In this document: piece after piece, positions 1 through 64,000 of the stretch
Numbering within the stretch: position 1 is the stretch's first letter
Layout: each line of letters starts with the position of its first letter
Assembly: GCA_963699755.1 (NCBI GenBank)
Contig: CAVOVB010000003.1
Location: 416,001-480,000 of the forward strand
Direction: 5' to 3'
Length of the DNA: 64,000 nt
DNA from: an uncultured delta proteobacterium
GTDB lineage: Bacteria; Myxococcota_A; Polyangia; Polyangiales; Houyiibacteriaceae
Made by a program: the position numbers and the translations under genes
The notes under the pieces: model-generated
Told to the model about the DNA's origin: nothing
Database searches by the model: none
The model's input: the letters and a program-made list of their open reading frames with translations, nothing else

Positions 1-498
1 CCGCCAGGCACGAGCCGCGTCGACGCGGTCGGCCGCGCCGGGACCAGATCATCGCCTACGATGGTCGTACAACGGCCTCCTGGTGCGGCGGCACGAACCG
101 CCGCAGTCGGCGGCGCCGGCCGGGGGCCTACGCTTACGAGCTCCGTCCCGCGGTCCAGACCAAGCAGTGCGCTGGTTAGCCAGCCTCGAGTCAACCCCTC
201 GCGCACGAGCAGCGTCGGGCGGACAACATCACCGACGATTTCCAGACCTTCCGTCAACCGTACCCCGTCCTCGGGCGGCGTATCACCGGGTAGCACCGTG
301 CAGCGTCCCAGCTCCGGCTCATCGCGTGGTGGCGGTTTTGCCCGACCTCGCGTCGGGGGCTCCAGCTCACGCACGGGGGTTTCCCGCCCGAGCTTCGGAG
401 GCGCGCGTCCGAGCATGGGCAGAGGCGGAGGCTTCAGCAGACCGCCTTCGGGGGGTTTTGGCGGGGCCCGCAGTGTACCGACCGCCCGTGGCCGTTAG
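1..498 (+). CDS. C-terminal low-complexity (Ser/Arg/Pro/Gly-rich) tail of a protein starting upstream of the window
   Basis: Frame is open from base 1 to TAG at 496-498; SRPS/GGG-rich disordered tail. Confidence 0.55.
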   Translation, partial: PPGTSRVDAVGRAGTRSSPTMVVQRPPGAAARTAAVGGAGRGPTLTSSVPRSRPSSALVSQPRVNPSRTSSVGRTTSPTISRPSVNRTPSSGGVSPGSTVQRPSSGSSRGGGFARPRVGGSSSRTGVSRPSFGGARPSMGRGGGFSRPPSGGFGGARSVPTARGR

Positions 499-575
499 CC
501 CTTTGACGACTCTTTGCCCGCCAGGGGGGACAGTGCAACCTTATAAAAGGGAGTAGACTATCACCCTGAGGTTTC

Positions 576-2167
576 GTGCGTCGTCGTTACAGAGAACCAG
601 TCGCCATTGCGTTCGCGCTTGCGTTGCTCGCATCGCTCTCGGTGCATCTTCCCGTGTACGACATTCTCGGCGGGCTGGCTGACCGTATTCGCCTTGAGCA
701 AGAAGAAGCGAGAAATAGGCAGACCTTCGAGCCGGTCGAGGTGGACTTCGAAGCCACGGGAGATACCGATGCCAAGCGGCCCGAGAAGAAGGAGGCGCGC
801 GAGCGCCAAAAGGCCAAGCGCGAGCGCGTGATCAAGACCGTGGAGGCACAGGCAGAGGCGCAGGTCCAGACGAAGCAGAACGCTCGGCCCCCCGAGCTGA
901 CATCGCCGCAGGCTGTGCAGCAGCACAGCACCAATCCAGACGTTGAGCCGGAGAACCCCGAGTTCATCGCGGAGGAGAACAACCGAGTCGAAGAGCAGAC
1001 CGTCGCCCAGGTCCGCAACATGATTCGCGATGACAAGATGCCGTCGCCCGGTCGGCAGGAGAAACCTTCCGATACCCTGGAAGAGCAGGGCAATGCGCGT
1101 GACGAAGAAATCGCCGAGCTCCGCAACAAGGAGGGAAGCGACGCGCGCAAGGTCACCGACGCGGAAGCTAGCCGTGAGCGCCCCGACAAAGCCATCGAGG
1201 CGGACCCGATCAAGGCCGAGCGCGTGAGTAACCGGGCGCCGGATGGAAAGCGGTCGAACGACGCTGGCGACCGCACGGCAGAGGCCGCCGAGGAAACGAT
1301 CACGATTACCGATCCGGCTGGGACGTTCAGCATTCGACGCCCGAGCAACCCCGCGCAGGGCGGCGGCGCGAAGGGGCAAGGCCCGGGTGGAAAGATGGCC
1401 TGGTCCGAGTTCGAGGCAGCAGTGGGCTCCGACAAGCTCGATGAGGATCGCAGAGCGTACCTCGCCGAGCGCAAGTCTTCGCAGCGTGGCATCACGCGGG
1501 AAAAGACTTGGAACGAATTCCGCGCAGCCATTGAGAACTACGTACCCGGCGTGAAGCGGGGAGCGACCACCGCGCTGAATGCAGCCGCCTCGCCCTTTGC
1601 GACTTACATCGCGGCGGTGCATCGACGTATCCATCAGGAGTTTGCTGACCGTTTTTTGCGGAGCCTACCGATCGGTGGCAGCCCGTATCAAGATCCCACG
1701 CTCATGACCAAGCTCGAAATCGTTCTCAACCGCGACGGTTCGGTTCATCGAGTTGGTGTGGTCCGGTCGAGCGGACTCTTGCCGTTTGATTTTGGCGCTT
1801 TCAACTCGGTGCTCCGCGGTCAGCCGTATCCGCCGCCGCCGGATTCGATTCTCAGCGGCGATGGGCGGGTCTACTTCCACTGGGGCTTCTATCGAAATCA
1901 GCGTCAGTGTGGCACGTTCAATGCGGAGCCCTACATCATTGCGAATCCTCGCGGTGGAAAGGGACGGCAGGATGGCCTCACCGACGCGCCCGACTCCGAT
2001 ATCGTCGTTCCCGTAGATGCCAAACCGACTTGGCGAACGCGCGAGGAGAAATCGAACGAACAGAACGAGCCCAAGCAGCCTCGCCAGAAGTCTCCGCCCG
2101 CGCAGCCTAAGGAGCCAGACGAGGAGGCGCCCGTGGTGCCACTTCCGCCCCCCGGCTCCGGCCTGGG

Positions 2168-2171
<4 letters not shown>
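576..2171 (+). CDS. TonB-like energy transducer / TonB C-terminal domain protein
   Basis: N-terminal TM helix with SxxxH (SLSVH), long charged linker, C-terminal domain 'LEIVLNRDGSV...SSG...FD...PYPPPP'. Confidence 0.7.
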
Positions 2172-6394
<4,223 letters not shown>

Positions 6395-6478
6395 AGCCGC
6401 GTGCTAACCGCAGCAGGATTCCCGGAGGCCAAAATCAGGGGTGAAAACGGCTTCTGGGGCTTGGGAGGAAGGCGGCCG

Positions 6479-8725
6479 ATGCGATTGTTCTTGTTGGTGC
6501 TCACGACCCTTTGGGTGGCGACGGCCTGTAGCCGCAGTCGGTCCAAGTCGGACCCGTTCACGGGGCTTCAACCCCATACGGATCTAATCGAGATTCGTCA
6601 TCTGGCCGAGGTGCGCGATGGCGGCTGGTATCTCGATTTCGGCACGCCCGCACAGGCGAAGTACACGGTGGGTGACTGGCGTAGTGGCTGGGTTGGCAAG
6701 GGCGTCGACGGCGACACGAGTTACGCGCACGCAGGTATACGTGGCCGGCTGTACTTCAACGCAGACGTTTCCGAGGCGCTCGTCGCGCGTGTCCGGCTGA
6801 GGCCGCATGGCACGCACGCGCTCACACCATACCTCAACAACCAGCAGCTCGCGTCGATTCACCTCGGCAAGGGCGACGGGTTCGCAGCATACGAGATCGA
6901 GCTTCCGAAGGAGCGCGTGCAAGTCGGCGAGAACTACTTGTTGCTAGCCTTCGGGGGAACGACCCCGATCGATCGGCAGGACGTTTCGGTCGCCGTCGAT
7001 TCGATTTGGATTCGAAAGAAGTCCGAACCGTCCAAGACCGCGCCCGTGCCTACCTATGATGCCATGGTCGCCAAGGTTCGCCTTGGCGACGAAGAGCGGC
7101 AAGCGGTCGCCTTGTCGCGAGCGTCGACGTTGCGGTACTACGTCGCGGTTCCGACGGAGGGCTCCTTGGGATTCGGCGTCGGTGTCGAAGGCGAGGGGGA
7201 TGCAGCTTTCGCGATCGAGGTGACGGCAGATGGGCAGCCGAGCGAGGAACTGCTCGCGGGCACGGCATCGGGCACCTGGACCGACCACCGGGTCGACTTG
7301 AGCCGCTTTGCGGGCGAGACGGTCCGGATCGATCTTCGTGCGCAAGGCCAGGGACCAGGGCGATTGGCTTGGAGCTCGCCGCGCATCTTGGTGCCGGAAC
7401 GAAAGAATCAAGCGCTCGAGCCGGCAAAGAACGTCGTCCTGCTGGTCATCGACACGCTTCGCGCCGACAAGCTTCGCCCCTTCAACCCCGAGACTCGCGT
7501 GAAGACGCCCGCGATCGACAAGCTCGCATCCGAAGGCGTGGTGTTCGAGCTCGCGCAGTCACCCGAGAACTGGACCAAGCCAGCGGTGGCTTCGATCCTG
7601 ACCGGACTTCACCCACAAACGCACCAGCAAAAGACGGGCGACGCCGCGCTGCCGAGCTCGGCGGAGCTCTTGAGCGAGCACTTGCGAGACGAAGGGTTCG
7701 CGACCGGCAGCTTCATCGCGAACGGCTATGTCTCCGATCGCTTTGGCTTCGACCAGGGCTGGGACGACTACAGCAACTACATTCGCGAGGGCAAGAGCAC
7801 CGAAGCGAAGGACGTCTTCCGGGAGGCCGGGAACTGGATCGAAGCCCACCGGGACGAACGCTTCTTCGCGTACATCCAAACCATCGATCCGCACGTGCCT
7901 TATGATCCTCCCGGCGAGTACCTGCGGATGTACGACCCGAGCGAGTACGACGGGCAGGTCAAGCCGCGGATGACGGGCGACCTGCTGGAGAAGGCCAAGC
8001 GCAAACCTCCGCAAGTCGTCTTCGACGCCAGCGACAAGCGTAGATTGAAGGCGCTGCACGACGGCGAGATCACGAAGCATGATCACTTCTTTGGCGCGTT
8101 CCTCGAGCGCCTGAGTGAGCTCGGGCTCAGTGACGACACGCTGATCGTGGTGACTGCGGATCATGGCGAAGAGCTCGATGACCACGGATCGTGGGGTCAC
8201 GGCCACTCCGTGTATCAAGAGCTTCTTCACGTGCCCTTGGTGTTTCGCCTTCCGAAGCGGCTACCCGCTGGTACGAGGGTCGGCGATGCGGTCAGCACGC
8301 TCGACATCTCTGCGACAGTGACCAAGCTCCTGGGCGTGCCCGCCATGGCCGATAACGAAGGGCAGGCGCTCGTTGGGTTGATGCTCGGGGACGCGCCCGC
8401 TCGGCCAGCCGTTGCGTTTAGCGATTTTCAGGACGACCGCCGCGTGGTGACCAGCCGCAGATGGAAGCTCGTCCTGCGCGGGAACCTCAGCTCGACGATG
8501 TTCGACCTGGTAGCCGACCCCTTGGAGAAGCAACCGCTTGGCGCTTCTGCGTTTCCCATTGGGCGTCGCTATTCGCGGATGTTGCTCGGGCAGTTCCTCG
8601 GAGCCGGCAACCGCAGGGACTGGTTGAGCGCGGAGCAGAAGGGCGGTACACAGCTGGAGCCGGAGAACGCCGAGATGGACGACACCATTCGAGATCAGCT
8701 ACGCGCGCTCGGCTACGCGCACTGA
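6479..8725 (+). CDS. Sulfatase-like (alkaline phosphatase superfamily) lipoprotein
   Basis: GGAGG upstream of ATG 6479; lipobox-like VATAC; NVVLLVIDTLRAD, WTKPAVASILTG, DPH, TADHGE, GHGH motifs. Confidence 0.8.
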   Translation: MRLFLLVLTTLWVATACSRSRSKSDPFTGLQPHTDLIEIRHLAEVRDGGWYLDFGTPAQAKYTVGDWRSGWVGKGVDGDTSYAHAGIRGRLYFNADVSEALVARVRLRPHGTHALTPYLNNQQLASIHLGKGDGFAAYEIELPKERVQVGENYLLLAFGGTTPIDRQDVSVAVDSIWIRKKSEPSKTAPVPTYDAMVAKVRLGDEERQAVALSRASTLRYYVAVPTEGSLGFGVGVEGEGDAAFAIEVTADGQPSEELLAGTASGTWTDHRVDLSRFAGETVRIDLRAQGQGPGRLAWSSPRILVPERKNQALEPAKNVVLLVIDTLRADKLRPFNPETRVKTPAIDKLASEGVVFELAQSPENWTKPAVASILTGLHPQTHQQKTGDAALPSSAELLSEHLRDEGFATGSFIANGYVSDRFGFDQGWDDYSNYIREGKSTEAKDVFREAGNWIEAHRDERFFAYIQTIDPHVPYDPPGEYLRMYDPSEYDGQVKPRMTGDLLEKAKRKPPQVVFDASDKRRLKALHDGEITKHDHFFGAFLERLSELGLSDDTLIVVTADHGEELDDHGSWGHGHSVYQELLHVPLVFRLPKRLPAGTRVGDAVSTLDISATVTKLLGVPAMADNEGQALVGLMLGDAPARPAVAFSDFQDDRRVVTSRRWKLVLRGNLSSTMFDLVADPLEKQPLGASAFPIGRRYSRMLLGQFLGAGNRRDWLSAEQKGGTQLEPENAEMDDTIRDQLRALGYAH

Positions 8726-8729
8726 GATC

Positions 8730-10601
8730 ATGCCCCTCATCGAACAAACTCCGGCGCGGTATTTGAGAAGCCCGCGTTTGGAGCCGGTGGCAGACGGAGG
8801 TGCGCTCTTGCATGTCTTCGCTTGGGCCGGCGATGAAGAATACGTTCTCCGATTCAACGTGGCCGAGGACGGCTCGGTGCTAGGGGAGGCGGGCGCGACG
8901 GACCATTGCCCTGGCATCATTGCTTGGGCGCCAGGGGTTTCGCATCCGATCAACGATCCGAGTGCGGAGCTCGCAGCGGAGCATCAGGGCTGGCGGGTGG
9001 AAGTCCAACACCTGGGCCCTCGGTCGAGCGTGGTCGTTGCGCCGCCGTCAGGCGGAGAGTTCGTCGTCTGGACGGCGTTCGGAATCGCAGCGGCGCCCTG
9101 CATCAGTGCTGCGCCGGGTGGCGCCTGGGTTGGATTTCATCACGACGTGCGAGAAGACACGGGGGTACCGGACATCGCGAAGTGGATCGCGGTGCGCTTC
9201 GTCGATATGGAGGGCCGCGTATTCGAGCCGGCCGGACCGATGACCGACCGCAATCGGGACCTCGAGGGCGAACAACAGGGTTTCGAGTTCCCGACGATCG
9301 TGGTTGGAGAGGATGGGGCGATCGACCTGTTCGGACGCGGCTCTCACGCGATCTACCGGCAAAGGCTCAACGGCGATGGCTTCGCGCCCCGGGAGCCGCT
9401 CGACGATGGCCGTTGGGGATGCCGGGGAAGGCGCGTCAGCGCGGTTGGCCTGGCCAGCGGAACGACGCTTGCGGCGTGGCGCGGCCGCAAAGGCATTCAG
9501 ATCGAGTCCTTCGATAGGCCATCGGGCGGAGCGCCCGAGCTCGTCGAAGCGAAGGTCGACGTCGGCGACTTCGAGCCCGTGCCGGTGCACGCGGCCGCAT
9601 GGTCTGGGCCGCAGGTCTTGTTTGGTGACATCCAGCAGCATAGCGCCCATTCCGACGGCGTGGGCAGTGCGGACGAGGCCTATCTTCGCGCGCGCTACCG
9701 CTACGGCGACGACTTCGCGGCACTGACTGATCACGAATCGTTTCTCGGCAAACGAATCGGGCCGGGCGAGTGGGCCTATCTGCAGGCGGTGACCGAACGG
9801 CACGACGAGCCAGGTGAGTTTGCCACCATCGTCGCGTACGAGTGGACGGGCAAGGCGTATCCAGGGCCCGGGCACAAGTGCATTTACCTTCCAGGCCCGG
9901 GCCTTCCGATCATCTCTCGCGATGAGGTTCCCGAAGGGCGTGAGATCGTTCAGCGGATTCGCGCCCAGGGAGCGTTCACGGGGCCGCACCACATCGGCTG
10001 GACGGGCGCGGACGTGCCCGGTCACGATCCCTTGGGCCAACCGGTTTGGGAGATCTGCTCCTGCCACGGCTGCTACGAGCACCCCGATCATCCGCTCGGG
10101 TATCGAGGCGAGCTCGTCGATCAGTTTGCCAAGCCATTGCTCGACAGCGGGCTGCGGTTCGGCTTCATCGCGAACTCCGACAGCCATGGGCTCCTTTGGC
10201 ACCATGGGGAGTGCCGAAAACGCGATCCGTTTCGCACTGGGCTGACCGCCGTCATTTCCTCGACGCGCACCCGCGAGGCGATTCTCGAAGCAATTCGTGC
10301 GCGTCGCTGCTACGCAACCAGCGGTGCCAAGATTCTGCTCGACCTGCACGTCGCCGGCTTTCCGATGGGAAGCGAGCTCGACATTGATGGACCGGTCGAG
10401 GTGCACGCGCGAGCGCTCGGAACGACCGACATCGAACGCATCGAGCTGCTGACGCCCGCGGGGGTGGCGGCATCAGACAAGCCTAAGTCCCCATCGGCCT
10501 CGTTCGTCGCCGAGGTCGACGCAGCGTACGTCTACTGCCGCGTCATGCAGGCTGATGGCGAAATGGCCTGGTCTAGCCCCATCTTCTTCAACCGCGCCTA
10601 G
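8730..10601 (+). CDS. PHP-fold metallohydrolase (CehA/McbA / DUF3604-like)
   Basis: HSAHSDG, TDH, YEWT, ANSDSHG, 'AIRARRCYATSG', 'AWSSPIF' motifs. Confidence 0.7.
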   Translation: MPLIEQTPARYLRSPRLEPVADGGALLHVFAWAGDEEYVLRFNVAEDGSVLGEAGATDHCPGIIAWAPGVSHPINDPSAELAAEHQGWRVEVQHLGPRSSVVVAPPSGGEFVVWTAFGIAAAPCISAAPGGAWVGFHHDVREDTGVPDIAKWIAVRFVDMEGRVFEPAGPMTDRNRDLEGEQQGFEFPTIVVGEDGAIDLFGRGSHAIYRQRLNGDGFAPREPLDDGRWGCRGRRVSAVGLASGTTLAAWRGRKGIQIESFDRPSGGAPELVEAKVDVGDFEPVPVHAAAWSGPQVLFGDIQQHSAHSDGVGSADEAYLRARYRYGDDFAALTDHESFLGKRIGPGEWAYLQAVTERHDEPGEFATIVAYEWTGKAYPGPGHKCIYLPGPGLPIISRDEVPEGREIVQRIRAQGAFTGPHHIGWTGADVPGHDPLGQPVWEICSCHGCYEHPDHPLGYRGELVDQFAKPLLDSGLRFGFIANSDSHGLLWHHGECRKRDPFRTGLTAVISSTRTREAILEAIRARRCYATSGAKILLDLHVAGFPMGSELDIDGPVEVHARALGTTDIERIELLTPAGVAASDKPKSPSASFVAEVDAAYVYCRVMQADGEMAWSSPIFFNRA

Positions 10602-10619
10602 TGTGCGGATCGTTTCACC

Positions 10620-10718
10620 TGTGGTCGGCTTACCTCCTCGCTCACTCCCTGCGAGGTACCGACGTACCTCTCAGTCGCTCCCTGTGGGCGCGCTCGACCA
10701 CAAGCGAGAATCTCTCGC
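10620..10718. repeat. Nested palindromic intergenic element (REP/MITE-like)
   Basis: TGTGGTCG (10620) pairs with CGACCACA (10695); inner GAGGTAC-CGAC-GTACCTC; adjacent GCGAGA-ATC-TCTCGC; lies between convergent genes. Confidence 0.5.
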
Positions 10719-10732
10719 ACAGCCGTGCGGGG

Positions 10733-11992
10733 TCACTTGAACAGGAGGGCGTGGACGCGGCGCGCGGCCTCGGCGCGTCGGATCTGCTCCTGGGTCTTGT
10801 TTTGAAGGTCCTTGAGCTGGACGACCCCTTCTTCGATTTCGGACTCACCGAGGATCATCGCGATTCGAGTGTTGAGCTTGTCGGCGCGGCGCAGCTGACT
10901 CTTGAGCGAGCCGCCCCGCAGGTCGCTCTCTACGCGAAGCCCGGCTTCTCTGAGCTCGCGGCCCAGTAGCGTCGCCTGGCCGCGAACGCTGGCCTGCGCT
11001 GCGACGATGAAGACGTCGACGTGCGAATCCGGGTCCGCTTCAGGCATAGCCATCAGCAAGCGCTCGAGGCCCATCGCGAAGCCGATCGCGGGCGTGTCCG
11101 GTCCGCCGAGGTTCTTCACCATCTGATCGTAACGACCTCCGCCGAGCAGCGCGTTCTGTGCGCCGAGCCCTTCGCCCTTGCCCAGTACCTCGAAGAGCGT
11201 TCGGCTGTAGTAGTCGAGGCCTCGCACGAGCGAGCCGTCGACGCGGTACGGCGTACCGAGGATGGTCAAGGTCTCTTGAAGGCCTTCGAAGTGTGTGCGG
11301 TCGTCGTCAGTGAGGTGTCTCAAGATCGATGGCGCCGCCGCTGCGATTTCGGCACAGCGCGGGACCTTACAGTCGAGCACCCGAAGTGGGTTCGCGTCCA
11401 TGCGCCGCTGGCAGTCGGGACAAAGCTCGGCGCGAAACGGCATGAGATAGGCGAGCAGCGCTTCCCGGTAGCTCTCCCGCGTCTCCGGTCCTCCGATCGA
11501 GTTGATTAGGACTTCGACTTCGCTGATGCCGATACTCGAGATGAAACCGACCACCATGTCGATCACTTCGGCGTCGACGTATGGACCGGGATCGCCGAAG
11601 ACTTCGATGCCGGCTTGGTAGAACTGCCGGTAGCGCCCCTTGGCGGGACGTTCCCGCCGATACATGGGGCCGATGTAGAACCACTTCGTGACCGGCTCGC
11701 GGGCTTGGACGCTGTGCTGCGCGTACGCACGCACGGCTGAGGCCGTACCCTCGGGACGCAAGGTGAGCGACTTCTCGCCGCGGTCGGTGAAGGTATACAT
11801 CTCTTTTTCGACGATGTCCGTCGTTTCGCCGATCGAGCGGACGAAGAGCTCAGTCGGCTCTACGATCGGGAATCGCGCTTCGCGGAAGCAGTAGCTCTGG
11901 ACGCAGTCGCGGAATGCGTTCTCGAGGCGATGCCATTTCGAGATCTCGTCCGGCAGGATGTCCTTCATCCCTTTCACGGCGCGCAGGCTCAT
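10733..11992 (-). CDS. hisS: Histidine--tRNA ligase
   Basis: KEMYTF, LRPEGTA, RRERPAKGRYRQFYQ, LVRGLDYY, GGGRYD, GFAMGLER. Confidence 0.96.
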   Translation of the reverse strand: MSLRAVKGMKDILPDEISKWHRLENAFRDCVQSYCFREARFPIVEPTELFVRSIGETTDIVEKEMYTFTDRGEKSLTLRPEGTASAVRAYAQHSVQAREPVTKWFYIGPMYRRERPAKGRYRQFYQAGIEVFGDPGPYVDAEVIDMVVGFISSIGISEVEVLINSIGGPETRESYREALLAYLMPFRAELCPDCQRRMDANPLRVLDCKVPRCAEIAAAAPSILRHLTDDDRTHFEGLQETLTILGTPYRVDGSLVRGLDYYSRTLFEVLGKGEGLGAQNALLGGGRYDQMVKNLGGPDTPAIGFAMGLERLLMAMPEADPDSHVDVFIVAAQASVRGQATLLGRELREAGLRVESDLRGGSLKSQLRRADKLNTRIAMILGESEIEEGVVQLKDLQNKTQEQIRRAEAARRVHALLFK

Positions 11993-12074
11993 GGCGTCCG
12001 GTTACTCGATGCGACTGCTGCAAGCAAGGGCGAAGCCACGTGGGCCATGCTCAGCGTCGGTCTGGGGGTTGGCT

Positions 12075-12557
12075 CTACGGGGCCGACGGCTTCTTGGGGA
12101 ACTTGACGAAGACATAGTTGAAGCCGTCTTTCCCCTTCGACTGCGTGATGCTGGGCGGGACGTCCTCGCGCATCTCGAAAATCATCACCAGGTCTTCCCT
12201 GCCTTTGCGTTGTACGGTCGCCCGCAGCACCGGCGTGTCGAAGAACTGGGTCTCGAGCGGCAGGTAGTTGTTCTTGAGATGAACCCGCGTGCGGTGCATG
12301 ACCAGCTCGAGGCGGCCCTCGGAGTTCCTGGTGCCGAACTTCACCGGCTTGGACGTCTGGACGAAGAAGACGGAGCCGTTCTCGGTCATCATGAAGCCGG
12401 GCCAGGTGAGCATGAGCGCGCCTTCGGGGATCTCTTCCGCCTTCGGCGGCAGGTTCTCCGAAGTCTCGGAGCCAGGGGTCACGCCTCCGTACGAGGACCC
12501 ATCGGCAGAGGCAATCGCTGCCGAGGCAGCCAACACGATGGCAAGCACCGTGGTCAT
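12075..12557 (-). CDS. Secreted hypothetical protein (AMIN-like)
   Basis: Signal peptide MTTVLAIVLAASAAIASA; 'NNYLPLETQFFDTPV' beta-rich domain. Confidence 0.55.
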   Translation of the reverse strand: MTTVLAIVLAASAAIASADGSSYGGVTPGSETSENLPPKAEEIPEGALMLTWPGFMMTENGSVFFVQTSKPVKFGTRNSEGRLELVMHRTRVHLKNNYLPLETQFFDTPVLRATVQRKGREDLVMIFEMREDVPPSITQSKGKDGFNYVFVKFPKKPSAP

Positions 12558-12640
12558 GGATGTCTTCCCCACGGCTTCAGGGTACGCGACCTGGAGGCGC
12601 GAGCCCAAATTTCGCTCCGGGAGCCGGATTTTCAGGCGAC

Positions 12641-13828
12641 TCAGTGGCCCTTTCCGCCCTTGAGCAGATGGCTGACGCCCTCGCCGAGCCCTTCCAGGGT
12701 CAGAGGGAACATCTCGAACGTCTGGCGGACGTACTCGATCGTGTTTCCGGTCCAATAGCGCTGCGGTTCCGGGTTGAGCCAGATGCTGCGGTGGTAGTGT
12801 TGGCTGAGCATCATGAGCCACTGCAAGCCTTCGATACCCCGGTCGTCGCCGAGGTCGAGTGAGCCCCCGGCCGCAAGCAGCTCGTACGGCGCCATCAGGG
12901 CGTCGCCGACCATGATGAGCTTGTAGTGAGGGCCCGTCTCGTGAAGCAGGTCACGGACCTTGATCGGCGCATCGAAGCGCTCGGTTTCGTAGACGTGCCC
13001 GTAGACGCAGTTGTGGAAATAATAGGTACGAAGCTCCTTGAAATGGCTCGACTTCTTGGCCGCCGAGAAAAGACGCGAGCAAAGGTGAGCAAAGGGATCC
13101 ATGGAACCGCCGACGTCCATCATCAAGATGATGCGCGTGTTGTGGCGACGGGGAGGGCGGGTGACGACTTCGAGCTCGCCGGCGTTTTGCGCCGTCGCAT
13201 CGATGGTGCCTTCGAGGTCTAGCTCTTCTTCGCCGCCTTCGCGCGAAAAGAGTCGCAGCTTCCGAAGCGCGACCTGCATCTGCCGAACGTCGAGAGTCAG
13301 ATCCTGCCGATACGGTCGATATAGACGCGCGTCGGCCACCTTGACCGCGCTTCGGCCGCCACCGGAGCCGCCAATGCGAAAGCCTTTGGGAGCGCGGCCG
13401 CTGTGACCGAACGGCGAGGTGCCGCCAGTACCGATCCACTTGTTGCCGCCGTCGTGCTGCTCGTCTTGCTCGGCGAGTCGCTCTTCGAATAGCTTGCGAA
13501 GCTCGTCTAGGTCGAGGTTTTCGACGAGCTCGCGTTGCTCGTCGGTGAGCTCTCCCATGTTTTCCTTGGCTTGCTGCAGCCAGTCCCAGAGCTCGTCTTT
13601 GAGCTTCTTCGATTCGATCTCGATGCCCTTGAAGAACGACAGGAATGCTTCATCGAAAGAATCGAGGTGCGCCTCGCTGTGGACCATCACCGAGCGGGCC
13701 ACGTTGTAAAACCCGTCGAGTGAGCTTTCATGAAGCCCGGCTTTCAGCGCCTGGGCGAGCGCAATGACCTCTTGCGTTCCCACGGGGACGCCTCGGCCGC
13801 GTAGCTCGTACATGAAAGGGACTAGGAT
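12641..13828 (-). CDS. VWA domain protein (CoxE-like), partner of MoxR ATPase
   Basis: GGNKWIGTGGTSPFG, MIDAS-like DVGGSM, YYFHNC, VGDA; start uncertain (ATC 13828 or ATG 13813). Confidence 0.85.
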   Translation of the reverse strand: MLVPFMYELRGRGVPVGTQEVIALAQALKAGLHESSLDGFYNVARSVMVHSEAHLDSFDEAFLSFFKGIEIESKKLKDELWDWLQQAKENMGELTDEQRELVENLDLDELRKLFEERLAEQDEQHDGGNKWIGTGGTSPFGHSGRAPKGFRIGGSGGGRSAVKVADARLYRPYRQDLTLDVRQMQVALRKLRLFSREGGEEELDLEGTIDATAQNAGELEVVTRPPRRHNTRIILMMDVGGSMDPFAHLCSRLFSAAKKSSHFKELRTYYFHNCVYGHVYETERFDAPIKVRDLLHETGPHYKLIMVGDALMAPYELLAAGGSLDLGDDRGIEGLQWLMMLSQHYHRSIWLNPEPQRYWTGNTIEYVRQTFEMFPLTLEGLGEGVSHLLKGGKGH

Positions 13829-13829
13829 T

Positions 13830-14672
13830 TTAGCTTCTCCACTGGCGGCCGCCCGAGAGCTGATCTGCAAAGGCGACGAGGTCTTGTTCCTTCTTGAGCA
13901 GGGCGCCCAGGAAGGGAAGGTTTTCTTCGAGCTTCACGCTGTCGATGCCGGCGCGCTGAAGCACGGCGATCCAGTCCACCAGCTCGCTCGTGCTGGGGCG
14001 TTTGCGGAGACGCCGCATGTTGCGGATTTCGTAGAAAGTCTTGAGCGCCTGCTCGACCAGGCTCTCGTGGACTTTGGGATGATGGACCTGGACGATTTCG
14101 GTCATCAACTCCGGCGTCGGGAAGTCGATGAAATGGAACACGCAGCGTCGAAGGAATGCATCGGGCAGCTCCTTTTCGGCGTTGCTCGTGATGATCACGA
14201 TGGGGCGCTGCGTGGCGACGATGTCCTGCTGTGTCTCGTCCACGTGGAATTGCATTCGGTCGAGCTCGTTCAGAAGGTCGTTGGGGAACTCCACGTCGGC
14301 CTTGTCGATTTCGTCGATCAGGAGGACCACTCGCTTGTCGGCGTTGAAGGCTTCGCCCATCGGGCCGAGCTTGATGTACTGACTGATGTCGTTCACGTCC
14401 TTGTCTCCAAACCGGGAGTCGTAGAGACGCTGGACCGTGTCGTACACATAGAGGCCGTCCTGGGCGCGCGTGGTGCTCCGGATGTTCCAGCGGAGGAGCG
14501 GCATCCCAAGTGACTCGGACACCGCCTCGGCCAGAAGGGTCTTGCCCGTGCCTGGCTCGCCTCGAATGAGCAGGGGGCGCTCGAGCACGACCGCACAGTT
14601 GACGGCGGATTCGAGGGCCTCGCTGGTCAGATAGGTGGCGGTTCCGGAAAAACGTCGAAAATCGTCTGCCAT
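13830..14672 (-). CDS. MoxR family AAA+ ATPase
   Basis: Walker A GEPGTGKT, Walker B LLIDEIDKAD, ELPDAFLRRC. Confidence 0.9.
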   Translation of the reverse strand: MADDFRRFSGTATYLTSEALESAVNCAVVLERPLLIRGEPGTGKTLLAEAVSESLGMPLLRWNIRSTTRAQDGLYVYDTVQRLYDSRFGDKDVNDISQYIKLGPMGEAFNADKRVVLLIDEIDKADVEFPNDLLNELDRMQFHVDETQQDIVATQRPIVIITSNAEKELPDAFLRRCVFHFIDFPTPELMTEIVQVHHPKVHESLVEQALKTFYEIRNMRRLRKRPSTSELVDWIAVLQRAGIDSVKLEENLPFLGALLKKEQDLVAFADQLSGGRQWRS

Positions 14673-14883
14673 GGCGGGCGAATCTATCATGGTCCTGCCG
14701 ATTGGCGACCGGGAGGGGGCTAGCAGGCACGGGCTGCAGGGGTGCAGGGGGTGGGAACCCGGGACCTGGCCGCGGGGCCGTGGCGATGGTGGAGTCCAGG
14801 GCCATGAGCGGGTGCGGGACGGGGCGGGAAAGTATTTACATTACGACAAGTTAGCTAGTCGGTTGGGAGCCGAGGCACCCTCC

Positions 14884-14912
14884 TTGACAGTCCGCAGACC
14901 ACGGCGAATAGT
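14884..14912 (+). promoter_or_regulatory. Sigma70-type promoter for the yceD-rpmF-fab operon
   Basis: TTGACA (14884-14889), 17-nt spacer, AATAGT (14907-14912). Confidence 0.6.
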
Positions 14913-14969
14913 AGCGCGTTCTTCTGGCCTCGGAGCCTCGCTTGGCCGGCGGTGATCACCCTGAATTCA

Positions 14970-15521
14970 ATGTCTACCTTCGTCCTACAGATCCAGGACC
15001 TCGACGAGGCCGGGACGGATTGGAATTTCGTCATCGGGACGGATTGGCTGGGGTCTGCGCTGGCCGAGACCGAGCTGAGCGCGGGTTCCACGGATGGGCA
15101 ACTGTCGGTGCATGCGCAGCTCAACGGGACCGATGTGCTCGTGCAAGCGCACCTCGAGGTAGAGCTCATGGCCACTTGTGCGCGCTGCCTCGGAGACATT
15201 GCGCTCCCGGTGGACCTGGCGGTGACCGCCCTTTTCAGTCCGCAGCACATGCGTCCTCACGGCAGCCATGAGATCGATGTCCAGTTGGACGAGGTCAATC
15301 GGGACTACTACAGCGGGAGCCAGGTGGTCTTGGACCCGATGGTGCGCGAGTGCTTGCTTCTCGAAGCGCCGATGAAACCCCTTTGCTCTGAAACTTGTGA
15401 GGGGATCCCCATTCCGGAGCATCTCCGGCCTCCCGACGAGGTCTTTGGGGATGCGGCGCCCGATTCGCGCTTCGCCCCCTTACTCAAACTCAAAGAAGCA
15501 CTTACGAAGAACGAGGAGTGA
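14970..15521 (+). CDS. yceD: DUF177 / YceD family protein
   Basis: CARCL and PMKPLCSETCEG motifs; directly upstream of rpmF. Confidence 0.85.
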   Translation: MSTFVLQIQDLDEAGTDWNFVIGTDWLGSALAETELSAGSTDGQLSVHAQLNGTDVLVQAHLEVELMATCARCLGDIALPVDLAVTALFSPQHMRPHGSHEIDVQLDEVNRDYYSGSQVVLDPMVRECLLLEAPMKPLCSETCEGIPIPEHLRPPDEVFGDAAPDSRFAPLLKLKEALTKNEE

Positions 15522-15525
15522 CCCC

Positions 15526-15720
15526 GTGGCAGTACCGAAACGCAGAACCAGCCCAATGAAGCGCGACCAGCGGCGCGCCCATCACGACAAAGTCACCGCC
15601 CCAAACGTGAGCGTATGCCCCAATTGCGGCGATGTCATGCTTCCGCATCGGGCCTGCCCAGCATGCGGCTTCTACAAGGGCCGTCAGGTGACCAAGGGCA
15701 AAGCCGAAGAGCTCGAGTAG
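15526..15720 (+). CDS. rpmF: 50S ribosomal protein L32
   Basis: GTG start, AVPKRRTS, CPNCG...HRACPACGFYKG. Confidence 0.95.
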   Translation: MAVPKRRTSPMKRDQRRAHHDKVTAPNVSVCPNCGDVMLPHRACPACGFYKGRQVTKGKAEELE

Positions 15721-15723
15721 CGA

Positions 15724-16470
15724 GTGTTCGACCTGGCCGGGAAAATCGCCATCGTGACCGGTGGGTCACGCGGCATCGGCCGTGCAACCAGCCTTGCGCT
15801 CGCGCAGGTTGGCGCGCATGTCCTCGTCAACTATCGCTCCAATGAAGAGGCCGCGCGGGAAACCTTGCGGCTCATCGAAGAGGCGGGTGGGCGAGCGGAG
15901 CTCATCGCCTTCGACGTTGCTGACCCGGATTCAGTAGACCGCAGGATCAAGGAGGCGGTGGCGCGGCACGGGCGCATCGACATTCTCGTGAACAACGCGG
16001 GAATCTCGATCGATCAATTGTTGTTGAGAGTGTCGGCGAAGGACCTCGAAATGACGTGGGCGACCAATGTGAACGGGGCGGTGTTCTGCGCGAAAGCCTG
16101 CATTCGCCCCATGATGAAGCAGCGCTGGGGGCGCATCATCAATCTTTCGAGCGTTGTGGGAGAGTCCGGCAATGCCGGCCAGGTGGTCTACTCTTCCTCA
16201 AAGGCGGCACTTTTGGGCCTCACGCGCTCGTTGGCTCGCGAGTACGCCTCTCGGGGGATCACCGTGAACGCCGTTTCCCCTGGATTCATCGAGACGGACA
16301 TGACTGCAGAGCTGCCGGACTCGGCGAGGCAGGGCATCGTGGATCAGACGCCGCTAGGCCGAATTGGTCGCCCCGAGGAGGTCGCCGCAGCAGTTGTGTT
16401 TTTGGCAAGCGAAGAAGCGAGCTATATCACCGGGCAAGTAGTCCGGGTCAACGGAGGCATGCACATCTGA
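15724..16470 (+). CDS. fabG: 3-oxoacyl-ACP reductase
   Basis: TGGSRGIG, NNAGI, YSSSK, PGFIETDMT; fab cluster context. Confidence 0.93.
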   Translation: MFDLAGKIAIVTGGSRGIGRATSLALAQVGAHVLVNYRSNEEAARETLRLIEEAGGRAELIAFDVADPDSVDRRIKEAVARHGRIDILVNNAGISIDQLLLRVSAKDLEMTWATNVNGAVFCAKACIRPMMKQRWGRIINLSSVVGESGNAGQVVYSSSKAALLGLTRSLAREYASRGITVNAVSPGFIETDMTAELPDSARQGIVDQTPLGRIGRPEEVAAAVVFLASEEASYITGQVVRVNGGMHI

Positions 16471-16493
16471 GGTGTGTGTGACGGAGGAAGCAG

Positions 16494-16727
16494 ATGGACA
16501 TCGCCGAGAAGGTCAAAGAAATCGTGTCGGATAAGCTCGACGTCGACGGGGCCGACATTCAGGAAGAGCAAGACTTCATCGAAGATCTCAAGGCCGACTC
16601 GCTCGCGATTGTCGAGGTCGTCCTGGCGCTCGAGGAGCAGTTCGAGATCGAGATTCCGGACGAGGACACTGAAAAGATCAAGACCGTCCGCGACGCGATC
16701 GAATACATCAAGGCGCACAAGGGCTGA
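16494..16727 (+). CDS. acpP: Acyl carrier protein
   Basis: [28 protein letters not shown]. Confidence 0.95.
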
Positions 16728-16760
16728 GGGTCGAGTGCGCGTCCGTCACGGGGCGAGTCG

Positions 16761-17999
16761 ATGCGGCGAGTAGTCATCACAGGCTTGGGCACCGTGAGCC
16801 CATGCGGCGCGGACGTAGCGACCACTTGGAAAAACGTCTCCGAGGGGCGGAGCGGGATCGCGCGCATCGAAGGTTTCGACCCTAGCGATTTCGCTTCGCA
16901 GATTGCAGGCGAGTGCACGGACTTCGATCCGCTCCAGTACGTGCCGAAGCGGCGCCTGCGGGAGGGCGCGCGATTCATTCAGCTCGCCATCGCCGCAAGC
17001 GCACAGGCTATCAAAAGCTCCGGCTTCGAGCCCAGCGATGAAGAGAAGGAGCGGGTAGGCACCTTCATCGGCGTCGGTTTCTGCGGGCTCGAAGTGTTCG
17101 AGGAGACCTGCAGGACCCTGCTCGAAAAGGGGCCGCGCCGGGTTTCGCCGTACTTCATACCTTCGGTCATCGCCAACCTCGCCCCCGGGCAAGTCACGAT
17201 CGATTGGGGATTCAAAGGGCCGAGCTACACGCATACCAGCGCCTGCGCATCGGGCGCGCACGCGATCGGCGACGCGTTTCGCTGGATTCAGCGGGGCGAA
17301 ATCGATGCGGCTGTCGCCGGCGGCGCGGAGGCTGCAGTCACGCCCGTCGGCGTAGCCGGGTTCACGTCGATGCGGGCGCTGTCACGGCGTAACGACGAGC
17401 CCCATCTCGCAAGTCGTCCCTTTGATTCGGGCCGGGACGGCTTCGTCATTGCCGAGGGTGCTGGCGTGCTCGTCCTCGAAGAGCGCGAGGCTGCGATGGC
17501 GCGAGGCGCGGAGGTCATGGCAGAGATCGTCGGCTACGGCGCAACCTCGGACGCGCATCACATGGTGCAACCTGCACCCGAAGCGGAAGGGGCGCAGCGT
17601 GCGATGAAGCTCGCGCTGAGCGACGCAAAGCTCAACGCCGCGGACATCGACTACATCAACGCGCACGGCACCTCGACGCCGCAGGGCGACGTAGGGGAGC
17701 TCCAAGCGATTCGCAAAGTCTTTGGTGAGCACGCTACCCACGGGCTCGCCGTTTCGAGCACCAAGAGCATGAGCGGGCACTTGCTCGGCGCAGCAGGTGG
17801 GCTCGAGCCCGTTCTGTGTGTACTCGGGATACGCGACGGCCTCCTTCCACCCACGATCAACTTGGACGATCCCGATCCGGCTGCGAAGGGGATCAACCTG
17901 GTTCCCAACCAGGCGCAGGAGCGACCGATTCGCGCGCTGATGAACAACTCCTTCGGCTTCGGCGGAACCAATTGCGCGCTCGTGCTAAAGGCCCCTTAG
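16761..17999 (+). CDS. fabF: Beta-ketoacyl-ACP synthase II
   Basis: SACASG, NAHGTST, STKSMSGHLLGAAG, NSFGFGGTN. Confidence 0.95.
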   Translation: MRRVVITGLGTVSPCGADVATTWKNVSEGRSGIARIEGFDPSDFASQIAGECTDFDPLQYVPKRRLREGARFIQLAIAASAQAIKSSGFEPSDEEKERVGTFIGVGFCGLEVFEETCRTLLEKGPRRVSPYFIPSVIANLAPGQVTIDWGFKGPSYTHTSACASGAHAIGDAFRWIQRGEIDAAVAGGAEAAVTPVGVAGFTSMRALSRRNDEPHLASRPFDSGRDGFVIAEGAGVLVLEEREAAMARGAEVMAEIVGYGATSDAHHMVQPAPEAEGAQRAMKLALSDAKLNAADIDYINAHGTSTPQGDVGELQAIRKVFGEHATHGLAVSSTKSMSGHLLGAAGGLEPVLCVLGIRDGLLPPTINLDDPDPAAKGINLVPNQAQERPIRALMNNSFGFGGTNCALVLKAP

Positions 18000-18001
18000 G
18001 C

Positions 18002-18439
18002 ATGCCGAAGACTCTCATCGTCGGTTCCGATCACGCTGGCCTCGAGCTGAAGCGTCAGCTTTCGGCTGTTGCGACAGAGCTCGGCTACGAAGTGGTCGAC
18101 CTCGGCACGCACAGCAGCGATTCCACCGACTACCCAGACTGGGCGCACCTGGTTGCGGGCGCCGTCGGGCGCGGTGAAGGGCTCGGCCTCTTGGTGTGTG
18201 GAACAGGGGTCGGCATGTCGATCGCTGCCAACCGCCACGGCGGGGTGCGCGCTGCGCTCTGCGGTGATGTGTTCAGCGCGTCGATGAGTCGGAGGCACAA
18301 CGACGCCAACCTCCTTTGCATCGGTGCCCGGGTCGTGGGCGCAGGGCTCGCTGAGGAAATTCTGAAGGCGTTCCTGAGCGCTACCTTCGAAGGCGGTCGG
18401 CACGTGCGCCGCGTCAACAAGATTGAGCCTTCCGCATGA
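18002..18439 (+). CDS. rpiB: Ribose-5-phosphate isomerase B
   Basis: GSDHAG, DYPD, CGTGVGMSIAANR, HNDAN, FEGGRH. Confidence 0.93.
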   Translation: MPKTLIVGSDHAGLELKRQLSAVATELGYEVVDLGTHSSDSTDYPDWAHLVAGAVGRGEGLGLLVCGTGVGMSIAANRHGGVRAALCGDVFSASMSRRHNDANLLCIGARVVGAGLAEEILKAFLSATFEGGRHVRRVNKIEPSA

Positions 18440-18630
18440 AGGTCGAGCAAGACGAACGCTTTCGCGAACAGCGAGAGCGGTTTCGGCTCAAGTGGAACTG
18501 CGAGGACTGCGTGTTGTTCGATCCCGATCGGGGATGTGCGCACGGCTTCCCGCCCCACCGGCATCGAAAGTCCCGGTACGACGACCCAAGCGCCGCACTG
18601 CTCTTCTGCAAAGACTTCGAGCTGACCTAG
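18436..18630 (+). CDS. Small Cys-containing hypothetical protein (64 aa)
   Basis: ATGA overlap with rpiB; CEDC...CAHG...FCKDFE. Confidence 0.65.
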   Translation: MKVEQDERFREQRERFRLKWNCEDCVLFDPDRGCAHGFPPHRHRKSRYDDPSAALLFCKDFELT

Positions 18631-18984
18631 GCGATAGTGTGGGGGCGGTGGGGCCGGATCAACCGCCGTCGCGCGAAGAGCGCAAGCACATCGGCTGGTT
18701 CCCCTTCTCCGGCGAAATCGCGGCAGAGGGTGCGTGCCTTCACGTAGCGGCGCTCGGAGTCGAGACAGCCTCCAAGCACTCATGCCGGTTTCGATGTCCA
18801 TCTCGACTAGGGGCCCAAGCACGCTGATCCAGCTCGCCCTCGAATGTGCGATTGGACCGCGCCAGATCGACGCACGCGAAGTCGAAGTGCCTCAAGCTCT
18901 CGGAGATGTTCGACGCAGCGACGGGCGCCGATGATCTCGGCGCAGGCGGTGCACCCAGAGGCGCGCCGCCTGCTCCGTCGTGCC

Positions 18985-20949
18985 TCAGTCACACGCGGGC
19001 GGCTGCCACGGTAGCGGTGGCGGGTCCGGAAGGTTGGGGTCCATAGCCAGGATCAAATAGAACAATGAGAAGAACGACGCATCGTCCGGATCATTGTTCT
19101 CGTAGCAGTTGCCGTGGAACGGCGTCAGGTCGTCCGCGTCCTGCTCGGGGAACGGCGGAATCGGGAACCCCAACTCCGTCAGGTCCCAGGGCACCGTGAG
19201 CAAAGACAGATCCGCGGCGAAGAATCCGAACGGTGGAGGCGGCGGGTTGCCGGAGTTGTTGACGAGCACGTTGCTCTCGACGCGATTTCGATTCGACGAT
19301 TGATCGTAGAGGAACTCGATCGAAATGTCGGGGTCTGCCGCGCAATTGAAGTTCTCGAACCCTTCCGTGACGGCGCAGTAGTCCGCAATTGCGATCCCGA
19401 CGTACTCGTTGTTTTCCACGAGGTTCCCTTGGATCAGAGAGTCGTCCACGCCCAAGTAGAGGATGCCGATCCCCTTGGGGATCAACGAGAGAATCGAACC
19501 CGGCCGGGCCGTATTCTCCTTGTTGTTGTCGTGGATCCAGTTGTTCACGATATCGATGCGTTTGGCGCTCTTCCGGCCTTCGTCATCAAAGATGTCCGGC
19601 AGAAGGAGAATCGCGGCGCCGACCGTGTTGTTTCGCATCTCGTTGTTCATCAGGAGGATGTCGTCGCTGTTCGACACCTCGATGCCGTTGACGCTGTTCT
19701 CGACGACGTTGTTGATCACCAGAACGTGCTCGGAGGTTTCGACCCAGAGCGCGCTGTCCAAGTCGGAGCCCGTCGAGTAGCTGTTGCGGACGATCCCGTT
19801 TCTCGAGAGCACGGGGAAGATCCCGTAGTTGCGGTTGTTGATTGACGTCACGTCATCGAACACGAAGCCGTCGACGTGCCGGGTGAAGATCCCGTTGTTC
19901 GAAAAGCCGTCGATGGTGATGCTTTCGACCTCGATATCGTAGAGCCAGGGATCACCGGTCGGATCGACGATCGGTACGTCCGGAAACAGAGGGAATGGTG
20001 GTGCCATGTCCGTGTGACAGCCCATGCAGTCGGTGTGCTCGACCTCTCTTCCCAGGGGTTGGGCCGCTGCCGGAACTTCCGGTGCCACGATGGCGATTCC
20101 ATTGCGCTGACCGTTTGTGCTCTTGAGGATCACGCGCTTGTTCTTGTTGCTTTGCCCGACCAGGTGGATGCCGCTCTTGGTAATGTTGAGCCCATTCGTC
20201 GGGTTGCAGGGTTCCTCGTAGACGCCACCGTGAACAAAGATCCGGGTGCCCGGCTGCGCACGGTCGATCGCCTCCTGAATCGACTGGCCCGGCTTGACGA
20301 CGATCGTACCGCGCTCGAACTGGCCGGGCGGTATCCTCTCATGGCCGGGGTCGCAGTCGACGCCGCCCGTGCCGCCGGTGCCTCCGACGCCGCCCGTGCC
20401 ACCGGTTCCACCGGTACCACCGGTACCACCGGTACCACCGGTGCCACCGGTTCCACCGGTTCCACCGGTTCCACTCGGATCGTATGGCTCGAGCCCCGGG
20501 AACGGAGGCTGGTTGAACACGTCGCCCGTATCAGAAAAGATCGTGTTCGTGTCTAGCGCAGTCCAGCCCGGCTGGGTGCTCGCGTTGATCTCCGTGATGT
20601 TATCGTTCGCGCCAGGGTCCATGTCGGAGTCCACGCCCTCGATGCAGGCGAAGGCCTCATCGAGGCTGATGTTGCCATCCGGTGTGGAACCGTCGGCGCC
20701 GTCACAGTTCGGGTCGCCGATCGCCAGACGGATGTCCCAACCGTATCCGTTCCAAGAGGGAGGTTGGGTATTGAAGTGGCATAGCTGACAGTTCGCATTA
20801 GCCGGAATGGGGCCGTAAAAGCCCGTCCAGGCGTTCCGTATCGTGGAGTTCGCGCTCATCGGCGAAGGGCTGAGAAGCGAGACCGCAAGTGCCGCGCCCA
20901 GGACGAGGGCGCAAGACATCCACGGCCTAGTGAAAACGGATCTGCCCAT
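18985..20949 (-). CDS. Secreted right-handed parallel beta-helix (NosD-like) protein with two CXXCH motifs
   Basis: Signal peptide; CQLCH and CMGCH; GGT linker; 'SIQEAIDRAQPG' and Asn-ladder PbH1 repeats. Confidence 0.7.
   Translation of the reverse strand: MGRSVFTRPWMSCALVLGAALAVSLLSPSPMSANSTIRNAWTGFYGPIPANANCQLCHFNTQPPSWNGYGWDIRLAIGDPNCDGADGSTPDGNISLDEAFACIEGVDSDMDPGANDNITEINASTQPGWTALDTNTIFSDTGDVFNQPPFPGLEPYDPSGTGGTGGTGGTGGTGGTGGTGGTGGTGGVGGTGGTGGVDCDPGHERIPPGQFERGTIVVKPGQSIQEAIDRAQPGTRIFVHGGVYEEPCNPTNGLNITKSGIHLVGQSNKNKRVILKSTNGQRNGIAIVAPEVPAAAQPLGREVEHTDCMGCHTDMAPPFPLFPDVPIVDPTGDPWLYDIEVESITIDGFSNNGIFTRHVDGFVFDDVTSINNRNYGIFPVLSRNGIVRNSYSTGSDLDSALWVETSEHVLVINNVVENSVNGIEVSNSDDILLMNNEMRNNTVGAAILLLPDIFDDEGRKSAKRIDIVNNWIHDNNKENTARPGSILSLIPKGIGILYLGVDDSLIQGNLVENNEYVGIAIADYCAVTEGFENFNCAADPDISIEFLYDQSSNRNRVESNVLVNNSGNPPPPPFGFFAADLSLLTVPWDLTELGFPIPPFPEQDADDLTPFHGNCYENNDPDDASFFSLFYLILAMDPNLPDPPPLPWQPPACD
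20361..20472 (-). repeat. 9-bp tandem repeat encoding a (GGT)n linker
   Basis: Repeated ACCGGTACC/ACCGGTTCC units translating to TGGTGGTGG... Confidence 0.85.
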
Positions 20950-21089
20950 GATGAACTCCCATCTGCAGCGAGTGGCTGGCGGCGTGCCAATGACCGACGC
21001 GTGCGAAGCGATCGAGTACCATGACGCCACCGATACAATCAATGGTCAGATCCGGACTCACGTATCAAGATTGAACCGAACAGTAGCGC

Positions 21090-22349
21090 CTACGCGGCGA
21101 AGAAGCGCTTCATGACGTCGATCATTTTCGGTACGTCGGCGGCGGCGGCGACTTCGCGACAGGAGTGCATGGAGAGCATCGGGTTGCCGGCGTCGACCGT
21201 CCGAATGCCGAGCTCGGCAGCGGTGATCGGGCCGATAGTGCTGCCGCAGCCGAGATCGGAGCGAACGACGAAGCGCTGCGTGGTCACGTCGGCCTCGCGT
21301 GCCCAGCGTTCGAAGCTCGCCCAGCTTTCGCCGTCGGTGGCGTACCGCTGATTGACGTTGACCTTCACGACCGGGCCGCCGCCCAGGACAGGTTGGTGCT
21401 GGGGCTCGTGAAGGTCGGCGTAGTTCGGGTGAACCGCGTGAGACATATCGGCCGAGATCAAGAACGACTTGGCGATGGCGCGGTGGTAGGCCTCGGTCGA
21501 ATCGCCGCAGAGTCGCTGCAAGCAGCTTCGCAAGAAGTCCGACGCTGCGCCCTGTGCGCTTCGGCTCCCGACCTCTTCATGATCGTAGAGAACGATTCCT
21601 CGGCTGATCTCGGTTTCGCGTTCGGAGGCGAGCAGGGCGCTCAGGCATGCGTGACAGCTCGCGAGGTTGTCGATGCGGGCGGCGTGGATAAACTCCCGGT
21701 TCACGCCGCTACGCGTTCCGGGCTGTAGGTCGTACGCCATCAAGTCCCAGGCGATCACGTCGCTTGCATCGACGTCGCCCAGCTCTTTGGCCAGCAAGGC
21801 CCGGAGGTCCAATTCGCCGAGGTCGCTCAGGGCAACGATGGGCGCCATGTGCTTTTGCGCGTTCACCTGCAAGCCCTCGCTGTTTACCTTGCGGTTCAAA
21901 TGAATCGCCAGCGATGGAATTCGGAGGAGCTCGCGTCGGAAGTCGACGAGCCTCGCGTTGCCATTCGCGAGCGAGACACGCCCTGCAAGCGAAAGGTCGC
22001 GATCGAGCCAGGTGTGTAACAGGACCGCGCCGTACGGCGCGACGCCAAGCTGCCCGTACCCTGCGTTCTGGAGCTCGGGGTTCGGCTTGACCCGAAGGTT
22101 GGGCGAATCGCTGTGTGCGCCGACGAGATGAAAGCCCGCTTCGTGGGCCGGGGCGCTCCCGAGGTGAAATGCCGCGACGGAAGCTCCGCCCCTGACCACA
22201 TACACCTTGTCTACGGGTTTGACTTCCCAGACCTCGCCTTCATCGAGACGGCGATAGCCCCGAGCTTCGAGGCGCGCGACGGTTTCGGCTACCGCGTGGA
22301 ACGGGGTTGGGGACCTGTTGATGAATGCGAGGAGATCTTGAACTGGCAC
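21090..22349 (-). CDS. M18 family aminopeptidase
   Basis: SPTPFHAV, GAHSDSP, RIDNL, DHEEVGS, SADMSHAVHPNY, SMHSCRE. Confidence 0.92.
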   Translation of the reverse strand: MPVQDLLAFINRSPTPFHAVAETVARLEARGYRRLDEGEVWEVKPVDKVYVVRGGASVAAFHLGSAPAHEAGFHLVGAHSDSPNLRVKPNPELQNAGYGQLGVAPYGAVLLHTWLDRDLSLAGRVSLANGNARLVDFRRELLRIPSLAIHLNRKVNSEGLQVNAQKHMAPIVALSDLGELDLRALLAKELGDVDASDVIAWDLMAYDLQPGTRSGVNREFIHAARIDNLASCHACLSALLASERETEISRGIVLYDHEEVGSRSAQGAASDFLRSCLQRLCGDSTEAYHRAIAKSFLISADMSHAVHPNYADLHEPQHQPVLGGGPVVKVNVNQRYATDGESWASFERWAREADVTTQRFVVRSDLGCGSTIGPITAAELGIRTVDAGNPMLSMHSCREVAAAADVPKMIDVMKRFFAA

Positions 22350-22358
22350 GTGCTTCCT

Positions 22359-23279
22359 TTACCTCGCAAGCGAGCGGACGCCGGCGCGGTGCACCTTGCC
22401 CGGTAGCTCTCGGCCTACGATGGCCTCGGCGACCTGGCCGGCTTGCCAGAGCTTCTCGAGGTCGATTCCGGTTTCGATACCCATGCCGTGCAGGGTGTAC
22501 ACCAAGTCCTCCGTCGCGAGATTGCCGGCTGCGCCTGGCGCGTAGGGACAGCCGCCAAGGCCAGCCACCGAGGCATCGAAGGTGGTGATGCCAGCCTGCA
22601 GGCCAACGAGCACGTTGGCGAGCGCGGTCCCGCGGGTGTCGTGCAGGTGAAGGGCGATCTGCTCCAGCCGAAGCTCCGAGAGGAAAAGCTCGAGAATCTG
22701 CTCTGTTTGAACCGGCGTGCCGACGCCGATTGTGTCGCCTAGCGAAACTTGATAGCAGCCCGCGCCGAGCAAGCGCTTCGCCAGCTCCAAGCCGCGCTGT
22801 GGGTCGACGTGACCCTCGTAGGGGCAACCCCACATCGTCGAAACGTAACCTCGAACGCTGAGCCCAGCATTGACGGCAGGCCCGATGACCGGCTCGAACC
22901 CCTTCAGGGTTTGATCGATCGTCTTGTTGACGTTCTTGTTGTTGTGGGTCTGGCTCGCGCTCACGAACACAGCGATTTCGTCGACCTTCGCAGCGAGTGC
23001 GCGATCGAGGCCGCGCGCGTTGGGGCAGAGGGCGGCGTAGGTCACGCCCGGCCGACGCTCGATCATGGTGCAGACCTCGTCCGCGTCGGCCATCTGAGGC
23101 ACCCATTTCGGGGCGACGAAGCTCCCAACCTCGATGCGTCTGATACCGGCATCGACGAGGGCTTCGATCAGCCTGACTTTCGCATGGGTGGCCACCTGGG
23201 CGCTCTCGTTCTGCAGGCCGTCCCGAGGGGATACCTCGTAGATGGAAACGCGGCGCGGGAGCTTCGAGGAGGGGGCCAT
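22359..23279 (-). CDS. Hydroxymethylglutaryl-CoA lyase
   Basis: EVSPRDGLQNE, LGDTIG, HLHDTRG, GLGGCPYAPGAAGN. Confidence 0.92.
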   Translation of the reverse strand: MAPSSKLPRRVSIYEVSPRDGLQNESAQVATHAKVRLIEALVDAGIRRIEVGSFVAPKWVPQMADADEVCTMIERRPGVTYAALCPNARGLDRALAAKVDEIAVFVSASQTHNNKNVNKTIDQTLKGFEPVIGPAVNAGLSVRGYVSTMWGCPYEGHVDPQRGLELAKRLLGAGCYQVSLGDTIGVGTPVQTEQILELFLSELRLEQIALHLHDTRGTALANVLVGLQAGITTFDASVAGLGGCPYAPGAAGNLATEDLVYTLHGMGIETGIDLEKLWQAGQVAEAIVGRELPGKVHRAGVRSLAR

Positions 23280-23376
23280 ATCTTTCCTCTACTGCGCCTC
23301 GGGCCTCGTGAAAAGCCGTTGCAGGTCGGATAGAGACCTGGCCCCTGCCACCGATTTGGTAGATACTCCGGCCGCC

Positions 23377-24069
23377 ATGGCCACTTTGACCGCCTTGATG
23401 CTCGCTACGCCCCTCTTTGGTCTGTCCTTGCACATCGACCCATCGATGCTCGAAGCCCCGTCGGCCGCGATCGAGCCGAGCGTGGTCCTGGCGATGGAGG
23501 TCTCCACGGACCTAGGAGAGCCGAGCGAACCGAGCACCGCCGACCTGGTTCGGAAGCGCAACAAGATCAAGAAGATCCACAAGTGGTTCGGGGTCGCCAC
23601 TTGGTCGCTGATGACATTGTCGGTCGCTTCGGGATTCATCCAGTTCCACAACCAATACGGATGGTGGCAGAGCCAGGCGACCAACCCCTGCGTCCAAGGG
23701 AACGCGATTTTCACCCAAGATGCGTGCAGCGGGGTGCCGACCGCGCACGTGACGCTCATCGCGCTCACATCCGCTGCCTACTTCACTACTTTTGGGCTTT
23801 CGTTTGCCATGCCGGACCCGCTCAAAGTGAGCGAAGGCAATAGCGATTTCGCCAGGAAGCTCCGAACACACAAGGTGCTCCGCTGGGTCACGTTCGCGGG
23901 AATGATCGCCCAGATCGGCCTCGGGGTTGTCTCGGCGAATTCCGAGCGCTTCGGCCTCGATCGGGCCAACGACTACAAAGCCGTGCGCGGGATTGCGACC
24001 GCTCACCTGGCGGTCAGCCTGGTGACCTACGGCGCCCTGACCTGGGCTGGCGCGATCATGATCTTCTGA
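23377..24069 (+). CDS. Membrane hypothetical protein with His-bearing TM helices
   Basis: Four hydrophobic segments each near a His (IHKW, AHVT, THKV, AHLA). Confidence 0.6.
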   Translation: MATLTALMLATPLFGLSLHIDPSMLEAPSAAIEPSVVLAMEVSTDLGEPSEPSTADLVRKRNKIKKIHKWFGVATWSLMTLSVASGFIQFHNQYGWWQSQATNPCVQGNAIFTQDACSGVPTAHVTLIALTSAAYFTTFGLSFAMPDPLKVSEGNSDFARKLRTHKVLRWVTFAGMIAQIGLGVVSANSERFGLDRANDYKAVRGIATAHLAVSLVTYGALTWAGAIMIF

Positions 24070-24265
24070 GAGCAGCCTCACCAAGCTCCGCTTTCCACAG
24101 AATTTCTCTGAAATCGGAGCTTGCCCATCCGATCGTCCCGCCGCTAACATGAGAGCATACCTGCGCTGTGGGGACCTTAGGTCGCAGGATCCTTTTGCTT
24201 TTGGGGGTTTCATGAGATCACCGAAGGGTGCAAAAATCCTTTCGAATCGGCGCGCGGCGACGGAG

Positions 24266-27200
24266 ATGACCGAGCAGACCTTGGCCAAGTACCTGGGCCG
24301 TCTATGGAAGGACCCATACGACACGGACCTCATCGAGGGCCTCCGCGAATTGCTGAAGAGTCCTCTGCCCGCCAACGACGACCAGGACCCGCTCCGACTG
24401 CTCGAGGCAGCGCGCGGAGGGCACGAGCGGCGCGGTGAATTTTTGGCGGCTTCGTGGTTGATGGAGCTCGAGACCGAGCTGGTTTCTGACGATCCCGATT
24501 TTCAGAAGGTCCTGGTCAAAGAGCTCGGCCGGGTGCGTCGTGACGAGCTGATGGACGACCGTGGCGCTCTGGTTGCCTTCGAGAAGCTCGGCGGACTCCA
24601 ATCCGATGACCCTGAAGTCGCCCAAGCGGTGGATCAGATTCAGCAGGTCGAGGAGAAGTGGGCGGAGGTTGCGCGCCGCTTCATCGAAGAAGCCCGCGAT
24701 GCCGCGGATCGACGGCTCAAGACTTCCTTGCTCAGCCGCGCTGCGTCCTTGATGTGGCAGTACGGCGGCGACGCAGCCGTCGAGGAAGCCGATCTGATCT
24801 TCGATGAAGCGTTGGCCGCCGATCCATCGCACATGCCCACGGCGCGCCAGTATGCGTTGAGCCTTCGCGCACGCGGCCGATGGGACGACGTGGTGTCGGT
24901 GTTCATTCGCGCAGCCAAGGCGGCACGTACACGCGAGGAAAAGGCGAGCGCCTGGCTCCAGGCGGCGCGCGTGCTCCGGAGCCCGCTCGACGAGACAGAG
25001 CGCGCTGCCGATGCCTACCGCAAGGTCTTGAAGCTTTCGCCCACCGACGAAGAGGCGCTGGGCGCGCTGGTCGAACACTATACCGAGATCGAGGCGTGGG
25101 ACGAGCTCGCGGAGATGTACGAAAGCGCGCTTCGCTCGCGGCAGAAGCTCGAAGCGGAGAAGGGCATGCTGCTCCAGCTGGCGATGGTCCATTGGCGCTG
25201 TCGCGAGGACCCCGAGTCGGCGGAGCCATTCTTTGCACGCCTTCGAAAGATCGATGCGGCTCACCCGGGCATGCTGGACTTCTACCGGGGCCAAATTGGA
25301 GACGAGGATCCAAAAGGCCGCTTCTTGACGATCCTAGGGGATGCACTTCGGACCACGACGGAGCAGAAGCAGCAGCTCGCCTTGGCGCGAGAGCTCGGCC
25401 ACCGAGCGCAGCTCGCCGACCGACCCGAGCGTGCTCTGGAAGCCTGGAAGCTGGTGGAACGGCTGGCGCCCGACGACGTCGATGCGCGCGCCGCACTTCA
25501 GCAGCTCTACCAGCATAGCGGCAAGTGGAACGCTCTGTCCGAGTCCATTCGCGGCGAGATCGAAGCCCTCTCGGTCGAAGCAAAGGAAGAGAAGCTGCGT
25601 CTGTTCCGCGATCTGATCCCGATCTATCGTGACGCGCTCCAGCTCGATTCGATGTTGATCCAAGTCTACGGGGAGATCCTGTCGCTCTCCCCCTCTGATG
25701 CCGAGGCGCTGAGCGCCTTGGCGAAGCTCTACGAAGACACCGGAAGATGGAACGAGCTGATCCAGATTCTCGATCGCCAGGCCGAGGTTGCCGAGGACTC
25801 GGCGGCAAAGGTTGCGCTCTACATGCGCATCGCAGGCCTTTGGCTGGAACGTTTTGGCAACCTGAAGCAAGCGACGAGACCGCTCGAGCGAGTCCTCCGG
25901 CTGCAACCTGCGCACGACGATGCCATTGCACAGCTCAAAGACATCTACACGAAGAAGCGCAATTGGGAAGCCCTGCTCGGGATCCTGGGCCGCGAAGCTG
26001 AGCTCGCGGCCGATCCCGCGGAGCGTCTCGAAAAGAAGACCGAAATGGCGCAGCTCTGCACCGAGCGGCTGCACCAGAACGCTACCGCAATCACGCTCTG
26101 GAAAGAGATCCTAGACGAAGCAGCTGACCCAGCACAGGCGCTAGACGCGCTCGAAAAGCTCGCGGAGCGCGAGAAGGACTGGGAGACGCTCGCCACTGTC
26201 GTGCAGATCCGCGCAGAGGGCGCAAGCGGCGACTCCGAACAGCTCGAGCACCTGCACCGGCTCGGGACCTTGTTCATGGAGCGGCTCGAGCGCCCCGCCG
26301 ACGCCATTTCGATTTGGGAGCGCGTGCTCGAGCTCGAACCGGACAACAGCCGTGTTCGGCGAATGTTGAAGGACGCGTACCTGACCCAGGGCGATTGGGA
26401 ATCCTTGGAGGGGCTCTTCCAAGAAACGGAAGACTGGACGGGCTTTGCGGAGCTCCTTGGGCAGACCGCCGAGCGAGCCGAGGAGCCGGAGTCGATCGTG
26501 CAGTTGAGCCTTCGCGCTGCGGAGCTCTACGAAGATCGCGTTGGTGATCTGCACCGCGCCGCGCGCTACTACGAACGTGCGCTCTCGACCGACCCCACGA
26601 ACTTGCAAGCGGCCACAGGGCTCGTGCCGATCTACGAGAAGGAACACAACTGGCCGGACTACGCGAAGAGCCTCGAGGTCGTCGTGTCAGCCACGGACAA
26701 GAGCGAGGGCCTGGACGTTCGGCTCCAACGCCTGCTGTCGCTTCGTAGCGTCCACTTGAACCATCTCCGTGATCCGGAAGCCTCGTTGGGATGGGCCACG
26801 CGAGCGTATCTCCTGGCGCCTTCCGATCCGTCGGTCGTCGCAGGGCTCGAAGAATCGGCCGAGGCGTCGGGCGCTTACGCGGACCTCGTCGCCTTGTTTC
26901 GCGATCGACTGGACACAGCCTCGGTTTCGGATGCCGAACGCCTGGATCTGCAGCGCCGGATCGCGTCCATCGCAGGCGAACGGCTCGGCGAGTCGGAGGA
27001 ATCAATTCGGCAACTCGAAGCGATCCTGGAAGTCGTCCCCGACGATGCTGAGGCGATGGCCGTGCTGGATCGGCTGTATCGAGCCGAACGCCGATTCGCC
27101 GACTTGCGTGCGCTCTATGAGCGCCGCCTCAAGAACGTGGCCGATCCCTCGGAGCTGTGGGTCCTTCTCAATGAAGTCGCGCAGGTCGAAGAGGAGAAGC

Positions 27201-30200
27201 TAGGAGACCTTCCCGCGGCCGCGGAGCGCCACTGGAACATCCTCGAGAACAATCCGCACGACGTAGACGCCTTACGCGCGGTGGAACGTCTCTCGCAGCA
27301 ACTCAAGCAGTGGGATCGCTTGGACGCGGCGCTTACGCGACGTCTGCAATCGAAGGTAGGCGACGAGGACCGGCTTTCGATCTATCTGCAGCTCGCGGAT
27401 CTGCGACGGATCTATCTCGACGACGCGGTCGGTGCGCTCGAGTGCTACCGCAACGCCTTGGCGCTCGACGGTCGGAATGAAGTTGCGATCGGTGGCCTCG
27501 AAGTGCTCTCAGCAGAGGGAGGCAACCTTGGCGCTGAAGCGATCGATCTCCTCGAGCCCGCGTATGCCAAACGGGGGCATTTCGCGAAGCTCGCGGGGCT
27601 ATTGCGCGCGCGACTCGAAAGGTCGAAAGACGCCGAGGAGCGACGGAAGCTGAAACTGCGACTGGCGGACCTATCCACCTCGGAGCTCGACGACGCGTCG
27701 GGCGCCTATGATGCGCTCGAGTCCGTGTTCATCGACAACGCCGATGACCTGGCTTTGCTCGACCGCTTGTCAGGGGTCGCGGAGGCGTCGGCCCAACAGG
27801 AAGCCCTGGCGAAAGCCTTGGTGCTCGTGCTCGATGCGGGTGAGGTTCGGGGTGACGTCGAGCTGACGATCTGCCGACGCGCCGCCGATCTCTACGATGT
27901 GGCACTCGGCGCCCCAGAAGAGGGGGCGCGCTTTCACCGCCGTATTCTGGAAGCCGAGCCGGACGATGCCGCCGCGTTCGCAGCGCTGAAGCAAGTCTAC
28001 ACCAAGCACGAGCAGTGGAACGAGCTGCGTGCGCTCTACCAGGGGCGGATCGAGGCCAGCACCGACGCGGCCGGGAGGCTCGACTTGCTTCTCCAGCTTT
28101 GTTTTCTGTTCGAGGAAATCCTCGACGAGCCCGAGCATGCGATCTCGAGCTACGAGCAGGCGCTCGAGCTCGACCCGACCCACACCCCATCGCGCCGGGC
28201 GTTGCAACGGCTCTACGGCCGCCTGGGGCGTTGGCCGGAGCTCGCCGAGCTTCTTCGGCGCGACCTAGACGAGGCCACAGGACAGGAAGCGGTCGATCTC
28301 GCCTACGAGCTGGGCACCATTTACGAGACGCGTCTGGCTCGGCCTGTCGACGCCGTCGACCACTTCGAGCTCGTATTGGAGTCGAGCCCGACCCATCTTC
28401 GCGCCCAGGAGGCGCTCGAGCGGCTGATGAGCCATCCCGATCAGCGGCAGCGCGCGGCCTCGATCCTGCAGCCCATCTTCGAATCTCAGGGGGCCTGGGG
28501 TGAGCTTTCCAAGGTCTTTGAGGTGCAGCTCGAGGACCTGAGCGATCCAACCACCCGCGCCGCGCAACTCGTGCGCATCGGTGAGCTCAGCGAGACCAAG
28601 CTCCGCGACGACGAGCTCGCGTTCGACGCCTACGCCCGCGCCGTTCGTGAGGATGTCGCTGATGGGGCTGCGCGATCGGATTTGGCGCGGCTCGCCTCGA
28701 AGCTCAGACGTCATCGTCAGCGCGCCGAATTGCTCGAAGCAGGCCTCGCCTCCGTCAGTGAGGACTTCGTCAAGGTCGAGCTTCTCCTCGAGCTCGCCGA
28801 GCTCTGGGACGTGTCGGAGCCCGAGCCCGAGCAGGCGGAGCGAACCTATCGGCAGCTCATCGAGATGGAGCGCGACAATCCCGAAATCGTTCTCAAGGCG
28901 TCACGCGCCCTCGAGCGCCTTCACGCGGCATCCGAGGACCATGCCGCCCTTGCACAGGATCTTCGCCTCCAGCTTCAGTTCGAAGAAGAACCGGCACGGC
29001 GCGACGAGCTCTATCCAAAGCTCGCCGAGCTTCTCGAAACGAGCTTGGACGATCCGGACGCCGCGATCTCAGTTCACCAGGCGCGCCTCGAAAACGACCC
29101 GACCCAGGCCGATGCCCTCACCGCCCTCGAGCGCCTCTACGAGCAGCAGGCGCGCTGGGAGCCCTTGGTCGAGGTGCTCGAGCGCCGCAGCGAGCTCAGC
29201 GACGACGAGGAGGAGCAGCTGAGTCTCGCGCGCCGCGTGGGCGAGGTTTACGAAAAGCGGCTTGGCAGCGTCGAGAAAGCGATCCGCGCCCATCGCGATG
29301 TGGTTTCGCGCTTCGGTTCCGACGAAGCGAGCTTGGCCGCGCTCACGCGACTCTACAAACAGACGGAACGTTGGCAGGAGCTCCTCGAAATCACCGAGAT
29401 GCGAGCCGAGGACAGCGATGTCGCCGAGCAACGCACGGCCTTTAAGTTCGAGGCAGCCGAGCTCATGCGCAAGCAAACCGCCGAGGTCGAACGAGCCTTC
29501 GAGATCTACCGAGAGATCCTCGAATCCGTGCCGGGGCATTCGCCCAGCGTGGCTGCGCTCGAAGAGCTTGCGGCCGGTTCGGATGAGCGACTAGGAGTCG
29601 CTGCGGCCACCCGGCTGCTCGAGCAGTATCAAACCGACGGCCGCCATGCCGATCAGATTCGAATGTTGGAGATCGTGGCAGCTGGGGACGAGCCGAGCGA
29701 ACGGGCGCGTGCTTTGTTGCGTGCTGCCGAGATTAGCGAAGGGGGTACCCAAGACATCGACGCAGCATTCGAGTTTACGGGACGCGCGCTCCGCGAAGGG
29801 GTCGACCTCGACGATATCGAACGCGTGCTTGGTGACTACGAACGTCACGCTGAGTCCACCGGACGCTTCTCCGAGCTCACGGTTACGCTGGCAAAGGTTG
29901 CAGCCGAGCTACTCGACGCGGATTTGCGAAGCCGGTTACGGATGCGGGCGGCGAAGATCGCGGAGGAGCGTCTGGGAGATGCGGACTTCGCGAGGGCTCA
30001 GTACCAGCGTGTCCTCGAGGAGCAACCCGACCATCGGGGAGCGCTCGATTCGCTCTTGGCGCTGGTGGAGAACGCGGGGGCGATCGACGACCTGGTCGAT
30101 CTCCTGCGACGCAAGGCGGAGCTCTGCGAAGATCACGAAGAGCGAGCAGCACTGCTGGTGCGGCAGGCACACCTCTACCAGAGCGAGCTTCATGATCCGG

Positions 30201-33200
30201 ATTCCGCAATCGAGGCACTGGACCGCGCGCTTGGCGAAGCGGACCATCCCCTGGCCTATGAAGGACTCGAGCGCCTCTATCGCCGAACCCAGCGATGGGA
30301 CGATTTGGCCGCTCTCTACGAGCGAGAAATCGATCAGCGGATCGGCGACCCAGCCGCGGCCCGATACGAGCTCGGGGAGCTCTGCATGCAGCGCCTTGGG
30401 GAGCCCTTGCGCGCCTTTGACCAATTCCGCGAGGCCCTGAGACAGAACCCAGAGCACGAGCCCACCGTGCGCGCGCTCGAGCGTTTGGTCGGAGAGCCTG
30501 AGCATCGCGGGGCGGCCGCGGAGCTGCTCGAACCACTGTACCTGCGCCGAATGGACTGGCCCAAGGTGACCCAGATTCTCGAAGTCCGCCTCGACGTGGA
30601 AGAGAACCCGACCCAACGGCTCGAGCTCCTGCGCCACCTCGGCGACGTGCAGGAGTCCCATCTCGAAGACCTCGACGGGGCCCTCGAAACCTATGGCCGG
30701 CTCTTTGCTGAAGACCCGCACGATGCACACAGCCAGGAGACCCTCACTCGCTTGGCGCGTTCGCTCGGGCGCTGGGATCGACTGGCCGCGATTTTCGACG
30801 AAAGTCTTCGCAATGTCGAAGTCGACGACGCGGACACCGCGGCGCTCGCGTTCACGACGGCCAAGCTCTACGACGAGCGCTTGGTGGACCTCGACCGCGC
30901 AGGTTACTTCTACCAGCGCGCGCTCACGTACGACCCGAGCAACAAGGAAGCGGGCAAGGCGCTGGCTTCGGTCTATACGCGGAGCCGCCGATGGGAAGCG
31001 CTTCTCGAATTGGACCGCGAGCGCGAGAGCTTTGCCGAGAACGACCAGGAGCGGATCACCATCCTGCACGAAATCGCGCGCACCGAAGTCGATGAGCTCG
31101 AGGCTCCGCAGGACGGCATCATCACCTACCGGAGGATCGTCGAGATCGATCCGGCCAATGCCCAGGCGGTGACCCGCCTCGACCAGCTTCTCGAAAGGGA
31201 AGAGCGATGGGAAGAGCTCGCCGCTCACATCGAGTTCCAAATCGGGAGCTCCACTGATGCGCGCATAGGCCTCGAGCTTCGGCAGCGCCTAGGCTCGATC
31301 ACCGAAACCAAGCTCGGCAACCCGGCGGGCGCCCTCGACATCTTCGAAGACGTGCTAGCCGACCGGGTCACTTACGAGCCAGCGCTTGAGGCTGTATCGC
31401 GCTTCGTCGAGGACGAGGAGCACGGGCCGCGGGCAGTCCAGATTCTCGAGCCGATCCATCGGCAGAGCGGCAACTGGCAGGCGCTGGTCGGCGTCCTCGA
31501 TGCGAAGGCGCGTCAGGCAGAGGACCCCTTCGAGCAAGCCGCCACCTGGCGCGAGGTGGGCCGCCTGCACGAGGGGCTGGGCGGCAATGCAGCGAAGGCC
31601 TTCGACGCCTGGGCCAAGGCCCTGGTTTCCGAGCCGGCCGATGAGGAGACGCGCGCCGAGGTCGATCGCCTGGCCGAGGCGCTCGAGAGCTGGGAGGCGT
31701 ATATCGAGACCTGCGAGCGGGCTGCCCTGGGCGCGGAAGAGCCCTCGCTTCGAGGCTCCTTTCTAAGGAGCATCGCCGAGACGCAAGACCGTGAGCTCGG
31801 GGATCCCAGAGCTGCGATCAAGACTTACCGCCGGACTCTCGAAGCGGATCCCGATGCAGAACAAGCCCTCGATGACTTGGAAGGGCTTCAAGTCATGGTC
31901 GGCGATTGGCCAGGCCTTTCATGGGTTTACGAGCAGAAGCTCGAACGCGCAAGCGAGCCTGAAACGCGCGCAGCGCTTCTATGCCAGCTCGGTAGCCTCT
32001 GCGAGGAGCAGCTCGCGAATATCGAGCGCGCCGTCGGGTTCTTCGAGCGCGCTGCTCAGGAGCAGCCCGATGATGGGGCCGCGTACGTCGCGCTCGACCG
32101 GCTCTTCGCGTCGGTCAACGACTCGGAGCGACTGGCCGATGTGCTCGAGCGACGGCTGGAGCTCGAAGAGGAGGCGGAGGTTCGGGTCGAGGTGGGGATG
32201 CGGCTCGCCGAGCTCTACGAGGCTCAACTCGGCCGTCCCGATGCCGCCTGCGATGCCTTACGCGCCGTCGCGGAGGCGGACCCCAAGCATCGCGACGCCT
32301 TGCAAGGGTTGAGCAGGCTTTACGAGCGCCAGGGTCAGTGGCCGGAGCTCCTGGAGGTGCTTCAGCGCCGGACCGAAATCGCAGCGCATGAAGCCGAGCG
32401 GGTCGAGCTCACCCATCAGCTGGGCAACATCATGGAGCGCGAGCTCGACGACGAGCTGAGCGCGATTTCGGTGTACAGCCAAATTCTTCGAATCGATCCC
32501 GGGCACGAGCCCTCGGTCCAAGCGCTGCTTCGAATCACCAAGCTCGCAGACTATCGTGAAGACGCGGCCGCGGCGCTCGAGCCCTTCCTCCGAACGCAGG
32601 AGCGCTGGAATGACCTGGCGACGCTGATTCGGCTGCGTGCCGATGCGATGACCGATCCGCAACAGAAGGCGGAGCAGCTGGTCGCGCTGGCGGAGGTGCA
32701 CGAGCACGGGCGCAAAGATCCGAACTCCGCGCTCGATGCTTTGCTTCAGTCGATCGGAGAGCGTCCGGAGGACACCGAGATCCTCGACCGGGCCGAGCCT
32801 CTGGCCGCGAGCCTTCAGCGATGGTCCGACCTCGTCGAGGTCTTGTTCGCGGAAGCGAGCGCGAGCCTCGATCCTGAGCCGGGCGCCGCTCTCTACGGTC
32901 GCGTTGCGCGGATCTGCGAAGACGAGCTCAAGGATTTGAGCAAGGCGATCGACGCCCACGAGCGAGCGCTTTCCTTGCTGGGCGACGATTCTTCGATCCT
33001 CGAGACCCTCGATCGGCTCCTTCAGAAGACCGAGCAATGGGATCGGGTGCATGAGGTCATCTCGCGCCGATTGGATTTGCCGGGCGCCGACCAGCCGACT
33101 CTCCTCTTGCGGCAAGGGCGACTGCGGGCGAGCCACCTCGGCGATTACGAAGGCGCGCTCGGCGCATACGAGAAGGCGATGGCACAGGATCCTGGGCGTG

Positions 33201-35449
33201 AAGATACGCTTGCCGCTGTCCGGAGCCTTGTCGAAAAACCACAGGTCGCCCCGAGCGCGCTCGACCTGCTCGAAGCGCACTATCGGAGAGAGGGCAATCT
33301 CGAAGAAGTCGTGCGACTCTATGAGCGCCGGGTCGAGCTTGCGGTGAGCGATGCCGATCGCGTCGCGCTCCTCACCCAAGCGGCTTCGATATGGGAAGGC
33401 GAGCTCGGCCGCCCAGAAAAGGCCTTGAGCGCCCTGCGCGACGCCGTGCGGACCGACCCCCGCGACCTGACGCTCATCGATTCCCTCGAACGTCTCGCGG
33501 AGATGTCGGGGCGCTGGGCCGAGCTCGATGGCTTGGTCGACGAGATCGCCGTACACGGTGACCTCGACCGGCGGGAAATCTACGAGCTGCGCCTGCGGTC
33601 GGCGAGCTGGTACCGCGATCGTTTGTCGGACCCGAGTGCGGCGGAGCGCGCCCTCACTGAGGCGCTCGGGCTCGATCCGGAGCCTCTCGAAGCGCACGCG
33701 CAACGCGTCGACTTGATTCGAGCGCAGGGCCGGCCCGCGGACATGGTCAAGGCGCTCCGCGCCTGGGCAGAAGTCGACCCGAGCACAGATCGGCGCATCG
33801 GCCTCTTGCGAGAGGCTGCAGAGCTCGCGCGTCGGCAGCTTCACGAGCCGGAGCTGGCGGCGGACTGCTATCAAGAGCTGATCGCCATCGAGCGCGATGA
33901 CATCGACGCTCTCCGCGCGCTGACGGAGATCCGCCGGACGCAATCACGATGGAACGAGGTCGTCGGGCTCTTGGAGCGACAGATGGAAATCGTGGCGGGC
34001 GTCGAACGTGCAGAGGTCGCGCAGTCGACCGGACAGGTGTACCGCGACCAGCTGGACGACCCGCGGGCCGCCATTCGTGCCTACGAAATCGCGCTCGAGA
34101 TTGATGAGAACGACACGCGTACGATGGACGCGCTCGAATCGCTCTATCGAGACAACGACCGTCTCGAAGCGCTCCGTGCCTTGCTCGAGCGACGGGCCGA
34201 TTCCGCCATCGGCGAAGAGCGCAGCGCACTGCAGCTGCGGCTCGCGCAGCTCTACGAGCATTCCTTCCGCGACCAGGCTGCCGCCATCGACATGTTCCAG
34301 CAGGTGCTACTGGCGGACCCGAGCAACGAAGTCGCAAGCGCAGACCTAGACCGGCTCTTCGAGGCGAAGGGCGCATGGGATGATCTCATCGCGCTGCTTT
34401 TGTCGAGGGTCGGTCAGGCAAGCGATGAGGAGCAGCGCCGCTTGCTCGAGCGCGTTGCGGACGTGCACCTCAACGAACGGCGGGATGAGGAAGCCGCGAT
34501 CACGATCTACCAGCGCATCAACTCGGACCTCGGCGCCGATGAGCATTCGCTTCGGTCGCTGGCCGGGCTTTATGAGCGTAAGGGAAGCTGGACCCGAGTC
34601 GCCGACGTCCTCGAACGGCTCGCCAGCCGCCTCGACGGTGAAGCCGCCATCGAGATGTCGCACCGGGTCGCGGACCTCTGGGAGCAGGAGGTTGGCGACC
34701 CCGGGCAGGCGGGGAGGTCGCTTCGGGCGACGTACGAGCGATTCCCTCGCGACGCGGAGACGCGCGAGAGGCTCAAGGCGCACTACCAGGCGGGAGGCAA
34801 CTACCCCGCCATGATCGAGGTCATGGACGCCGAGCTCGAGTTCTCGAGCTCGGACGCCGAACGATTGAAGCTCCTGCGGGGAATTTCCGACATCTATCGA
34901 GACGAGCTCGATTCCCCCGGGCAGGCCGCGCTGTATCTCGAACGCGCGGTCGAGCTCGATGGTGCGGATCGGGGCGCGCTCGTGCCACTTTGCGATCTGT
35001 ACATGGCGGCAGGCCGCCAGAAAGACGCCGTGCCGATCCTGCGTCGCATCGTCGAGAGCTATGGCGGGAAGCGCAGCAAGGAGTTGGCGACCCACCAGCA
35101 CAGGCTCGGCCAGGCTTTGGCTGCGATGGGCGACGCCGCTGGTGCGCTCGCTGCCTACGACGCGGCTTTCAAGATCGACCTCACCAACGTGGCGATCCTT
35201 CGCGACCTCGGAAAGCTCACCCACGGGACCGGCGATCTCGACCGGGCGCAGAAGAGCTTCCGCGCCTTGCTGCTTCAGAAGTTAGAACCCGATTCGGGAA
35301 TTCAGAAGGCCGATGTCTACTACTATCTGGGCGATATCGCGGCGAAGACCGACGACCCACGCAAAGCGATCACCATGCTCGAGAGGGCGCTTGCAGAAGA
35401 TGCCACCCACGCGCAGGCTGCAGAGCTCCTGGCAGAGCTGAAGGGTTGA
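24266..35449 (+). CDS. Giant tetratricopeptide-repeat protein (AgmK-like, myxobacterial)
   Basis: About 3727 aa with dozens of 'ALERLY...W..L' and 'L..DP.H..A' helical repeats; C-terminal 'FKIDLTN...LGKL...RALLLQKL'. Confidence 0.8.
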   Translation: MTEQTLAKYLGRLWKDPYDTDLIEGLRELLKSPLPANDDQDPLRLLEAARGGHERRGEFLAASWLMELETELVSDDPDFQKVLVKELGRVRRDELMDDRGALVAFEKLGGLQSDDPEVAQAVDQIQQVEEKWAEVARRFIEEARDAADRRLKTSLLSRAASLMWQYGGDAAVEEADLIFDEALAADPSHMPTARQYALSLRARGRWDDVVSVFIRAAKAARTREEKASAWLQAARVLRSPLDETERAADAYRKVLKLSPTDEEALGALVEHYTEIEAWDELAEMYESALRSRQKLEAEKGMLLQLAMVHWRCREDPESAEPFFARLRKIDAAHPGMLDFYRGQIGDEDPKGRFLTILGDALRTTTEQKQQLALARELGHRAQLADRPERALEAWKLVERLAPDDVDARAALQQLYQHSGKWNALSESIRGEIEALSVEAKEEKLRLFRDLIPIYRDALQLDSMLIQVYGEILSLSPSDAEALSALAKLYEDTGRWNELIQILDRQAEVAEDSAAKVALYMRIAGLWLERFGNLKQATRPLERVLRLQPAHDDAIAQLKDIYTKKRNWEALLGILGREAELAADPAERLEKKTEMAQLCTERLHQNATAITLWKEILDEAADPAQALDALEKLAEREKDWETLATVVQIRAEGASGDSEQLEHLHRLGTLFMERLERPADAISIWERVLELEPDNSRVRRMLKDAYLTQGDWESLEGLFQETEDWTGFAELLGQTAERAEEPESIVQLSLRAAELYEDRVGDLHRAARYYERALSTDPTNLQAATGLVPIYEKEHNWPDYAKSLEVVVSATDKSEGLDVRLQRLLSLRSVHLNHLRDPEASLGWATRAYLLAPSDPSVVAGLEESAEASGAYADLVALFRDRLDTASVSDAERLDLQRRIASIAGERLGESEESIRQLEAILEVVPDDAEAMAVLDRLYRAERRFADLRALYERRLKNVADPSELWVLLNEVAQVEEEKLGDLPAAAERHWNILENNPHDVDALRAVERLSQQLKQWDRLDAALTRRLQSKVGDEDRLSIYLQLADLRRIYLDDAVGALECYRNALALDGRNEVAIGGLEVLSAEGGNLGAEAIDLLEPAYAKRGHFAKLAGLLRARLERSKDAEERRKLKLRLADLSTSELDDASGAYDALESVFIDNADDLALLDRLSGVAEASAQQEALAKALVLVLDAGEVRGDVELTICRRAADLYDVALGAPEEGARFHRRILEAEPDDAAAFAALKQVYTKHEQWNELRALYQGRIEASTDAAGRLDLLLQLCFLFEEILDEPEHAISSYEQALELDPTHTPSRRALQRLYGRLGRWPELAELLRRDLDEATGQEAVDLAYELGTIYETRLARPVDAVDHFELVLESSPTHLRAQEALERLMSHPDQRQRAASILQPIFESQGAWGELSKVFEVQLEDLSDPTTRAAQLVRIGELSETKLRDDELAFDAYARAVREDVADGAARSDLARLASKLRRHRQRAELLEAGLASVSEDFVKVELLLELAELWDVSEPEPEQAERTYRQLIEMERDNPEIVLKASRALERLHAASEDHAALAQDLRLQLQFEEEPARRDELYPKLAELLETSLDDPDAAISVHQARLENDPTQADALTALERLYEQQARWEPLVEVLERRSELSDDEEEQLSLARRVGEVYEKRLGSVEKAIRAHRDVVSRFGSDEASLAALTRLYKQTERWQELLEITEMRAEDSDVAEQRTAFKFEAAELMRKQTAEVERAFEIYREILESVPGHSPSVAALEELAAGSDERLGVAAATRLLEQYQTDGRHADQIRMLEIVAAGDEPSERARALLRAAEISEGGTQDIDAAFEFTGRALREGVDLDDIERVLGDYERHAESTGRFSELTVTLAKVAAELLDADLRSRLRMRAAKIAEERLGDADFARAQYQRVLEEQPDHRGALDSLLALVENAGAIDDLVDLLRRKAELCEDHEERAALLVRQAHLYQSELHDPDSAIEALDRALGEADHPLAYEGLERLYRRTQRWDDLAALYEREIDQRIGDPAAARYELGELCMQRLGEPLRAFDQFREALRQNPEHEPTVRALERLVGEPEHRGAAAELLEPLYLRRMDWPKVTQILEVRLDVEENPTQRLELLRHLGDVQESHLEDLDGALETYGRLFAEDPHDAHSQETLTRLARSLGRWDRLAAIFDESLRNVEVDDADTAALAFTTAKLYDERLVDLDRAGYFYQRALTYDPSNKEAGKALASVYTRSRRWEALLELDRERESFAENDQERITILHEIARTEVDELEAPQDGIITYRRIVEIDPANAQAVTRLDQLLEREERWEELAAHIEFQIGSSTDARIGLELRQRLGSITETKLGNPAGALDIFEDVLADRVTYEPALEAVSRFVEDEEHGPRAVQILEPIHRQSGNWQALVGVLDAKARQAEDPFEQAATWREVGRLHEGLGGNAAKAFDAWAKALVSEPADEETRAEVDRLAEALESWEAYIETCERAALGAEEPSLRGSFLRSIAETQDRELGDPRAAIKTYRRTLEADPDAEQALDDLEGLQVMVGDWPGLSWVYEQKLERASEPETRAALLCQLGSLCEEQLANIERAVGFFERAAQEQPDDGAAYVALDRLFASVNDSERLADVLERRLELEEEAEVRVEVGMRLAELYEAQLGRPDAACDALRAVAEADPKHRDALQGLSRLYERQGQWPELLEVLQRRTEIAAHEAERVELTHQLGNIMERELDDELSAISVYSQILRIDPGHEPSVQALLRITKLADYREDAAAALEPFLRTQERWNDLATLIRLRADAMTDPQQKAEQLVALAEVHEHGRKDPNSALDALLQSIGERPEDTEILDRAEPLAASLQRWSDLVEVLFAEASASLDPEPGAALYGRVARICEDELKDLSKAIDAHERALSLLGDDSSILETLDRLLQKTEQWDRVHEVISRRLDLPGADQPTLLLRQGRLRASHLGDYEGALGAYEKAMAQDPGREDTLAAVRSLVEKPQVAPSALDLLEAHYRREGNLEEVVRLYERRVELAVSDADRVALLTQAASIWEGELGRPEKALSALRDAVRTDPRDLTLIDSLERLAEMSGRWAELDGLVDEIAVHGDLDRREIYELRLRSASWYRDRLSDPSAAERALTEALGLDPEPLEAHAQRVDLIRAQGRPADMVKALRAWAEVDPSTDRRIGLLREAAELARRQLHEPELAADCYQELIAIERDDIDALRALTEIRRTQSRWNEVVGLLERQMEIVAGVERAEVAQSTGQVYRDQLDDPRAAIRAYEIALEIDENDTRTMDALESLYRDNDRLEALRALLERRADSAIGEERSALQLRLAQLYEHSFRDQAAAIDMFQQVLLADPSNEVASADLDRLFEAKGAWDDLIALLLSRVGQASDEEQRRLLERVADVHLNERRDEEAAITIYQRINSDLGADEHSLRSLAGLYERKGSWTRVADVLERLASRLDGEAAIEMSHRVADLWEQEVGDPGQAGRSLRATYERFPRDAETRERLKAHYQAGGNYPAMIEVMDAELEFSSSDAERLKLLRGISDIYRDELDSPGQAALYLERAVELDGADRGALVPLCDLYMAAGRQKDAVPILRRIVESYGGKRSKELATHQHRLGQALAAMGDAAGALAAYDAAFKIDLTNVAILRDLGKLTHGTGDLDRAQKSFRALLLQKLEPDSGIQKADVYYYLGDIAAKTDDPRKAITMLERALAEDATHAQAAELLAELKG

Positions 35450-35452
35450 ACC

Positions 35453-36331
35453 ATGTCGATAGGCAAGGTCGCGATCGACGGCGAGGTCGTCGATAGGGGC
35501 GAAGCACGCGTGTCGGTCTTCGACCGGGGGTTTCTCTACGGCGACAGCGTGTTCGAAGTGTACCGAACCTACGGCGGGGTGCCGTTTGCAGAGACGGAAC
35601 ACCTGGAGCGGCTCGCCCGTTCAGCCGCCCGCCTGATGATTCCGATGCCGGTGTCGCTCGAGACCCTTTCAGACGAGGTCCGCGCCACCCTCGACGCCGC
35701 AGGCGAGGGCGACTGGTATGTGCGCGTCGTGGTCACGCGTGGCACCGGCCCGTTGAGCTACGACCCCTCGACCGCCAGCGATCCGCTTCGCGTCATCATC
35801 GTGGTCCCGGTTTCGGTGCCTCCGGCCAACTACTACGCACAGGGCGTGGCGGTCGCTCTGCTCGAGGCTTCACGCCCGACCGATGACGCTCGGGCATCGG
35901 GCGCCAAGGCATCGAACTATCTCGCAAACCTCCTCGCCGTTCACGAAGCCAAGCAAAAGGGAGCGCAAGAAGCGCTCATGATCGGGCGCGATGGCCAGAT
36001 CCTCGAAGGCGCGTCGAGCAACATCTTCATCGTGAAGGCCGGCAAGCTGCGAACCCCCGAGCCACAGCCAGGAATCCTCGTCGGCATCACCCGGGCGACG
36101 GTCCTCGCGGCGGCGGCCGAAGCGGGTATCGAGGTTCAAGAGGGAGAGATTCGACCGAACGACCTCTACCTCGCCGATGAGGCCTTCATCACGAGCAGCA
36201 TTCGCGAGGTGATGCCGGTCGTCTCGGCGGACGGTCGAACGATCGGCTCGGGAACGCCTGGCCCTGTGACCAAGCGACTCCACGAAGGCTATTTGAAGGC
36301 CGTCGCCCAGGCCACCGGGGCGGGGGTTTGA
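35453..36331 (+). CDS. Class IV PLP-dependent aminotransferase (IlvE/PabC family)
   Basis: DRGFLYGDSVFE, AKASNY, EGASSN, GILVGITR, ADEAFITSS. Confidence 0.9.
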   Translation: MSIGKVAIDGEVVDRGEARVSVFDRGFLYGDSVFEVYRTYGGVPFAETEHLERLARSAARLMIPMPVSLETLSDEVRATLDAAGEGDWYVRVVVTRGTGPLSYDPSTASDPLRVIIVVPVSVPPANYYAQGVAVALLEASRPTDDARASGAKASNYLANLLAVHEAKQKGAQEALMIGRDGQILEGASSNIFIVKAGKLRTPEPQPGILVGITRATVLAAAAEAGIEVQEGEIRPNDLYLADEAFITSSIREVMPVVSADGRTIGSGTPGPVTKRLHEGYLKAVAQATGAGV

Positions 36332-36376
36332 CCGCCTGGCTGAGGCGCAGTACAGGCAGGCCCCAGGACGAGTCAA

Positions 36377-36520
36377 ATGTCGGATACAGGTAAGACCAAA
36401 GCACGACGGCGCCGAAAGGTCGCCGCTCAGGGAAAAGACCGGAAGAAGAAGCTCGCGAAGCTCGGGACGACCCCGAAGTTTCCGCTCGATCCGGACAAGG
36501 CCTCCGAGGCCAAGGCCTGA
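36377..36520 (+). CDS. Small basic protein (47 aa), below ORF-track cutoff
   Basis: MSDTGKTKARRRRKVAAQGKDRKKKLAKLGTTPKFPLDPDKASEAKA*; AGGA upstream; G/C-ending codons. Confidence 0.7.
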   Translation: MSDTGKTKARRRRKVAAQGKDRKKKLAKLGTTPKFPLDPDKASEAKA

Positions 36521-36562
36521 GACCGCTGGCCTTTGGCCGGCGCGGCGCGCAGGTTTGATGGG

Positions 36563-37636
36563 TCAGTGTAGGGTGTGTGATTCGCCGTCGTGCTCGATCA
36601 TCGGGATGCCCGTATCGGTCGATGCTCTCTGCCCGAGGGGGGCGGGGGGTGGCTCGCTCGGTAGGCTGAGCGCTTCAAGCTCTTCGCGGTAAGCCATTTG
36701 CTGAAGCTTCGCGTGGTGGTAGCGCCGCCTTCGGCGGTACGCGAACATCACGAGGATCGCGGCGGCCACCCAGATGGTGGAGCCAGCAAAGAGGGCGGGG
36801 AGGATTCGGTACCTCGTTCGGAGGCTATCTCGCCATTGCCGCTCGAGGCCGACGCGTGTCCATCCATATGCCGTGGCCAAGGCCGTATCGAAGGTCCCAC
36901 CCTCGCGGAGCGCTTGAATCATGCGGTGGAAGCGCCGCTCGTCGTTGTCGGTGCGTCGGAGGAAACCGACCACGTCCGCGCTCTGCGCGTACGCGACGTT
37001 CACCTCGTACGGGCGGTCCGGAAAGCGATTGTCGAGCTCGGAGAGTCTCAACATCGATCGCTGAGCCGCTGCGCGTAGGAGCGACTCCATACGAGGGAGC
37101 AAACGTACCTCGGACTGATGGATGGCGACGCCTTCGTTGAACCAGCGAGGCACCGAATTGCCGAGGACCGCGCGGTAGAGCGCCACGTGTGAGAGCTCGT
37201 GCACGAGAACGACGTCGAGCTCGGGCGGCTCCCAGGTGTCCGGGGCCGACATCGTCAAGAGAATCACGCCCCAGGGAGGATAGGCCACGCCGGTGGCGTA
37301 GTCCGGAGGCGGGTGGCCGATCGGGGCCATCGCCCTCATCTCACGCGGGTTTCGCGCGACGCGAATAATGAGCTCGTCATCGATGGGGACGCCGAAGTCG
37401 TCGACGAGCTCGGCCCAGCGCTGGCTGAAGCGATCGATGAGCTCGTCGACGCGATCCCGTTCCGCCTCGGGGAACGTCCAGGTGACTGACCCAATGCGTT
37501 CGGTCTCGTAGCCCTCGAGGGCGGAGGGCAGCGAGAGCTCGGATGCTTCTTGAGCGAGGGCGCTGACCGAAACGAGCGTCACGGCGATCGCGCATACAAC
37601 TACCCTGAACGAAGTTAGATGGGGTCTATTCTTCAC
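36563..37636 (-). CDS. Peptidase MA family metallopeptidase with C-terminal TM anchor
   Basis: HELSH zinc motif, PRWFNEGVA, AYAQS; signal peptide. Confidence 0.8.
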   Translation of the reverse strand: MKNRPHLTSFRVVVCAIAVTLVSVSALAQEASELSLPSALEGYETERIGSVTWTFPEAERDRVDELIDRFSQRWAELVDDFGVPIDDELIIRVARNPREMRAMAPIGHPPPDYATGVAYPPWGVILLTMSAPDTWEPPELDVVLVHELSHVALYRAVLGNSVPRWFNEGVAIHQSEVRLLPRMESLLRAAAQRSMLRLSELDNRFPDRPYEVNVAYAQSADVVGFLRRTDNDERRFHRMIQALREGGTFDTALATAYGWTRVGLERQWRDSLRTRYRILPALFAGSTIWVAAAILVMFAYRRRRRYHHAKLQQMAYREELEALSLPSEPPPAPLGQRASTDTGIPMIEHDGESHTLH

Positions 37637-38357
37637 CGGGTCTGAATCTTAGCAGTGGCGGCCCCGGCTCGTCAGTACGACGTCGATCAATGATGAGGTA
37701 GGTTACACCTCCGGCGAGAAGCAGTCCGGCGACCAAGTACGGCCAGGCCTTCTTCATCCTGCGTTTCGCCCTGGATTCATCGGCTGGCTGCTTTGCCTCG
37801 TTCACTTTTACAGGAGCGGCTGCGGGCGGCGGCGGAGGCGGCTCGGCCCAACGCAGCTGGGCTTGTGCTGCTCGGCTTTTGATGAACTTCAATCGCTGCG
37901 CTGCGCTGCTCTCGTCGAAATTGAGAACGCCTTCGTAGAACTGCGCGGCGCTCACGTCGAAGACCTCGAGGACGATGGCCCCTTCGCGACGAACGAGGAG
38001 TAGGGCATCGGCACCGGCGATGATCCCAATGCGCTTGTACGATGCGAGGTCCTTGCGAGGGTCGAGGCCGAGTCCGCGACGGATGGAGCGCAGGCCCTCG
38101 AGCCCGTCCTCTCCCGTTGCAGGCTCGCCACGCATGGCAGCGCGCAGAGCGGGGTCGGTCGGAGCCCGGAGCCCGGCGAGGGTGGCTTCCGTTTCGATGA
38201 AGGCGGCGGTTTCGCGGAGGGTCTCGTCGGGATCACCAGCGACGACGGTAGCGATCTTGGGAGGGAGCTTGGCTGTGTCCGTGTCAGTGCCAGTGTCCTG
38301 TCCGAGGGCGAGAGTCGGCCAGGCGGTCAGCAGAACGATCAGCGAAAGACAACGCAT
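37626..38357 (-). CDS. Secreted/membrane hypothetical protein
   Basis: Signal peptide, Pro-rich linker, C-terminal TM 'WPYLVAGLLLAGG'; overlaps the start of the peptidase gene. Confidence 0.6.
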   Translation of the reverse strand: MRCLSLIVLLTAWPTLALGQDTGTDTDTAKLPPKIATVVAGDPDETLRETAAFIETEATLAGLRAPTDPALRAAMRGEPATGEDGLEGLRSIRRGLGLDPRKDLASYKRIGIIAGADALLLVRREGAIVLEVFDVSAAQFYEGVLNFDESSAAQRLKFIKSRAAQAQLRWAEPPPPPPAAAPVKVNEAKQPADESRAKRRMKKAWPYLVAGLLLAGGVTYLIIDRRRTDEPGPPLLRFRPGEE

Positions 38358-38395
38358 CGGCGCAACGATAGGCAACGCGGCCCATCCGCGCTAGC

Positions 38396-39298
38396 GTGCA
38401 GCGCGATTTGGCGATGGGTGACAAGCCTCAGCTCATGCATGGTGTCTGCGTCTGCCTTGGGTACGACGGGACGGGGTTTCACGGCTGGCAAGCGCAGCCG
38501 GGTCTTCGGACGGTTCAGGGGATGCTCGAGGAGGCCATCGACGAGATGGGGATCGAGCACGGCGCGGTACGGGGCTGCAGCCGAACCGACGCGGGCGTCC
38601 ATGCGCTCGGCCAGATCGCGAGCTTTGCGGCGGCCATCGAGGTGCCGCCGGACGGTTGGACCAGTGGGCTCAACGCGCGGCTGCCCGAGGACATCGTCGT
38701 TCACGACACGCAGGCCTGCTACCGCCGCTACAATCCGCGCTTCCACGCGGCCCACAAGCGCTACCGCTACCTCGTTCGTTGCGGCCAGCAGCGCGATCCG
38801 TTGATCCGGAGGCAGGCCTGGCAGCTCGGTCCCAAGGGAATGCGGAAGGACGTCGAGCGCCGGGGCGTGTGCATCGAGGACTACCTCGACGTCGAGGCGA
38901 TGAAAGCGGCGGCTGCGCAGTTCGTAGGCACGCACGACTTTCACGCTTTTCGGCAGTCCGGGGACGAGCGTGAAATCGTCGTGCGCGAGATGTTCGAGGT
39001 GAATGTGCTGCCCGAGTGGAACGGGCGCCCCGACCTGATCGCGCTCGAGGTCGTCGGCAACTCGTTTATGAAGAACATGGTTCGGATCATGGCAGGCACC
39101 CTGGTCGACGTCGGACGCGGCTGGCTCTCCGCAGATGACGTGCCCGCCATGCTGCAGCCGGACTCGGATCGCTCCCATGCGGGCCAGACCGCACCGGCCC
39201 ACGGCCTCACGCTGGTCGAGATCGAGCTCGCGCGCTTCGATGGACCGGGGGACGCCTTCGATCGGCCCACCGCGGGCGAGCCGCCAAAGCGGCCTTAG
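38396..39298 (+). CDS. truA: tRNA pseudouridine(38-40) synthase
   Basis: YDGTGFHGWQ, SRTDAGVHALGQ, GTHDF, FMKNMVR, APAHGL. Confidence 0.93.
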   Translation: MQRDLAMGDKPQLMHGVCVCLGYDGTGFHGWQAQPGLRTVQGMLEEAIDEMGIEHGAVRGCSRTDAGVHALGQIASFAAAIEVPPDGWTSGLNARLPEDIVVHDTQACYRRYNPRFHAAHKRYRYLVRCGQQRDPLIRRQAWQLGPKGMRKDVERRGVCIEDYLDVEAMKAAAAQFVGTHDFHAFRQSGDEREIVVREMFEVNVLPEWNGRPDLIALEVVGNSFMKNMVRIMAGTLVDVGRGWLSADDVPAMLQPDSDRSHAGQTAPAHGLTLVEIELARFDGPGDAFDRPTAGEPPKRP

Positions 39299-39996
39299 AA
39301 AGTCAGACCCAGGCCACCGGTGAAGTACAGCTTATCGCCGACCGGCGCCCGGTTGTTCGCGTCCGAGCCGGCCAGCTCGAAGAAGAAGAATGAGCTGTTG
39401 ATGCCGAAGTCCTCGTCGAGCGCATTGGCGCGGCGCGCATTGACGAAGTTGAGCTCGAGGGCGAGCTGGGCCGCCCAACCGAACCCGTGGCTGCGGCCGG
39501 TGCCTTTTCCGGCTCCAACGGTCTCTTTGAAAAAGACGGTATTGTACCCCACCTTGCCGCTGAACACGAACGGCACGGGGGTCCGGCGAGCCAGCGCATC
39601 GATACGCAAGACGACCATTGCGTTGATTGGAAACAGGCTGAACTTGGCACCGTCGCTAGAGGGGACACAAGTCCCCGGCGGCGAGCTCGCGAGACACGCC
39701 GTTCCTTTGTAGCCCGCCCAACCGCCGGCAATTCCGATCCCGATGGGCCCCACGAACGGAATTCGATACAAGAAGAAGTCAAACTCGGGCAGGATGATTG
39801 GCCCGTTCCCAGAGTACACCAAGTCGAACGCCGAGCTTCCCGGGTCGGGGCGATAGGCGCCGATGCCAAGTGAGAGCAGATACCCTTCGGGGCTCCAGCT
39901 CTCCTTCGAGGCGTAGCTCACCTCCTCGGCGCGCGCGCGATCGGGGCTGACCCCGATCATCGTCATGAGGACGAGCGCCGAGGCTAGAGCTTTCAC
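39295..39996 (-). CDS. Myxobacterial outer-membrane beta-barrel protein (MXAN_2562-like)
   Basis: Signal peptide, amphipathic strands, 'LDEDFGINSS', terminal Phe; GTGA overlap with upstream gene. Confidence 0.65.
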   Translation of the reverse strand: MKALASALVLMTMIGVSPDRARAEEVSYASKESWSPEGYLLSLGIGAYRPDPGSSAFDLVYSGNGPIILPEFDFFLYRIPFVGPIGIGIAGGWAGYKGTACLASSPPGTCVPSSDGAKFSLFPINAMVVLRIDALARRTPVPFVFSGKVGYNTVFFKETVGAGKGTGRSHGFGWAAQLALELNFVNARRANALDEDFGINSSFFFFELAGSDANNRAPVGDKLYFTGGLGLTF

Positions 39997-40979
39997 CGAC
40001 GAAGCCTCCAAACGCCGATCGCCGCGAACAGCAGTCCGAGCATCCACGCCGCGGCTCCTGAGGTGCCGCCGATCATCGAAAGAGGCGAAACCGAGCAACC
40101 CGTGCAGGCGCCACTGGCGTCGCAGAACCCAGCGGTCGCGGCCGCCGTGACCATCTTGCCCGCAGACTTCTCGCTTTCGTTGCCATTGCCCGGGACGGCA
40201 GAGGCCTTGTCGACCGCCGTAACGTATAGGTAGGTGCTCTCGTCTTGCTCCAGCTCGAGACCGGTTGCGGTGAACACTTGACTGGTCGCGTTCTGGTCGG
40301 CGGTCACGCCTTCGATCAGAACGGCCGTATCCGGGTCGTCTTCGATGTCGTTGCGATAAAAACGGTAGAGCTGGAGGTCGTCGGTCGGCTGTGGCCAATT
40401 CAATGTGAACGATTCACCAAGGCCCGGGTCGGTGTTTACGGCCGGGGGGGCCGGAGCGGTGACGTCGACTTTGAATTGCGCGACTCCGAACGATTCGGGG
40501 AGTATGTCTTGGGCGCCGGGCGGCTCGTTCCTGAAGCCGTAGAGCTCGTACGGCTGCCCTTCGAGGGCCGTGTTTGCGCAGTTCACCACCTCGTTATCGG
40601 TGAGATCGGCCAACGTCAGGCCCTTGATGAGGTTATTTGCATCTAAGGTCTGAGCCGCTTCCCCGGCCACCGGACTGCAGCGGTTGGAGGTGATATCCGT
40701 ACGATTCTTCTCGAGGTTGCATTCGCTGTTCTGCCCACCCACCCAGAGATACACCTGCCCGACCGCGGTCCCTACGGTTGTGTCGATTCTGAGCTCGAAG
40801 GAGGTTCCAGCGGGGTCCGCGCAGTTCGCCGCGTTGAAGAAGCGGCTATCCTGCGTATCCGAAAGGAACCCCTCGTCGTTGATCGAGACGATGAGGTCTG
40901 AGGCTTGGGCAAATGTCCTTGGGGCGAAGGCCGTGAGGGCCGTGCCGAGCGCCAAGAGAAACATGAATCGGTTGTACAT
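39993..40979 (-). CDS. Secreted Cys-containing Fn3-like protein with MYXO-CTERM-type anchor (MXAN_2561-like)
   Basis: Signal peptide; 'VTAVDKA...GNES'; C-terminal 'GCSV' + hydrophobic helix + RLRR. Confidence 0.6.
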   Translation of the reverse strand: MYNRFMFLLALGTALTAFAPRTFAQASDLIVSINDEGFLSDTQDSRFFNAANCADPAGTSFELRIDTTVGTAVGQVYLWVGGQNSECNLEKNRTDITSNRCSPVAGEAAQTLDANNLIKGLTLADLTDNEVVNCANTALEGQPYELYGFRNEPPGAQDILPESFGVAQFKVDVTAPAPPAVNTDPGLGESFTLNWPQPTDDLQLYRFYRNDIEDDPDTAVLIEGVTADQNATSQVFTATGLELEQDESTYLYVTAVDKASAVPGNGNESEKSAGKMVTAAATAGFCDASGACTGCSVSPLSMIGGTSGAAAWMLGLLFAAIGVWRLRR

Positions 40980-41100
40980 GGCTTTGCTGAGCTGCAATCC
41001 CCGGGCCAATGTTCGGCCACGAAAAGCCGTGTATTTTCGGGAAGGCTGCGGACAAACTGACATGTTCCGCCCTCCTTCTACGCCAAGCCCTGACATTTCG

Positions 41101-42111
41101 TCACTTTAATAGAACTTCTTCGGCGATTTGGACGGCGTTGAGCGCGGCGCCTTTGCGGAGGTTGTCCGAGACGACCCACATCTGGATGCCGCCGGGATTT
41201 CCGACATCGGCGCGAATGCGGCCCACGTAAACCGGGTCCTTGCCCGCGGCATCGATCGGCTGCGGGTAGACTCCGTTCACGAAATCGTCGACGACCACGA
41301 CGCCTTCGGCCTGGCTCAGCAGCTCCCGGGCGCGGGCGGCCGTGATCGGCCTGTGGGTTTCGACGGTGACCGCCTCGCTGTGCGCGGTGATGACCGGAAC
41401 GCGGACCGCGGTCGGCGAGACAGCGATGTCAGGGTCTCCGAAGATCTTGCGCGTCTCCGACACCATCTTCAGCTCTTCTTCTTGGTAGCCGGTCTCGGCA
41501 TCGACCTTCCAATGCATCAGAAGATTGCGGCTCAACTGGCCGGAAAGATTGGTCTTGTCGACTTCACCGCCTCTGGCGGTCGCCTGCTCCTGGGCTTCGA
41601 AAGCGGCAACTGCCGTCGCGCCTGAACCGCTGATCGCCTGGTAGGTCGCGACCACGACGCGCTTGAGCCGACCCTCGTCGTGGAGCGGCTTGAGGGCGAC
41701 GACCATCTGGATGGTCGAGCAGTTGGGATTGGCGATGATGCCCTTGGGCCGATTCGCGGCCGCGGCGGCGTTCACCTCGGGCACGACCAGCGGGCACTCC
41801 GGGTCAGCCCGAAACGCCGAGGAGTTGTCGACGACCAGGGCGCCCTTGCTCGCCGCAATGGGCGACCACTCTCGGGAGGTTCCCCCACCGGCCGAGAAGA
41901 GGGCCAGATCGACCCCTTCGAAAACCTCGGGCGAGATCTCGACGACGGTGTGCACGACTCCCTTGAACGTCACGGTCTTCCCGGCGCTCCGAGCCGACGC
42001 CACCGGCACCAGCTCTTGCACTGGAAAGTTGCGCTGCTCGAGCACGCGCAGCATCTCCGCGCCCACCATTCCGGTGGCTCCAACCACCGCAACTTTGAGT
42101 CCCTGAGCCAT
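41101..42111 (-). CDS. asd: Aspartate-semialdehyde dehydrogenase
   Basis: VVGATGMVG, DNSSAFR, IIANPNCST, DNLRKGAALNAVQIAE. Confidence 0.95.
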   Translation of the reverse strand: MAQGLKVAVVGATGMVGAEMLRVLEQRNFPVQELVPVASARSAGKTVTFKGVVHTVVEISPEVFEGVDLALFSAGGGTSREWSPIAASKGALVVDNSSAFRADPECPLVVPEVNAAAAANRPKGIIANPNCSTIQMVVALKPLHDEGRLKRVVVATYQAISGSGATAVAAFEAQEQATARGGEVDKTNLSGQLSRNLLMHWKVDAETGYQEEELKMVSETRKIFGDPDIAVSPTAVRVPVITAHSEAVTVETHRPITAARARELLSQAEGVVVVDDFVNGVYPQPIDAAGKDPVYVGRIRADVGNPGGIQMWVVSDNLRKGAALNAVQIAEEVLLK

Positions 42112-42196
42112 AGGCGACGGCTATAGATGAGCGTCGCAGGCGCGGCAAGCTGGCCCATGAGCGACTCGCGTATCATGTCTTCGGCAAGGAGCATTC

Positions 42197-43687
42197 ATGA
42201 GCATTCATCGATTTATGGTTCTGATCGCCGCGGCCGGCGTCACGGCGTTGTTGGGCACGGCCCGTCTTCAGGCTCAGGCGCCACCTGGCTTCGGGGTCCC
42301 CACGCAGATGCAAGCCGCAGGCGAGGGCGACGACGCTGCGGCCAGAGCGCTTCGGTCGCTCTACGTACCGAACGGGCTGACGTCTGATCAGGCGGTGCAG
42401 CGTGTCCTGGCGATATCGCCCGCGATCCAACGCACCTCGGCGCTGGTGCTGGTCGCGAAAGGTGCGGCGGTGCAAGCGATGTCTGGATTGGTGCCTCGAC
42501 TCGACCTCCAAGGGCGGCACTCCCAGCTGAGCCCGGTGCAGGAGGCAGGCCTCACCACCGGCAGCAGTGCGCCCATCGATGACTTGATCGGCCAGCTTCA
42601 GGATCCGGCCGCGGAGCAGCTCTGGACAGGCCTCACGTCCTACAGATTCCCATCGCTCACCCGGCAAACCGCGTTTGATGCCACGCTCAGCTATTCGTTC
42701 ACCGGCTCGCTCGCCCAGTCCCTGCCCGCCTATCGGGCTGCCAAGGAAAGCAAGGTGGCGGCGCGGTATCAGATCGAAGCCGAAAACAACAACGTCGCGT
42801 TCGACGGCCGTCAGGCCTATTACGAGTATGCGCGGGCCGAAGCGGGGCTTGCAGTCGCCAAGTTCGCACTCGACGCGGCCGTCTCACAGCGCGTGGAGAC
42901 GGAGGCCTTGGTTGCGGCCGGCTCGGCGGCGCGCGTGGACCTCATGCGCGTTCAGGCCCAAGAGGAAGCCGCGCGGGTGGCGGTCGAGCAGGCCAGTCTC
43001 GGTTTGCAGGTGGCCGCGCGTGCGCTCCAAGCGCTGATGCTCACCGACCAGCTACCCTCTCTTGGCGAGGACCTATCCGAGCCCGTGACCGGTATTCCCA
43101 AGGGTACCGAAAAGCAGCTCCAAGCCCGAGCCTACGAGAACCGGCCGGACCTCTTGGCGCTCCGCAAGTACGTCGACGTGAAGCAGCACGAGCTCAGGTC
43201 GGCCAATGGTGGCCGGGCTCCGGACCTCCTCGTGCGCGCGTCAGCGGAGTACGCCAACCCGAACCTCCGCGTGGTGCCGCAGCAGCAGCGCTTCATCGGA
43301 ACCTGGGAGGTGGGCGCTGTCATTCGATGGGCCCCCAACGACACGGTCAACGCGCAGGGGCGCTCGCGACAGCTCCAAGGGGAGCTCGAGCAAGCCTATG
43401 CGGACGTCACGATTCTAGAGCAGCAGGTTCGGGTCGACGTCGCCAGGGGCTATCACGGCATCGAGGCAGCGCAGAAGGCCTTCGAATCGGCGAGGCTCGG
43501 TCTCAACGCTTCGCGCGAAGGCTACCGCGTGACGCGCGAGCAACTCCAGGCCGGCATCGTGAACACGACGACTCTGCTGCAGGCACAGTCTGAGCTGATT
43601 CGTGCGCAGGTCGATGTGGTCGATTCGGCGATTGGGCTGCGCGTCGCCAAGGCGCAGCTCCGGCGTGCGATCGGGGAGATGCCCTGA
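42197..43687 (+). CDS. TolC family outer-membrane protein
   Basis: Signal peptide, two OEP-like repeats, terminal 'AQLRRAIG'. Confidence 0.8.
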   Translation: MSIHRFMVLIAAAGVTALLGTARLQAQAPPGFGVPTQMQAAGEGDDAAARALRSLYVPNGLTSDQAVQRVLAISPAIQRTSALVLVAKGAAVQAMSGLVPRLDLQGRHSQLSPVQEAGLTTGSSAPIDDLIGQLQDPAAEQLWTGLTSYRFPSLTRQTAFDATLSYSFTGSLAQSLPAYRAAKESKVAARYQIEAENNNVAFDGRQAYYEYARAEAGLAVAKFALDAAVSQRVETEALVAAGSAARVDLMRVQAQEEAARVAVEQASLGLQVAARALQALMLTDQLPSLGEDLSEPVTGIPKGTEKQLQARAYENRPDLLALRKYVDVKQHELRSANGGRAPDLLVRASAEYANPNLRVVPQQQRFIGTWEVGAVIRWAPNDTVNAQGRSRQLQGELEQAYADVTILEQQVRVDVARGYHGIEAAQKAFESARLGLNASREGYRVTREQLQAGIVNTTTLLQAQSELIRAQVDVVDSAIGLRVAKAQLRRAIGEMP

Positions 43688-43688
43688 G

Positions 43689-44084
43689 GTGCCCGTCGTC
43701 GTTGCTGCGGCCGTGGTCATCCGGGACGGCCGCGTGCTTCTCACGCGCCGCGCCGCAGGGCAGCACCTCGCCGGGATGTGGGAGTTCCCGGGCGGGAAGC
43801 TCGAAGACGGAGAGTCACCTGAAGAAGCGCTGGTGCGCGAGTGCCGCGAGGAATGCGGGATCGACGTCGAGGTAGCCGGGATCCTCGACGTGACCCACCA
43901 TCGATATCCCAAAAAAAACGTGCTCCTGCTCTTCTATCGCTGTGGGCTACGCGCGGGCGAAGTGCGTCATCTGCAGGTTGCCGACCACGCATGGGTCGCG
44001 CCGTCCGAGCTCGACCGCTATCCACTGCCCCCGGCGGATGAGCGAGTGGTCGCGCGGATCCAGGCCCTCGATCTTCGAAGCTGA
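43689..44084 (+). CDS. NUDIX hydrolase (MutT/NudG-like)
   Basis: WEFPGGKLEDGESPEEALVRECREECG Nudix box. Confidence 0.88.
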   Translation: MPVVVAAAVVIRDGRVLLTRRAAGQHLAGMWEFPGGKLEDGESPEEALVRECREECGIDVEVAGILDVTHHRYPKKNVLLLFYRCGLRAGEVRHLQVADHAWVAPSELDRYPLPPADERVVARIQALDLRS

Positions 44085-44085
44085 G

Positions 44086-44607
44086 CTAGAGCCCCCTCGC
44101 CCCCCGGACAACGATGCGCTGCACGAGGGTCCTATCGTCGGGTGGCATGGAGACAGGTTCCGCCAAGATGTGAAGCCGTGCACCCGTAGAGCTAGACGAG
44201 TGCTCAAAAATTACTCCCGTGTCGGTCACGATCGGCGTTCCGAAGACATCGGACAGTTGCCGCATGCTCGGCTTGGCCTCGACGAGTTGGAAGGTGACCT
44301 GGGTCACGCGATCGCGAGGGGTGACGAAGATCACACGATAGCCGTCGTAGTAGATCAAGGCCTGGCTTTTGGTGCGCACTTTGATCGCGCCTTCCATGGC
44401 CGCCGCGACCTGGTCGACCGTAGGCTCGGGTTGCGACATGGCGCGGACCGCAGCGCCCACCTTGGCGAGCGCAGCGTCGTTCCCGTCCTCGCTCGTGCCT
44501 GATGAACGCTGATCGCCGAGATCTTCCAGAGAGTCGCCGCGTGTGCACGCCTCCGAGGTGCAAACGATCGAGAGCACGAGTACGATGAGGCGAGGGTGCT
44601 TGAACAC
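44086..44607 (-). CDS. Hypothetical secreted protein / lipoprotein
   Basis: GGAG RBS; hydrophobic N-terminus with Cys. Confidence 0.55.
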   Translation of the reverse strand: MFKHPRLIVLVLSIVCTSEACTRGDSLEDLGDQRSSGTSEDGNDAALAKVGAAVRAMSQPEPTVDQVAAAMEGAIKVRTKSQALIYYDGYRVIFVTPRDRVTQVTFQLVEAKPSMRQLSDVFGTPIVTDTGVIFEHSSSSTGARLHILAEPVSMPPDDRTLVQRIVVRGARGL

Positions 44608-44674
44608 ATCAGCTCCTGACTGTCGCTTGTACCGCGAAACGGCTCGGAGCCAAAAAGATCGCCGGTTCGTTGCC

Positions 44675-45238
44675 TCAGTGCTTGGTGAGGGCGTCCGTCA
44701 CCGAGCCGCTCGAGCCGGTGTGGATGCGGACCGCAAACGGCTCACGGGCGGTGCCCACTCGCTCGAGTGATGGCGGCGCGCCGAAGAACGCTGTCGAGGC
44801 TTGCTCTAGCGCGGGTTTGTAGGCGTCGTAGGTCGCGTCTTCGTTCGGTGCGTTCAGACGGTCCTGTACCCGGAAGAGCAGCTCGTCCGTTGCAAACTCG
44901 AAACCGAGACTGCTCTCGGCTTCGAGGAGCTGGCACGTTCTGAGGGCGCGCGCGAAAGCGTCGTCGATCCCGGCTTGGAAGTCACCGTCGAAACCGCGCT
45001 TGCGGCTGTAGAGGAGGCCAGGGCGGTTGTCCGCAACGTCGAGATAGTAGTCGGACTCATGACCGATCAGCACCACGCCCGGGCCCTGCGGAACGTGCGC
45101 GTAGTCCGCCACGTCGATCAAGAGCTCGTCGGAGATCTTCTTGTCGCGAATCCATTCGTGGAAAACCGGCACGACCTTCTCCAGCTCGATGTTCCCGGCC
45201 TTGGTGTAGACCTTCACTTGAAACTTCGTTGCTCGCAT
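44675..45238 (-). CDS. Conserved hypothetical protein downstream of the reductase
   Basis: GAGG RBS; 'PVFHEWI...LLIDVADYAHVPQGPGVVLIGH'. Confidence 0.7.
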   Translation of the reverse strand: MRATKFQVKVYTKAGNIELEKVVPVFHEWIRDKKISDELLIDVADYAHVPQGPGVVLIGHESDYYLDVADNRPGLLYSRKRGFDGDFQAGIDDAFARALRTCQLLEAESSLGFEFATDELLFRVQDRLNAPNEDATYDAYKPALEQASTAFFGAPPSLERVGTAREPFAVRIHTGSSGSVTDALTKH

Positions 45239-45243
45239 GGTCC

Positions 45244-47496
45244 TCACTCCGCGGCCGCCGCAGCGGCGGCTGCTGCCTGGCTGAGGCGCTGATAGCAGCC
45301 GTGCGCAGCTTCGAGAAACAACTGCGCTTCGTCGAGCGTTCGGTGTGCGATTTCGTCGTCGGCGTTCCTGAAAGACTGGTCGCCGTGCATCTTCAGAAGG
45401 TACGCGGCGAATTTCCCCTTCGCGAAGGGGTCGTGGAAGAGCGCAGTGTCGTGCAGATGAGACTTGAAGTTCTCCACCACATCGTCCGGATCGTCTTTGA
45501 CTTGAACATCGAGATGGCGAACCAGGGCCTTTGCCGCCGTGACCATGGCCGTGAAGCCGCCGAGTGCTGCAGCCTCGGCCTGCCCGGCTTCGAGGGCGTC
45601 CTGCGCATCGTGGAGCTGCTGCTCCGCTTCTTGAAGGCCGAACTCGACGAAGGGCACGATCTCTCCGGCGCACTCACCGACACCGATGTCGCCGATCGTG
45701 TACTCCCGGGGATTGCCCCAGTCGCTGTAGTAGCTCGGGTCTGCCTCGTACGCGGGCGGCTTCTGAATCGGCGCAAGCAGCTTGCGGAACTCCTTCTTGC
45801 CGACCCGGGCGATGAACGCCTGAAAGCTCTCTTCGCCCTGCCGGTTCGCGAGGTAGTGCTCGGTGATGAGCTCGACCGCTTTCGGGATGTTCTTCGACGG
45901 AACGGCGCCTACGACCAAGCCGTAGCTTTTGGCGTTCTCCGTCCACTGTCCGCCGAGGACGATGTTGAAGTGCGGAACTTTGCGGCCGCCTACCTGCCGG
46001 CTCACGCCGGTGAACCCGATGTCGGCGGCGTGGTGTTGGCCACAGGAGTTGAAGCAGCCACTCGCCTTCATACGAAGCGCTCTGACGGCCGGGTGGAGCT
46101 CGCCTTCGATGACGGTGAGCCGCTTGCGAAGCTCGCCCGTGAGGCCGCGTGACGCGGAGATGCCGAGCTTGCAGGTGTCGGTACCGGGGCAGGACGTCAT
46201 GTCAGTGATCGTGCCTGCGCCAGCAGCCGCCATTTGGAGCGCGACGAGCCCCTCGTAGAAGGCCACCGCATCTGTGCCGCTGAGCCAGCGGAAGGTCAGG
46301 TTCTGCTCGACCGTGCAGCGAATCGAATCCCCGGTGTGCTTTCGCGCGAGATCGGCGAGCGCGCGGCCCTGCGTGGCGGTGAAGTCGCCGAGGGGCAGCT
46401 TCACGATCGCCGAGTAGAAGCCCTCCTGCGCCTGCGGCTTGAGGTTGTGTTCGGCCCAGGCCCGGAACCCAACCGGAGCGTCGCTAGGAATCGGGCCTGG
46501 GTCGCGCACGGGCGTTTCGTCGGTCGCGTGAAGGTCGTCGAGGAACGCCGTCCAGCGTTCGTCCGGGCGGAGCCCTTCGCGCTCCTCGGCCACGAGCTTT
46601 TTGAACTCGTCGATCCCGAGTTTCTGAACCAGGAACTTAATGCGGGCGCGCGCTCGGCTTTGCTTCTCGCCCAGGCGGGCAAAGACGCGGGCGACTGCTT
46701 GGGCAAGCGGAAGAAGCTCCTCTTCGGGGCAGAACTCGGCGAGCACCTTGGCCTGGACCGGCACGGCGCCGAGTCCTCCACCGACGACGACGCGAAAACC
46801 ACGCTTGCCATCGCGGACATGGGCGACGGCACCGAGGTCGTGGAAGGTGACCAGCCCACAGGGATTGTCTTCGCAGCCAGAAAACGCGATTTTGAACTTG
46901 CGTCCGAAGTCCTGGACGTCGGGGTGCCCCAATAGGAACTGCGTGATCGCATTGGCGTAGGGCGTGACGTCGAACGCCTGCGTCGTGCAGATGCCGGCGT
47001 ACTCACAGGCCGTCACGTTACGCACGCTGTTGCCGCAGGCCTCACGGGTGGTGATCCCGACGCTGGCGAGCCGGCGCATCATGTCGGGCGCCTCTTCGAT
47101 GTGAATGAAGTGGAGCTGGATGTCCTGTCGCGTCGTGACGTGCAGGATCGAGTCGGAGTTCTCTTCGGCGAGCTCGCTCATCACCTCGAGCTGTTCGGCG
47201 GTGAGCTTCCCGAACGGGATCTTGATCCGCATCATCCCGGGCGCATCCCAAACCGTGTCCGGCCCTTTGGTCAGGTCACCGCAAGGAAACGCGAGCTTCT
47301 TTTGGCCCGTGCCGTCGTCGCGAAGGCCGTTGTCGTAGCGCTGCCCGTACACGCCTCGGCGAAGCCGGGTCTCCGCGAAGATCTTGTCGTCGAGCTTGCC
47401 CTGCTTCTTGAGCTCGATCTGACCTTCGAAAAGATCTACCTCGCCTGCGAGTTGCTCTGGAATCCGATCACCAAGCTGTTCTTTCCACGAAGTCAT
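45244..47496 (-). CDS. Siroheme nitrite/sulfite reductase with C-terminal helical extension
   Basis: GVYGQR, TTRQDIQLH, ACGNSVRN, CPGTDTC and SGCFNSCGQH [4Fe-4S]/siroheme ligands; GGAG RBS. Confidence 0.88.
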   Translation of the reverse strand: MTSWKEQLGDRIPEQLAGEVDLFEGQIELKKQGKLDDKIFAETRLRRGVYGQRYDNGLRDDGTGQKKLAFPCGDLTKGPDTVWDAPGMMRIKIPFGKLTAEQLEVMSELAEENSDSILHVTTRQDIQLHFIHIEEAPDMMRRLASVGITTREACGNSVRNVTACEYAGICTTQAFDVTPYANAITQFLLGHPDVQDFGRKFKIAFSGCEDNPCGLVTFHDLGAVAHVRDGKRGFRVVVGGGLGAVPVQAKVLAEFCPEEELLPLAQAVARVFARLGEKQSRARARIKFLVQKLGIDEFKKLVAEEREGLRPDERWTAFLDDLHATDETPVRDPGPIPSDAPVGFRAWAEHNLKPQAQEGFYSAIVKLPLGDFTATQGRALADLARKHTGDSIRCTVEQNLTFRWLSGTDAVAFYEGLVALQMAAAGAGTITDMTSCPGTDTCKLGISASRGLTGELRKRLTVIEGELHPAVRALRMKASGCFNSCGQHHAADIGFTGVSRQVGGRKVPHFNIVLGGQWTENAKSYGLVVGAVPSKNIPKAVELITEHYLANRQGEESFQAFIARVGKKEFRKLLAPIQKPPAYEADPSYYSDWGNPREYTIGDIGVGECAGEIVPFVEFGLQEAEQQLHDAQDALEAGQAEAAALGGFTAMVTAAKALVRHLDVQVKDDPDDVVENFKSHLHDTALFHDPFAKGKFAAYLLKMHGDQSFRNADDEIAHRTLDEAQLFLEAAHGCYQRLSQAAAAAAAAAE

Positions 47497-47545
47497 GATG
47501 CTCCTGTACCCCGAGCGTCCGAAACGCCGCCGAAGGGGGAACCTC

Positions 47546-47573
47546 ACTATTCCTTAGTTTTCCCCTAGGTCAA
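47546..47573 (-). promoter_or_regulatory. Putative promoter of the reductase operon
   Basis: Minus strand TTGACC-16 nt-AATAGT. Confidence 0.35.
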
Positions 47574-47675
47574 GTCAAGAATGGTGATTTCGCAGTAGCC
47601 GGTCCCCTTTTGTGGGTCAAAACGACAAGAAATACACGAGTGATCTAGTAAAGAATTGCCGGCCTCGTCCGTTGC

Positions 47676-47711
47676 TTGCTGAGGTAAGCCTTGCCGCTAT
47701 AGTGCCGCCGC
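47676..47711 (+). promoter_or_regulatory. tRNA operon promoter with GC-rich discriminator
   Basis: TTGCTG (47676), 16-nt spacer, TATAGT (47698), then GCCGCCGC. Confidence 0.55.
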
Positions 47712-47741
47712 TGGACACCCCAACTAAGGTGTCGAGACCAT

Positions 47742-47812
47742 TCGGGGATCGTCTAACGGCAGGACTCCAGTTTCTGGCACTGGCTATCTAGGTTCGAATC
47801 CTAGTCCCCGAG
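47742..47812 (+). tRNA. tRNA-Gln(CTG)
   Basis: Acceptor TCGGGGA/TCCCCGA, anticodon arm CCAGT-TTCTGGC-ACTGG, GGTTCGAATCC; no encoded CCA. Confidence 0.93.
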
Positions 47813-47846
47813 CTAGTCCCGTGTTAAAGCGCGAGACCCGAGAATC

Positions 47847-47922
47847 GGCCCCATCGTCTAGTGGTCTAGGACATCGGCCTCTCACGCCGGTAACGCGAGT
47901 TCGAACCTCGCTGGGGTCACCA
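47847..47922 (+). tRNA. tRNA-Glu(CTC)
   Basis: Acceptor GGCCCCA/TGGGGTC, anticodon arm TCGGC-CTCTCAC-GCCGG, GTTCGAAC, encoded CCA. Confidence 0.95.
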
Positions 47923-47963
47923 CAGTTTGAACTTAGATTACCAGTACTTGCAGACACGTCGCC

Positions 47964-48752
47964 TTACTCCGTTGACCTGACGTTGACATGAGGCGGCGAC
48001 GTGGGCTGTAACGACTCGACCAAACGAAGGCGCGCGCCGTCCCCGAGATGGGCGTAGCGGTGCGTGCTCGCCTGCGATCGATGGCCGAGTTGCGCTTGGA
48101 TGATCTTGAGTGAGTGGCCGCGCGTTGCAGCCTGTGACCCGACCGAGTGACGACCAATCTGATGATGACCGATCACTCGAAGGCCGAGCGCCTCTTGCGC
48201 CTTGCGAAGCGGTTTCGCGTGGCTGTTGAGTTGCTTGGCCCACTTGCCCGTCTTTGAAAACAGGAACTCGGGTCCGGAGTATCCCTCGCGTATGTGCCAT
48301 CGAATCGCGTCGGCGGCGTCCTGAGGCAAGGGGAGGGTGAGCACGCGGTTGTTCTTGCGGGGGATCAGCTTGGCCTCGCGTTGGCTGTTGCCTTCTTGCA
48401 CCGCGCGGTCGACGATCAGGTGCGGCGGGATGTCGCGAATCCGATCCTTCGAGATTGCGTACACCTCTCCACGACGCAGGCCGAGCCTCATCGTGAGGTA
48501 GAAGAAAGTGTACCACTGCGGATATCGCTCGATTATCCCATCGAGCAATCGATCCCGTTCGGCCTCCGTGTACCAATCGGGTCGGTACTCCGGAACGGGC
48601 TGTGTAGGCACATAAGGAACGTGCATGAGTTGGCCGCGCTTCCACATGAAGCGGAGCACCGCACGCACGAGAGTCAGATTCTCGTTGATCGTCTTCGGGC
48701 TGAGGTGTTGGGGCATGGAAGCCACCAGCCCATCGAGCGCGACCGTGGTCAC
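47964..48752 (-). pseudogene. Tyrosine recombinase/integrase, N-terminally truncated
   Basis: GLRRGE (R), K, HQIGRHS, LGHRS, HRYAH (Y); in-frame TAG directly before the GTG; no arm-binding region. Confidence 0.8.
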
Positions 48753-48928
48753 CTAGCACGGTCTGGAGATCGCTCATGAGCATGAGCGCTGAAAGGGCTC
48801 TACAGGCGAGCACGATCGACGCCTCCTGCTCTCGGCGGGGCTCGAGTGTGTTCCGTGCGCATGCGGCCAGCAGCGTGTGATACGGGGTGCAAGTGGTAGG
48901 CTCTGCCCGGATCGGGTAAACATACCGA

Positions 48929-49450
48929 ATGAAATGTCTTTGTTATCTTACGCGGAGACGTTTGCGCATCTCACTGGCCTTCACATGTTTGCTTCTGCTT
49001 TGCGGTTGCGGCGACACCGGCGCCGAGCCCGAAGCGCCCAAGCAGGTCCGGCTTTGTGGCGATCTCGTTGGCGTAGAACCGGTTGAGCCCACCGTGATTG
49101 GCGAGGATGAATACGGTTGCCCGGTCTTTCAGCCCGTGCCCTGCACGCGGCCACGCCACGAGCAAGAGTGGGCTTGCGGTCCCGATTGCCGAACAGCGAC
49201 GGCCTTCGATTCGGAGGGCGATGAATGGGTCATGGGGTGCGCAGGGGGGAGTCGTCCCCTGCCCGTTGGATGCATCGACTTGGAGCCCGACCCTCCACCT
49301 CGATCGCTTTGCGTGGTGGACCCCTTCGAGAGCGACCAGTGGTGGTTCGAAACCAATTGCGCCGTTGCCAACGTCTTCTTCGTTTCCCAGTCCTGTTGGG
49401 CTCCGTGCGACGCCTACACCGAGGAAGCATTGGCCCCGTCCTGCCCGTAG
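48929..49450 (+). CDS. Cys-rich lipoprotein (unit 1 cargo)
   Basis: Lipobox LLLCGC; many Cys; acidic. Confidence 0.65.
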   Translation: MKCLCYLTRRRLRISLAFTCLLLLCGCGDTGAEPEAPKQVRLCGDLVGVEPVEPTVIGEDEYGCPVFQPVPCTRPRHEQEWACGPDCRTATAFDSEGDEWVMGCAGGSRPLPVGCIDLEPDPPPRSLCVVDPFESDQWWFETNCAVANVFFVSQSCWAPCDAYTEEALAPSCP

Positions 49451-49473
49451 AGTTTTCGCGCGATTCCAGTCCC

Positions 49474-49583
49474 TCAACGCCCCGCCTCGAGCGCCTCCCA
49501 ATCTCTAAGAAACCCCACAATCGAGTTCCAACTTGGCGCACTTGGGGTCACCGCCACCACAAAGCCCGGCTTCGGCCGGGCTT
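49474..49583. repeat. att-like composite repeat 1
   Basis: Minus-strand peptide VTPSAPSWNSIVGFLRDWEALEAGR*; core TGGGGTCACC 49543-49552; hairpin AAGCCCGGC-TTCG-GCCGGGCTT. Confidence 0.88.
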
Positions 49584-49672
49584 CTTCGGCCCGCGAATTG
49601 CGCAGAGGCTATTACGGGCGTGGGGACTGATGCCGGTAGCTTCTACCCGCCGCACGGCATATCTTCTTAGGG

Positions 49673-50083
49673 ATGGTCGTTGGTTTCCTTCGAGTGACCA
49701 CTCTCGCCTTAGTGCTGATGCTCTTTGCGTGTTCCGATGCGGACAGCGGCCCAAACGTCATGATGAGGATTGAGACGATCACGGGGGATTCGCTGGTCGC
49801 GGAGTATCGAGTCGCCTGTCAAGGAAGCGGCTCCGAATTCCTGGAGGATGGAACATTCGAGCCCTCGGGTATGGGCTCGTCGGCGGATATCATCGGATTT
49901 GGTCAGGTCGTTGACACCATCCTTTGGACCGCCTCGATCACTGCGCCGCCTGGTGAGTGTGCCGTCAGCTATAGGTTGCGGGACTCCAAGGCAGAAGTGA
50001 TCTGCGTAGGTTTCCAGCAGTTCGTTGTCCCAGCGGATGCGCCCCAAGAGGTCTACTACCTCATGGTCTGCGAGCTGTTCTGA
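49673..50083 (+). CDS. Lipoprotein (sole gene of unit 2)
   Basis: Lipobox LMLFAC; fills a 770-bp unit. Confidence 0.7.
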   Translation: MVVGFLRVTTLALVLMLFACSDADSGPNVMMRIETITGDSLVAEYRVACQGSGSEFLEDGTFEPSGMGSSADIIGFGQVVDTILWTASITAPPGECAVSYRLRDSKAEVICVGFQQFVVPADAPQEVYYLMVCELF

Positions 50084-50240
50084 AGCTGTGTGTACGAACT
50101 ACGCGAGCCGATGATGTGGCGAGCGCCATCCGGGCATTTGTCCGGGCACACGGCGGCTCCCCAATCGACGGAGTGGAGATCGATTGGTCGCGTTGAGGCG
50201 AGAGGTGGTCGGAGGCGACAACCCGAGACGGCTCAGGCGC

Positions 50241-50356
50241 TCACGCCGCTATCGTCCGCAGCCGCTCCCACTCTTCGATGAAGCCGGAAAATTCGTACCA
50301 ACTTGGCGTACTTGGGGTCACCGCCACCACAAAGCCCGGCTTCGGCCGGGCTTTTA
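50241..50356. repeat. att-like composite repeat 2
   Basis: Peptide VTPSTPSWYEFSGFIEEWERLRTIAA*; core 50313-50322; same hairpin plus T-tract. Confidence 0.88.
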
Positions 50357-50382
50357 TCATGACTCGCCTATTGGTCCTCGCG

Positions 50383-50682
50383 TCAGCGACCCAGCCAATA
50401 ACCAGGGCGCCGCTTCGCGTGCGCCACTGCAATGATTTCGACGGCTGCCGCGTCGATGTCGAAAAACACGACATATGGGAAGCGTTTCAGAAAGTACTTT
50501 CGATATGGACGATCAGCGCGCCAGACCGGACACGCTTCGGGGTTCTCGAGGATGGATTCGAAAGCTCTATCCACGACCGCGACGAACTCGATACCGAGAC
50601 CGCGACGCTTTTGCTCGTACCATATCGCTGCCGACTGAAGCTCGGCTTCAGCTTCCGGCGATACGCGAAGCGTTCGCTTCAT
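50383..50682 (-). CDS. Type II toxin, RelE/ParE family
   Basis: 'AEAELQSAAIWYE...GLGIEF...KRFPYVVFF...IIAVAHAKRRPGYW'. Confidence 0.88.
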   Translation of the reverse strand: MKRTLRVSPEAEAELQSAAIWYEQKRRGLGIEFVAVVDRAFESILENPEACPVWRADRPYRKYFLKRFPYVVFFDIDAAAVEIIAVAHAKRRPGYWLGR

Positions 50683-50912
50683 CGCGCAAGCTGGCCGAGA
50701 ACGCGCGCGCGGACTTCACTCCACTCGGGGGCAGGTTCGTCCCTGCCACGAGCGGCTTCCACGCGACGATCGAGCTCCGCCAGCCAGGCAGACTCCCAGT
50801 CGCCATCCGGCGGCCCGTCGACGCTCGCGATGAGCTCTGCGGCGAGCGCCAGCCGCTCGTCCTCGGGCAGGGCGCTGGCTGCTTCGAGAAGCTTTTTGGC
50901 CGCGTCGGTCAT
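50679..50912 (-). CDS. Addiction-module antitoxin (TIGR02574-like)
   Basis: 'ALPEDERLALAAEL...AWLAELDRR...WSEVR'; ATGA overlap with toxin. Confidence 0.85.
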   Translation of the reverse strand: MTDAAKKLLEAASALPEDERLALAAELIASVDGPPDGDWESAWLAELDRRVEAARGRDEPAPEWSEVRARVLGQLAR

Positions 50913-51002
50913 CGACGAGATTGTAGCACGGGCGAGATCATGATGTGGTTTCGGCCGGAACCGCCGAAAGTTTCGTATTTTTGAGCCTCGCCGCCGACAA
51001 GA

Positions 51003-51113
51003 TCACGCCGCAAGCCTCCGGAGCCGCTCCCACTCTTCAACGAAAGCGAAGAATTCGTTCCAACTTCGCGTACTTGGGGTCACCGCCATCAGAAGGCCCG
51101 GCTTCGGCCGGGC
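51003..51113. repeat. att-like composite repeat 3
   Basis: Peptide VTPSTRSWNEFFAFVEEWERLRRLAA*; core 51075-51084; hairpin GCCCGGC-TTCG-GCCGGGC. Confidence 0.88.
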
Positions 51114-51200
51114 TGCTTCTATCGCCGGGCGCAGCCGGGCAGAGCGATTTCATCTTCGAATACCGGGGTGTCGCAGTTGCGAACATGGATCATCTGGGGG

Positions 51201-51824
51201 TTATGGCGCGGACGCGGCGGGAGCACGCTTGCGCAAGCGCGGAAAGAAGGCGCCAGTGTTTCTGCGGTAGGCGCTGTAGGCGTCGCCGAAATGCTCGAGC
51301 ATCATCTTTTCCTCAGAGCGGCTGTAGATCACGATCGCCGGAATCACGTACGCGATCGTGATCACCGCGGCCGCCGAGCTCGCGAAGCCAATCGCCACGC
51401 TTACCCAGATCATGATGGCGAGTAAGTAGATCGGGTGCCGGACGTGGGCGTAGGGACCGTGGGTGATGATCTCCTGGTCGGAAAGGACGTAATGCCCCAC
51501 TGCCACAGTCGGGAACGCGCGAATCGACCACCACAGCAGGGCTAAAGCGCCGAGGGCGAACGCCGTGCCCGCAAAGACTCGAGCAAGCTCCAGAGTCGTC
51601 GGGTCCGCGGGATTCTCGTGTCCGATCCACAGATACAGTGTCACCGCGAACAGCAGCGCCGGCTCTGGATACGCAACGAAATCGGTCCAAGCCGCAGGCG
51701 TCGTGACGGCGCGCTTTCGATAGGAAAGCGTACGACGAAAGAAAACATAGTGGACAACCACCGCGCGCCCCAGGGCGATCAGGGCGATGATGCCGAGGCC
51801 GACGGGATAGAGATCGAGTTGCAT
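51201..51824 (-). CDS. Isoprenylcysteine carboxyl methyltransferase family membrane protein
   Basis: GPYAHVRHPIY, EEKMM..HFG..Y..Y, FFPRL; GGAGG RBS. Confidence 0.85.
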   Translation of the reverse strand: MQLDLYPVGLGIIALIALGRAVVVHYVFFRRTLSYRKRAVTTPAAWTDFVAYPEPALLFAVTLYLWIGHENPADPTTLELARVFAGTAFALGALALLWWSIRAFPTVAVGHYVLSDQEIITHGPYAHVRHPIYLLAIMIWVSVAIGFASSAAAVITIAYVIPAIVIYSRSEEKMMLEHFGDAYSAYRRNTGAFFPRLRKRAPAASAP

Positions 51825-51835
51825 GGCTACCTCCG

Positions 51836-51892
51836 AAACATGAGGAAATGCTCATGTTTGACAAAACATGAGGGAGGCCTCATGTTTGTCAA
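51836..51892. promoter_or_regulatory. Tandem TetR operators overlapping divergent -35 boxes
   Basis: AAACATGAG-N6-CTCATGTTT at 51836-51859 and 51864-51887; TTGACA on + at 51858 and on - at 51887-51892. Confidence 0.8.
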
Positions 51893-51908
51893 GGCATAGA
51901 CAACCTCG

Positions 51909-52532
51909 ATGGCAAAAAACGAAGAAATTCGGGCGTTCCCACAGCAGGAGCGCAGCCACAAGCGGTACCTGTCGATCCTGAATGCGGCGGCGGAGGTATT
52001 TGCGGAGCGCGGCGTGGAAGCTGCGACCATGCAGGAGATCGCCGAGCGGGCCGACACTTCAATAGGGTCGGTATACCGGTTCTTCGCCGATAAGCAGGCG
52101 CTCTTTCAGGCGGTTCTCGACCGAGTGGCCGCCAACGAGCGCGAGCTGCTCGAGTCGGTCTTCGCTGACGCTTTTGATGAGTCGATTCCGACTCTGATCG
52201 ATCGCGTCATCGACGTGTACGCGGCATTCAACGCGCAAGAGCCTGGCTGGTATGCGATTTGGCGTCACCTCAACCTCCACGCGGCTTCGGACAAGACCGG
52301 CCACACGCCTCGCGATGAGCAGTTGAGGCGCTTGCTGATGTTGGTCGGCTACTACGCGCCCCATTTGGACGAAGCACGGCGCCAGGTGGTCGCGACGACG
52401 GTCCTCGCGTTGCTGACCAGCATGCTGGCCGCCGCAGAGCGTCAGCCGTCGCCGATGCGAGAGCGCCTGCTCGAAGAAACCAAACGCGTTCTGAGACTGT
52501 ACGCGCAGGATTATCTCGCTGGAGGCACCTAG
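51909..52532 (+). CDS. TetR/AcrR family regulator
   Basis: PQQERS, 'ATMQEIAERADTSIGSVYRFFADKQAL' HTH. Confidence 0.92.
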   Translation: MAKNEEIRAFPQQERSHKRYLSILNAAAEVFAERGVEAATMQEIAERADTSIGSVYRFFADKQALFQAVLDRVAANERELLESVFADAFDESIPTLIDRVIDVYAAFNAQEPGWYAIWRHLNLHAASDKTGHTPRDEQLRRLLMLVGYYAPHLDEARRQVVATTVLALLTSMLAAAERQPSPMRERLLEETKRVLRLYAQDYLAGGT

Positions 52533-52786
52533 ATGATGACCAGGGCGTTCTGCCAGTCTGGCCACAGCAGAGCGAGCGCTCGCGTAAACCAACACACCGA
52601 CCACCAAGAGGATCCCATTCCCCACCGAGAACCAGGCGAAGATCAGCGCGTTGCGTTGTCTTCTTGGTGAGGCAGTCACCATTCAGTTCCCGAATTGCGC
52701 AAATCCAAGCTCTCGTGTCGACTTTCTCGAGAACGAAAGAGCGCATCTGAGCTTGTTGTGAGCGGCGGGATTTCGTTCACGGACTC

Positions 52787-52900
52787 TCACACTACTAGCC
52801 TCTGGAACCCCCTCCACTCGGTGAGGAACCCCACAAAGGAGTTCCAACTCCGCGTCGTTCGGGTCACTCAGAAAGCCCGGTCTTTGGACCGGGCTTTCTT
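52787..52900. repeat. att-like composite repeat 4 (most diverged core)
   Basis: Peptide VTRTTRSWNSFVGFLTEWRGFQRLVV*; core TCGGGTCACT 52859-52868; hairpin AGAAAGCCCGGTC-TTTG-GACCGGGCTTTCT. Confidence 0.8.
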
Positions 52901-52933
52901 CGTTGTCTTTTGGTACATCCGACCCGCCCACCC

Positions 52934-53062
52934 CCGCCCGTAATCCTCCCTGCGCGGTGGTCGCTTCGCTCCACCTTGCCGGCGCATTCGCGCCGGGCTT
53001 CGCCCTTCGGGCTCGCGCTGCCGGGGCGCTTGCCGTCTTCGCCCTGCCGGTGGTGCGGGCGG
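52934..53062. repeat. Multi-hairpin palindromic element
   Basis: Outer CCGCCCG/CGGGCGG; inner GGTGG..CCACC, CCGGCGC-ATTC-GCGCCGG, GCCC-TTC-GGGC. Confidence 0.45.
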
Positions 53063-53065
53063 TTT

Positions 53066-53854
53066 CTAGGGACTTCCCCTCGCGCCAACGTGCTCGGTAG
53101 GCTCGAAGTCATCGATGCGGATGTAGTGCAATCGTCCCGGTCCCACCACGCGGCCGTCTGGCTCTGTCCTCTCTTGTTCGCACATGAGCTCGATGTCTCC
53201 GCCTCCTTGCTCCTGGCGGAAGAAGGACCTGCACGGCACATCCAGCGGAAGGCTCTCGCCGTCTCGAATCACGTAGTCATTACAGCTCGTGCTCGTGTAG
53301 TGAGAGAAGGGCGGAACCTCCAACACTCCCCAGGTCTCATGCGCCCGGGTGCCATCCGCCGCCTCCCACTCGCGAGTCCTAGAGCACTCCAGCGGGTCGC
53401 CGAACAAGGAGAGCTCATCGAAGGATCGAGCCACTGGAACGAGCAACTCTTTGATCAAGCCCCCGGCTTCCACGTGAACCTCGAACTCACTGGGAGCATT
53501 TGGATGGAGGTTCATGAAGTTGTAGCAACGGAGACCATCCAACTCGCCTCCCGCCTCGATACGCCAAGGGGCAGTCACTGTAACCTCACCAGCGACATCG
53601 GTGAGAATCAGGCTCGGGTCATAGTCGGCCCAAGATGCTCGGAGGTTCGCAAGCGCCTCGTCGCCGACAATTGGCGAGGCGTCCAGGTTCGGCGAGGAGA
53701 TGCGAACACTTGTGAGAGCACCATCACCTGCCGTGACGCAGACCATCGTTTCCGTCGCCTCGACGACGACCTCGGGCGGTTTCACATCTTCTCCGCAAGC
53801 AACCAACGAAATGAGGACGAAGGCGAGCACGTTGCTCCGTCGGGGCCGGGCCAT
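53066..53854 (-). CDS. Lipoprotein (sole gene of unit 5)
   Basis: MARPRRSNVLAFVLISLVAC lipobox; acidic Cys-containing mature domain. Confidence 0.7.
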   Translation of the reverse strand: MARPRRSNVLAFVLISLVACGEDVKPPEVVVEATETMVCVTAGDGALTSVRISSPNLDASPIVGDEALANLRASWADYDPSLILTDVAGEVTVTAPWRIEAGGELDGLRCYNFMNLHPNAPSEFEVHVEAGGLIKELLVPVARSFDELSLFGDPLECSRTREWEAADGTRAHETWGVLEVPPFSHYTSTSCNDYVIRDGESLPLDVPCRSFFRQEQGGGDIELMCEQERTEPDGRVVGPGRLHYIRIDDFEPTEHVGARGSP

Positions 53855-53969
53855 CGCGAGAGAGTACCATTCGGAGAGTCTGGCCGTCGAGCGTCGCTGA
53901 GACGACTGGAAATCAGCCTGGCTGGCCAATGCAGAACGCCCCCACCACGACCGGCAAGACCTGGGTCCC

Positions 53970-54143
53970 TTAACCGGCGGCTCGCAATGCCGCGTGCCTC
54001 GCGCGCCGGCGAAGCCCCTCCCAATCTGTGAGAAACCGAACAACCGCGTTCCAACTTCGCGTACTTGGGGTCACCAAAAAAACAAGGGATTGTGATTCCG
54101 GTCGGAGTCCCTTGGTGCGTTGTGGCAAATATGTGTCACCCGC
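53970..54143. repeat. att-like composite repeat 5
   Basis: Peptide VTPSTRSWNAVVRFLTDWEGLRR...*; core TGGGGTCACCA 54066-54076; right flank type 2 (CAAGGGA...TCCCTTG, TGTGGCA/TGTGTCA). Confidence 0.88.
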
Positions 54144-54150
54144 GTGCCGC

Positions 54151-54618
54151 TCACCCATCAGGACCCGCGACCTCTGGCGATTGACCCACCGAGCCTTCCA
54201 GCGTCTCTTTGACGCTGATGAGCGCCAACCCGAACTCCCGTGCATTCCGCCTCGCGGCGATGTGCTCCGCAAGCTTTCCCAGCACGGGAATGGGGACGTT
54301 GTACTTGACCTCGAGCGTCAGTACCGAGCCTTCCTCGTGGGGTTCGACCCCGTATGCAAACGTGCTCTCAATCATGCCGATGGTCTGATGCACCGCGCAT
54401 TTGCCCGGAACGTGCTCGACGACCGTAGCCTCTCCATGAAGGAACAGGCCTGCCATCTTGTAGGTCCACGTCTGCTGCTGGCCGGCGCCGCTCCCGATCA
54501 CATCGGCCACTTCGACCATCCCTGGCAGCCATTCGACCAAGTTCATCGGGTCGTCCACGTACGCAAACACTCGATCCGTGGGCGCATGGATCACGATACT
54601 GTTCTTCCAGGAGATCAT
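54151..54618 (-). CDS. SRPBCC (polyketide cyclase/START) family protein
   Basis: 'SIVIHAPTDRVFAYVDDPMNLVEWLPG', C-terminal helix. Confidence 0.8.
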   Translation of the reverse strand: MISWKNSIVIHAPTDRVFAYVDDPMNLVEWLPGMVEVADVIGSGAGQQQTWTYKMAGLFLHGEATVVEHVPGKCAVHQTIGMIESTFAYGVEPHEEGSVLTLEVKYNVPIPVLGKLAEHIAARRNAREFGLALISVKETLEGSVGQSPEVAGPDG

Positions 54619-54984
54619 GTCAGCCGACTCCCGTTCTAGGGGGTCGCCACCGTATGCAACCACCGGATTCTGTTCATGTCTATACGCAATTCTTTATTCG
54701 TTCGAGGCTTCGGCAGGCCTAGCAGTGCATACGAGAGGTTTCGGGGAAGGATCTAGAAGACAACTCCGATTCTCCGCAATTGGGTCACGCGCCCGGACGT
54801 TCCGTGCGTGTTGTAGCAAAGGCCGGAGTGACGAGGGCCGAAGACCCGAGCTCCCGCTGCCACCATCTTCGTGTTCCTCCGGCGCGCTCCGAGGTGATCA
54901 CCCGAAGGCCGTGGATAGACGTCCGGCACGCGGAGCAGGTGGCCAGCCAAGACGCGCCTGTGAAGTGCGGATAGATTCACTCGA

Positions 54985-55431
54985 TTAGTCTAGCTCAGCA
55001 AGTTTCGCGGCGAGCTGCTTCTTTGCCCAACGTTCTGCCTCGATAGGCTTGGAGAAAAGTTGGTAGGGAAACTTCGGTGGCGAGAGCCAAGTCACGGCGG
55101 TCACGACGCCGCGCAGCCATGGGCTCGGTACGATCAACGCGGAGCCCGCATACCACGGAACGCTGAGTTCTCCGAAACGCTTGAGGTGCTCGGCTAACTC
55201 TTTGCGTTGGATGGCCGGCGCCTTGGTGACGTTGGAGAGATCAATGACCCAGGCCATCGGGTAGCGCGCGCGAATCGCCCAGTCTTCGCGTGCCCGAAGA
55301 GATGCCTTAAGCTCTTCGTTGGTGGCTTCCGAAGGAAAGGTCCATCGGTAGATCGGCATGAGGTCGTTCGAGAACCACGGATGGTCGATCTGGATCTGCT
55401 CCGCAGCAGGCTGACCCTTAGCCCTGTCCAT
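54985..55431 (-). CDS. Hypothetical protein (STAS/SEC14-like)
   Basis: 'WVIDLS...QRK...ALIVPSPWLRGVVTAVTWLSPP...EAERWA'. Confidence 0.65.
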   Translation of the reverse strand: MDRAKGQPAAEQIQIDHPWFSNDLMPIYRWTFPSEATNEELKASLRAREDWAIRARYPMAWVIDLSNVTKAPAIQRKELAEHLKRFGELSVPWYAGSALIVPSPWLRGVVTAVTWLSPPKFPYQLFSKPIEAERWAKKQLAAKLAELD

Positions 55432-55495
55432 TCGGACAGGATAGCGCTTAAAACCTCACCCTTCCAAAGTGAAGTGGAACTCGACGCCCATCCTC

Positions 55496-55906
55496 TCAAT
55501 CGGGGCGACGAACGCCCAGCTGGGTCTCGACGCGGTGTTGTCGGTGCAATCGGCGTTCGGCCACGCGAGTCACCCGCTCCAGCACATCGCCTTTGCTGGA
55601 GTCGATCGCCAGCATGAGTCTGGCTGTCGCGACGGCGCGAGCGTCAAAGCCCCTCGCCGAATACAGGTACGCTGCGCGCTCATATGCGCGAAGGGCCTCC
55701 GCCTCGTGTCCGATCCGACGCAACAAGTCCCCCTTGCGGTGCGGCCACCGGGGCTCCTCCGGCTTTCGTTTTTCGATGAGCTCGTAGATGTCGAGCGCTT
55801 CGATCATCCCTCCCTGCTCGAGCGCTCGGTTGAGCTCGGCACAAAGATCTATGGTTTTGCTTTCGCTTCTACGGCTCGTTTTGTTGGGGATCAAATGCTT
55901 CCACAT
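55496..55906 (-). CDS. Small TPR-like protein
   Basis: 'ALDIYE...PRWPHRKGDLL...ALRAYERAAYLY'. Confidence 0.6.
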   Translation of the reverse strand: MWKHLIPNKTSRRSESKTIDLCAELNRALEQGGMIEALDIYELIEKRKPEEPRWPHRKGDLLRRIGHEAEALRAYERAAYLYSARGFDARAVATARLMLAIDSSKGDVLERVTRVAERRLHRQHRVETQLGVRRPD

Positions 55907-56051
55907 GGGACCGACACAAACAGGGGGATCTTCGAGAGAACACCCTTTCGGGACTAGCGTCCACAAGTAATTCTTCCCTCGGGCTCGGCGCGTCCCGTCT
56001 CACGAGGCGCAAAACACTGCCTGAGTAGCTGAACAGACCTTCAACGTTCAC

Positions 56052-57395
56052 CTAGCCGCGTTTCCAAAGCGCTCCAACTCGCTTGAGAAGACCAGGACGA
56101 CTCGGTCCGATCGTTTCACGCGATTCCAGGTTTTCCGCGATGTCGAGTGTACGCCTCGCACTTTCAGTCATGCCCGCTGCGCCGTACACCCGCGCGAGAG
56201 TGCGCCGGAGCTGGGCATCATCGGGGGCGTTTGCGACGGCCTGCTCGGCGCGGCGACGAGCGTGTTTGAGATCGCCTCCGGATGCGAGCAGTGCTTCGGC
56301 GACCCCATGGGCGGCGCGCGCGTCATCAGGTTGTCCGAGCAAGACCTTTTCCCAGGTCTTCGCCGCAGCTTCCCACATGCCGAGGTTCTCCTCATAGGCG
56401 GCCTGCGCCCGGAACGTTGGCGCAAGGCTCCTGTGCATTTCTTGGCTCACCGTTGCCAAGGCGTTCTCGAGGACACTGCAATCCGAGACGATCGAGCTCG
56501 CCAGGCGGAGCGCATTGGTCGCGCCGACCAAGTTCTCCGCCTCGCGTTCGATGATGGCGCTGCGCACCAGTCCTTCGGCACGCACCCGGCTGGCTCCGCG
56601 GGGCGCGCACTCGCGAAGTGCCGTGACGAGGTAATATTCGGCAATCTTTTCTTCTGGGAGAGCCTTTGGGGCGCTGAGGTCCTCTCCCATGAGAGCGCGC
56701 TTCGATGTGCGTGATGCGGGCGCGGAGGCCTGGGCAGGTGGCGGAACCAGCGAGGCTCGACGGACGCCCTCGGAAAGCGCGTCCTCGATCGCATGCGTCT
56801 CTTGTCGATAGAGCAGGTACTCATCGTAGCTCTGTTTGCGCTCCGGGGTGCGAAGCACCTCATAGGCCGCGGATACGCGTTCGCGAACGCGCCGCGTCCC
56901 GAGTCGCGCCGCCATCCGCGCGGCCAACGTGCCCTCCTCGAGCGCTTGTGCCCGATCGTGACCGCGCTCGATGTCGGCTGGGCTGCAGTCCGCATAGAGA
57001 CCGAGGAGTTGATAGTGCGTGAGTCGTTCGAAGCGCTCGAGGAGCCGGGGGGCGGGGGCACGCATCGAGACGAGGTTCCGTTTCGTGCTCATGCGTGTTC
57101 CAGACAGGCGGCGCCCGGGCTCTTCGGAAGCAGCCGTCGAGTCCACTGGCACCTCGTGGTCCCAATGGATCAAGCCCATCGCGGTCAGGCGGTTGAGGAT
57201 CTCCGTGACCGTCCAGGGGTCGAGACCGCAGACATCGACGATCTCGTGGGCCAGCATGACTCCATCGATCCGCGACAGAACGTAGGCGTCCCGCGAGTCG
57301 AGCGACATGGACCGGAGCTTTTCGGATGCCTGATGTACAAGTCGAGGCGCAGGCGGATGCCGAGGCGCGGCGCTGCTTTTGGTCGCTACCTTCAT
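56052..57395 (-). CDS. Degenerate J-domain plus TPR protein
   Basis: 'THYQLLG', 'AYEVLRTPERKQSYD', C-terminal TPRs; no HPD. Confidence 0.7.
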   Translation of the reverse strand: MKVATKSSAAPRHPPAPRLVHQASEKLRSMSLDSRDAYVLSRIDGVMLAHEIVDVCGLDPWTVTEILNRLTAMGLIHWDHEVPVDSTAASEEPGRRLSGTRMSTKRNLVSMRAPAPRLLERFERLTHYQLLGLYADCSPADIERGHDRAQALEEGTLAARMAARLGTRRVRERVSAAYEVLRTPERKQSYDEYLLYRQETHAIEDALSEGVRRASLVPPPAQASAPASRTSKRALMGEDLSAPKALPEEKIAEYYLVTALRECAPRGASRVRAEGLVRSAIIEREAENLVGATNALRLASSIVSDCSVLENALATVSQEMHRSLAPTFRAQAAYEENLGMWEAAAKTWEKVLLGQPDDARAAHGVAEALLASGGDLKHARRRAEQAVANAPDDAQLRRTLARVYGAAGMTESARRTLDIAENLESRETIGPSRPGLLKRVGALWKRG

Positions 57396-57661
57396 TGGGC
57401 GCGAGATTACGAAAACCCGGGCTGGAAGGCCCAAAAAATGGTCGACTTGGTCTTTTCAGTCAGCTAGTTCGACCATAACGACACTGTCGTTCCTCAAAAC
57501 GTTGTCCGTCTCGAGGTGTGAGCCGCGATGATTGCGAAGGTGACCTAGCGGACGGAGCTCAGACCCTCGCGTGCGTTGCTTACGGCTCGACATGCGCGAG
57601 TCGAGCGCGGCAGCCGCCTTGGCCCAACGCGCAGCTGCGCACCGACTGCGGTGGTCGAAGC

Positions 57662-57777
57662 TCATCGTGCTGACATCCGAAGCCTGTCCCACTCTTCAAT
57701 GAAAGCGGAAAATTGGTTCCAACTTCGCGTCGTTGGGGTCACCATCAAAGCTCGGCTTCGCCCGTGCTTTTTCTTTG
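57662..57777. repeat. att-like composite repeat 6
   Basis: Peptide VTPTTRSWNQFSAFIEEWDRLRMSAR*; core TGGGGTCACCA 57734-57744; degenerate hairpin plus T-tract. Confidence 0.88.
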
Positions 57778-58122
57778 GACGTGGTCTCCTCGAATCGAGG
57801 GCAGCGGTTATCGGTCACCCAGGTCAACAGGTTGTGTGACAATCTAACTTCGTGCTCAACCTGGGTCGGATCTTCGGGATCTTCGATCTGCTCGGGTGGA
57901 ATCAGCCCCAGGAGTGGTCTATCACGATGCCGCGGTGCGCTGGCTCGCGGATGTGCGGTGCGCCGTGTTCGCGCCGCGGTGATTCACAGTGCCACGTGAC
58001 GATGCCGTGCGATGCCCTGTCGGCGAACCGCCACGGGCAGCCGGCGTCTGAGTTGTTCCTGGGCTCCGATGGCCAGCGCAGTTCGAGGTCGAGGCCCGAT
58101 GATGGAGGCTCCGGTCACGATG

Positions 58123-58860
58123 CTAATCGTCGTGCCCACGGTGCTTGTCGTCGTGCCCACGGTTGCGGCCGTTGTGCCCACGATGCTCGTCGCCGTGCCC
58201 ACGGTTGTGGCCGTTGTACCCACGGTCGCGGCCGTCGTACCCACGATTGTAGCCGTTGTGCCTACGATTGTGGCCGTTGTGCCCACGGTTGTGGCCGTTG
58301 TGCCCACGGTTCTGACCCGGGTACGTCGTGGGCCGGTGGCGTCCGGAGTGATCGTAGCGATGCCCGTAGTACCCGCCCTGACGATAGTGGTGATATGTTC
58401 GATGCTGAACGGTGGCGCCGTAGGGCCTATAGTGCCCGCGAATGTGGTAGTGGTACCCTCCTGAAAACACCCAACGCGGTGCAACGAAACGGTAGCCGTG
58501 TATCGGGCTCACGTAGTGTCCGCCGATCCACACATAGCGGACCCCGCTCCACCACCAATACCCGCCGACCCAGATGGCTCCGGCGTAGGGGACGCGAGGC
58601 CGGACCTCGAACCTGACCGGCGGAGGTGCTGTTTGAACGATCACCCACGACGGCTCGGGCTCCTCGATGATGATGCTCCTTTCGCCCGCAATCGGCTCGA
58701 CGACGACGTAGGCGTCGGGTTGGTTGATCACGAGACCTTGGCCGAGCGCCGTTTGAGGAACGGAGCCGATGAGCAGCAGCGCCAAGAACGCTAGGGGAAC
58801 ATGGATCTGACCCCGAGGCTTGGCGCAACTGACTGTGGTCGTTTTGTGCAGATTCTTCAT
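58123..58860 (-). CDS. Secreted YXWGXW-repeat-like protein with His/Asn/Arg/Gly-rich tail
   Basis: Signal peptide, 'APPPVRFE', WVGGYWWW / WIGGHY repeats; GAGG RBS. Confidence 0.75.
   Translation of the reverse strand: MKNLHKTTTVSCAKPRGQIHVPLAFLALLLIGSVPQTALGQGLVINQPDAYVVVEPIAGERSIIIEEPEPSWVIVQTAPPPVRFEVRPRVPYAGAIWVGGYWWWSGVRYVWIGGHYVSPIHGYRFVAPRWVFSGGYHYHIRGHYRPYGATVQHRTYHHYRQGGYYGHRYDHSGRHRPTTYPGQNRGHNGHNRGHNGHNRRHNGYNRGYDGRDRGYNGHNRGHGDEHRGHNGRNRGHDDKHRGHDD
58132..58311. repeat. 21-bp tandem repeat (about 8.5 copies)
   Basis: Unit GTGCCCACGGTTGTGGCCGTT, encoding GHNGHNR on the minus strand. Confidence 0.9.
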
Positions 58861-59011
58861 GACCTCGCTGAGACGGACCTGAGGGCCCGGTTTATTCAGG
58901 AAGGGTTAATTCGTCTCTCAGGGCCTCAGTTGCCACTCGCTCTTGCAGCACCCGGGGGATCCGGAGTGCCCCGACGCGCCCGGTGGGACGTAGGCCCTGC
59001 CGAGTGTTTTC

Positions 59012-59410
59012 GTGTTTGCCGCCGCAGTGCTGACGGGCGTCCTGATTTGGGGCCTTCGTTTGCTCTCGGACGTGCTGAATCAGCCAACAGGCGCCGACGC
59101 GAAGTCCAAAGTAGTCAGCAGGATGCTCGCTGAAAAACCGATCAAGCAGCAAGGCCCGGCAACGTCGCTAGTGCCGAGTTTCAGCAGGGTCACGGGAGCC
59201 CCGGGTGCCACGGTCATCGGGGCATTCTTCGTGGGAGTGAGCTATTGGGCGTTGTTCGGCCTCTTCTTTGGAAAGAACCTTGGCAACCTCGACAAAGTTG
59301 GGGCGCTTGTCGTTTCGGGCACCGCCTTCTTCGCGCGTTACGCGTTCAATCAGCTACGCGCGGTCTTTAGCCGACCCTCGCGAGCACGGTGCGTGTGGTG
59401 TCGCTGCTAG
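59012..59410 (+). CDS. Possible membrane protein fragment
   Basis: Three hydrophobic segments; no clear RBS; in-frame TAG shortly upstream. Confidence 0.3.
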   Translation: MFAAAVLTGVLIWGLRLLSDVLNQPTGADAKSKVVSRMLAEKPIKQQGPATSLVPSFSRVTGAPGATVIGAFFVGVSYWALFGLFFGKNLGNLDKVGALVVSGTAFFARYAFNQLRAVFSRPSRARCVWCRC

Positions 59411-60108
59411 TTCCCGAGCACCGACCAGAAAGCCGTTCCGACCCAGATTCGAAAGGCAAAGTCGACATCTGAGGTGCCGTTTCCGATGCCGATGGCGGGG
59501 CCGAGCTCGAACAGAAAAAAAGGTGCCACCTTCGGGGCGGCGTTGATCTCGACACCCATGCGAACCATGAGTGGAATGATCCCCCAAGGGTCCACGTCTC
59601 TTGCGAACATCAGGGTAAACGGAATCGTCGCTCCGGTGACCACGCTGACCCGGTCATGCACGTCGATCGAAACGGGAATCGCAAGCTCGGCGCGCACGCC
59701 ACCCATGACCCGCCGATCAAACCGAAAACCGACAGGAGGCACTCGGCCACGGTCACGGTCGCTACCGCCGACCATGGCACCCGGCGTGAACCGAATCCCA
59801 ACATCGGTTGTGGCCTTGGCATGCTTCCTGTTGTGGATATGCCAGCGGAGCGGAGCGTTGAGAGCAAGACCGACGCTCACATCCGAGAACGCGCCTGACC
59901 AATCCCCGTACAACAGCTCGGCGCCGAGTGCCCAGTCCAGCTTGCCTTGCCCCTTGTTCCACCATTCGTAGAACAGGCTCGGCCAACCGACCCCCGTGTT
60001 GTGCACCATGTCGGACTTCAGCCGCTTCCCTCCAATTGTGGACTGCGGACCCGCAAGTGCGGTGCTCGACATGGCAAGCACCAATACAAAAACGGCAACG
60101 GCTCTCAT
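59407..60108 (-). CDS. Secreted beta-barrel-like hypothetical protein
   Basis: GGAGG RBS, signal peptide, amphipathic aromatic strands. Confidence 0.7.
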   Translation of the reverse strand: MRAVAVFVLVLAMSSTALAGPQSTIGGKRLKSDMVHNTGVGWPSLFYEWWNKGQGKLDWALGAELLYGDWSGAFSDVSVGLALNAPLRWHIHNRKHAKATTDVGIRFTPGAMVGGSDRDRGRVPPVGFRFDRRVMGGVRAELAIPVSIDVHDRVSVVTGATIPFTLMFARDVDPWGIIPLMVRMGVEINAAPKVAPFFLFELGPAIGIGNGTSDVDFAFRIWVGTAFWSVLGN

Positions 60109-60559
60109 TGCACCTCCCTCTCGGCCTCCGGTGACCAGACTCTAAGATCCGGGAAGCTCGAGAGCAAAAGTATCGCGAGGGAGTGCCACCCAAAGTGCCA
60201 CTTCAGGGAGATGAAAGAGATGGTAGGCAACGCTCCTTAGCTCCGTCGGCATCCGAATCGCGTGGTTCTAGTCCCTATGTCGATTTTCTCGCGGACGAAA
60301 GAGGGCGTTTGAACGCACTGTGAGCGGTAGGATTTGTTCCCCCAACGATCTCACGCCACGAGCGTCTGGAGCCTGTCGTTCCTCAAGACGTCGTCCAGCG
60401 CGAATTTGGGCTGCGATGATCGCGAAGGTGACCCAGCGGACAGAGCTCGGACCCCTACGTACGCTGCCGATGGCTGGACATGCGGGAGTCGAGCGCGGCA
60501 TCGGCCTCAGCCCGGGGCAGCACGCGCAGCCGAGCATCGACTGCCCTCGCCGAAGCTCA

Positions 60560-60706
60560 TCATGCGGCCATCCGAAGCCTGTCCCACTCTTCAATGAAAG
60601 GGGAAAATCGGTTCCAACTTCGCATCGTTGGGGTCACCAAGAAAAAAAGGGATTCTGATTCCGATCGGAGTCCCTTGGTGCGGTGCGGCAAATACGTGTC
60701 ACCCGC
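60560..60706. repeat. att-like composite repeat 7
   Basis: Peptide VTPTMRSWNRFSPFIEEWDRLRMAA*; core TGGGGTCACCA 60629-60639; right flank type 2. Confidence 0.88.
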
Positions 60707-60713
60707 TTGCACG

Positions 60714-61144
60714 CTAGAGCTCGCACCTGTTCAGCTTCGCAACACTTTCGGCGTCCTTCTCCATGGCCTCAACCGCGCATCATTGAAGGTCCCCTTCGGC
60801 AAACATCAAGTGCGCCTGGCAAGCGAGCTTCGAGCCGATGAATGCTGTGTCGCCTGGTAAGAGAACGCAGCCCTGGCTGTGCACCCCACAGCCTCTGGCA
60901 AATCCGGCCGATTCATCCTGCGCCTCGACCAATGTCTTGTTCGGTAGGTCATTGAAGTTCACGCCCGTCACTTCCTCGATCGCGTCGATATCGCCTGCTG
61001 CGCTGCCGCAGCGCTGAACGCGTCGATGGCCGAGAGGTAGATATTCAGCTTGCCACCATACGCGGCATTGAGGCTCGGCCTGCTGAGACTCGTCGCCGTC
61101 GACAGGTCGTCCAACGAGGTCGCGGCATAATCCTGTTTGCGGAA
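60714..61144 (-). pseudogene. TetR family regulator pseudogene
   Basis: HTH remnant 'YAATSLDDLSTATSLSRPSLNAAYGGK'; frame break near 60970; in-frame TGA at 60780. Confidence 0.6.
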
Positions 61145-61433
61145 GGACGCCGGCCCCCCAAAGAATGTTGAACAGACGACCGACCGAGTGTGGGGGAGCA
61201 GAAGCGCCCGCAGCCTCGCGGCACTGTCGACGCGTTGATCAGATCTTCTGGAGGTGTACCCGGTGCAGACCACCCCCCTTCCTTGTGTTGAAATCGTTTC
61301 GCGTGACGCGACAGATTTGCGTTTGCTCCCGCGCTCTTACATGGTCCTTCGTTCGCCGCAGCCGGAATGCCGACCCGTTTCGACGTGGTACATCTCTTGC
61401 AAGCTGCGAGACGCTCGCCCCCCAAGGTGGAGA

Positions 61434-61952
61434 ATGGATCTACACATGCGCATCCTATCGATCGGGTTCTTCGCGTGCTCGTTGTTCGTCGTGTTCCCGG
61501 GAGCTCGTTCGCTGGCGCAGGACTCGAGCGCCGCGCCGCAAGTCCAAGCTGCCCCTGAGCCTCCGCTGTGCGTTAGCGGTCGGCGTGGCTATCGCCCCTA
61601 CGACTACTACGACCTCGAAGAGGCGGAGCAGCGCAGTCGAATCGTCCGGAATGCGCTGATCGGTACCAGTGCGGCGCTTGCCACCGGCATCGTTCTCGCG
61701 GGGATCGGATCGTCGCAATGCAATCACGAGACCCAGTCGGACGGAAGCGACAGTTGGTCGTGCAACACTGCAGGAAACGTCTTGTGGGGGGTCGGCGGGG
61801 CCTTCATCGGACTCGGCACGATCGGGGCGCTCACGACGGGCATCATGCTCGGCGTCCGCAACAAGCAAAAGCGCGAGATCGAGTGGGACCTTCGACGCCG
61901 TTACCGCACCCGTATTCGTTGGGACGAGAGATCGGGCCAGTTCGTGTTCTAG
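61434..61952 (+). CDS. Secreted/membrane hypothetical protein
   Basis: Signal peptide, two Gly-rich TM segments flanking a Cys pair. Confidence 0.6.
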   Translation: MDLHMRILSIGFFACSLFVVFPGARSLAQDSSAAPQVQAAPEPPLCVSGRRGYRPYDYYDLEEAEQRSRIVRNALIGTSAALATGIVLAGIGSSQCNHETQSDGSDSWSCNTAGNVLWGVGGAFIGLGTIGALTTGIMLGVRNKQKREIEWDLRRRYRTRIRWDERSGQFVF

Positions 61953-61999
61953 CGGAGTCGACCTCATTCAGCGTTCACCTATTGGGAGACCGGGACAAC

Positions 62000-63007
62000 A
62001 TGAACTACTCGGCAGCAGTCAGCGAGACCTGGCGCCATCACGAGCTTGGCAACGCCAGACATGACTACGTGGGCCTGGTGCGGTATGCGACACTTGCCGC
62101 GTCCAGCCACAACACGCAGCCGTGGAAGTTCAAGCTCGAGCCGCGCAGGATTATGATTCGCCCGGACCTCTCACGACGCTGTCCGGAGGTCGATCCGGAT
62201 GATCATCACCTGTATGGAAGCCTGGGTTGTGCCGCCGAGAATTTGTTGCTGGCCGCCCAAGCCGGCGGCCTAGCAGGCCACTATTCCTACCATGCGTCCA
62301 CATCAAGTGTGCAAGTGGACTTCGAAGAGGCGACCCCCTTCCGCTCAGCCTTCTTCGAGGCCATCCCAAGGCGCCAGTGCAGTCGGGCCGACTACGACGG
62401 AAATTCGCTCTCCAATGACCGGCTCCGCCTGCTGGAGGAGGCCGGGCGCGGCGATGGAGTCTCGATCCTGCTTCTCACAGACAGCGCACGGAAAGAGCAG
62501 GTTGCCGAGTATGTCGCAGAGGGCAACACGGCCCAGTTCGGCGATCCTCAATGGGCCGAAGAGATGAGGAAGTGGATCCGTTTCAACGCTCGCAGCGCTG
62601 TGCGTACGGGGGACGGTCTGTACGGCGCGGTGCTGGGTATCCCCAACGTGCCCCGGTGGCTCGGGAAGCTCTTGATGCCCGTTGCGGTGTCGGCAGAGCG
62701 CCAGAACCAAAAGGACCTCAGACACATCCGAAGCTCCGCGGCAATCGCGGTGTTGTTCTCCGAACGCGACGACCAAGAGCACTGGATCGAGGCGGGGCGA
62801 AGCTACGAACGCCTTGCGCTCCAGGCCGCCGCGTTGGATCTGCGCACCGCCTTCATCAACCAGCCCGTCGAAGTTCCCGTTCTCCGCGCGCAGTTTGCCA
62901 GTTTTCTCGGCATCGCAAGTCGACGGCCGGACCTCGTGGTCCGGATCGGTCGAGGTCCTGAGATGCCGCGATCGTTGCGGCGGCCTGTGGAGCAAGTTCT
63001 CGTTTGA
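62000..63007 (+). CDS. Acg-family FMN-binding nitroreductase-like protein
   Basis: LAASSHNTQPW, SLGCAAEN, FINQPVEV, RSLRRPV. Confidence 0.85.
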   Translation: MNYSAAVSETWRHHELGNARHDYVGLVRYATLAASSHNTQPWKFKLEPRRIMIRPDLSRRCPEVDPDDHHLYGSLGCAAENLLLAAQAGGLAGHYSYHASTSSVQVDFEEATPFRSAFFEAIPRRQCSRADYDGNSLSNDRLRLLEEAGRGDGVSILLLTDSARKEQVAEYVAEGNTAQFGDPQWAEEMRKWIRFNARSAVRTGDGLYGAVLGIPNVPRWLGKLLMPVAVSAERQNQKDLRHIRSSAAIAVLFSERDDQEHWIEAGRSYERLALQAAALDLRTAFINQPVEVPVLRAQFASFLGIASRRPDLVVRIGRGPEMPRSLRRPVEQVLV

Positions 63008-63028
63008 GTCCGTTCGAAAGGAGTCCTG

Positions 63029-63550
63029 ATGGCACAGCAGGTCGACGGCGAGTTCGCGGGCCACTTCCTTGAACGTCTGTACGCGGCCGTGAATGCGCAC
63101 GACGCCAACGCCGTGGCCGCGCTCTGCTCAGAAGGCATCGTGTGGGAGGACCCAGCCGCGCCCGAAGCGCTGCACGGACGCGAGGCCGTGTGCCGGTTCC
63201 ACCGCGACATCATGTTCCGAGCAATTCCAGACGTGAAAATCGAGCTCGTCGACGGGCCGTACCTCGCTCTCAACGGCACGAGCGTCGCGGTTCGGTCGCG
63301 CATCAGTGGAACGATGACCGGGCCGCTGACACCGCCAGGCTTTGCGCCAACCGGGGGAGCCATCGAGTTCGAGACGGCGGAGTTCTCGCAGTTCGATGGC
63401 GACTTGCTCGCCCGCCACGCGGTGGTGCTAGACATGCTCGGACTGGCGCGCCAGATCCACGCGGTGCCCAAAGCGGGTAGCTTCGCCGATCGGTTCGGCG
63501 TCTGGCTCCAGCACATCGCCGCGCGCCGAGCACGAAGGCATCGGGCGTGA
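63029..63550 (+). CDS. SnoaL-like / ester cyclase (NTF2 fold)
   Basis: AGGAG RBS; 'NAHD...DPA...GREAV...PD...GTMTGPL...APTG'. Confidence 0.82.
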   Translation: MAQQVDGEFAGHFLERLYAAVNAHDANAVAALCSEGIVWEDPAAPEALHGREAVCRFHRDIMFRAIPDVKIELVDGPYLALNGTSVAVRSRISGTMTGPLTPPGFAPTGGAIEFETAEFSQFDGDLLARHAVVLDMLGLARQIHAVPKAGSFADRFGVWLQHIAARRARRHRA

Positions 63551-63604
63551 CGCCGGATCGAGCGACTCAGCTCGGAGAGCCTTCACGCCAAGGGATGAAT
63601 CACG

Positions 63605-64000
63605 ATGCACGCAAGACACTTCTTATGGATTGGGATCGCGGTCGCGGGGGCTTTACTGGCGGGCGGCGCCATCTATGGAGCGTTTTCAGCCGATCTTTCT
63701 GCCGAGCGCGCACGGGTGAACCAAGGAAGTGAGCTTTTTCAGAGCCGCTTTGGCGCGATGGAATACGCCGTGGCCGGAGACAAAGAAGGTCCGCCAGTCC
63801 TCATGGTCCACGGCACCGGTGGCGGCTTCGACCAGGGGCTCGGGGCGTCTGAACCCTTAATCGCTGCGGGTTATCGGATCATCGCACCGTCCCGGTTCGG
63901 CTATCTGCGCTCTGCGTTCCCGCAGGATCCGTCTTCGGAACATCAGGCGGATGCCATCGTAGATCTGATGGATCACCTCAGCATCGATCGCGCTCCGGTG
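63605..64000 (+). CDS. Alpha/beta hydrolase (3' partial)
   Basis: N-terminal TM, 'PPVLMVHGTGGGFDQG', 'IIAPSRFGYLRS'; runs off the window. Confidence 0.82.
   Translation, partial: MHARHFLWIGIAVAGALLAGGAIYGAFSADLSAERARVNQGSELFQSRFGAMEYAVAGDKEGPPVLMVHGTGGGFDQGLGASEPLIAAGYRIIAPSRFGYLRSAFPQDPSSEHQADAIVDLMDHLSIDRAPV

Follow-up and report, generated by a model that had tools for sequence, protein, structure and literature searches.

The tRNA-Glu locus, its repeats and its units

The window, that is the whole stretch of 64,000 nucleotides analysed here, belongs to an uncultured soil/sediment myxobacterium with a genome of 5.35 Mb (G000), and contains behind a tRNA-Gln/tRNA-Glu pair an array of units bounded by direct repeats (Table 1). 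The 3' bases of tRNA-Glu(CTC), TGGGGTCACC, are the attB-like anchor of this array. Exact copies begin at 47912 (in the tRNA), 49543, 50313, 51075, 54066, 57734 and 60629, without exception on the + strand. If up to one mismatch is allowed, 10 matches are obtained where 3.52 would be expected, and 0 of 100 shuffles give as many. The variant core TCGGGTCACT at 52859 is a real copy, since the sequence surrounding it aligns with the other repeats. The same-strand recurrence of the tRNA end, variant included, which had been claimed in an original prediction for this DNA, is thus borne out, as is the motif that it had placed 18 bp before each core and 13 bp before that of the tRNA: GTTCCAACT begins 18 nt upstream of every repeat core, and GTTCGAACC 13 nt upstream of the core in tRNA-Glu. 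Among the 55 tRNA/tmRNA genes of G000 only tRNA-Glu(CTC) has its own 3' 10-mer downstream more than twice (7 copies).

All seven short repeats originally proposed are real, but they are longer than the 10-27 nt assigned to them, as each core is the end of a conserved repeat of ~95 nt, and there is an eighth copy, with its core 2.6 kb beyond the window end. An nhmmer profile built from the 8 copies recovered from the whole genome the same 8 and one more, which lies at a terminus of contig C11 (E <= 6.5e-15); the next-best match had E = 0.66. The sites are not scattered, and occur in G000 only at this locus and at one contig end. The arm preceding the core is strongly conserved over ~75 nt and more weakly, in the commonest subtype, to roughly 130-175 nt; the best-conserved part of the repeat is a stretch of 29 nt that runs up to the core (majority fraction 0.94-0.96). 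Lambda-type attP arms are much longer, and no arm-type binding motif could be demonstrated in the arms. A stable hairpin follows 71% of the cores versus 18% of control windows (p = 1.6e-22); at the left ends of unrelated units these hairpins are of a few recurrent types, and lie directly after the core.

Table 1. Features of the tRNA-Glu array (window coordinates).
Feature	Position	Strand	Description
tRNA-Gln(CTG)	47742..47813	+	ARAGORN; first of the tRNA pair preceding the array, in G000 as in six relatives
tRNA-Glu(CTC)	47847..47922	+	ARAGORN; core TGGGGTCACC at 47912-47921
Unit A (1631 bp)	47923..49552		Decayed element with integrase; homologous to the full-length L054 element from the core to 48754
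Tyrosine integrase remnant (unit A)	47967..48752	-	262 aa, residues 93-354 of 354-aa relatives
Repeat 1	49466..49553	+	Conserved arm and core (49543-49552)
Unit B (770 bp)	49553..50322		Left-end hairpin; one ORF 49673-50080 (+), no family match
Repeat 2	50231..50323	+	Core 50313-50322
Unit C (762 bp)	50323..51084		Antitoxin 50682-50912 (-); ParE-family toxin 50386-50682 (-)
Repeat 3	50994..51085	+	Core 51075-51084
Unit D (1784 bp)	51085..52868		PEMT/ICMT-type methyltransferase 51204-51824 (-); divergent TetR regulator 51909-52529 (+)
Repeat 4	52777..52868	+	Variant core TCGGGTCACT 52859-52868; next to it terminator-like hairpin 52870-52899
Unit E (1207 bp)	52869..54075		One long ORF, either 53069-54043 (-) or 52910-54028 (+); no family match
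Repeat 5	53985..54076	+	Core 54066-54075
Unit F (3668 bp)	54076..57743		SRPBCC protein 54154-54663 (-); TPR protein 56055-57434 (-)
Other ORFs of unit F	54988-55431, 55499-55966	-	No known function
Repeat 6	57652..57744	+	Core 57734-57743
Unit G (2895 bp)	57744..60638		ORFs 58126-58860 (-) and 59410-60108 (-)
Repeat 7	60547..60639	+	Core 60629-60638
Unit H (6014 bp), first part	60639..64000		Acg-family FMN oxidoreductase 61718-63004 (+); SnoaL-like protein 63029-63547 (+)
Unit H, beyond the window			Alpha/beta hydrolase and quinone oxidoreductase; ends at repeat 8
Repeat 8	66560-66653 (window-equivalent)		Outside the window; core 66643; closes unit H

The predicted lengths of units A to G were reproduced. 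Single-module units can be recognized in the ParE/antitoxin and TetR-methyltransferase pairs, and the proposed lipoprotein unit in unit B, whose ORF has a signal peptide and a lipobox-like LFAC motif. For unit G the only result was a weak NCBIfam match, below cut-off, of ORF 58126-58860 to the lipoprotein BcpO. The integrase remnant said to adjoin the tRNA is indeed there: it is 96% identical to P0001, lacks residues 1-92, and has its 3' end 45 nt from the tRNA. The first gene past repeat 8 encodes a polyphosphate:AMP phosphotransferase.

Arrays in related genomes and the boundaries of their units

Of 24 genomes from the same genus, 17 have the repeat, versus 0 of 16 from other families. A search of one genome each for ~185,000 species with the 27-nt core pattern gave 90 matching stretches, and among the matches listed 78 of 80 record titles were Polyangiales, Myxococcales or deltaproteobacterial MAGs. 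The arrays of six relatives (G011, G023, G014, G020, G062, G015) adjoin the same tRNA pair in the same orientation. Their content is modular and variable. Over 93 units (20 segments, 11 genomes) the median length is 1631 bp, with 58 shorter than 2 kb and 29 shorter than 1 kb, and a single array can hold up to 15 cores. Singletons make up 46 of the 88 complete units, and families that are shared vary in position and in neighbours. Unit order is not conserved; an identical order in diverged relatives would have pointed to a generic repeat or to slow decay of large islands. As an example, the 762-bp ParE unit occurs in five arrays (G000, G062, G023, G005, G019) with differing neighbours. The arrays also contain classical 46-nt partial tRNA copies, and the orientation of their ORFs is weakly biased (96 minus vs 73 plus). 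Because the stacks at the same tRNA are differently filled in relatives, the locus looks like a gene-collecting site, somewhat integron-like.

Homology between copies of one unit begins and ends at the 10-bp core, so that unit boundaries in relatives fall where they had been predicted. With sites that are not scattered, a variable unit order and boundaries at the core, the original interpretation is supported. In the five ParE-unit copies it is lost directly past TTGGGGTCACC, and near-identical copies of this unit sit behind arms of different subtypes. Members of families F2, F7 and F8 stand behind the tRNA or behind a cassette core, in either case starting directly after the 10-mer, and a serine-recombinase/relaxase element, next to tRNA-Glu in relatives, starts directly after the core in 4 places. 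The crossover position is resolved to the 10-mer and no finer, and core boundaries by themselves are compatible also with homologous recombination, because similarity between different units ends there too.

A block of three units (47896-51085) is 99.56% identical to G062, another species, over 3195 nt, whereas identity falls to 76.0% and 77.4% in the flanks; three further units precede the block in G062. This cassette block was recently transferred between species. At the contig level, the sole clean joint that skips a unit is in contig X2, which passes through 44 shared nt where the 770-bp unit B would lie. The contig assemblies of public runs use k = 31; since 44 nt exceeds this value, the joint may be an assembly artefact or a homologous deletion.

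Recombinases and the origin of the arrays

A full-length tyrosine integrase of the type truncated in the window lies in metagenome contig L054, 45 nt from a core, and further remnants adjoin tRNA-Glu in G010 (residues 277-354) and G008 (residues 315-354). The Pfam scan, which covered 71 of the 75 eligible units with 143 ORFs, gave one Phage_integrase and one Resolvase, i.e. a recombinase in 2 of 71 units, and a tblastn search of 440 kb of array segments, with the integrase as query, found only unit A (G000, G062) and one 27%-identical gene. The original description of the units as integrase-free therefore holds for the 69 of 71 scanned units without recognisable recombinase, but not for unit A, a decayed integrase-bearing element. 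The tyrosine integrase and the serine-recombinase/relaxase element are two candidates that use the same junction. The search of 55 genus genomes found no full-length integrase of the tRNA-Glu type, the best full-length matches being 59-73% identical, and the five with an identified neighbouring tRNA being at tRNA-Leu(TAA) or tRNA-Pro(TGG); the serine recombinase is present in 10 of the 55. Most arrays thus have no obvious cognate enzyme.

We consider it fairly probable that the arrays consist of cassettes that have attP-like ends and no recombinase, and that a recombinase from elsewhere stacks and exchanges them at the tRNA attB. Each cassette comprises a conserved arm ending in the last 10 nt of tRNA-Glu(CTC), one to a few accessory genes, in most cases without a recombinase gene among them, and usually at the other end a GC-rich hairpin, so placed that it might terminate minus-strand cargo transcription ahead of the core. 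In a circularised cassette, arm, core and hairpin would join into one contiguous attP-like site, and insertion, loss and exchange would be site-specific recombination inside TGGGGTCACC. The tRNA's own copy would be the attB-like entry point, and older cassettes would consequently be pushed outwards. The enzyme, presumably acting in trans, would be supplied not by the cassettes but by a recombinase-bearing unit with the same junction: either the tyrosine-integrase element (full length in L054, truncated in the window) or the serine-recombinase/relaxase element, and the latter might also transport adjacent cassettes from cell to cell. Points that count against this reading are the scarcity of cognate enzymes among the arrays, the shortness of the arms and the weakness of the bias in gene orientation.

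An alternative, which we regard as unlikely, is that the units are fossil islands (CIMEs), i.e. remnants of autonomous integrase elements at tRNA-Glu whose integrase was deleted; units would no longer move singly, and genomes would differ by independent integrations and block transfers. Unit A is such a remnant, its homology to the full element ending right where its integrase is cut, G010 and G008 extend this into a series of deepening truncations, 46-nt partial tRNA copies are present in the arrays, and half of the Dehalococcoides ssrA islands, as described in PMC3146451, also have no integration module. However, deletion at random would be expected to leave integrase stumps like those of G008, G010 and G000, whereas in 440 kb of arrays the integrase can be traced only in unit A. 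Moreover, unrelated units start after the core with recurrent hairpins, while in the integrase element the 3' end of the integrase comes first, and the 762-bp unit, with a TA pair alone, keeps exact ends in five contexts.

Less probable still is that the ~95-nt repeats are portable homology for RecA-type deletion, duplication and swapping, with no dedicated recombinase today. Within a subtype the arms agree to 85-95% over at least 75 nt, the X2 joint runs through identical sequence, and the array of G011 holds one 3-kb unit twice, all of which fits homologous exchange. Insertion beside the tRNA cannot depend on homology, though, because the tRNA and the repeats have only the 10-mer in common (14/16 nt if the alignment is extended), and the same units nonetheless occur in both places, next to the tRNA and behind cassette cores. 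Placing a further unit at a single repeat would also take either a circular intermediate or a pair of crossovers within that short repeat, and the core is conserved above the rest of the arm, as for a protein-binding site; we infer that exchange is site-specific rather than homologous.

Very improbable, finally, is that the repeat is primarily an expression element (a 25-27-codon ORF, VTP(S/T)xRSWNxFxxF(I/L)xEWExL, or a minus-strand cassette leader) with recombination secondary: 66 of 67 copies keep the frame open, two arm subtypes share W-N...F-(I/L)-x-(E/D)-W despite strongly different DNA, and the stop overlaps an ATG in many copies, but pN/pS is 0.76 in frame vs 0.87-1.11 in the others (a weak difference), pairwise differences are even over codon positions (150/141/153), two + strand frames are nearly stop-free too, the 'conserved stop' falls on the TCTCACGCC motif matching the tRNA anticodon loop and stem, downstream ORFs are in varying frames, and neither a sigma-70-type promoter nor an Rfam family was found for the repeat.

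Relation to known systems

The array can be compared with tRNA/tmRNA accretion systems, for which PMC5704250 describes a three-step model, with the CIME as an element whose genes for integration and transfer were lost by decay, and PMC3146451 describes 31 Dehalococcoides ssrA islands, which have a 20-bp repeat as their boundary and of which 16 possess an integration module. As in ICESt1-type elements, CIMEs and these islands, units stand in tandem beside an intact target gene, each bounded by direct repeats of its 3' end, and for some, which lack genes for recombination, mobilisation by or together with neighbours is assumed. The units here differ in being far smaller (median 1.6 kb) and mostly without recognisable recombinase, in having a conserved arm well past the target-derived repeat and recurrent hairpin ends, and, compared with CIMEs, in carrying no decay traces of a former integrase. 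Prochlorococcus tycheposons, as presented in 10.1101/2020.12.28.424599, likewise target particular tRNAs, push older elements into the island by successive insertion and leave partial tRNAs between neighbours; that account gives 1-2 elements per genome on average and remnants that 'lack clear boundaries', in contrast to the sharply bounded recombinase-free units found here, with as many as 15 cores in one array.

Published descriptions of Acinetobacter plasmid dif modules and other Xer-dependent elements offer small one-function modules (e.g. resistance genes), shuffled between replicons, with short XerC/XerD sites and no recombinase of their own. Their sites are inversely oriented and on plasmids, whereas ours are chromosomal direct repeats from a tRNA end, with associated integrase and serine-recombinase elements. 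Staphylococcal SCC and pseudo-SCC elements stand in tandem at the 3' end of rlmH (orfX), each bounded by a short direct repeat, and some SCC-type elements without ccr are excised by Ccr from another element. They are larger, have another target gene, rely solely on serine recombinases and lack a long conserved arm. The SCC parallel is also drawn in PMC3146451, for the serine recombinase of the ssrA islands.

A functional analogy is implied by the original label, 'integron-like', and it is to be read only as an analogy, because among the defining integron features tested neither IntI nor attC-like sites were found: the window integrase reaches no NCBIfam cut-off (36.6 bits for XerA_Arch, far below its 220-bit cut-off), and there is no integron-integrase model among its matches. 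Integrons (IntI, attI, attC), including chromosomal arrays and CALINs, have one fixed entry site and long arrays of small units with one or a few diverse, largely unknown genes; their cassettes encode no recombinase, include toxin-antitoxin pairs and vary between relatives, and all of these traits have counterparts here. The sites of the present array are instead conserved in sequence rather than imperfect palindromes, entry is at a tRNA 3' end, both strands carry genes, and a terminator-like hairpin stands at most cassette left ends. If the reading as trans-mobilised cassettes is correct, the locus would resemble an integron in function, yet it is not one.

The tRNA-Glu gene and the repeats behind it

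The terminal 10-mer of tRNA-Glu(CTC), TGGGGTCACC, which we call the core, recurs downstream of the gene as further exact copies, all in the same orientation; the stretches between successive copies are the units A to H of the table. When up to one mismatch is allowed there are 10 matches in the window against 3.5 expected, and in 100 shuffles the figure of 10 is never reached. Comparison of the flanks shows the 10-mer to be just the end of a much longer repeat, in which about 85 nt to the left of the core (the arm) can be aligned between copies; by the same alignment the variant core is a clear member of the set, and in most window copies a GC-rich hairpin lies directly to the right of the core. 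In the source genome (G000, 5.35 Mb in 11 contigs, of which the window is C3:416001-480000) the bare 10-mer occurs 27 times, 17 of them outside the att-related set and with unrelated flanks; an nhmmer profile of the repeat finds, at E <= 6.5e-15, nothing but the array copies, 8 in number, and a ninth that is truncated where contig C11 ends; the best match after these has E = 0.66. The eighth copy closes unit H, after which a polyphosphate:AMP phosphotransferase gene with high GC3 begins. When each of the 55 tRNA and tmRNA genes is compared with the DNA downstream of it, the gene's last 10 nt recur more than twice in only one case, that of tRNA-Glu(CTC), where they recur 7 times. The arrangement is that of accretion: an intact tRNA-Glu, then units each delimited by a direct repeat of the tRNA 3' end.

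Features of the tRNA-Glu locus in the source genome (window coordinates unless a contig is named)
Feature	Coordinates	Strand	Length	Content or basis
tRNA-Gln(CTG)	47742-47813			ARAGORN, Rfam
tRNA-Glu(CTC)	47847-47922			ARAGORN, Rfam
Exact core copies	49543, 50313, 51075, 54066, 57734, 60629	+	10-mer	tRNA-Glu 3' end
Variant core	52859
Eighth core copy	C3:482643 (window-equivalent 66643)
Unit A			1631 bp	tyrosine integrase ORF
Integrase ORF of unit A	47967-48752	minus		45 nt from tRNA
Unit B			770 bp	single ORF, signal peptide and LFAC motif
Unit C			762 bp	antitoxin and ParE toxin
Unit D				PEMT/ICMT-type methyltransferase and divergent TetR
Unit F				SRPBCC protein and TPR protein
TPR protein of unit F	56055-57434	minus	460 aa
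Unit H			6014 bp	Acg-family FMN oxidoreductase, SnoaL-like protein, alpha/beta hydrolase, quinone oxidoreductase

No family match was obtained for units E and G, and a PADLOC search of 20 cargo ORFs returned no defence system and nothing above chance. The TPR protein has an equal-length counterpart with the same Pfam pattern in the array on contig C14 of the relative G023 (L021:15716-17095), and its gene is another cargo gene common to more than one array.

Two further contigs of the source assembly are broken at att repeats. The last 46 nt of C6 (153035-153080) are a 100% identical partial copy of tRNA-Glu (tRNA positions 31-76) with no full gene, and C11 stops within a cassette repeat in its last 59 nt (93729-93787, minus strand). 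Given these breaks and a contamination rating of 9% for the genome, the contig ends may conceal another array or another strain.

Arrays and unit boundaries in related genomes

With one repeat as query, 17 of the 24 congeneric genomes gave clustered matches, at most 22 in each, and the 16 genomes from other families of the order gave none. In the regions fetched from the relatives G011, G023, G014, G020, G015 and G062 the arrays lie directly downstream of tRNA-Gln/tRNA-Glu(CTC) in constant orientation, with 15 cores in G011, 11 in G023, 6 in G014 and 12 in G062; further array pieces stand at contig ends or beside partial tRNA-Glu copies, and 46-nt partial tRNA copies also occur within arrays. 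A 27-nt core pattern gave 90 matching stretches in a collection of one genome each of about 185,000 species. The listed record titles number 80; in 78 the label is that of a Polyangiales, Polyangiaceae, Myxococcales or delta proteobacterium MAG, and the remaining two read Chromatiales and 'uncultured bacterium'. On these titles the system is specific to a single uncultured lineage.

Cutting 20 segments from 11 genomes (440 kb) at cores, tRNAs and partial tRNAs yielded 93 units with a median length of 1631 bp, 29 of them shorter than 1 kb and 29 of 1-2 kb. On clustering, 46 of the 88 complete units are singletons, and the 15 shared families vary in position and neighbours. Small GIY-YIG nuclease ORFs recur beside DUF6713 and PMT-type glycosyltransferase genes in several units (L016/L017 of G011, L028 of G005; families F2 and F10), and the same 3-kb unit is present twice within one G011 array. 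One unit of a tRNA-Glu array in G011 holds a tRNA-Pro(TGG) gene on the opposite strand (G011:C1 23732-23807, L017); since tRNA-Pro(TGG) is elsewhere a target of relatives of the unit A integrase, one array may lie within another or adjoin it.

The ends of the units are best seen in the ParE unit (unit C of the window), which is found in G000, G062, G023, G005 and G019. On the right, all 5 copies lose similarity directly past TTGGGGTCACC in an alignment with 160-nt flanks, including the otherwise identical copies of G000 and G062; on the left, the near-identical copies of G023 and G005 start just past the core, and the arms upstream are of two subtypes. Families F2, F7 and F8 each occur once behind the tRNA and once behind a cassette core, with the unit starting directly after the 10-mer and with either tRNA (CTCGC) or cassette (ATCGT, GTACT) sequence to the left of it, which brackets the exchange point to within the 10-mer. 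For a finer mapping of the crossover through the variable core bases (CGC[R]T[MS][Y]T) the informative junctions were too few. The original prediction had described a tRNA-Glu-anchored, integron-like cassette array: the anchor recurs in the relatives, and the likeness to integrons holds in that cassette content differs between relatives, with apparent exchange at the core of the site.

Recombinases and the movement of blocks

The integrase of unit A aligns to residues 93-354 of its 354-aa relatives (96% identity to P0001), and no match to residues 1-92 exists anywhere in 47701-49700. The gene lies at the tRNA-proximal end of the unit with its 3' end facing the tRNA, as in tRNA-targeting integrative elements, a layout shared by full-length relatives at tRNA-Leu(TAA) and tRNA-Pro(TGG). 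The family is widespread, with members in 34 of 55 congeneric genomes (E <= 1e-20); the full-length ones share 59-73% identity with P0001, and the 5 with an identified adjacent tRNA are at one or other of these two genes. A full-length integrase of the tRNA-Glu type was found on the metagenome contig L054; it is 97% identical, lies 45 nt from a core repeat and shares its 3' flank with unit A, homology to G000 stopping at 48754, which is the truncation point. In NCBIfam both P0001 and the window remnant match generic Xer/invertase models only (at best 36.6-37.3 bits against a cut-off of 220) and neither matches an integron-integrase equivalog; with scores far below every cut-off, the protein appears to be a generic tyrosine recombinase, apart from the integron integrases. 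A conserved ORF precedes and overlaps the int start in the 13 full-length loci examined. Its motif is ...IPVYG..R.RRFRRDMLDLYLTNPD.AMRKF... (L032-L045, and G000 C3:17994-19049, outside the window), and it is probably an excisionase-type DNA-binding protein.

Recombinases are scarce within the arrays themselves. A tblastn search of all array segments with the integrase finds only unit A of G000 and of G062 and one 27%-identical gene, and a Pfam scan of 143 ORFs (75 aa or longer) yields a single Phage_integrase, which is the G062 copy, and a single Resolvase; the ORFs come from 71 of the 75 complete units below 7 kb in the relatives, with five larger units left out. In G010 and G008, which are without repeat arrays, integrase residues 277-354 and 315-354, respectively, remain directly beside tRNA-Glu, and a clean empty site was not obtained in array-less relatives; the phosphotransferase gene of the right flank of G000 was found in none of the four regions fetched, whose reach beyond the tRNA is from about 1.2 kb (G021) to about 15 kb (G008). 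Unit A and the integrase stumps are what the decay of integrase-bearing islands (CIME/accretion) would leave behind, but decay leaves unexplained the clean recurrent ends of some 90 other units and the five contexts of the 762-bp TA unit, and we regard it as unlikely.

A second, unrelated candidate recombinase is encoded in the tRNA-proximal unit of G020 and G062, together with a MobA/VirD2 relaxase and a NikA-like protein. This serine recombinase is present in 10 of 55 genus genomes and lies about 0.5-1.3 kb from a full or partial tRNA-Glu copy in G020, G062, G011 and G023 (three copies); its element begins directly after TGGGGTCACC in 4 of 4 places examined. The element measures 6-9 kb and also encodes an LPD7 domain protein (G020:C10, L027 about 7400-13500; G062:C5, first unit after tRNA-Glu), and in G020 it closes with a full cassette arm and core, while in G062 the unit that holds it stops at a cassette core. 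It is possibly a vehicle that moves cassette blocks between cells.

G000 and G062 are different species, the 11.8-kb flank upstream of the tRNA being 76.0% and 77.4% identical. Between them window positions 47896-51085, that is, the truncated integrase unit with units B and C from core to core, are 99.56% identical over 3195 nt. The block adjoins the tRNA in G000 and stands behind three units (9409, 936 and 1328 bp) in G062, and the sequence past it differs. These alignments show a recent horizontal transfer. Both genomes have the integrase cut at an identical residue, so the transfer came later than the truncation; it must have relied on remaining activity of the shortened protein, on a different enzyme or on homologous exchange.

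Reads were studied as contigs from 20 public runs that cover part of the stretch, over 47000-62000, where lack of cover is uninformative and joints at cores may equally reflect strain difference, assembly effect or true excision. In run X2 a 954-nt contig without mismatch joins 49539 to 50310, omitting the 770-bp unit B via 44 shared nt, and depth over unit B is 3.2-3.6 versus 5.5-6.2 alongside; in X1 a contig has a different unit standing before the integrase unit, and the run contigs show several combinations of arm and hairpin. The X2 and X1 joints fit a presence/absence polymorphism, as weak evidence, because contigs presumably built from 31-mers can jump a 44-nt repeat. None of the run contigs contains the junction that a circularised single unit would give. 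In X3 and X5 contig depth over 47501-48001 is 70-87 at the tRNA pair versus <5 elsewhere; as the tRNA sequences are common to many organisms in those samples, the joints at the tRNA pair (for example from the tRNA to the hairpin at 51092) derive from relatives. Homologous exchange alone would account for deletions but fails on insertion at the tRNA, where only the 10-mer matches the repeats, and as the sole process it seems to us quite improbable.

The repeat, a possible mechanism and known systems

Conservation of the repeat peaks at GGTTCCAACTTCGC..TTGGGGTCACC, which includes CCAAC-N8-GTTGG, its sole symmetry; the majority fraction is 0.84-0.96 over at least 75 nt, and the commonest arm subtype (47 distinct arms) keeps 0.84 or more across 75 nt, beyond which conservation is patchy as far as about 175 alignment columns. 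Each copy has, on its minus strand, a frame of 25-27 codons, VTP(S/T)xRSWNxFxxF(I/L)xEWExL, which is without internal stops in 66 of 67 copies, two + strand frames being nearly as open. Its pN/pS is 0.76 versus 0.87-1.11 in the other five frames, with no third-position excess, and its 'conserved stop' coincides with the motif TCTCACGCC, which matches the anticodon loop and stem of the tRNA. Because of this match, and because one G011 copy combines tRNA sequence with a cassette core, we read the arm as a putative diverged and expanded copy of the tRNA 3' half, retained mainly at the DNA level.

Two ideas linking the short ORF to the integrase were given up. The first, taken from phage Mx8, makes it the C-terminal tail of the integrase in the excised form, and was ruled out because full-length relatives end in ...PPHVNVRSTE, with the integrase stop before the core and in another frame. 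The second equates the ORF (MAVTPSTRSW...) with the integrase N-terminus (MAVRKLARSW...); the 5' ends of 13 full-length int genes are only weakly similar to the repeat as DNA. Left of the arm a further 100-200 nt or so are conserved in many units (57459-57692; 60271-60594, minus strand; 'type 1' units in relatives). They translate into recurring peptides (MSFDDGNPC..., ...VRWVTFAIIAAHISRRTTF), and since these fall in varying frames the region resembles a gene in decay or conserved DNA without coding function.

On the other side, the 45 nt past the core fold at -15 kcal/mol or below in 71% of 93 distinct junctions versus 18% of 490 controls (p = 1.6e-22). The hairpins are part of the right-hand unit, differ in sequence from unit to unit and are preceded by A-runs on the + strand; they are putative terminators of the minus-strand cargo, and of the tRNA when the unit stands first. 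Hairpin type and arm type, in crude classes, were not associated either within units or across junctions (chi-square p = 0.28 and 0.11). Rfam at E <= 1 returned the two tRNAs and a chance Thr_leader match only, with no family on the repeat, and a sigma-70 scan placed no site in any repeat; that the repeat is an expression element is hardly credible.

Taken together, the observations agree with a stack of cassettes that lack recombinases and have attP-like ends, inserted and exchanged at the tRNA attB with an enzyme supplied by a recombinase-bearing unit, and we consider this reading fairly probable. A bolder claim, which we advance only tentatively, is that of an independently evolved cassette-capture platform. 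Its attI would be the tRNA-Glu 3' end and its attC the arm-core-hairpin site of roughly 110-200 nt, and each cassette would carry its own terminator and perhaps a leader ORF. The recombinase would be a visitor, brought intermittently by cassettes that encode one, of either the tyrosine or the unrelated serine kind, both using one 10-bp crossover, and the relaxase-bearing kind would ferry entire cassette blocks from species to species.

To our knowledge, integrons are the sole well-studied systems in which a bacterium keeps small cassettes without recombinase genes at one fixed site, as a library that is ordered and open to exchange, and the origin of integron-type cassettes is still an open question. 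The present locus would be a comparable library made of other parts (a tRNA attB, attP-like cassette ends and visiting recombinases), found across a whole genus of uncultured Polyangiales. If its cassettes are mobilised singly, then cassette platforms would have evolved more than once, the arrays would be an intermediate form between ordinary tRNA islands and integrons, and part of the accessory-gene turnover in a lineage without cultured members would be explained. With sites this short and conserved, direct tests in a heterologous host are feasible.

The likeness to integrons has its limits. Their attC sites are sequence-variable imperfect palindromes, whereas the sites found here are conserved in sequence and not attC-like, variable sequence with constant structure being the property of the hairpin on the other side of the core. 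Integron cassettes are mostly single, co-oriented, promoterless ORFs, whereas the 169 ORFs called here divide into 96 and 73 between the two strands, and unit D is a divergent regulator/enzyme pair; nor does an IntI-type integrase gene stand beside the array. Tandem accretion at tRNA/tmRNA genes and CIMEs are established (PMC5704250). CIMEs are ICE/IME derivatives that have lost integration and transfer genes and kept attL and attR, a description that unit A fits. In the other units scanned no remnant of such genes was found, which is compatible with either origin. Full-text literature searches, at the level of their listings, gave no paper on such arrays in Myxococcota, which does not prove that none exists. 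The nearest published case is that of the Dehalococcoides ssrA islands, 31 in number with 20-bp repeat borders, of which 16 have a serine-recombinase module and the remainder 'might be cis-mobilizable elements' (PMC3146451). Tycheposons stack at tRNAs at an average of 1-2 per genome, and the elements counted carry their own recombinase (10.1101/2020.12.28.424599); to this hallmark, often joined by replication genes, the single Phage_integrase and single Resolvase of the 71 units stand in contrast. The dif modules of Acinetobacter are also recombinase-free and shuffled, but are Xer-dependent and plasmid-borne; a dif (XerC/XerD) origin of the present sites appears unlikely, because the core derives from the tRNA end. 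The arrays are distinct from these systems in four respects: the cassette size of their units, the regularity of their ends, the near-absence of recombinases, and the sharing of one junction by two unrelated recombinase elements.
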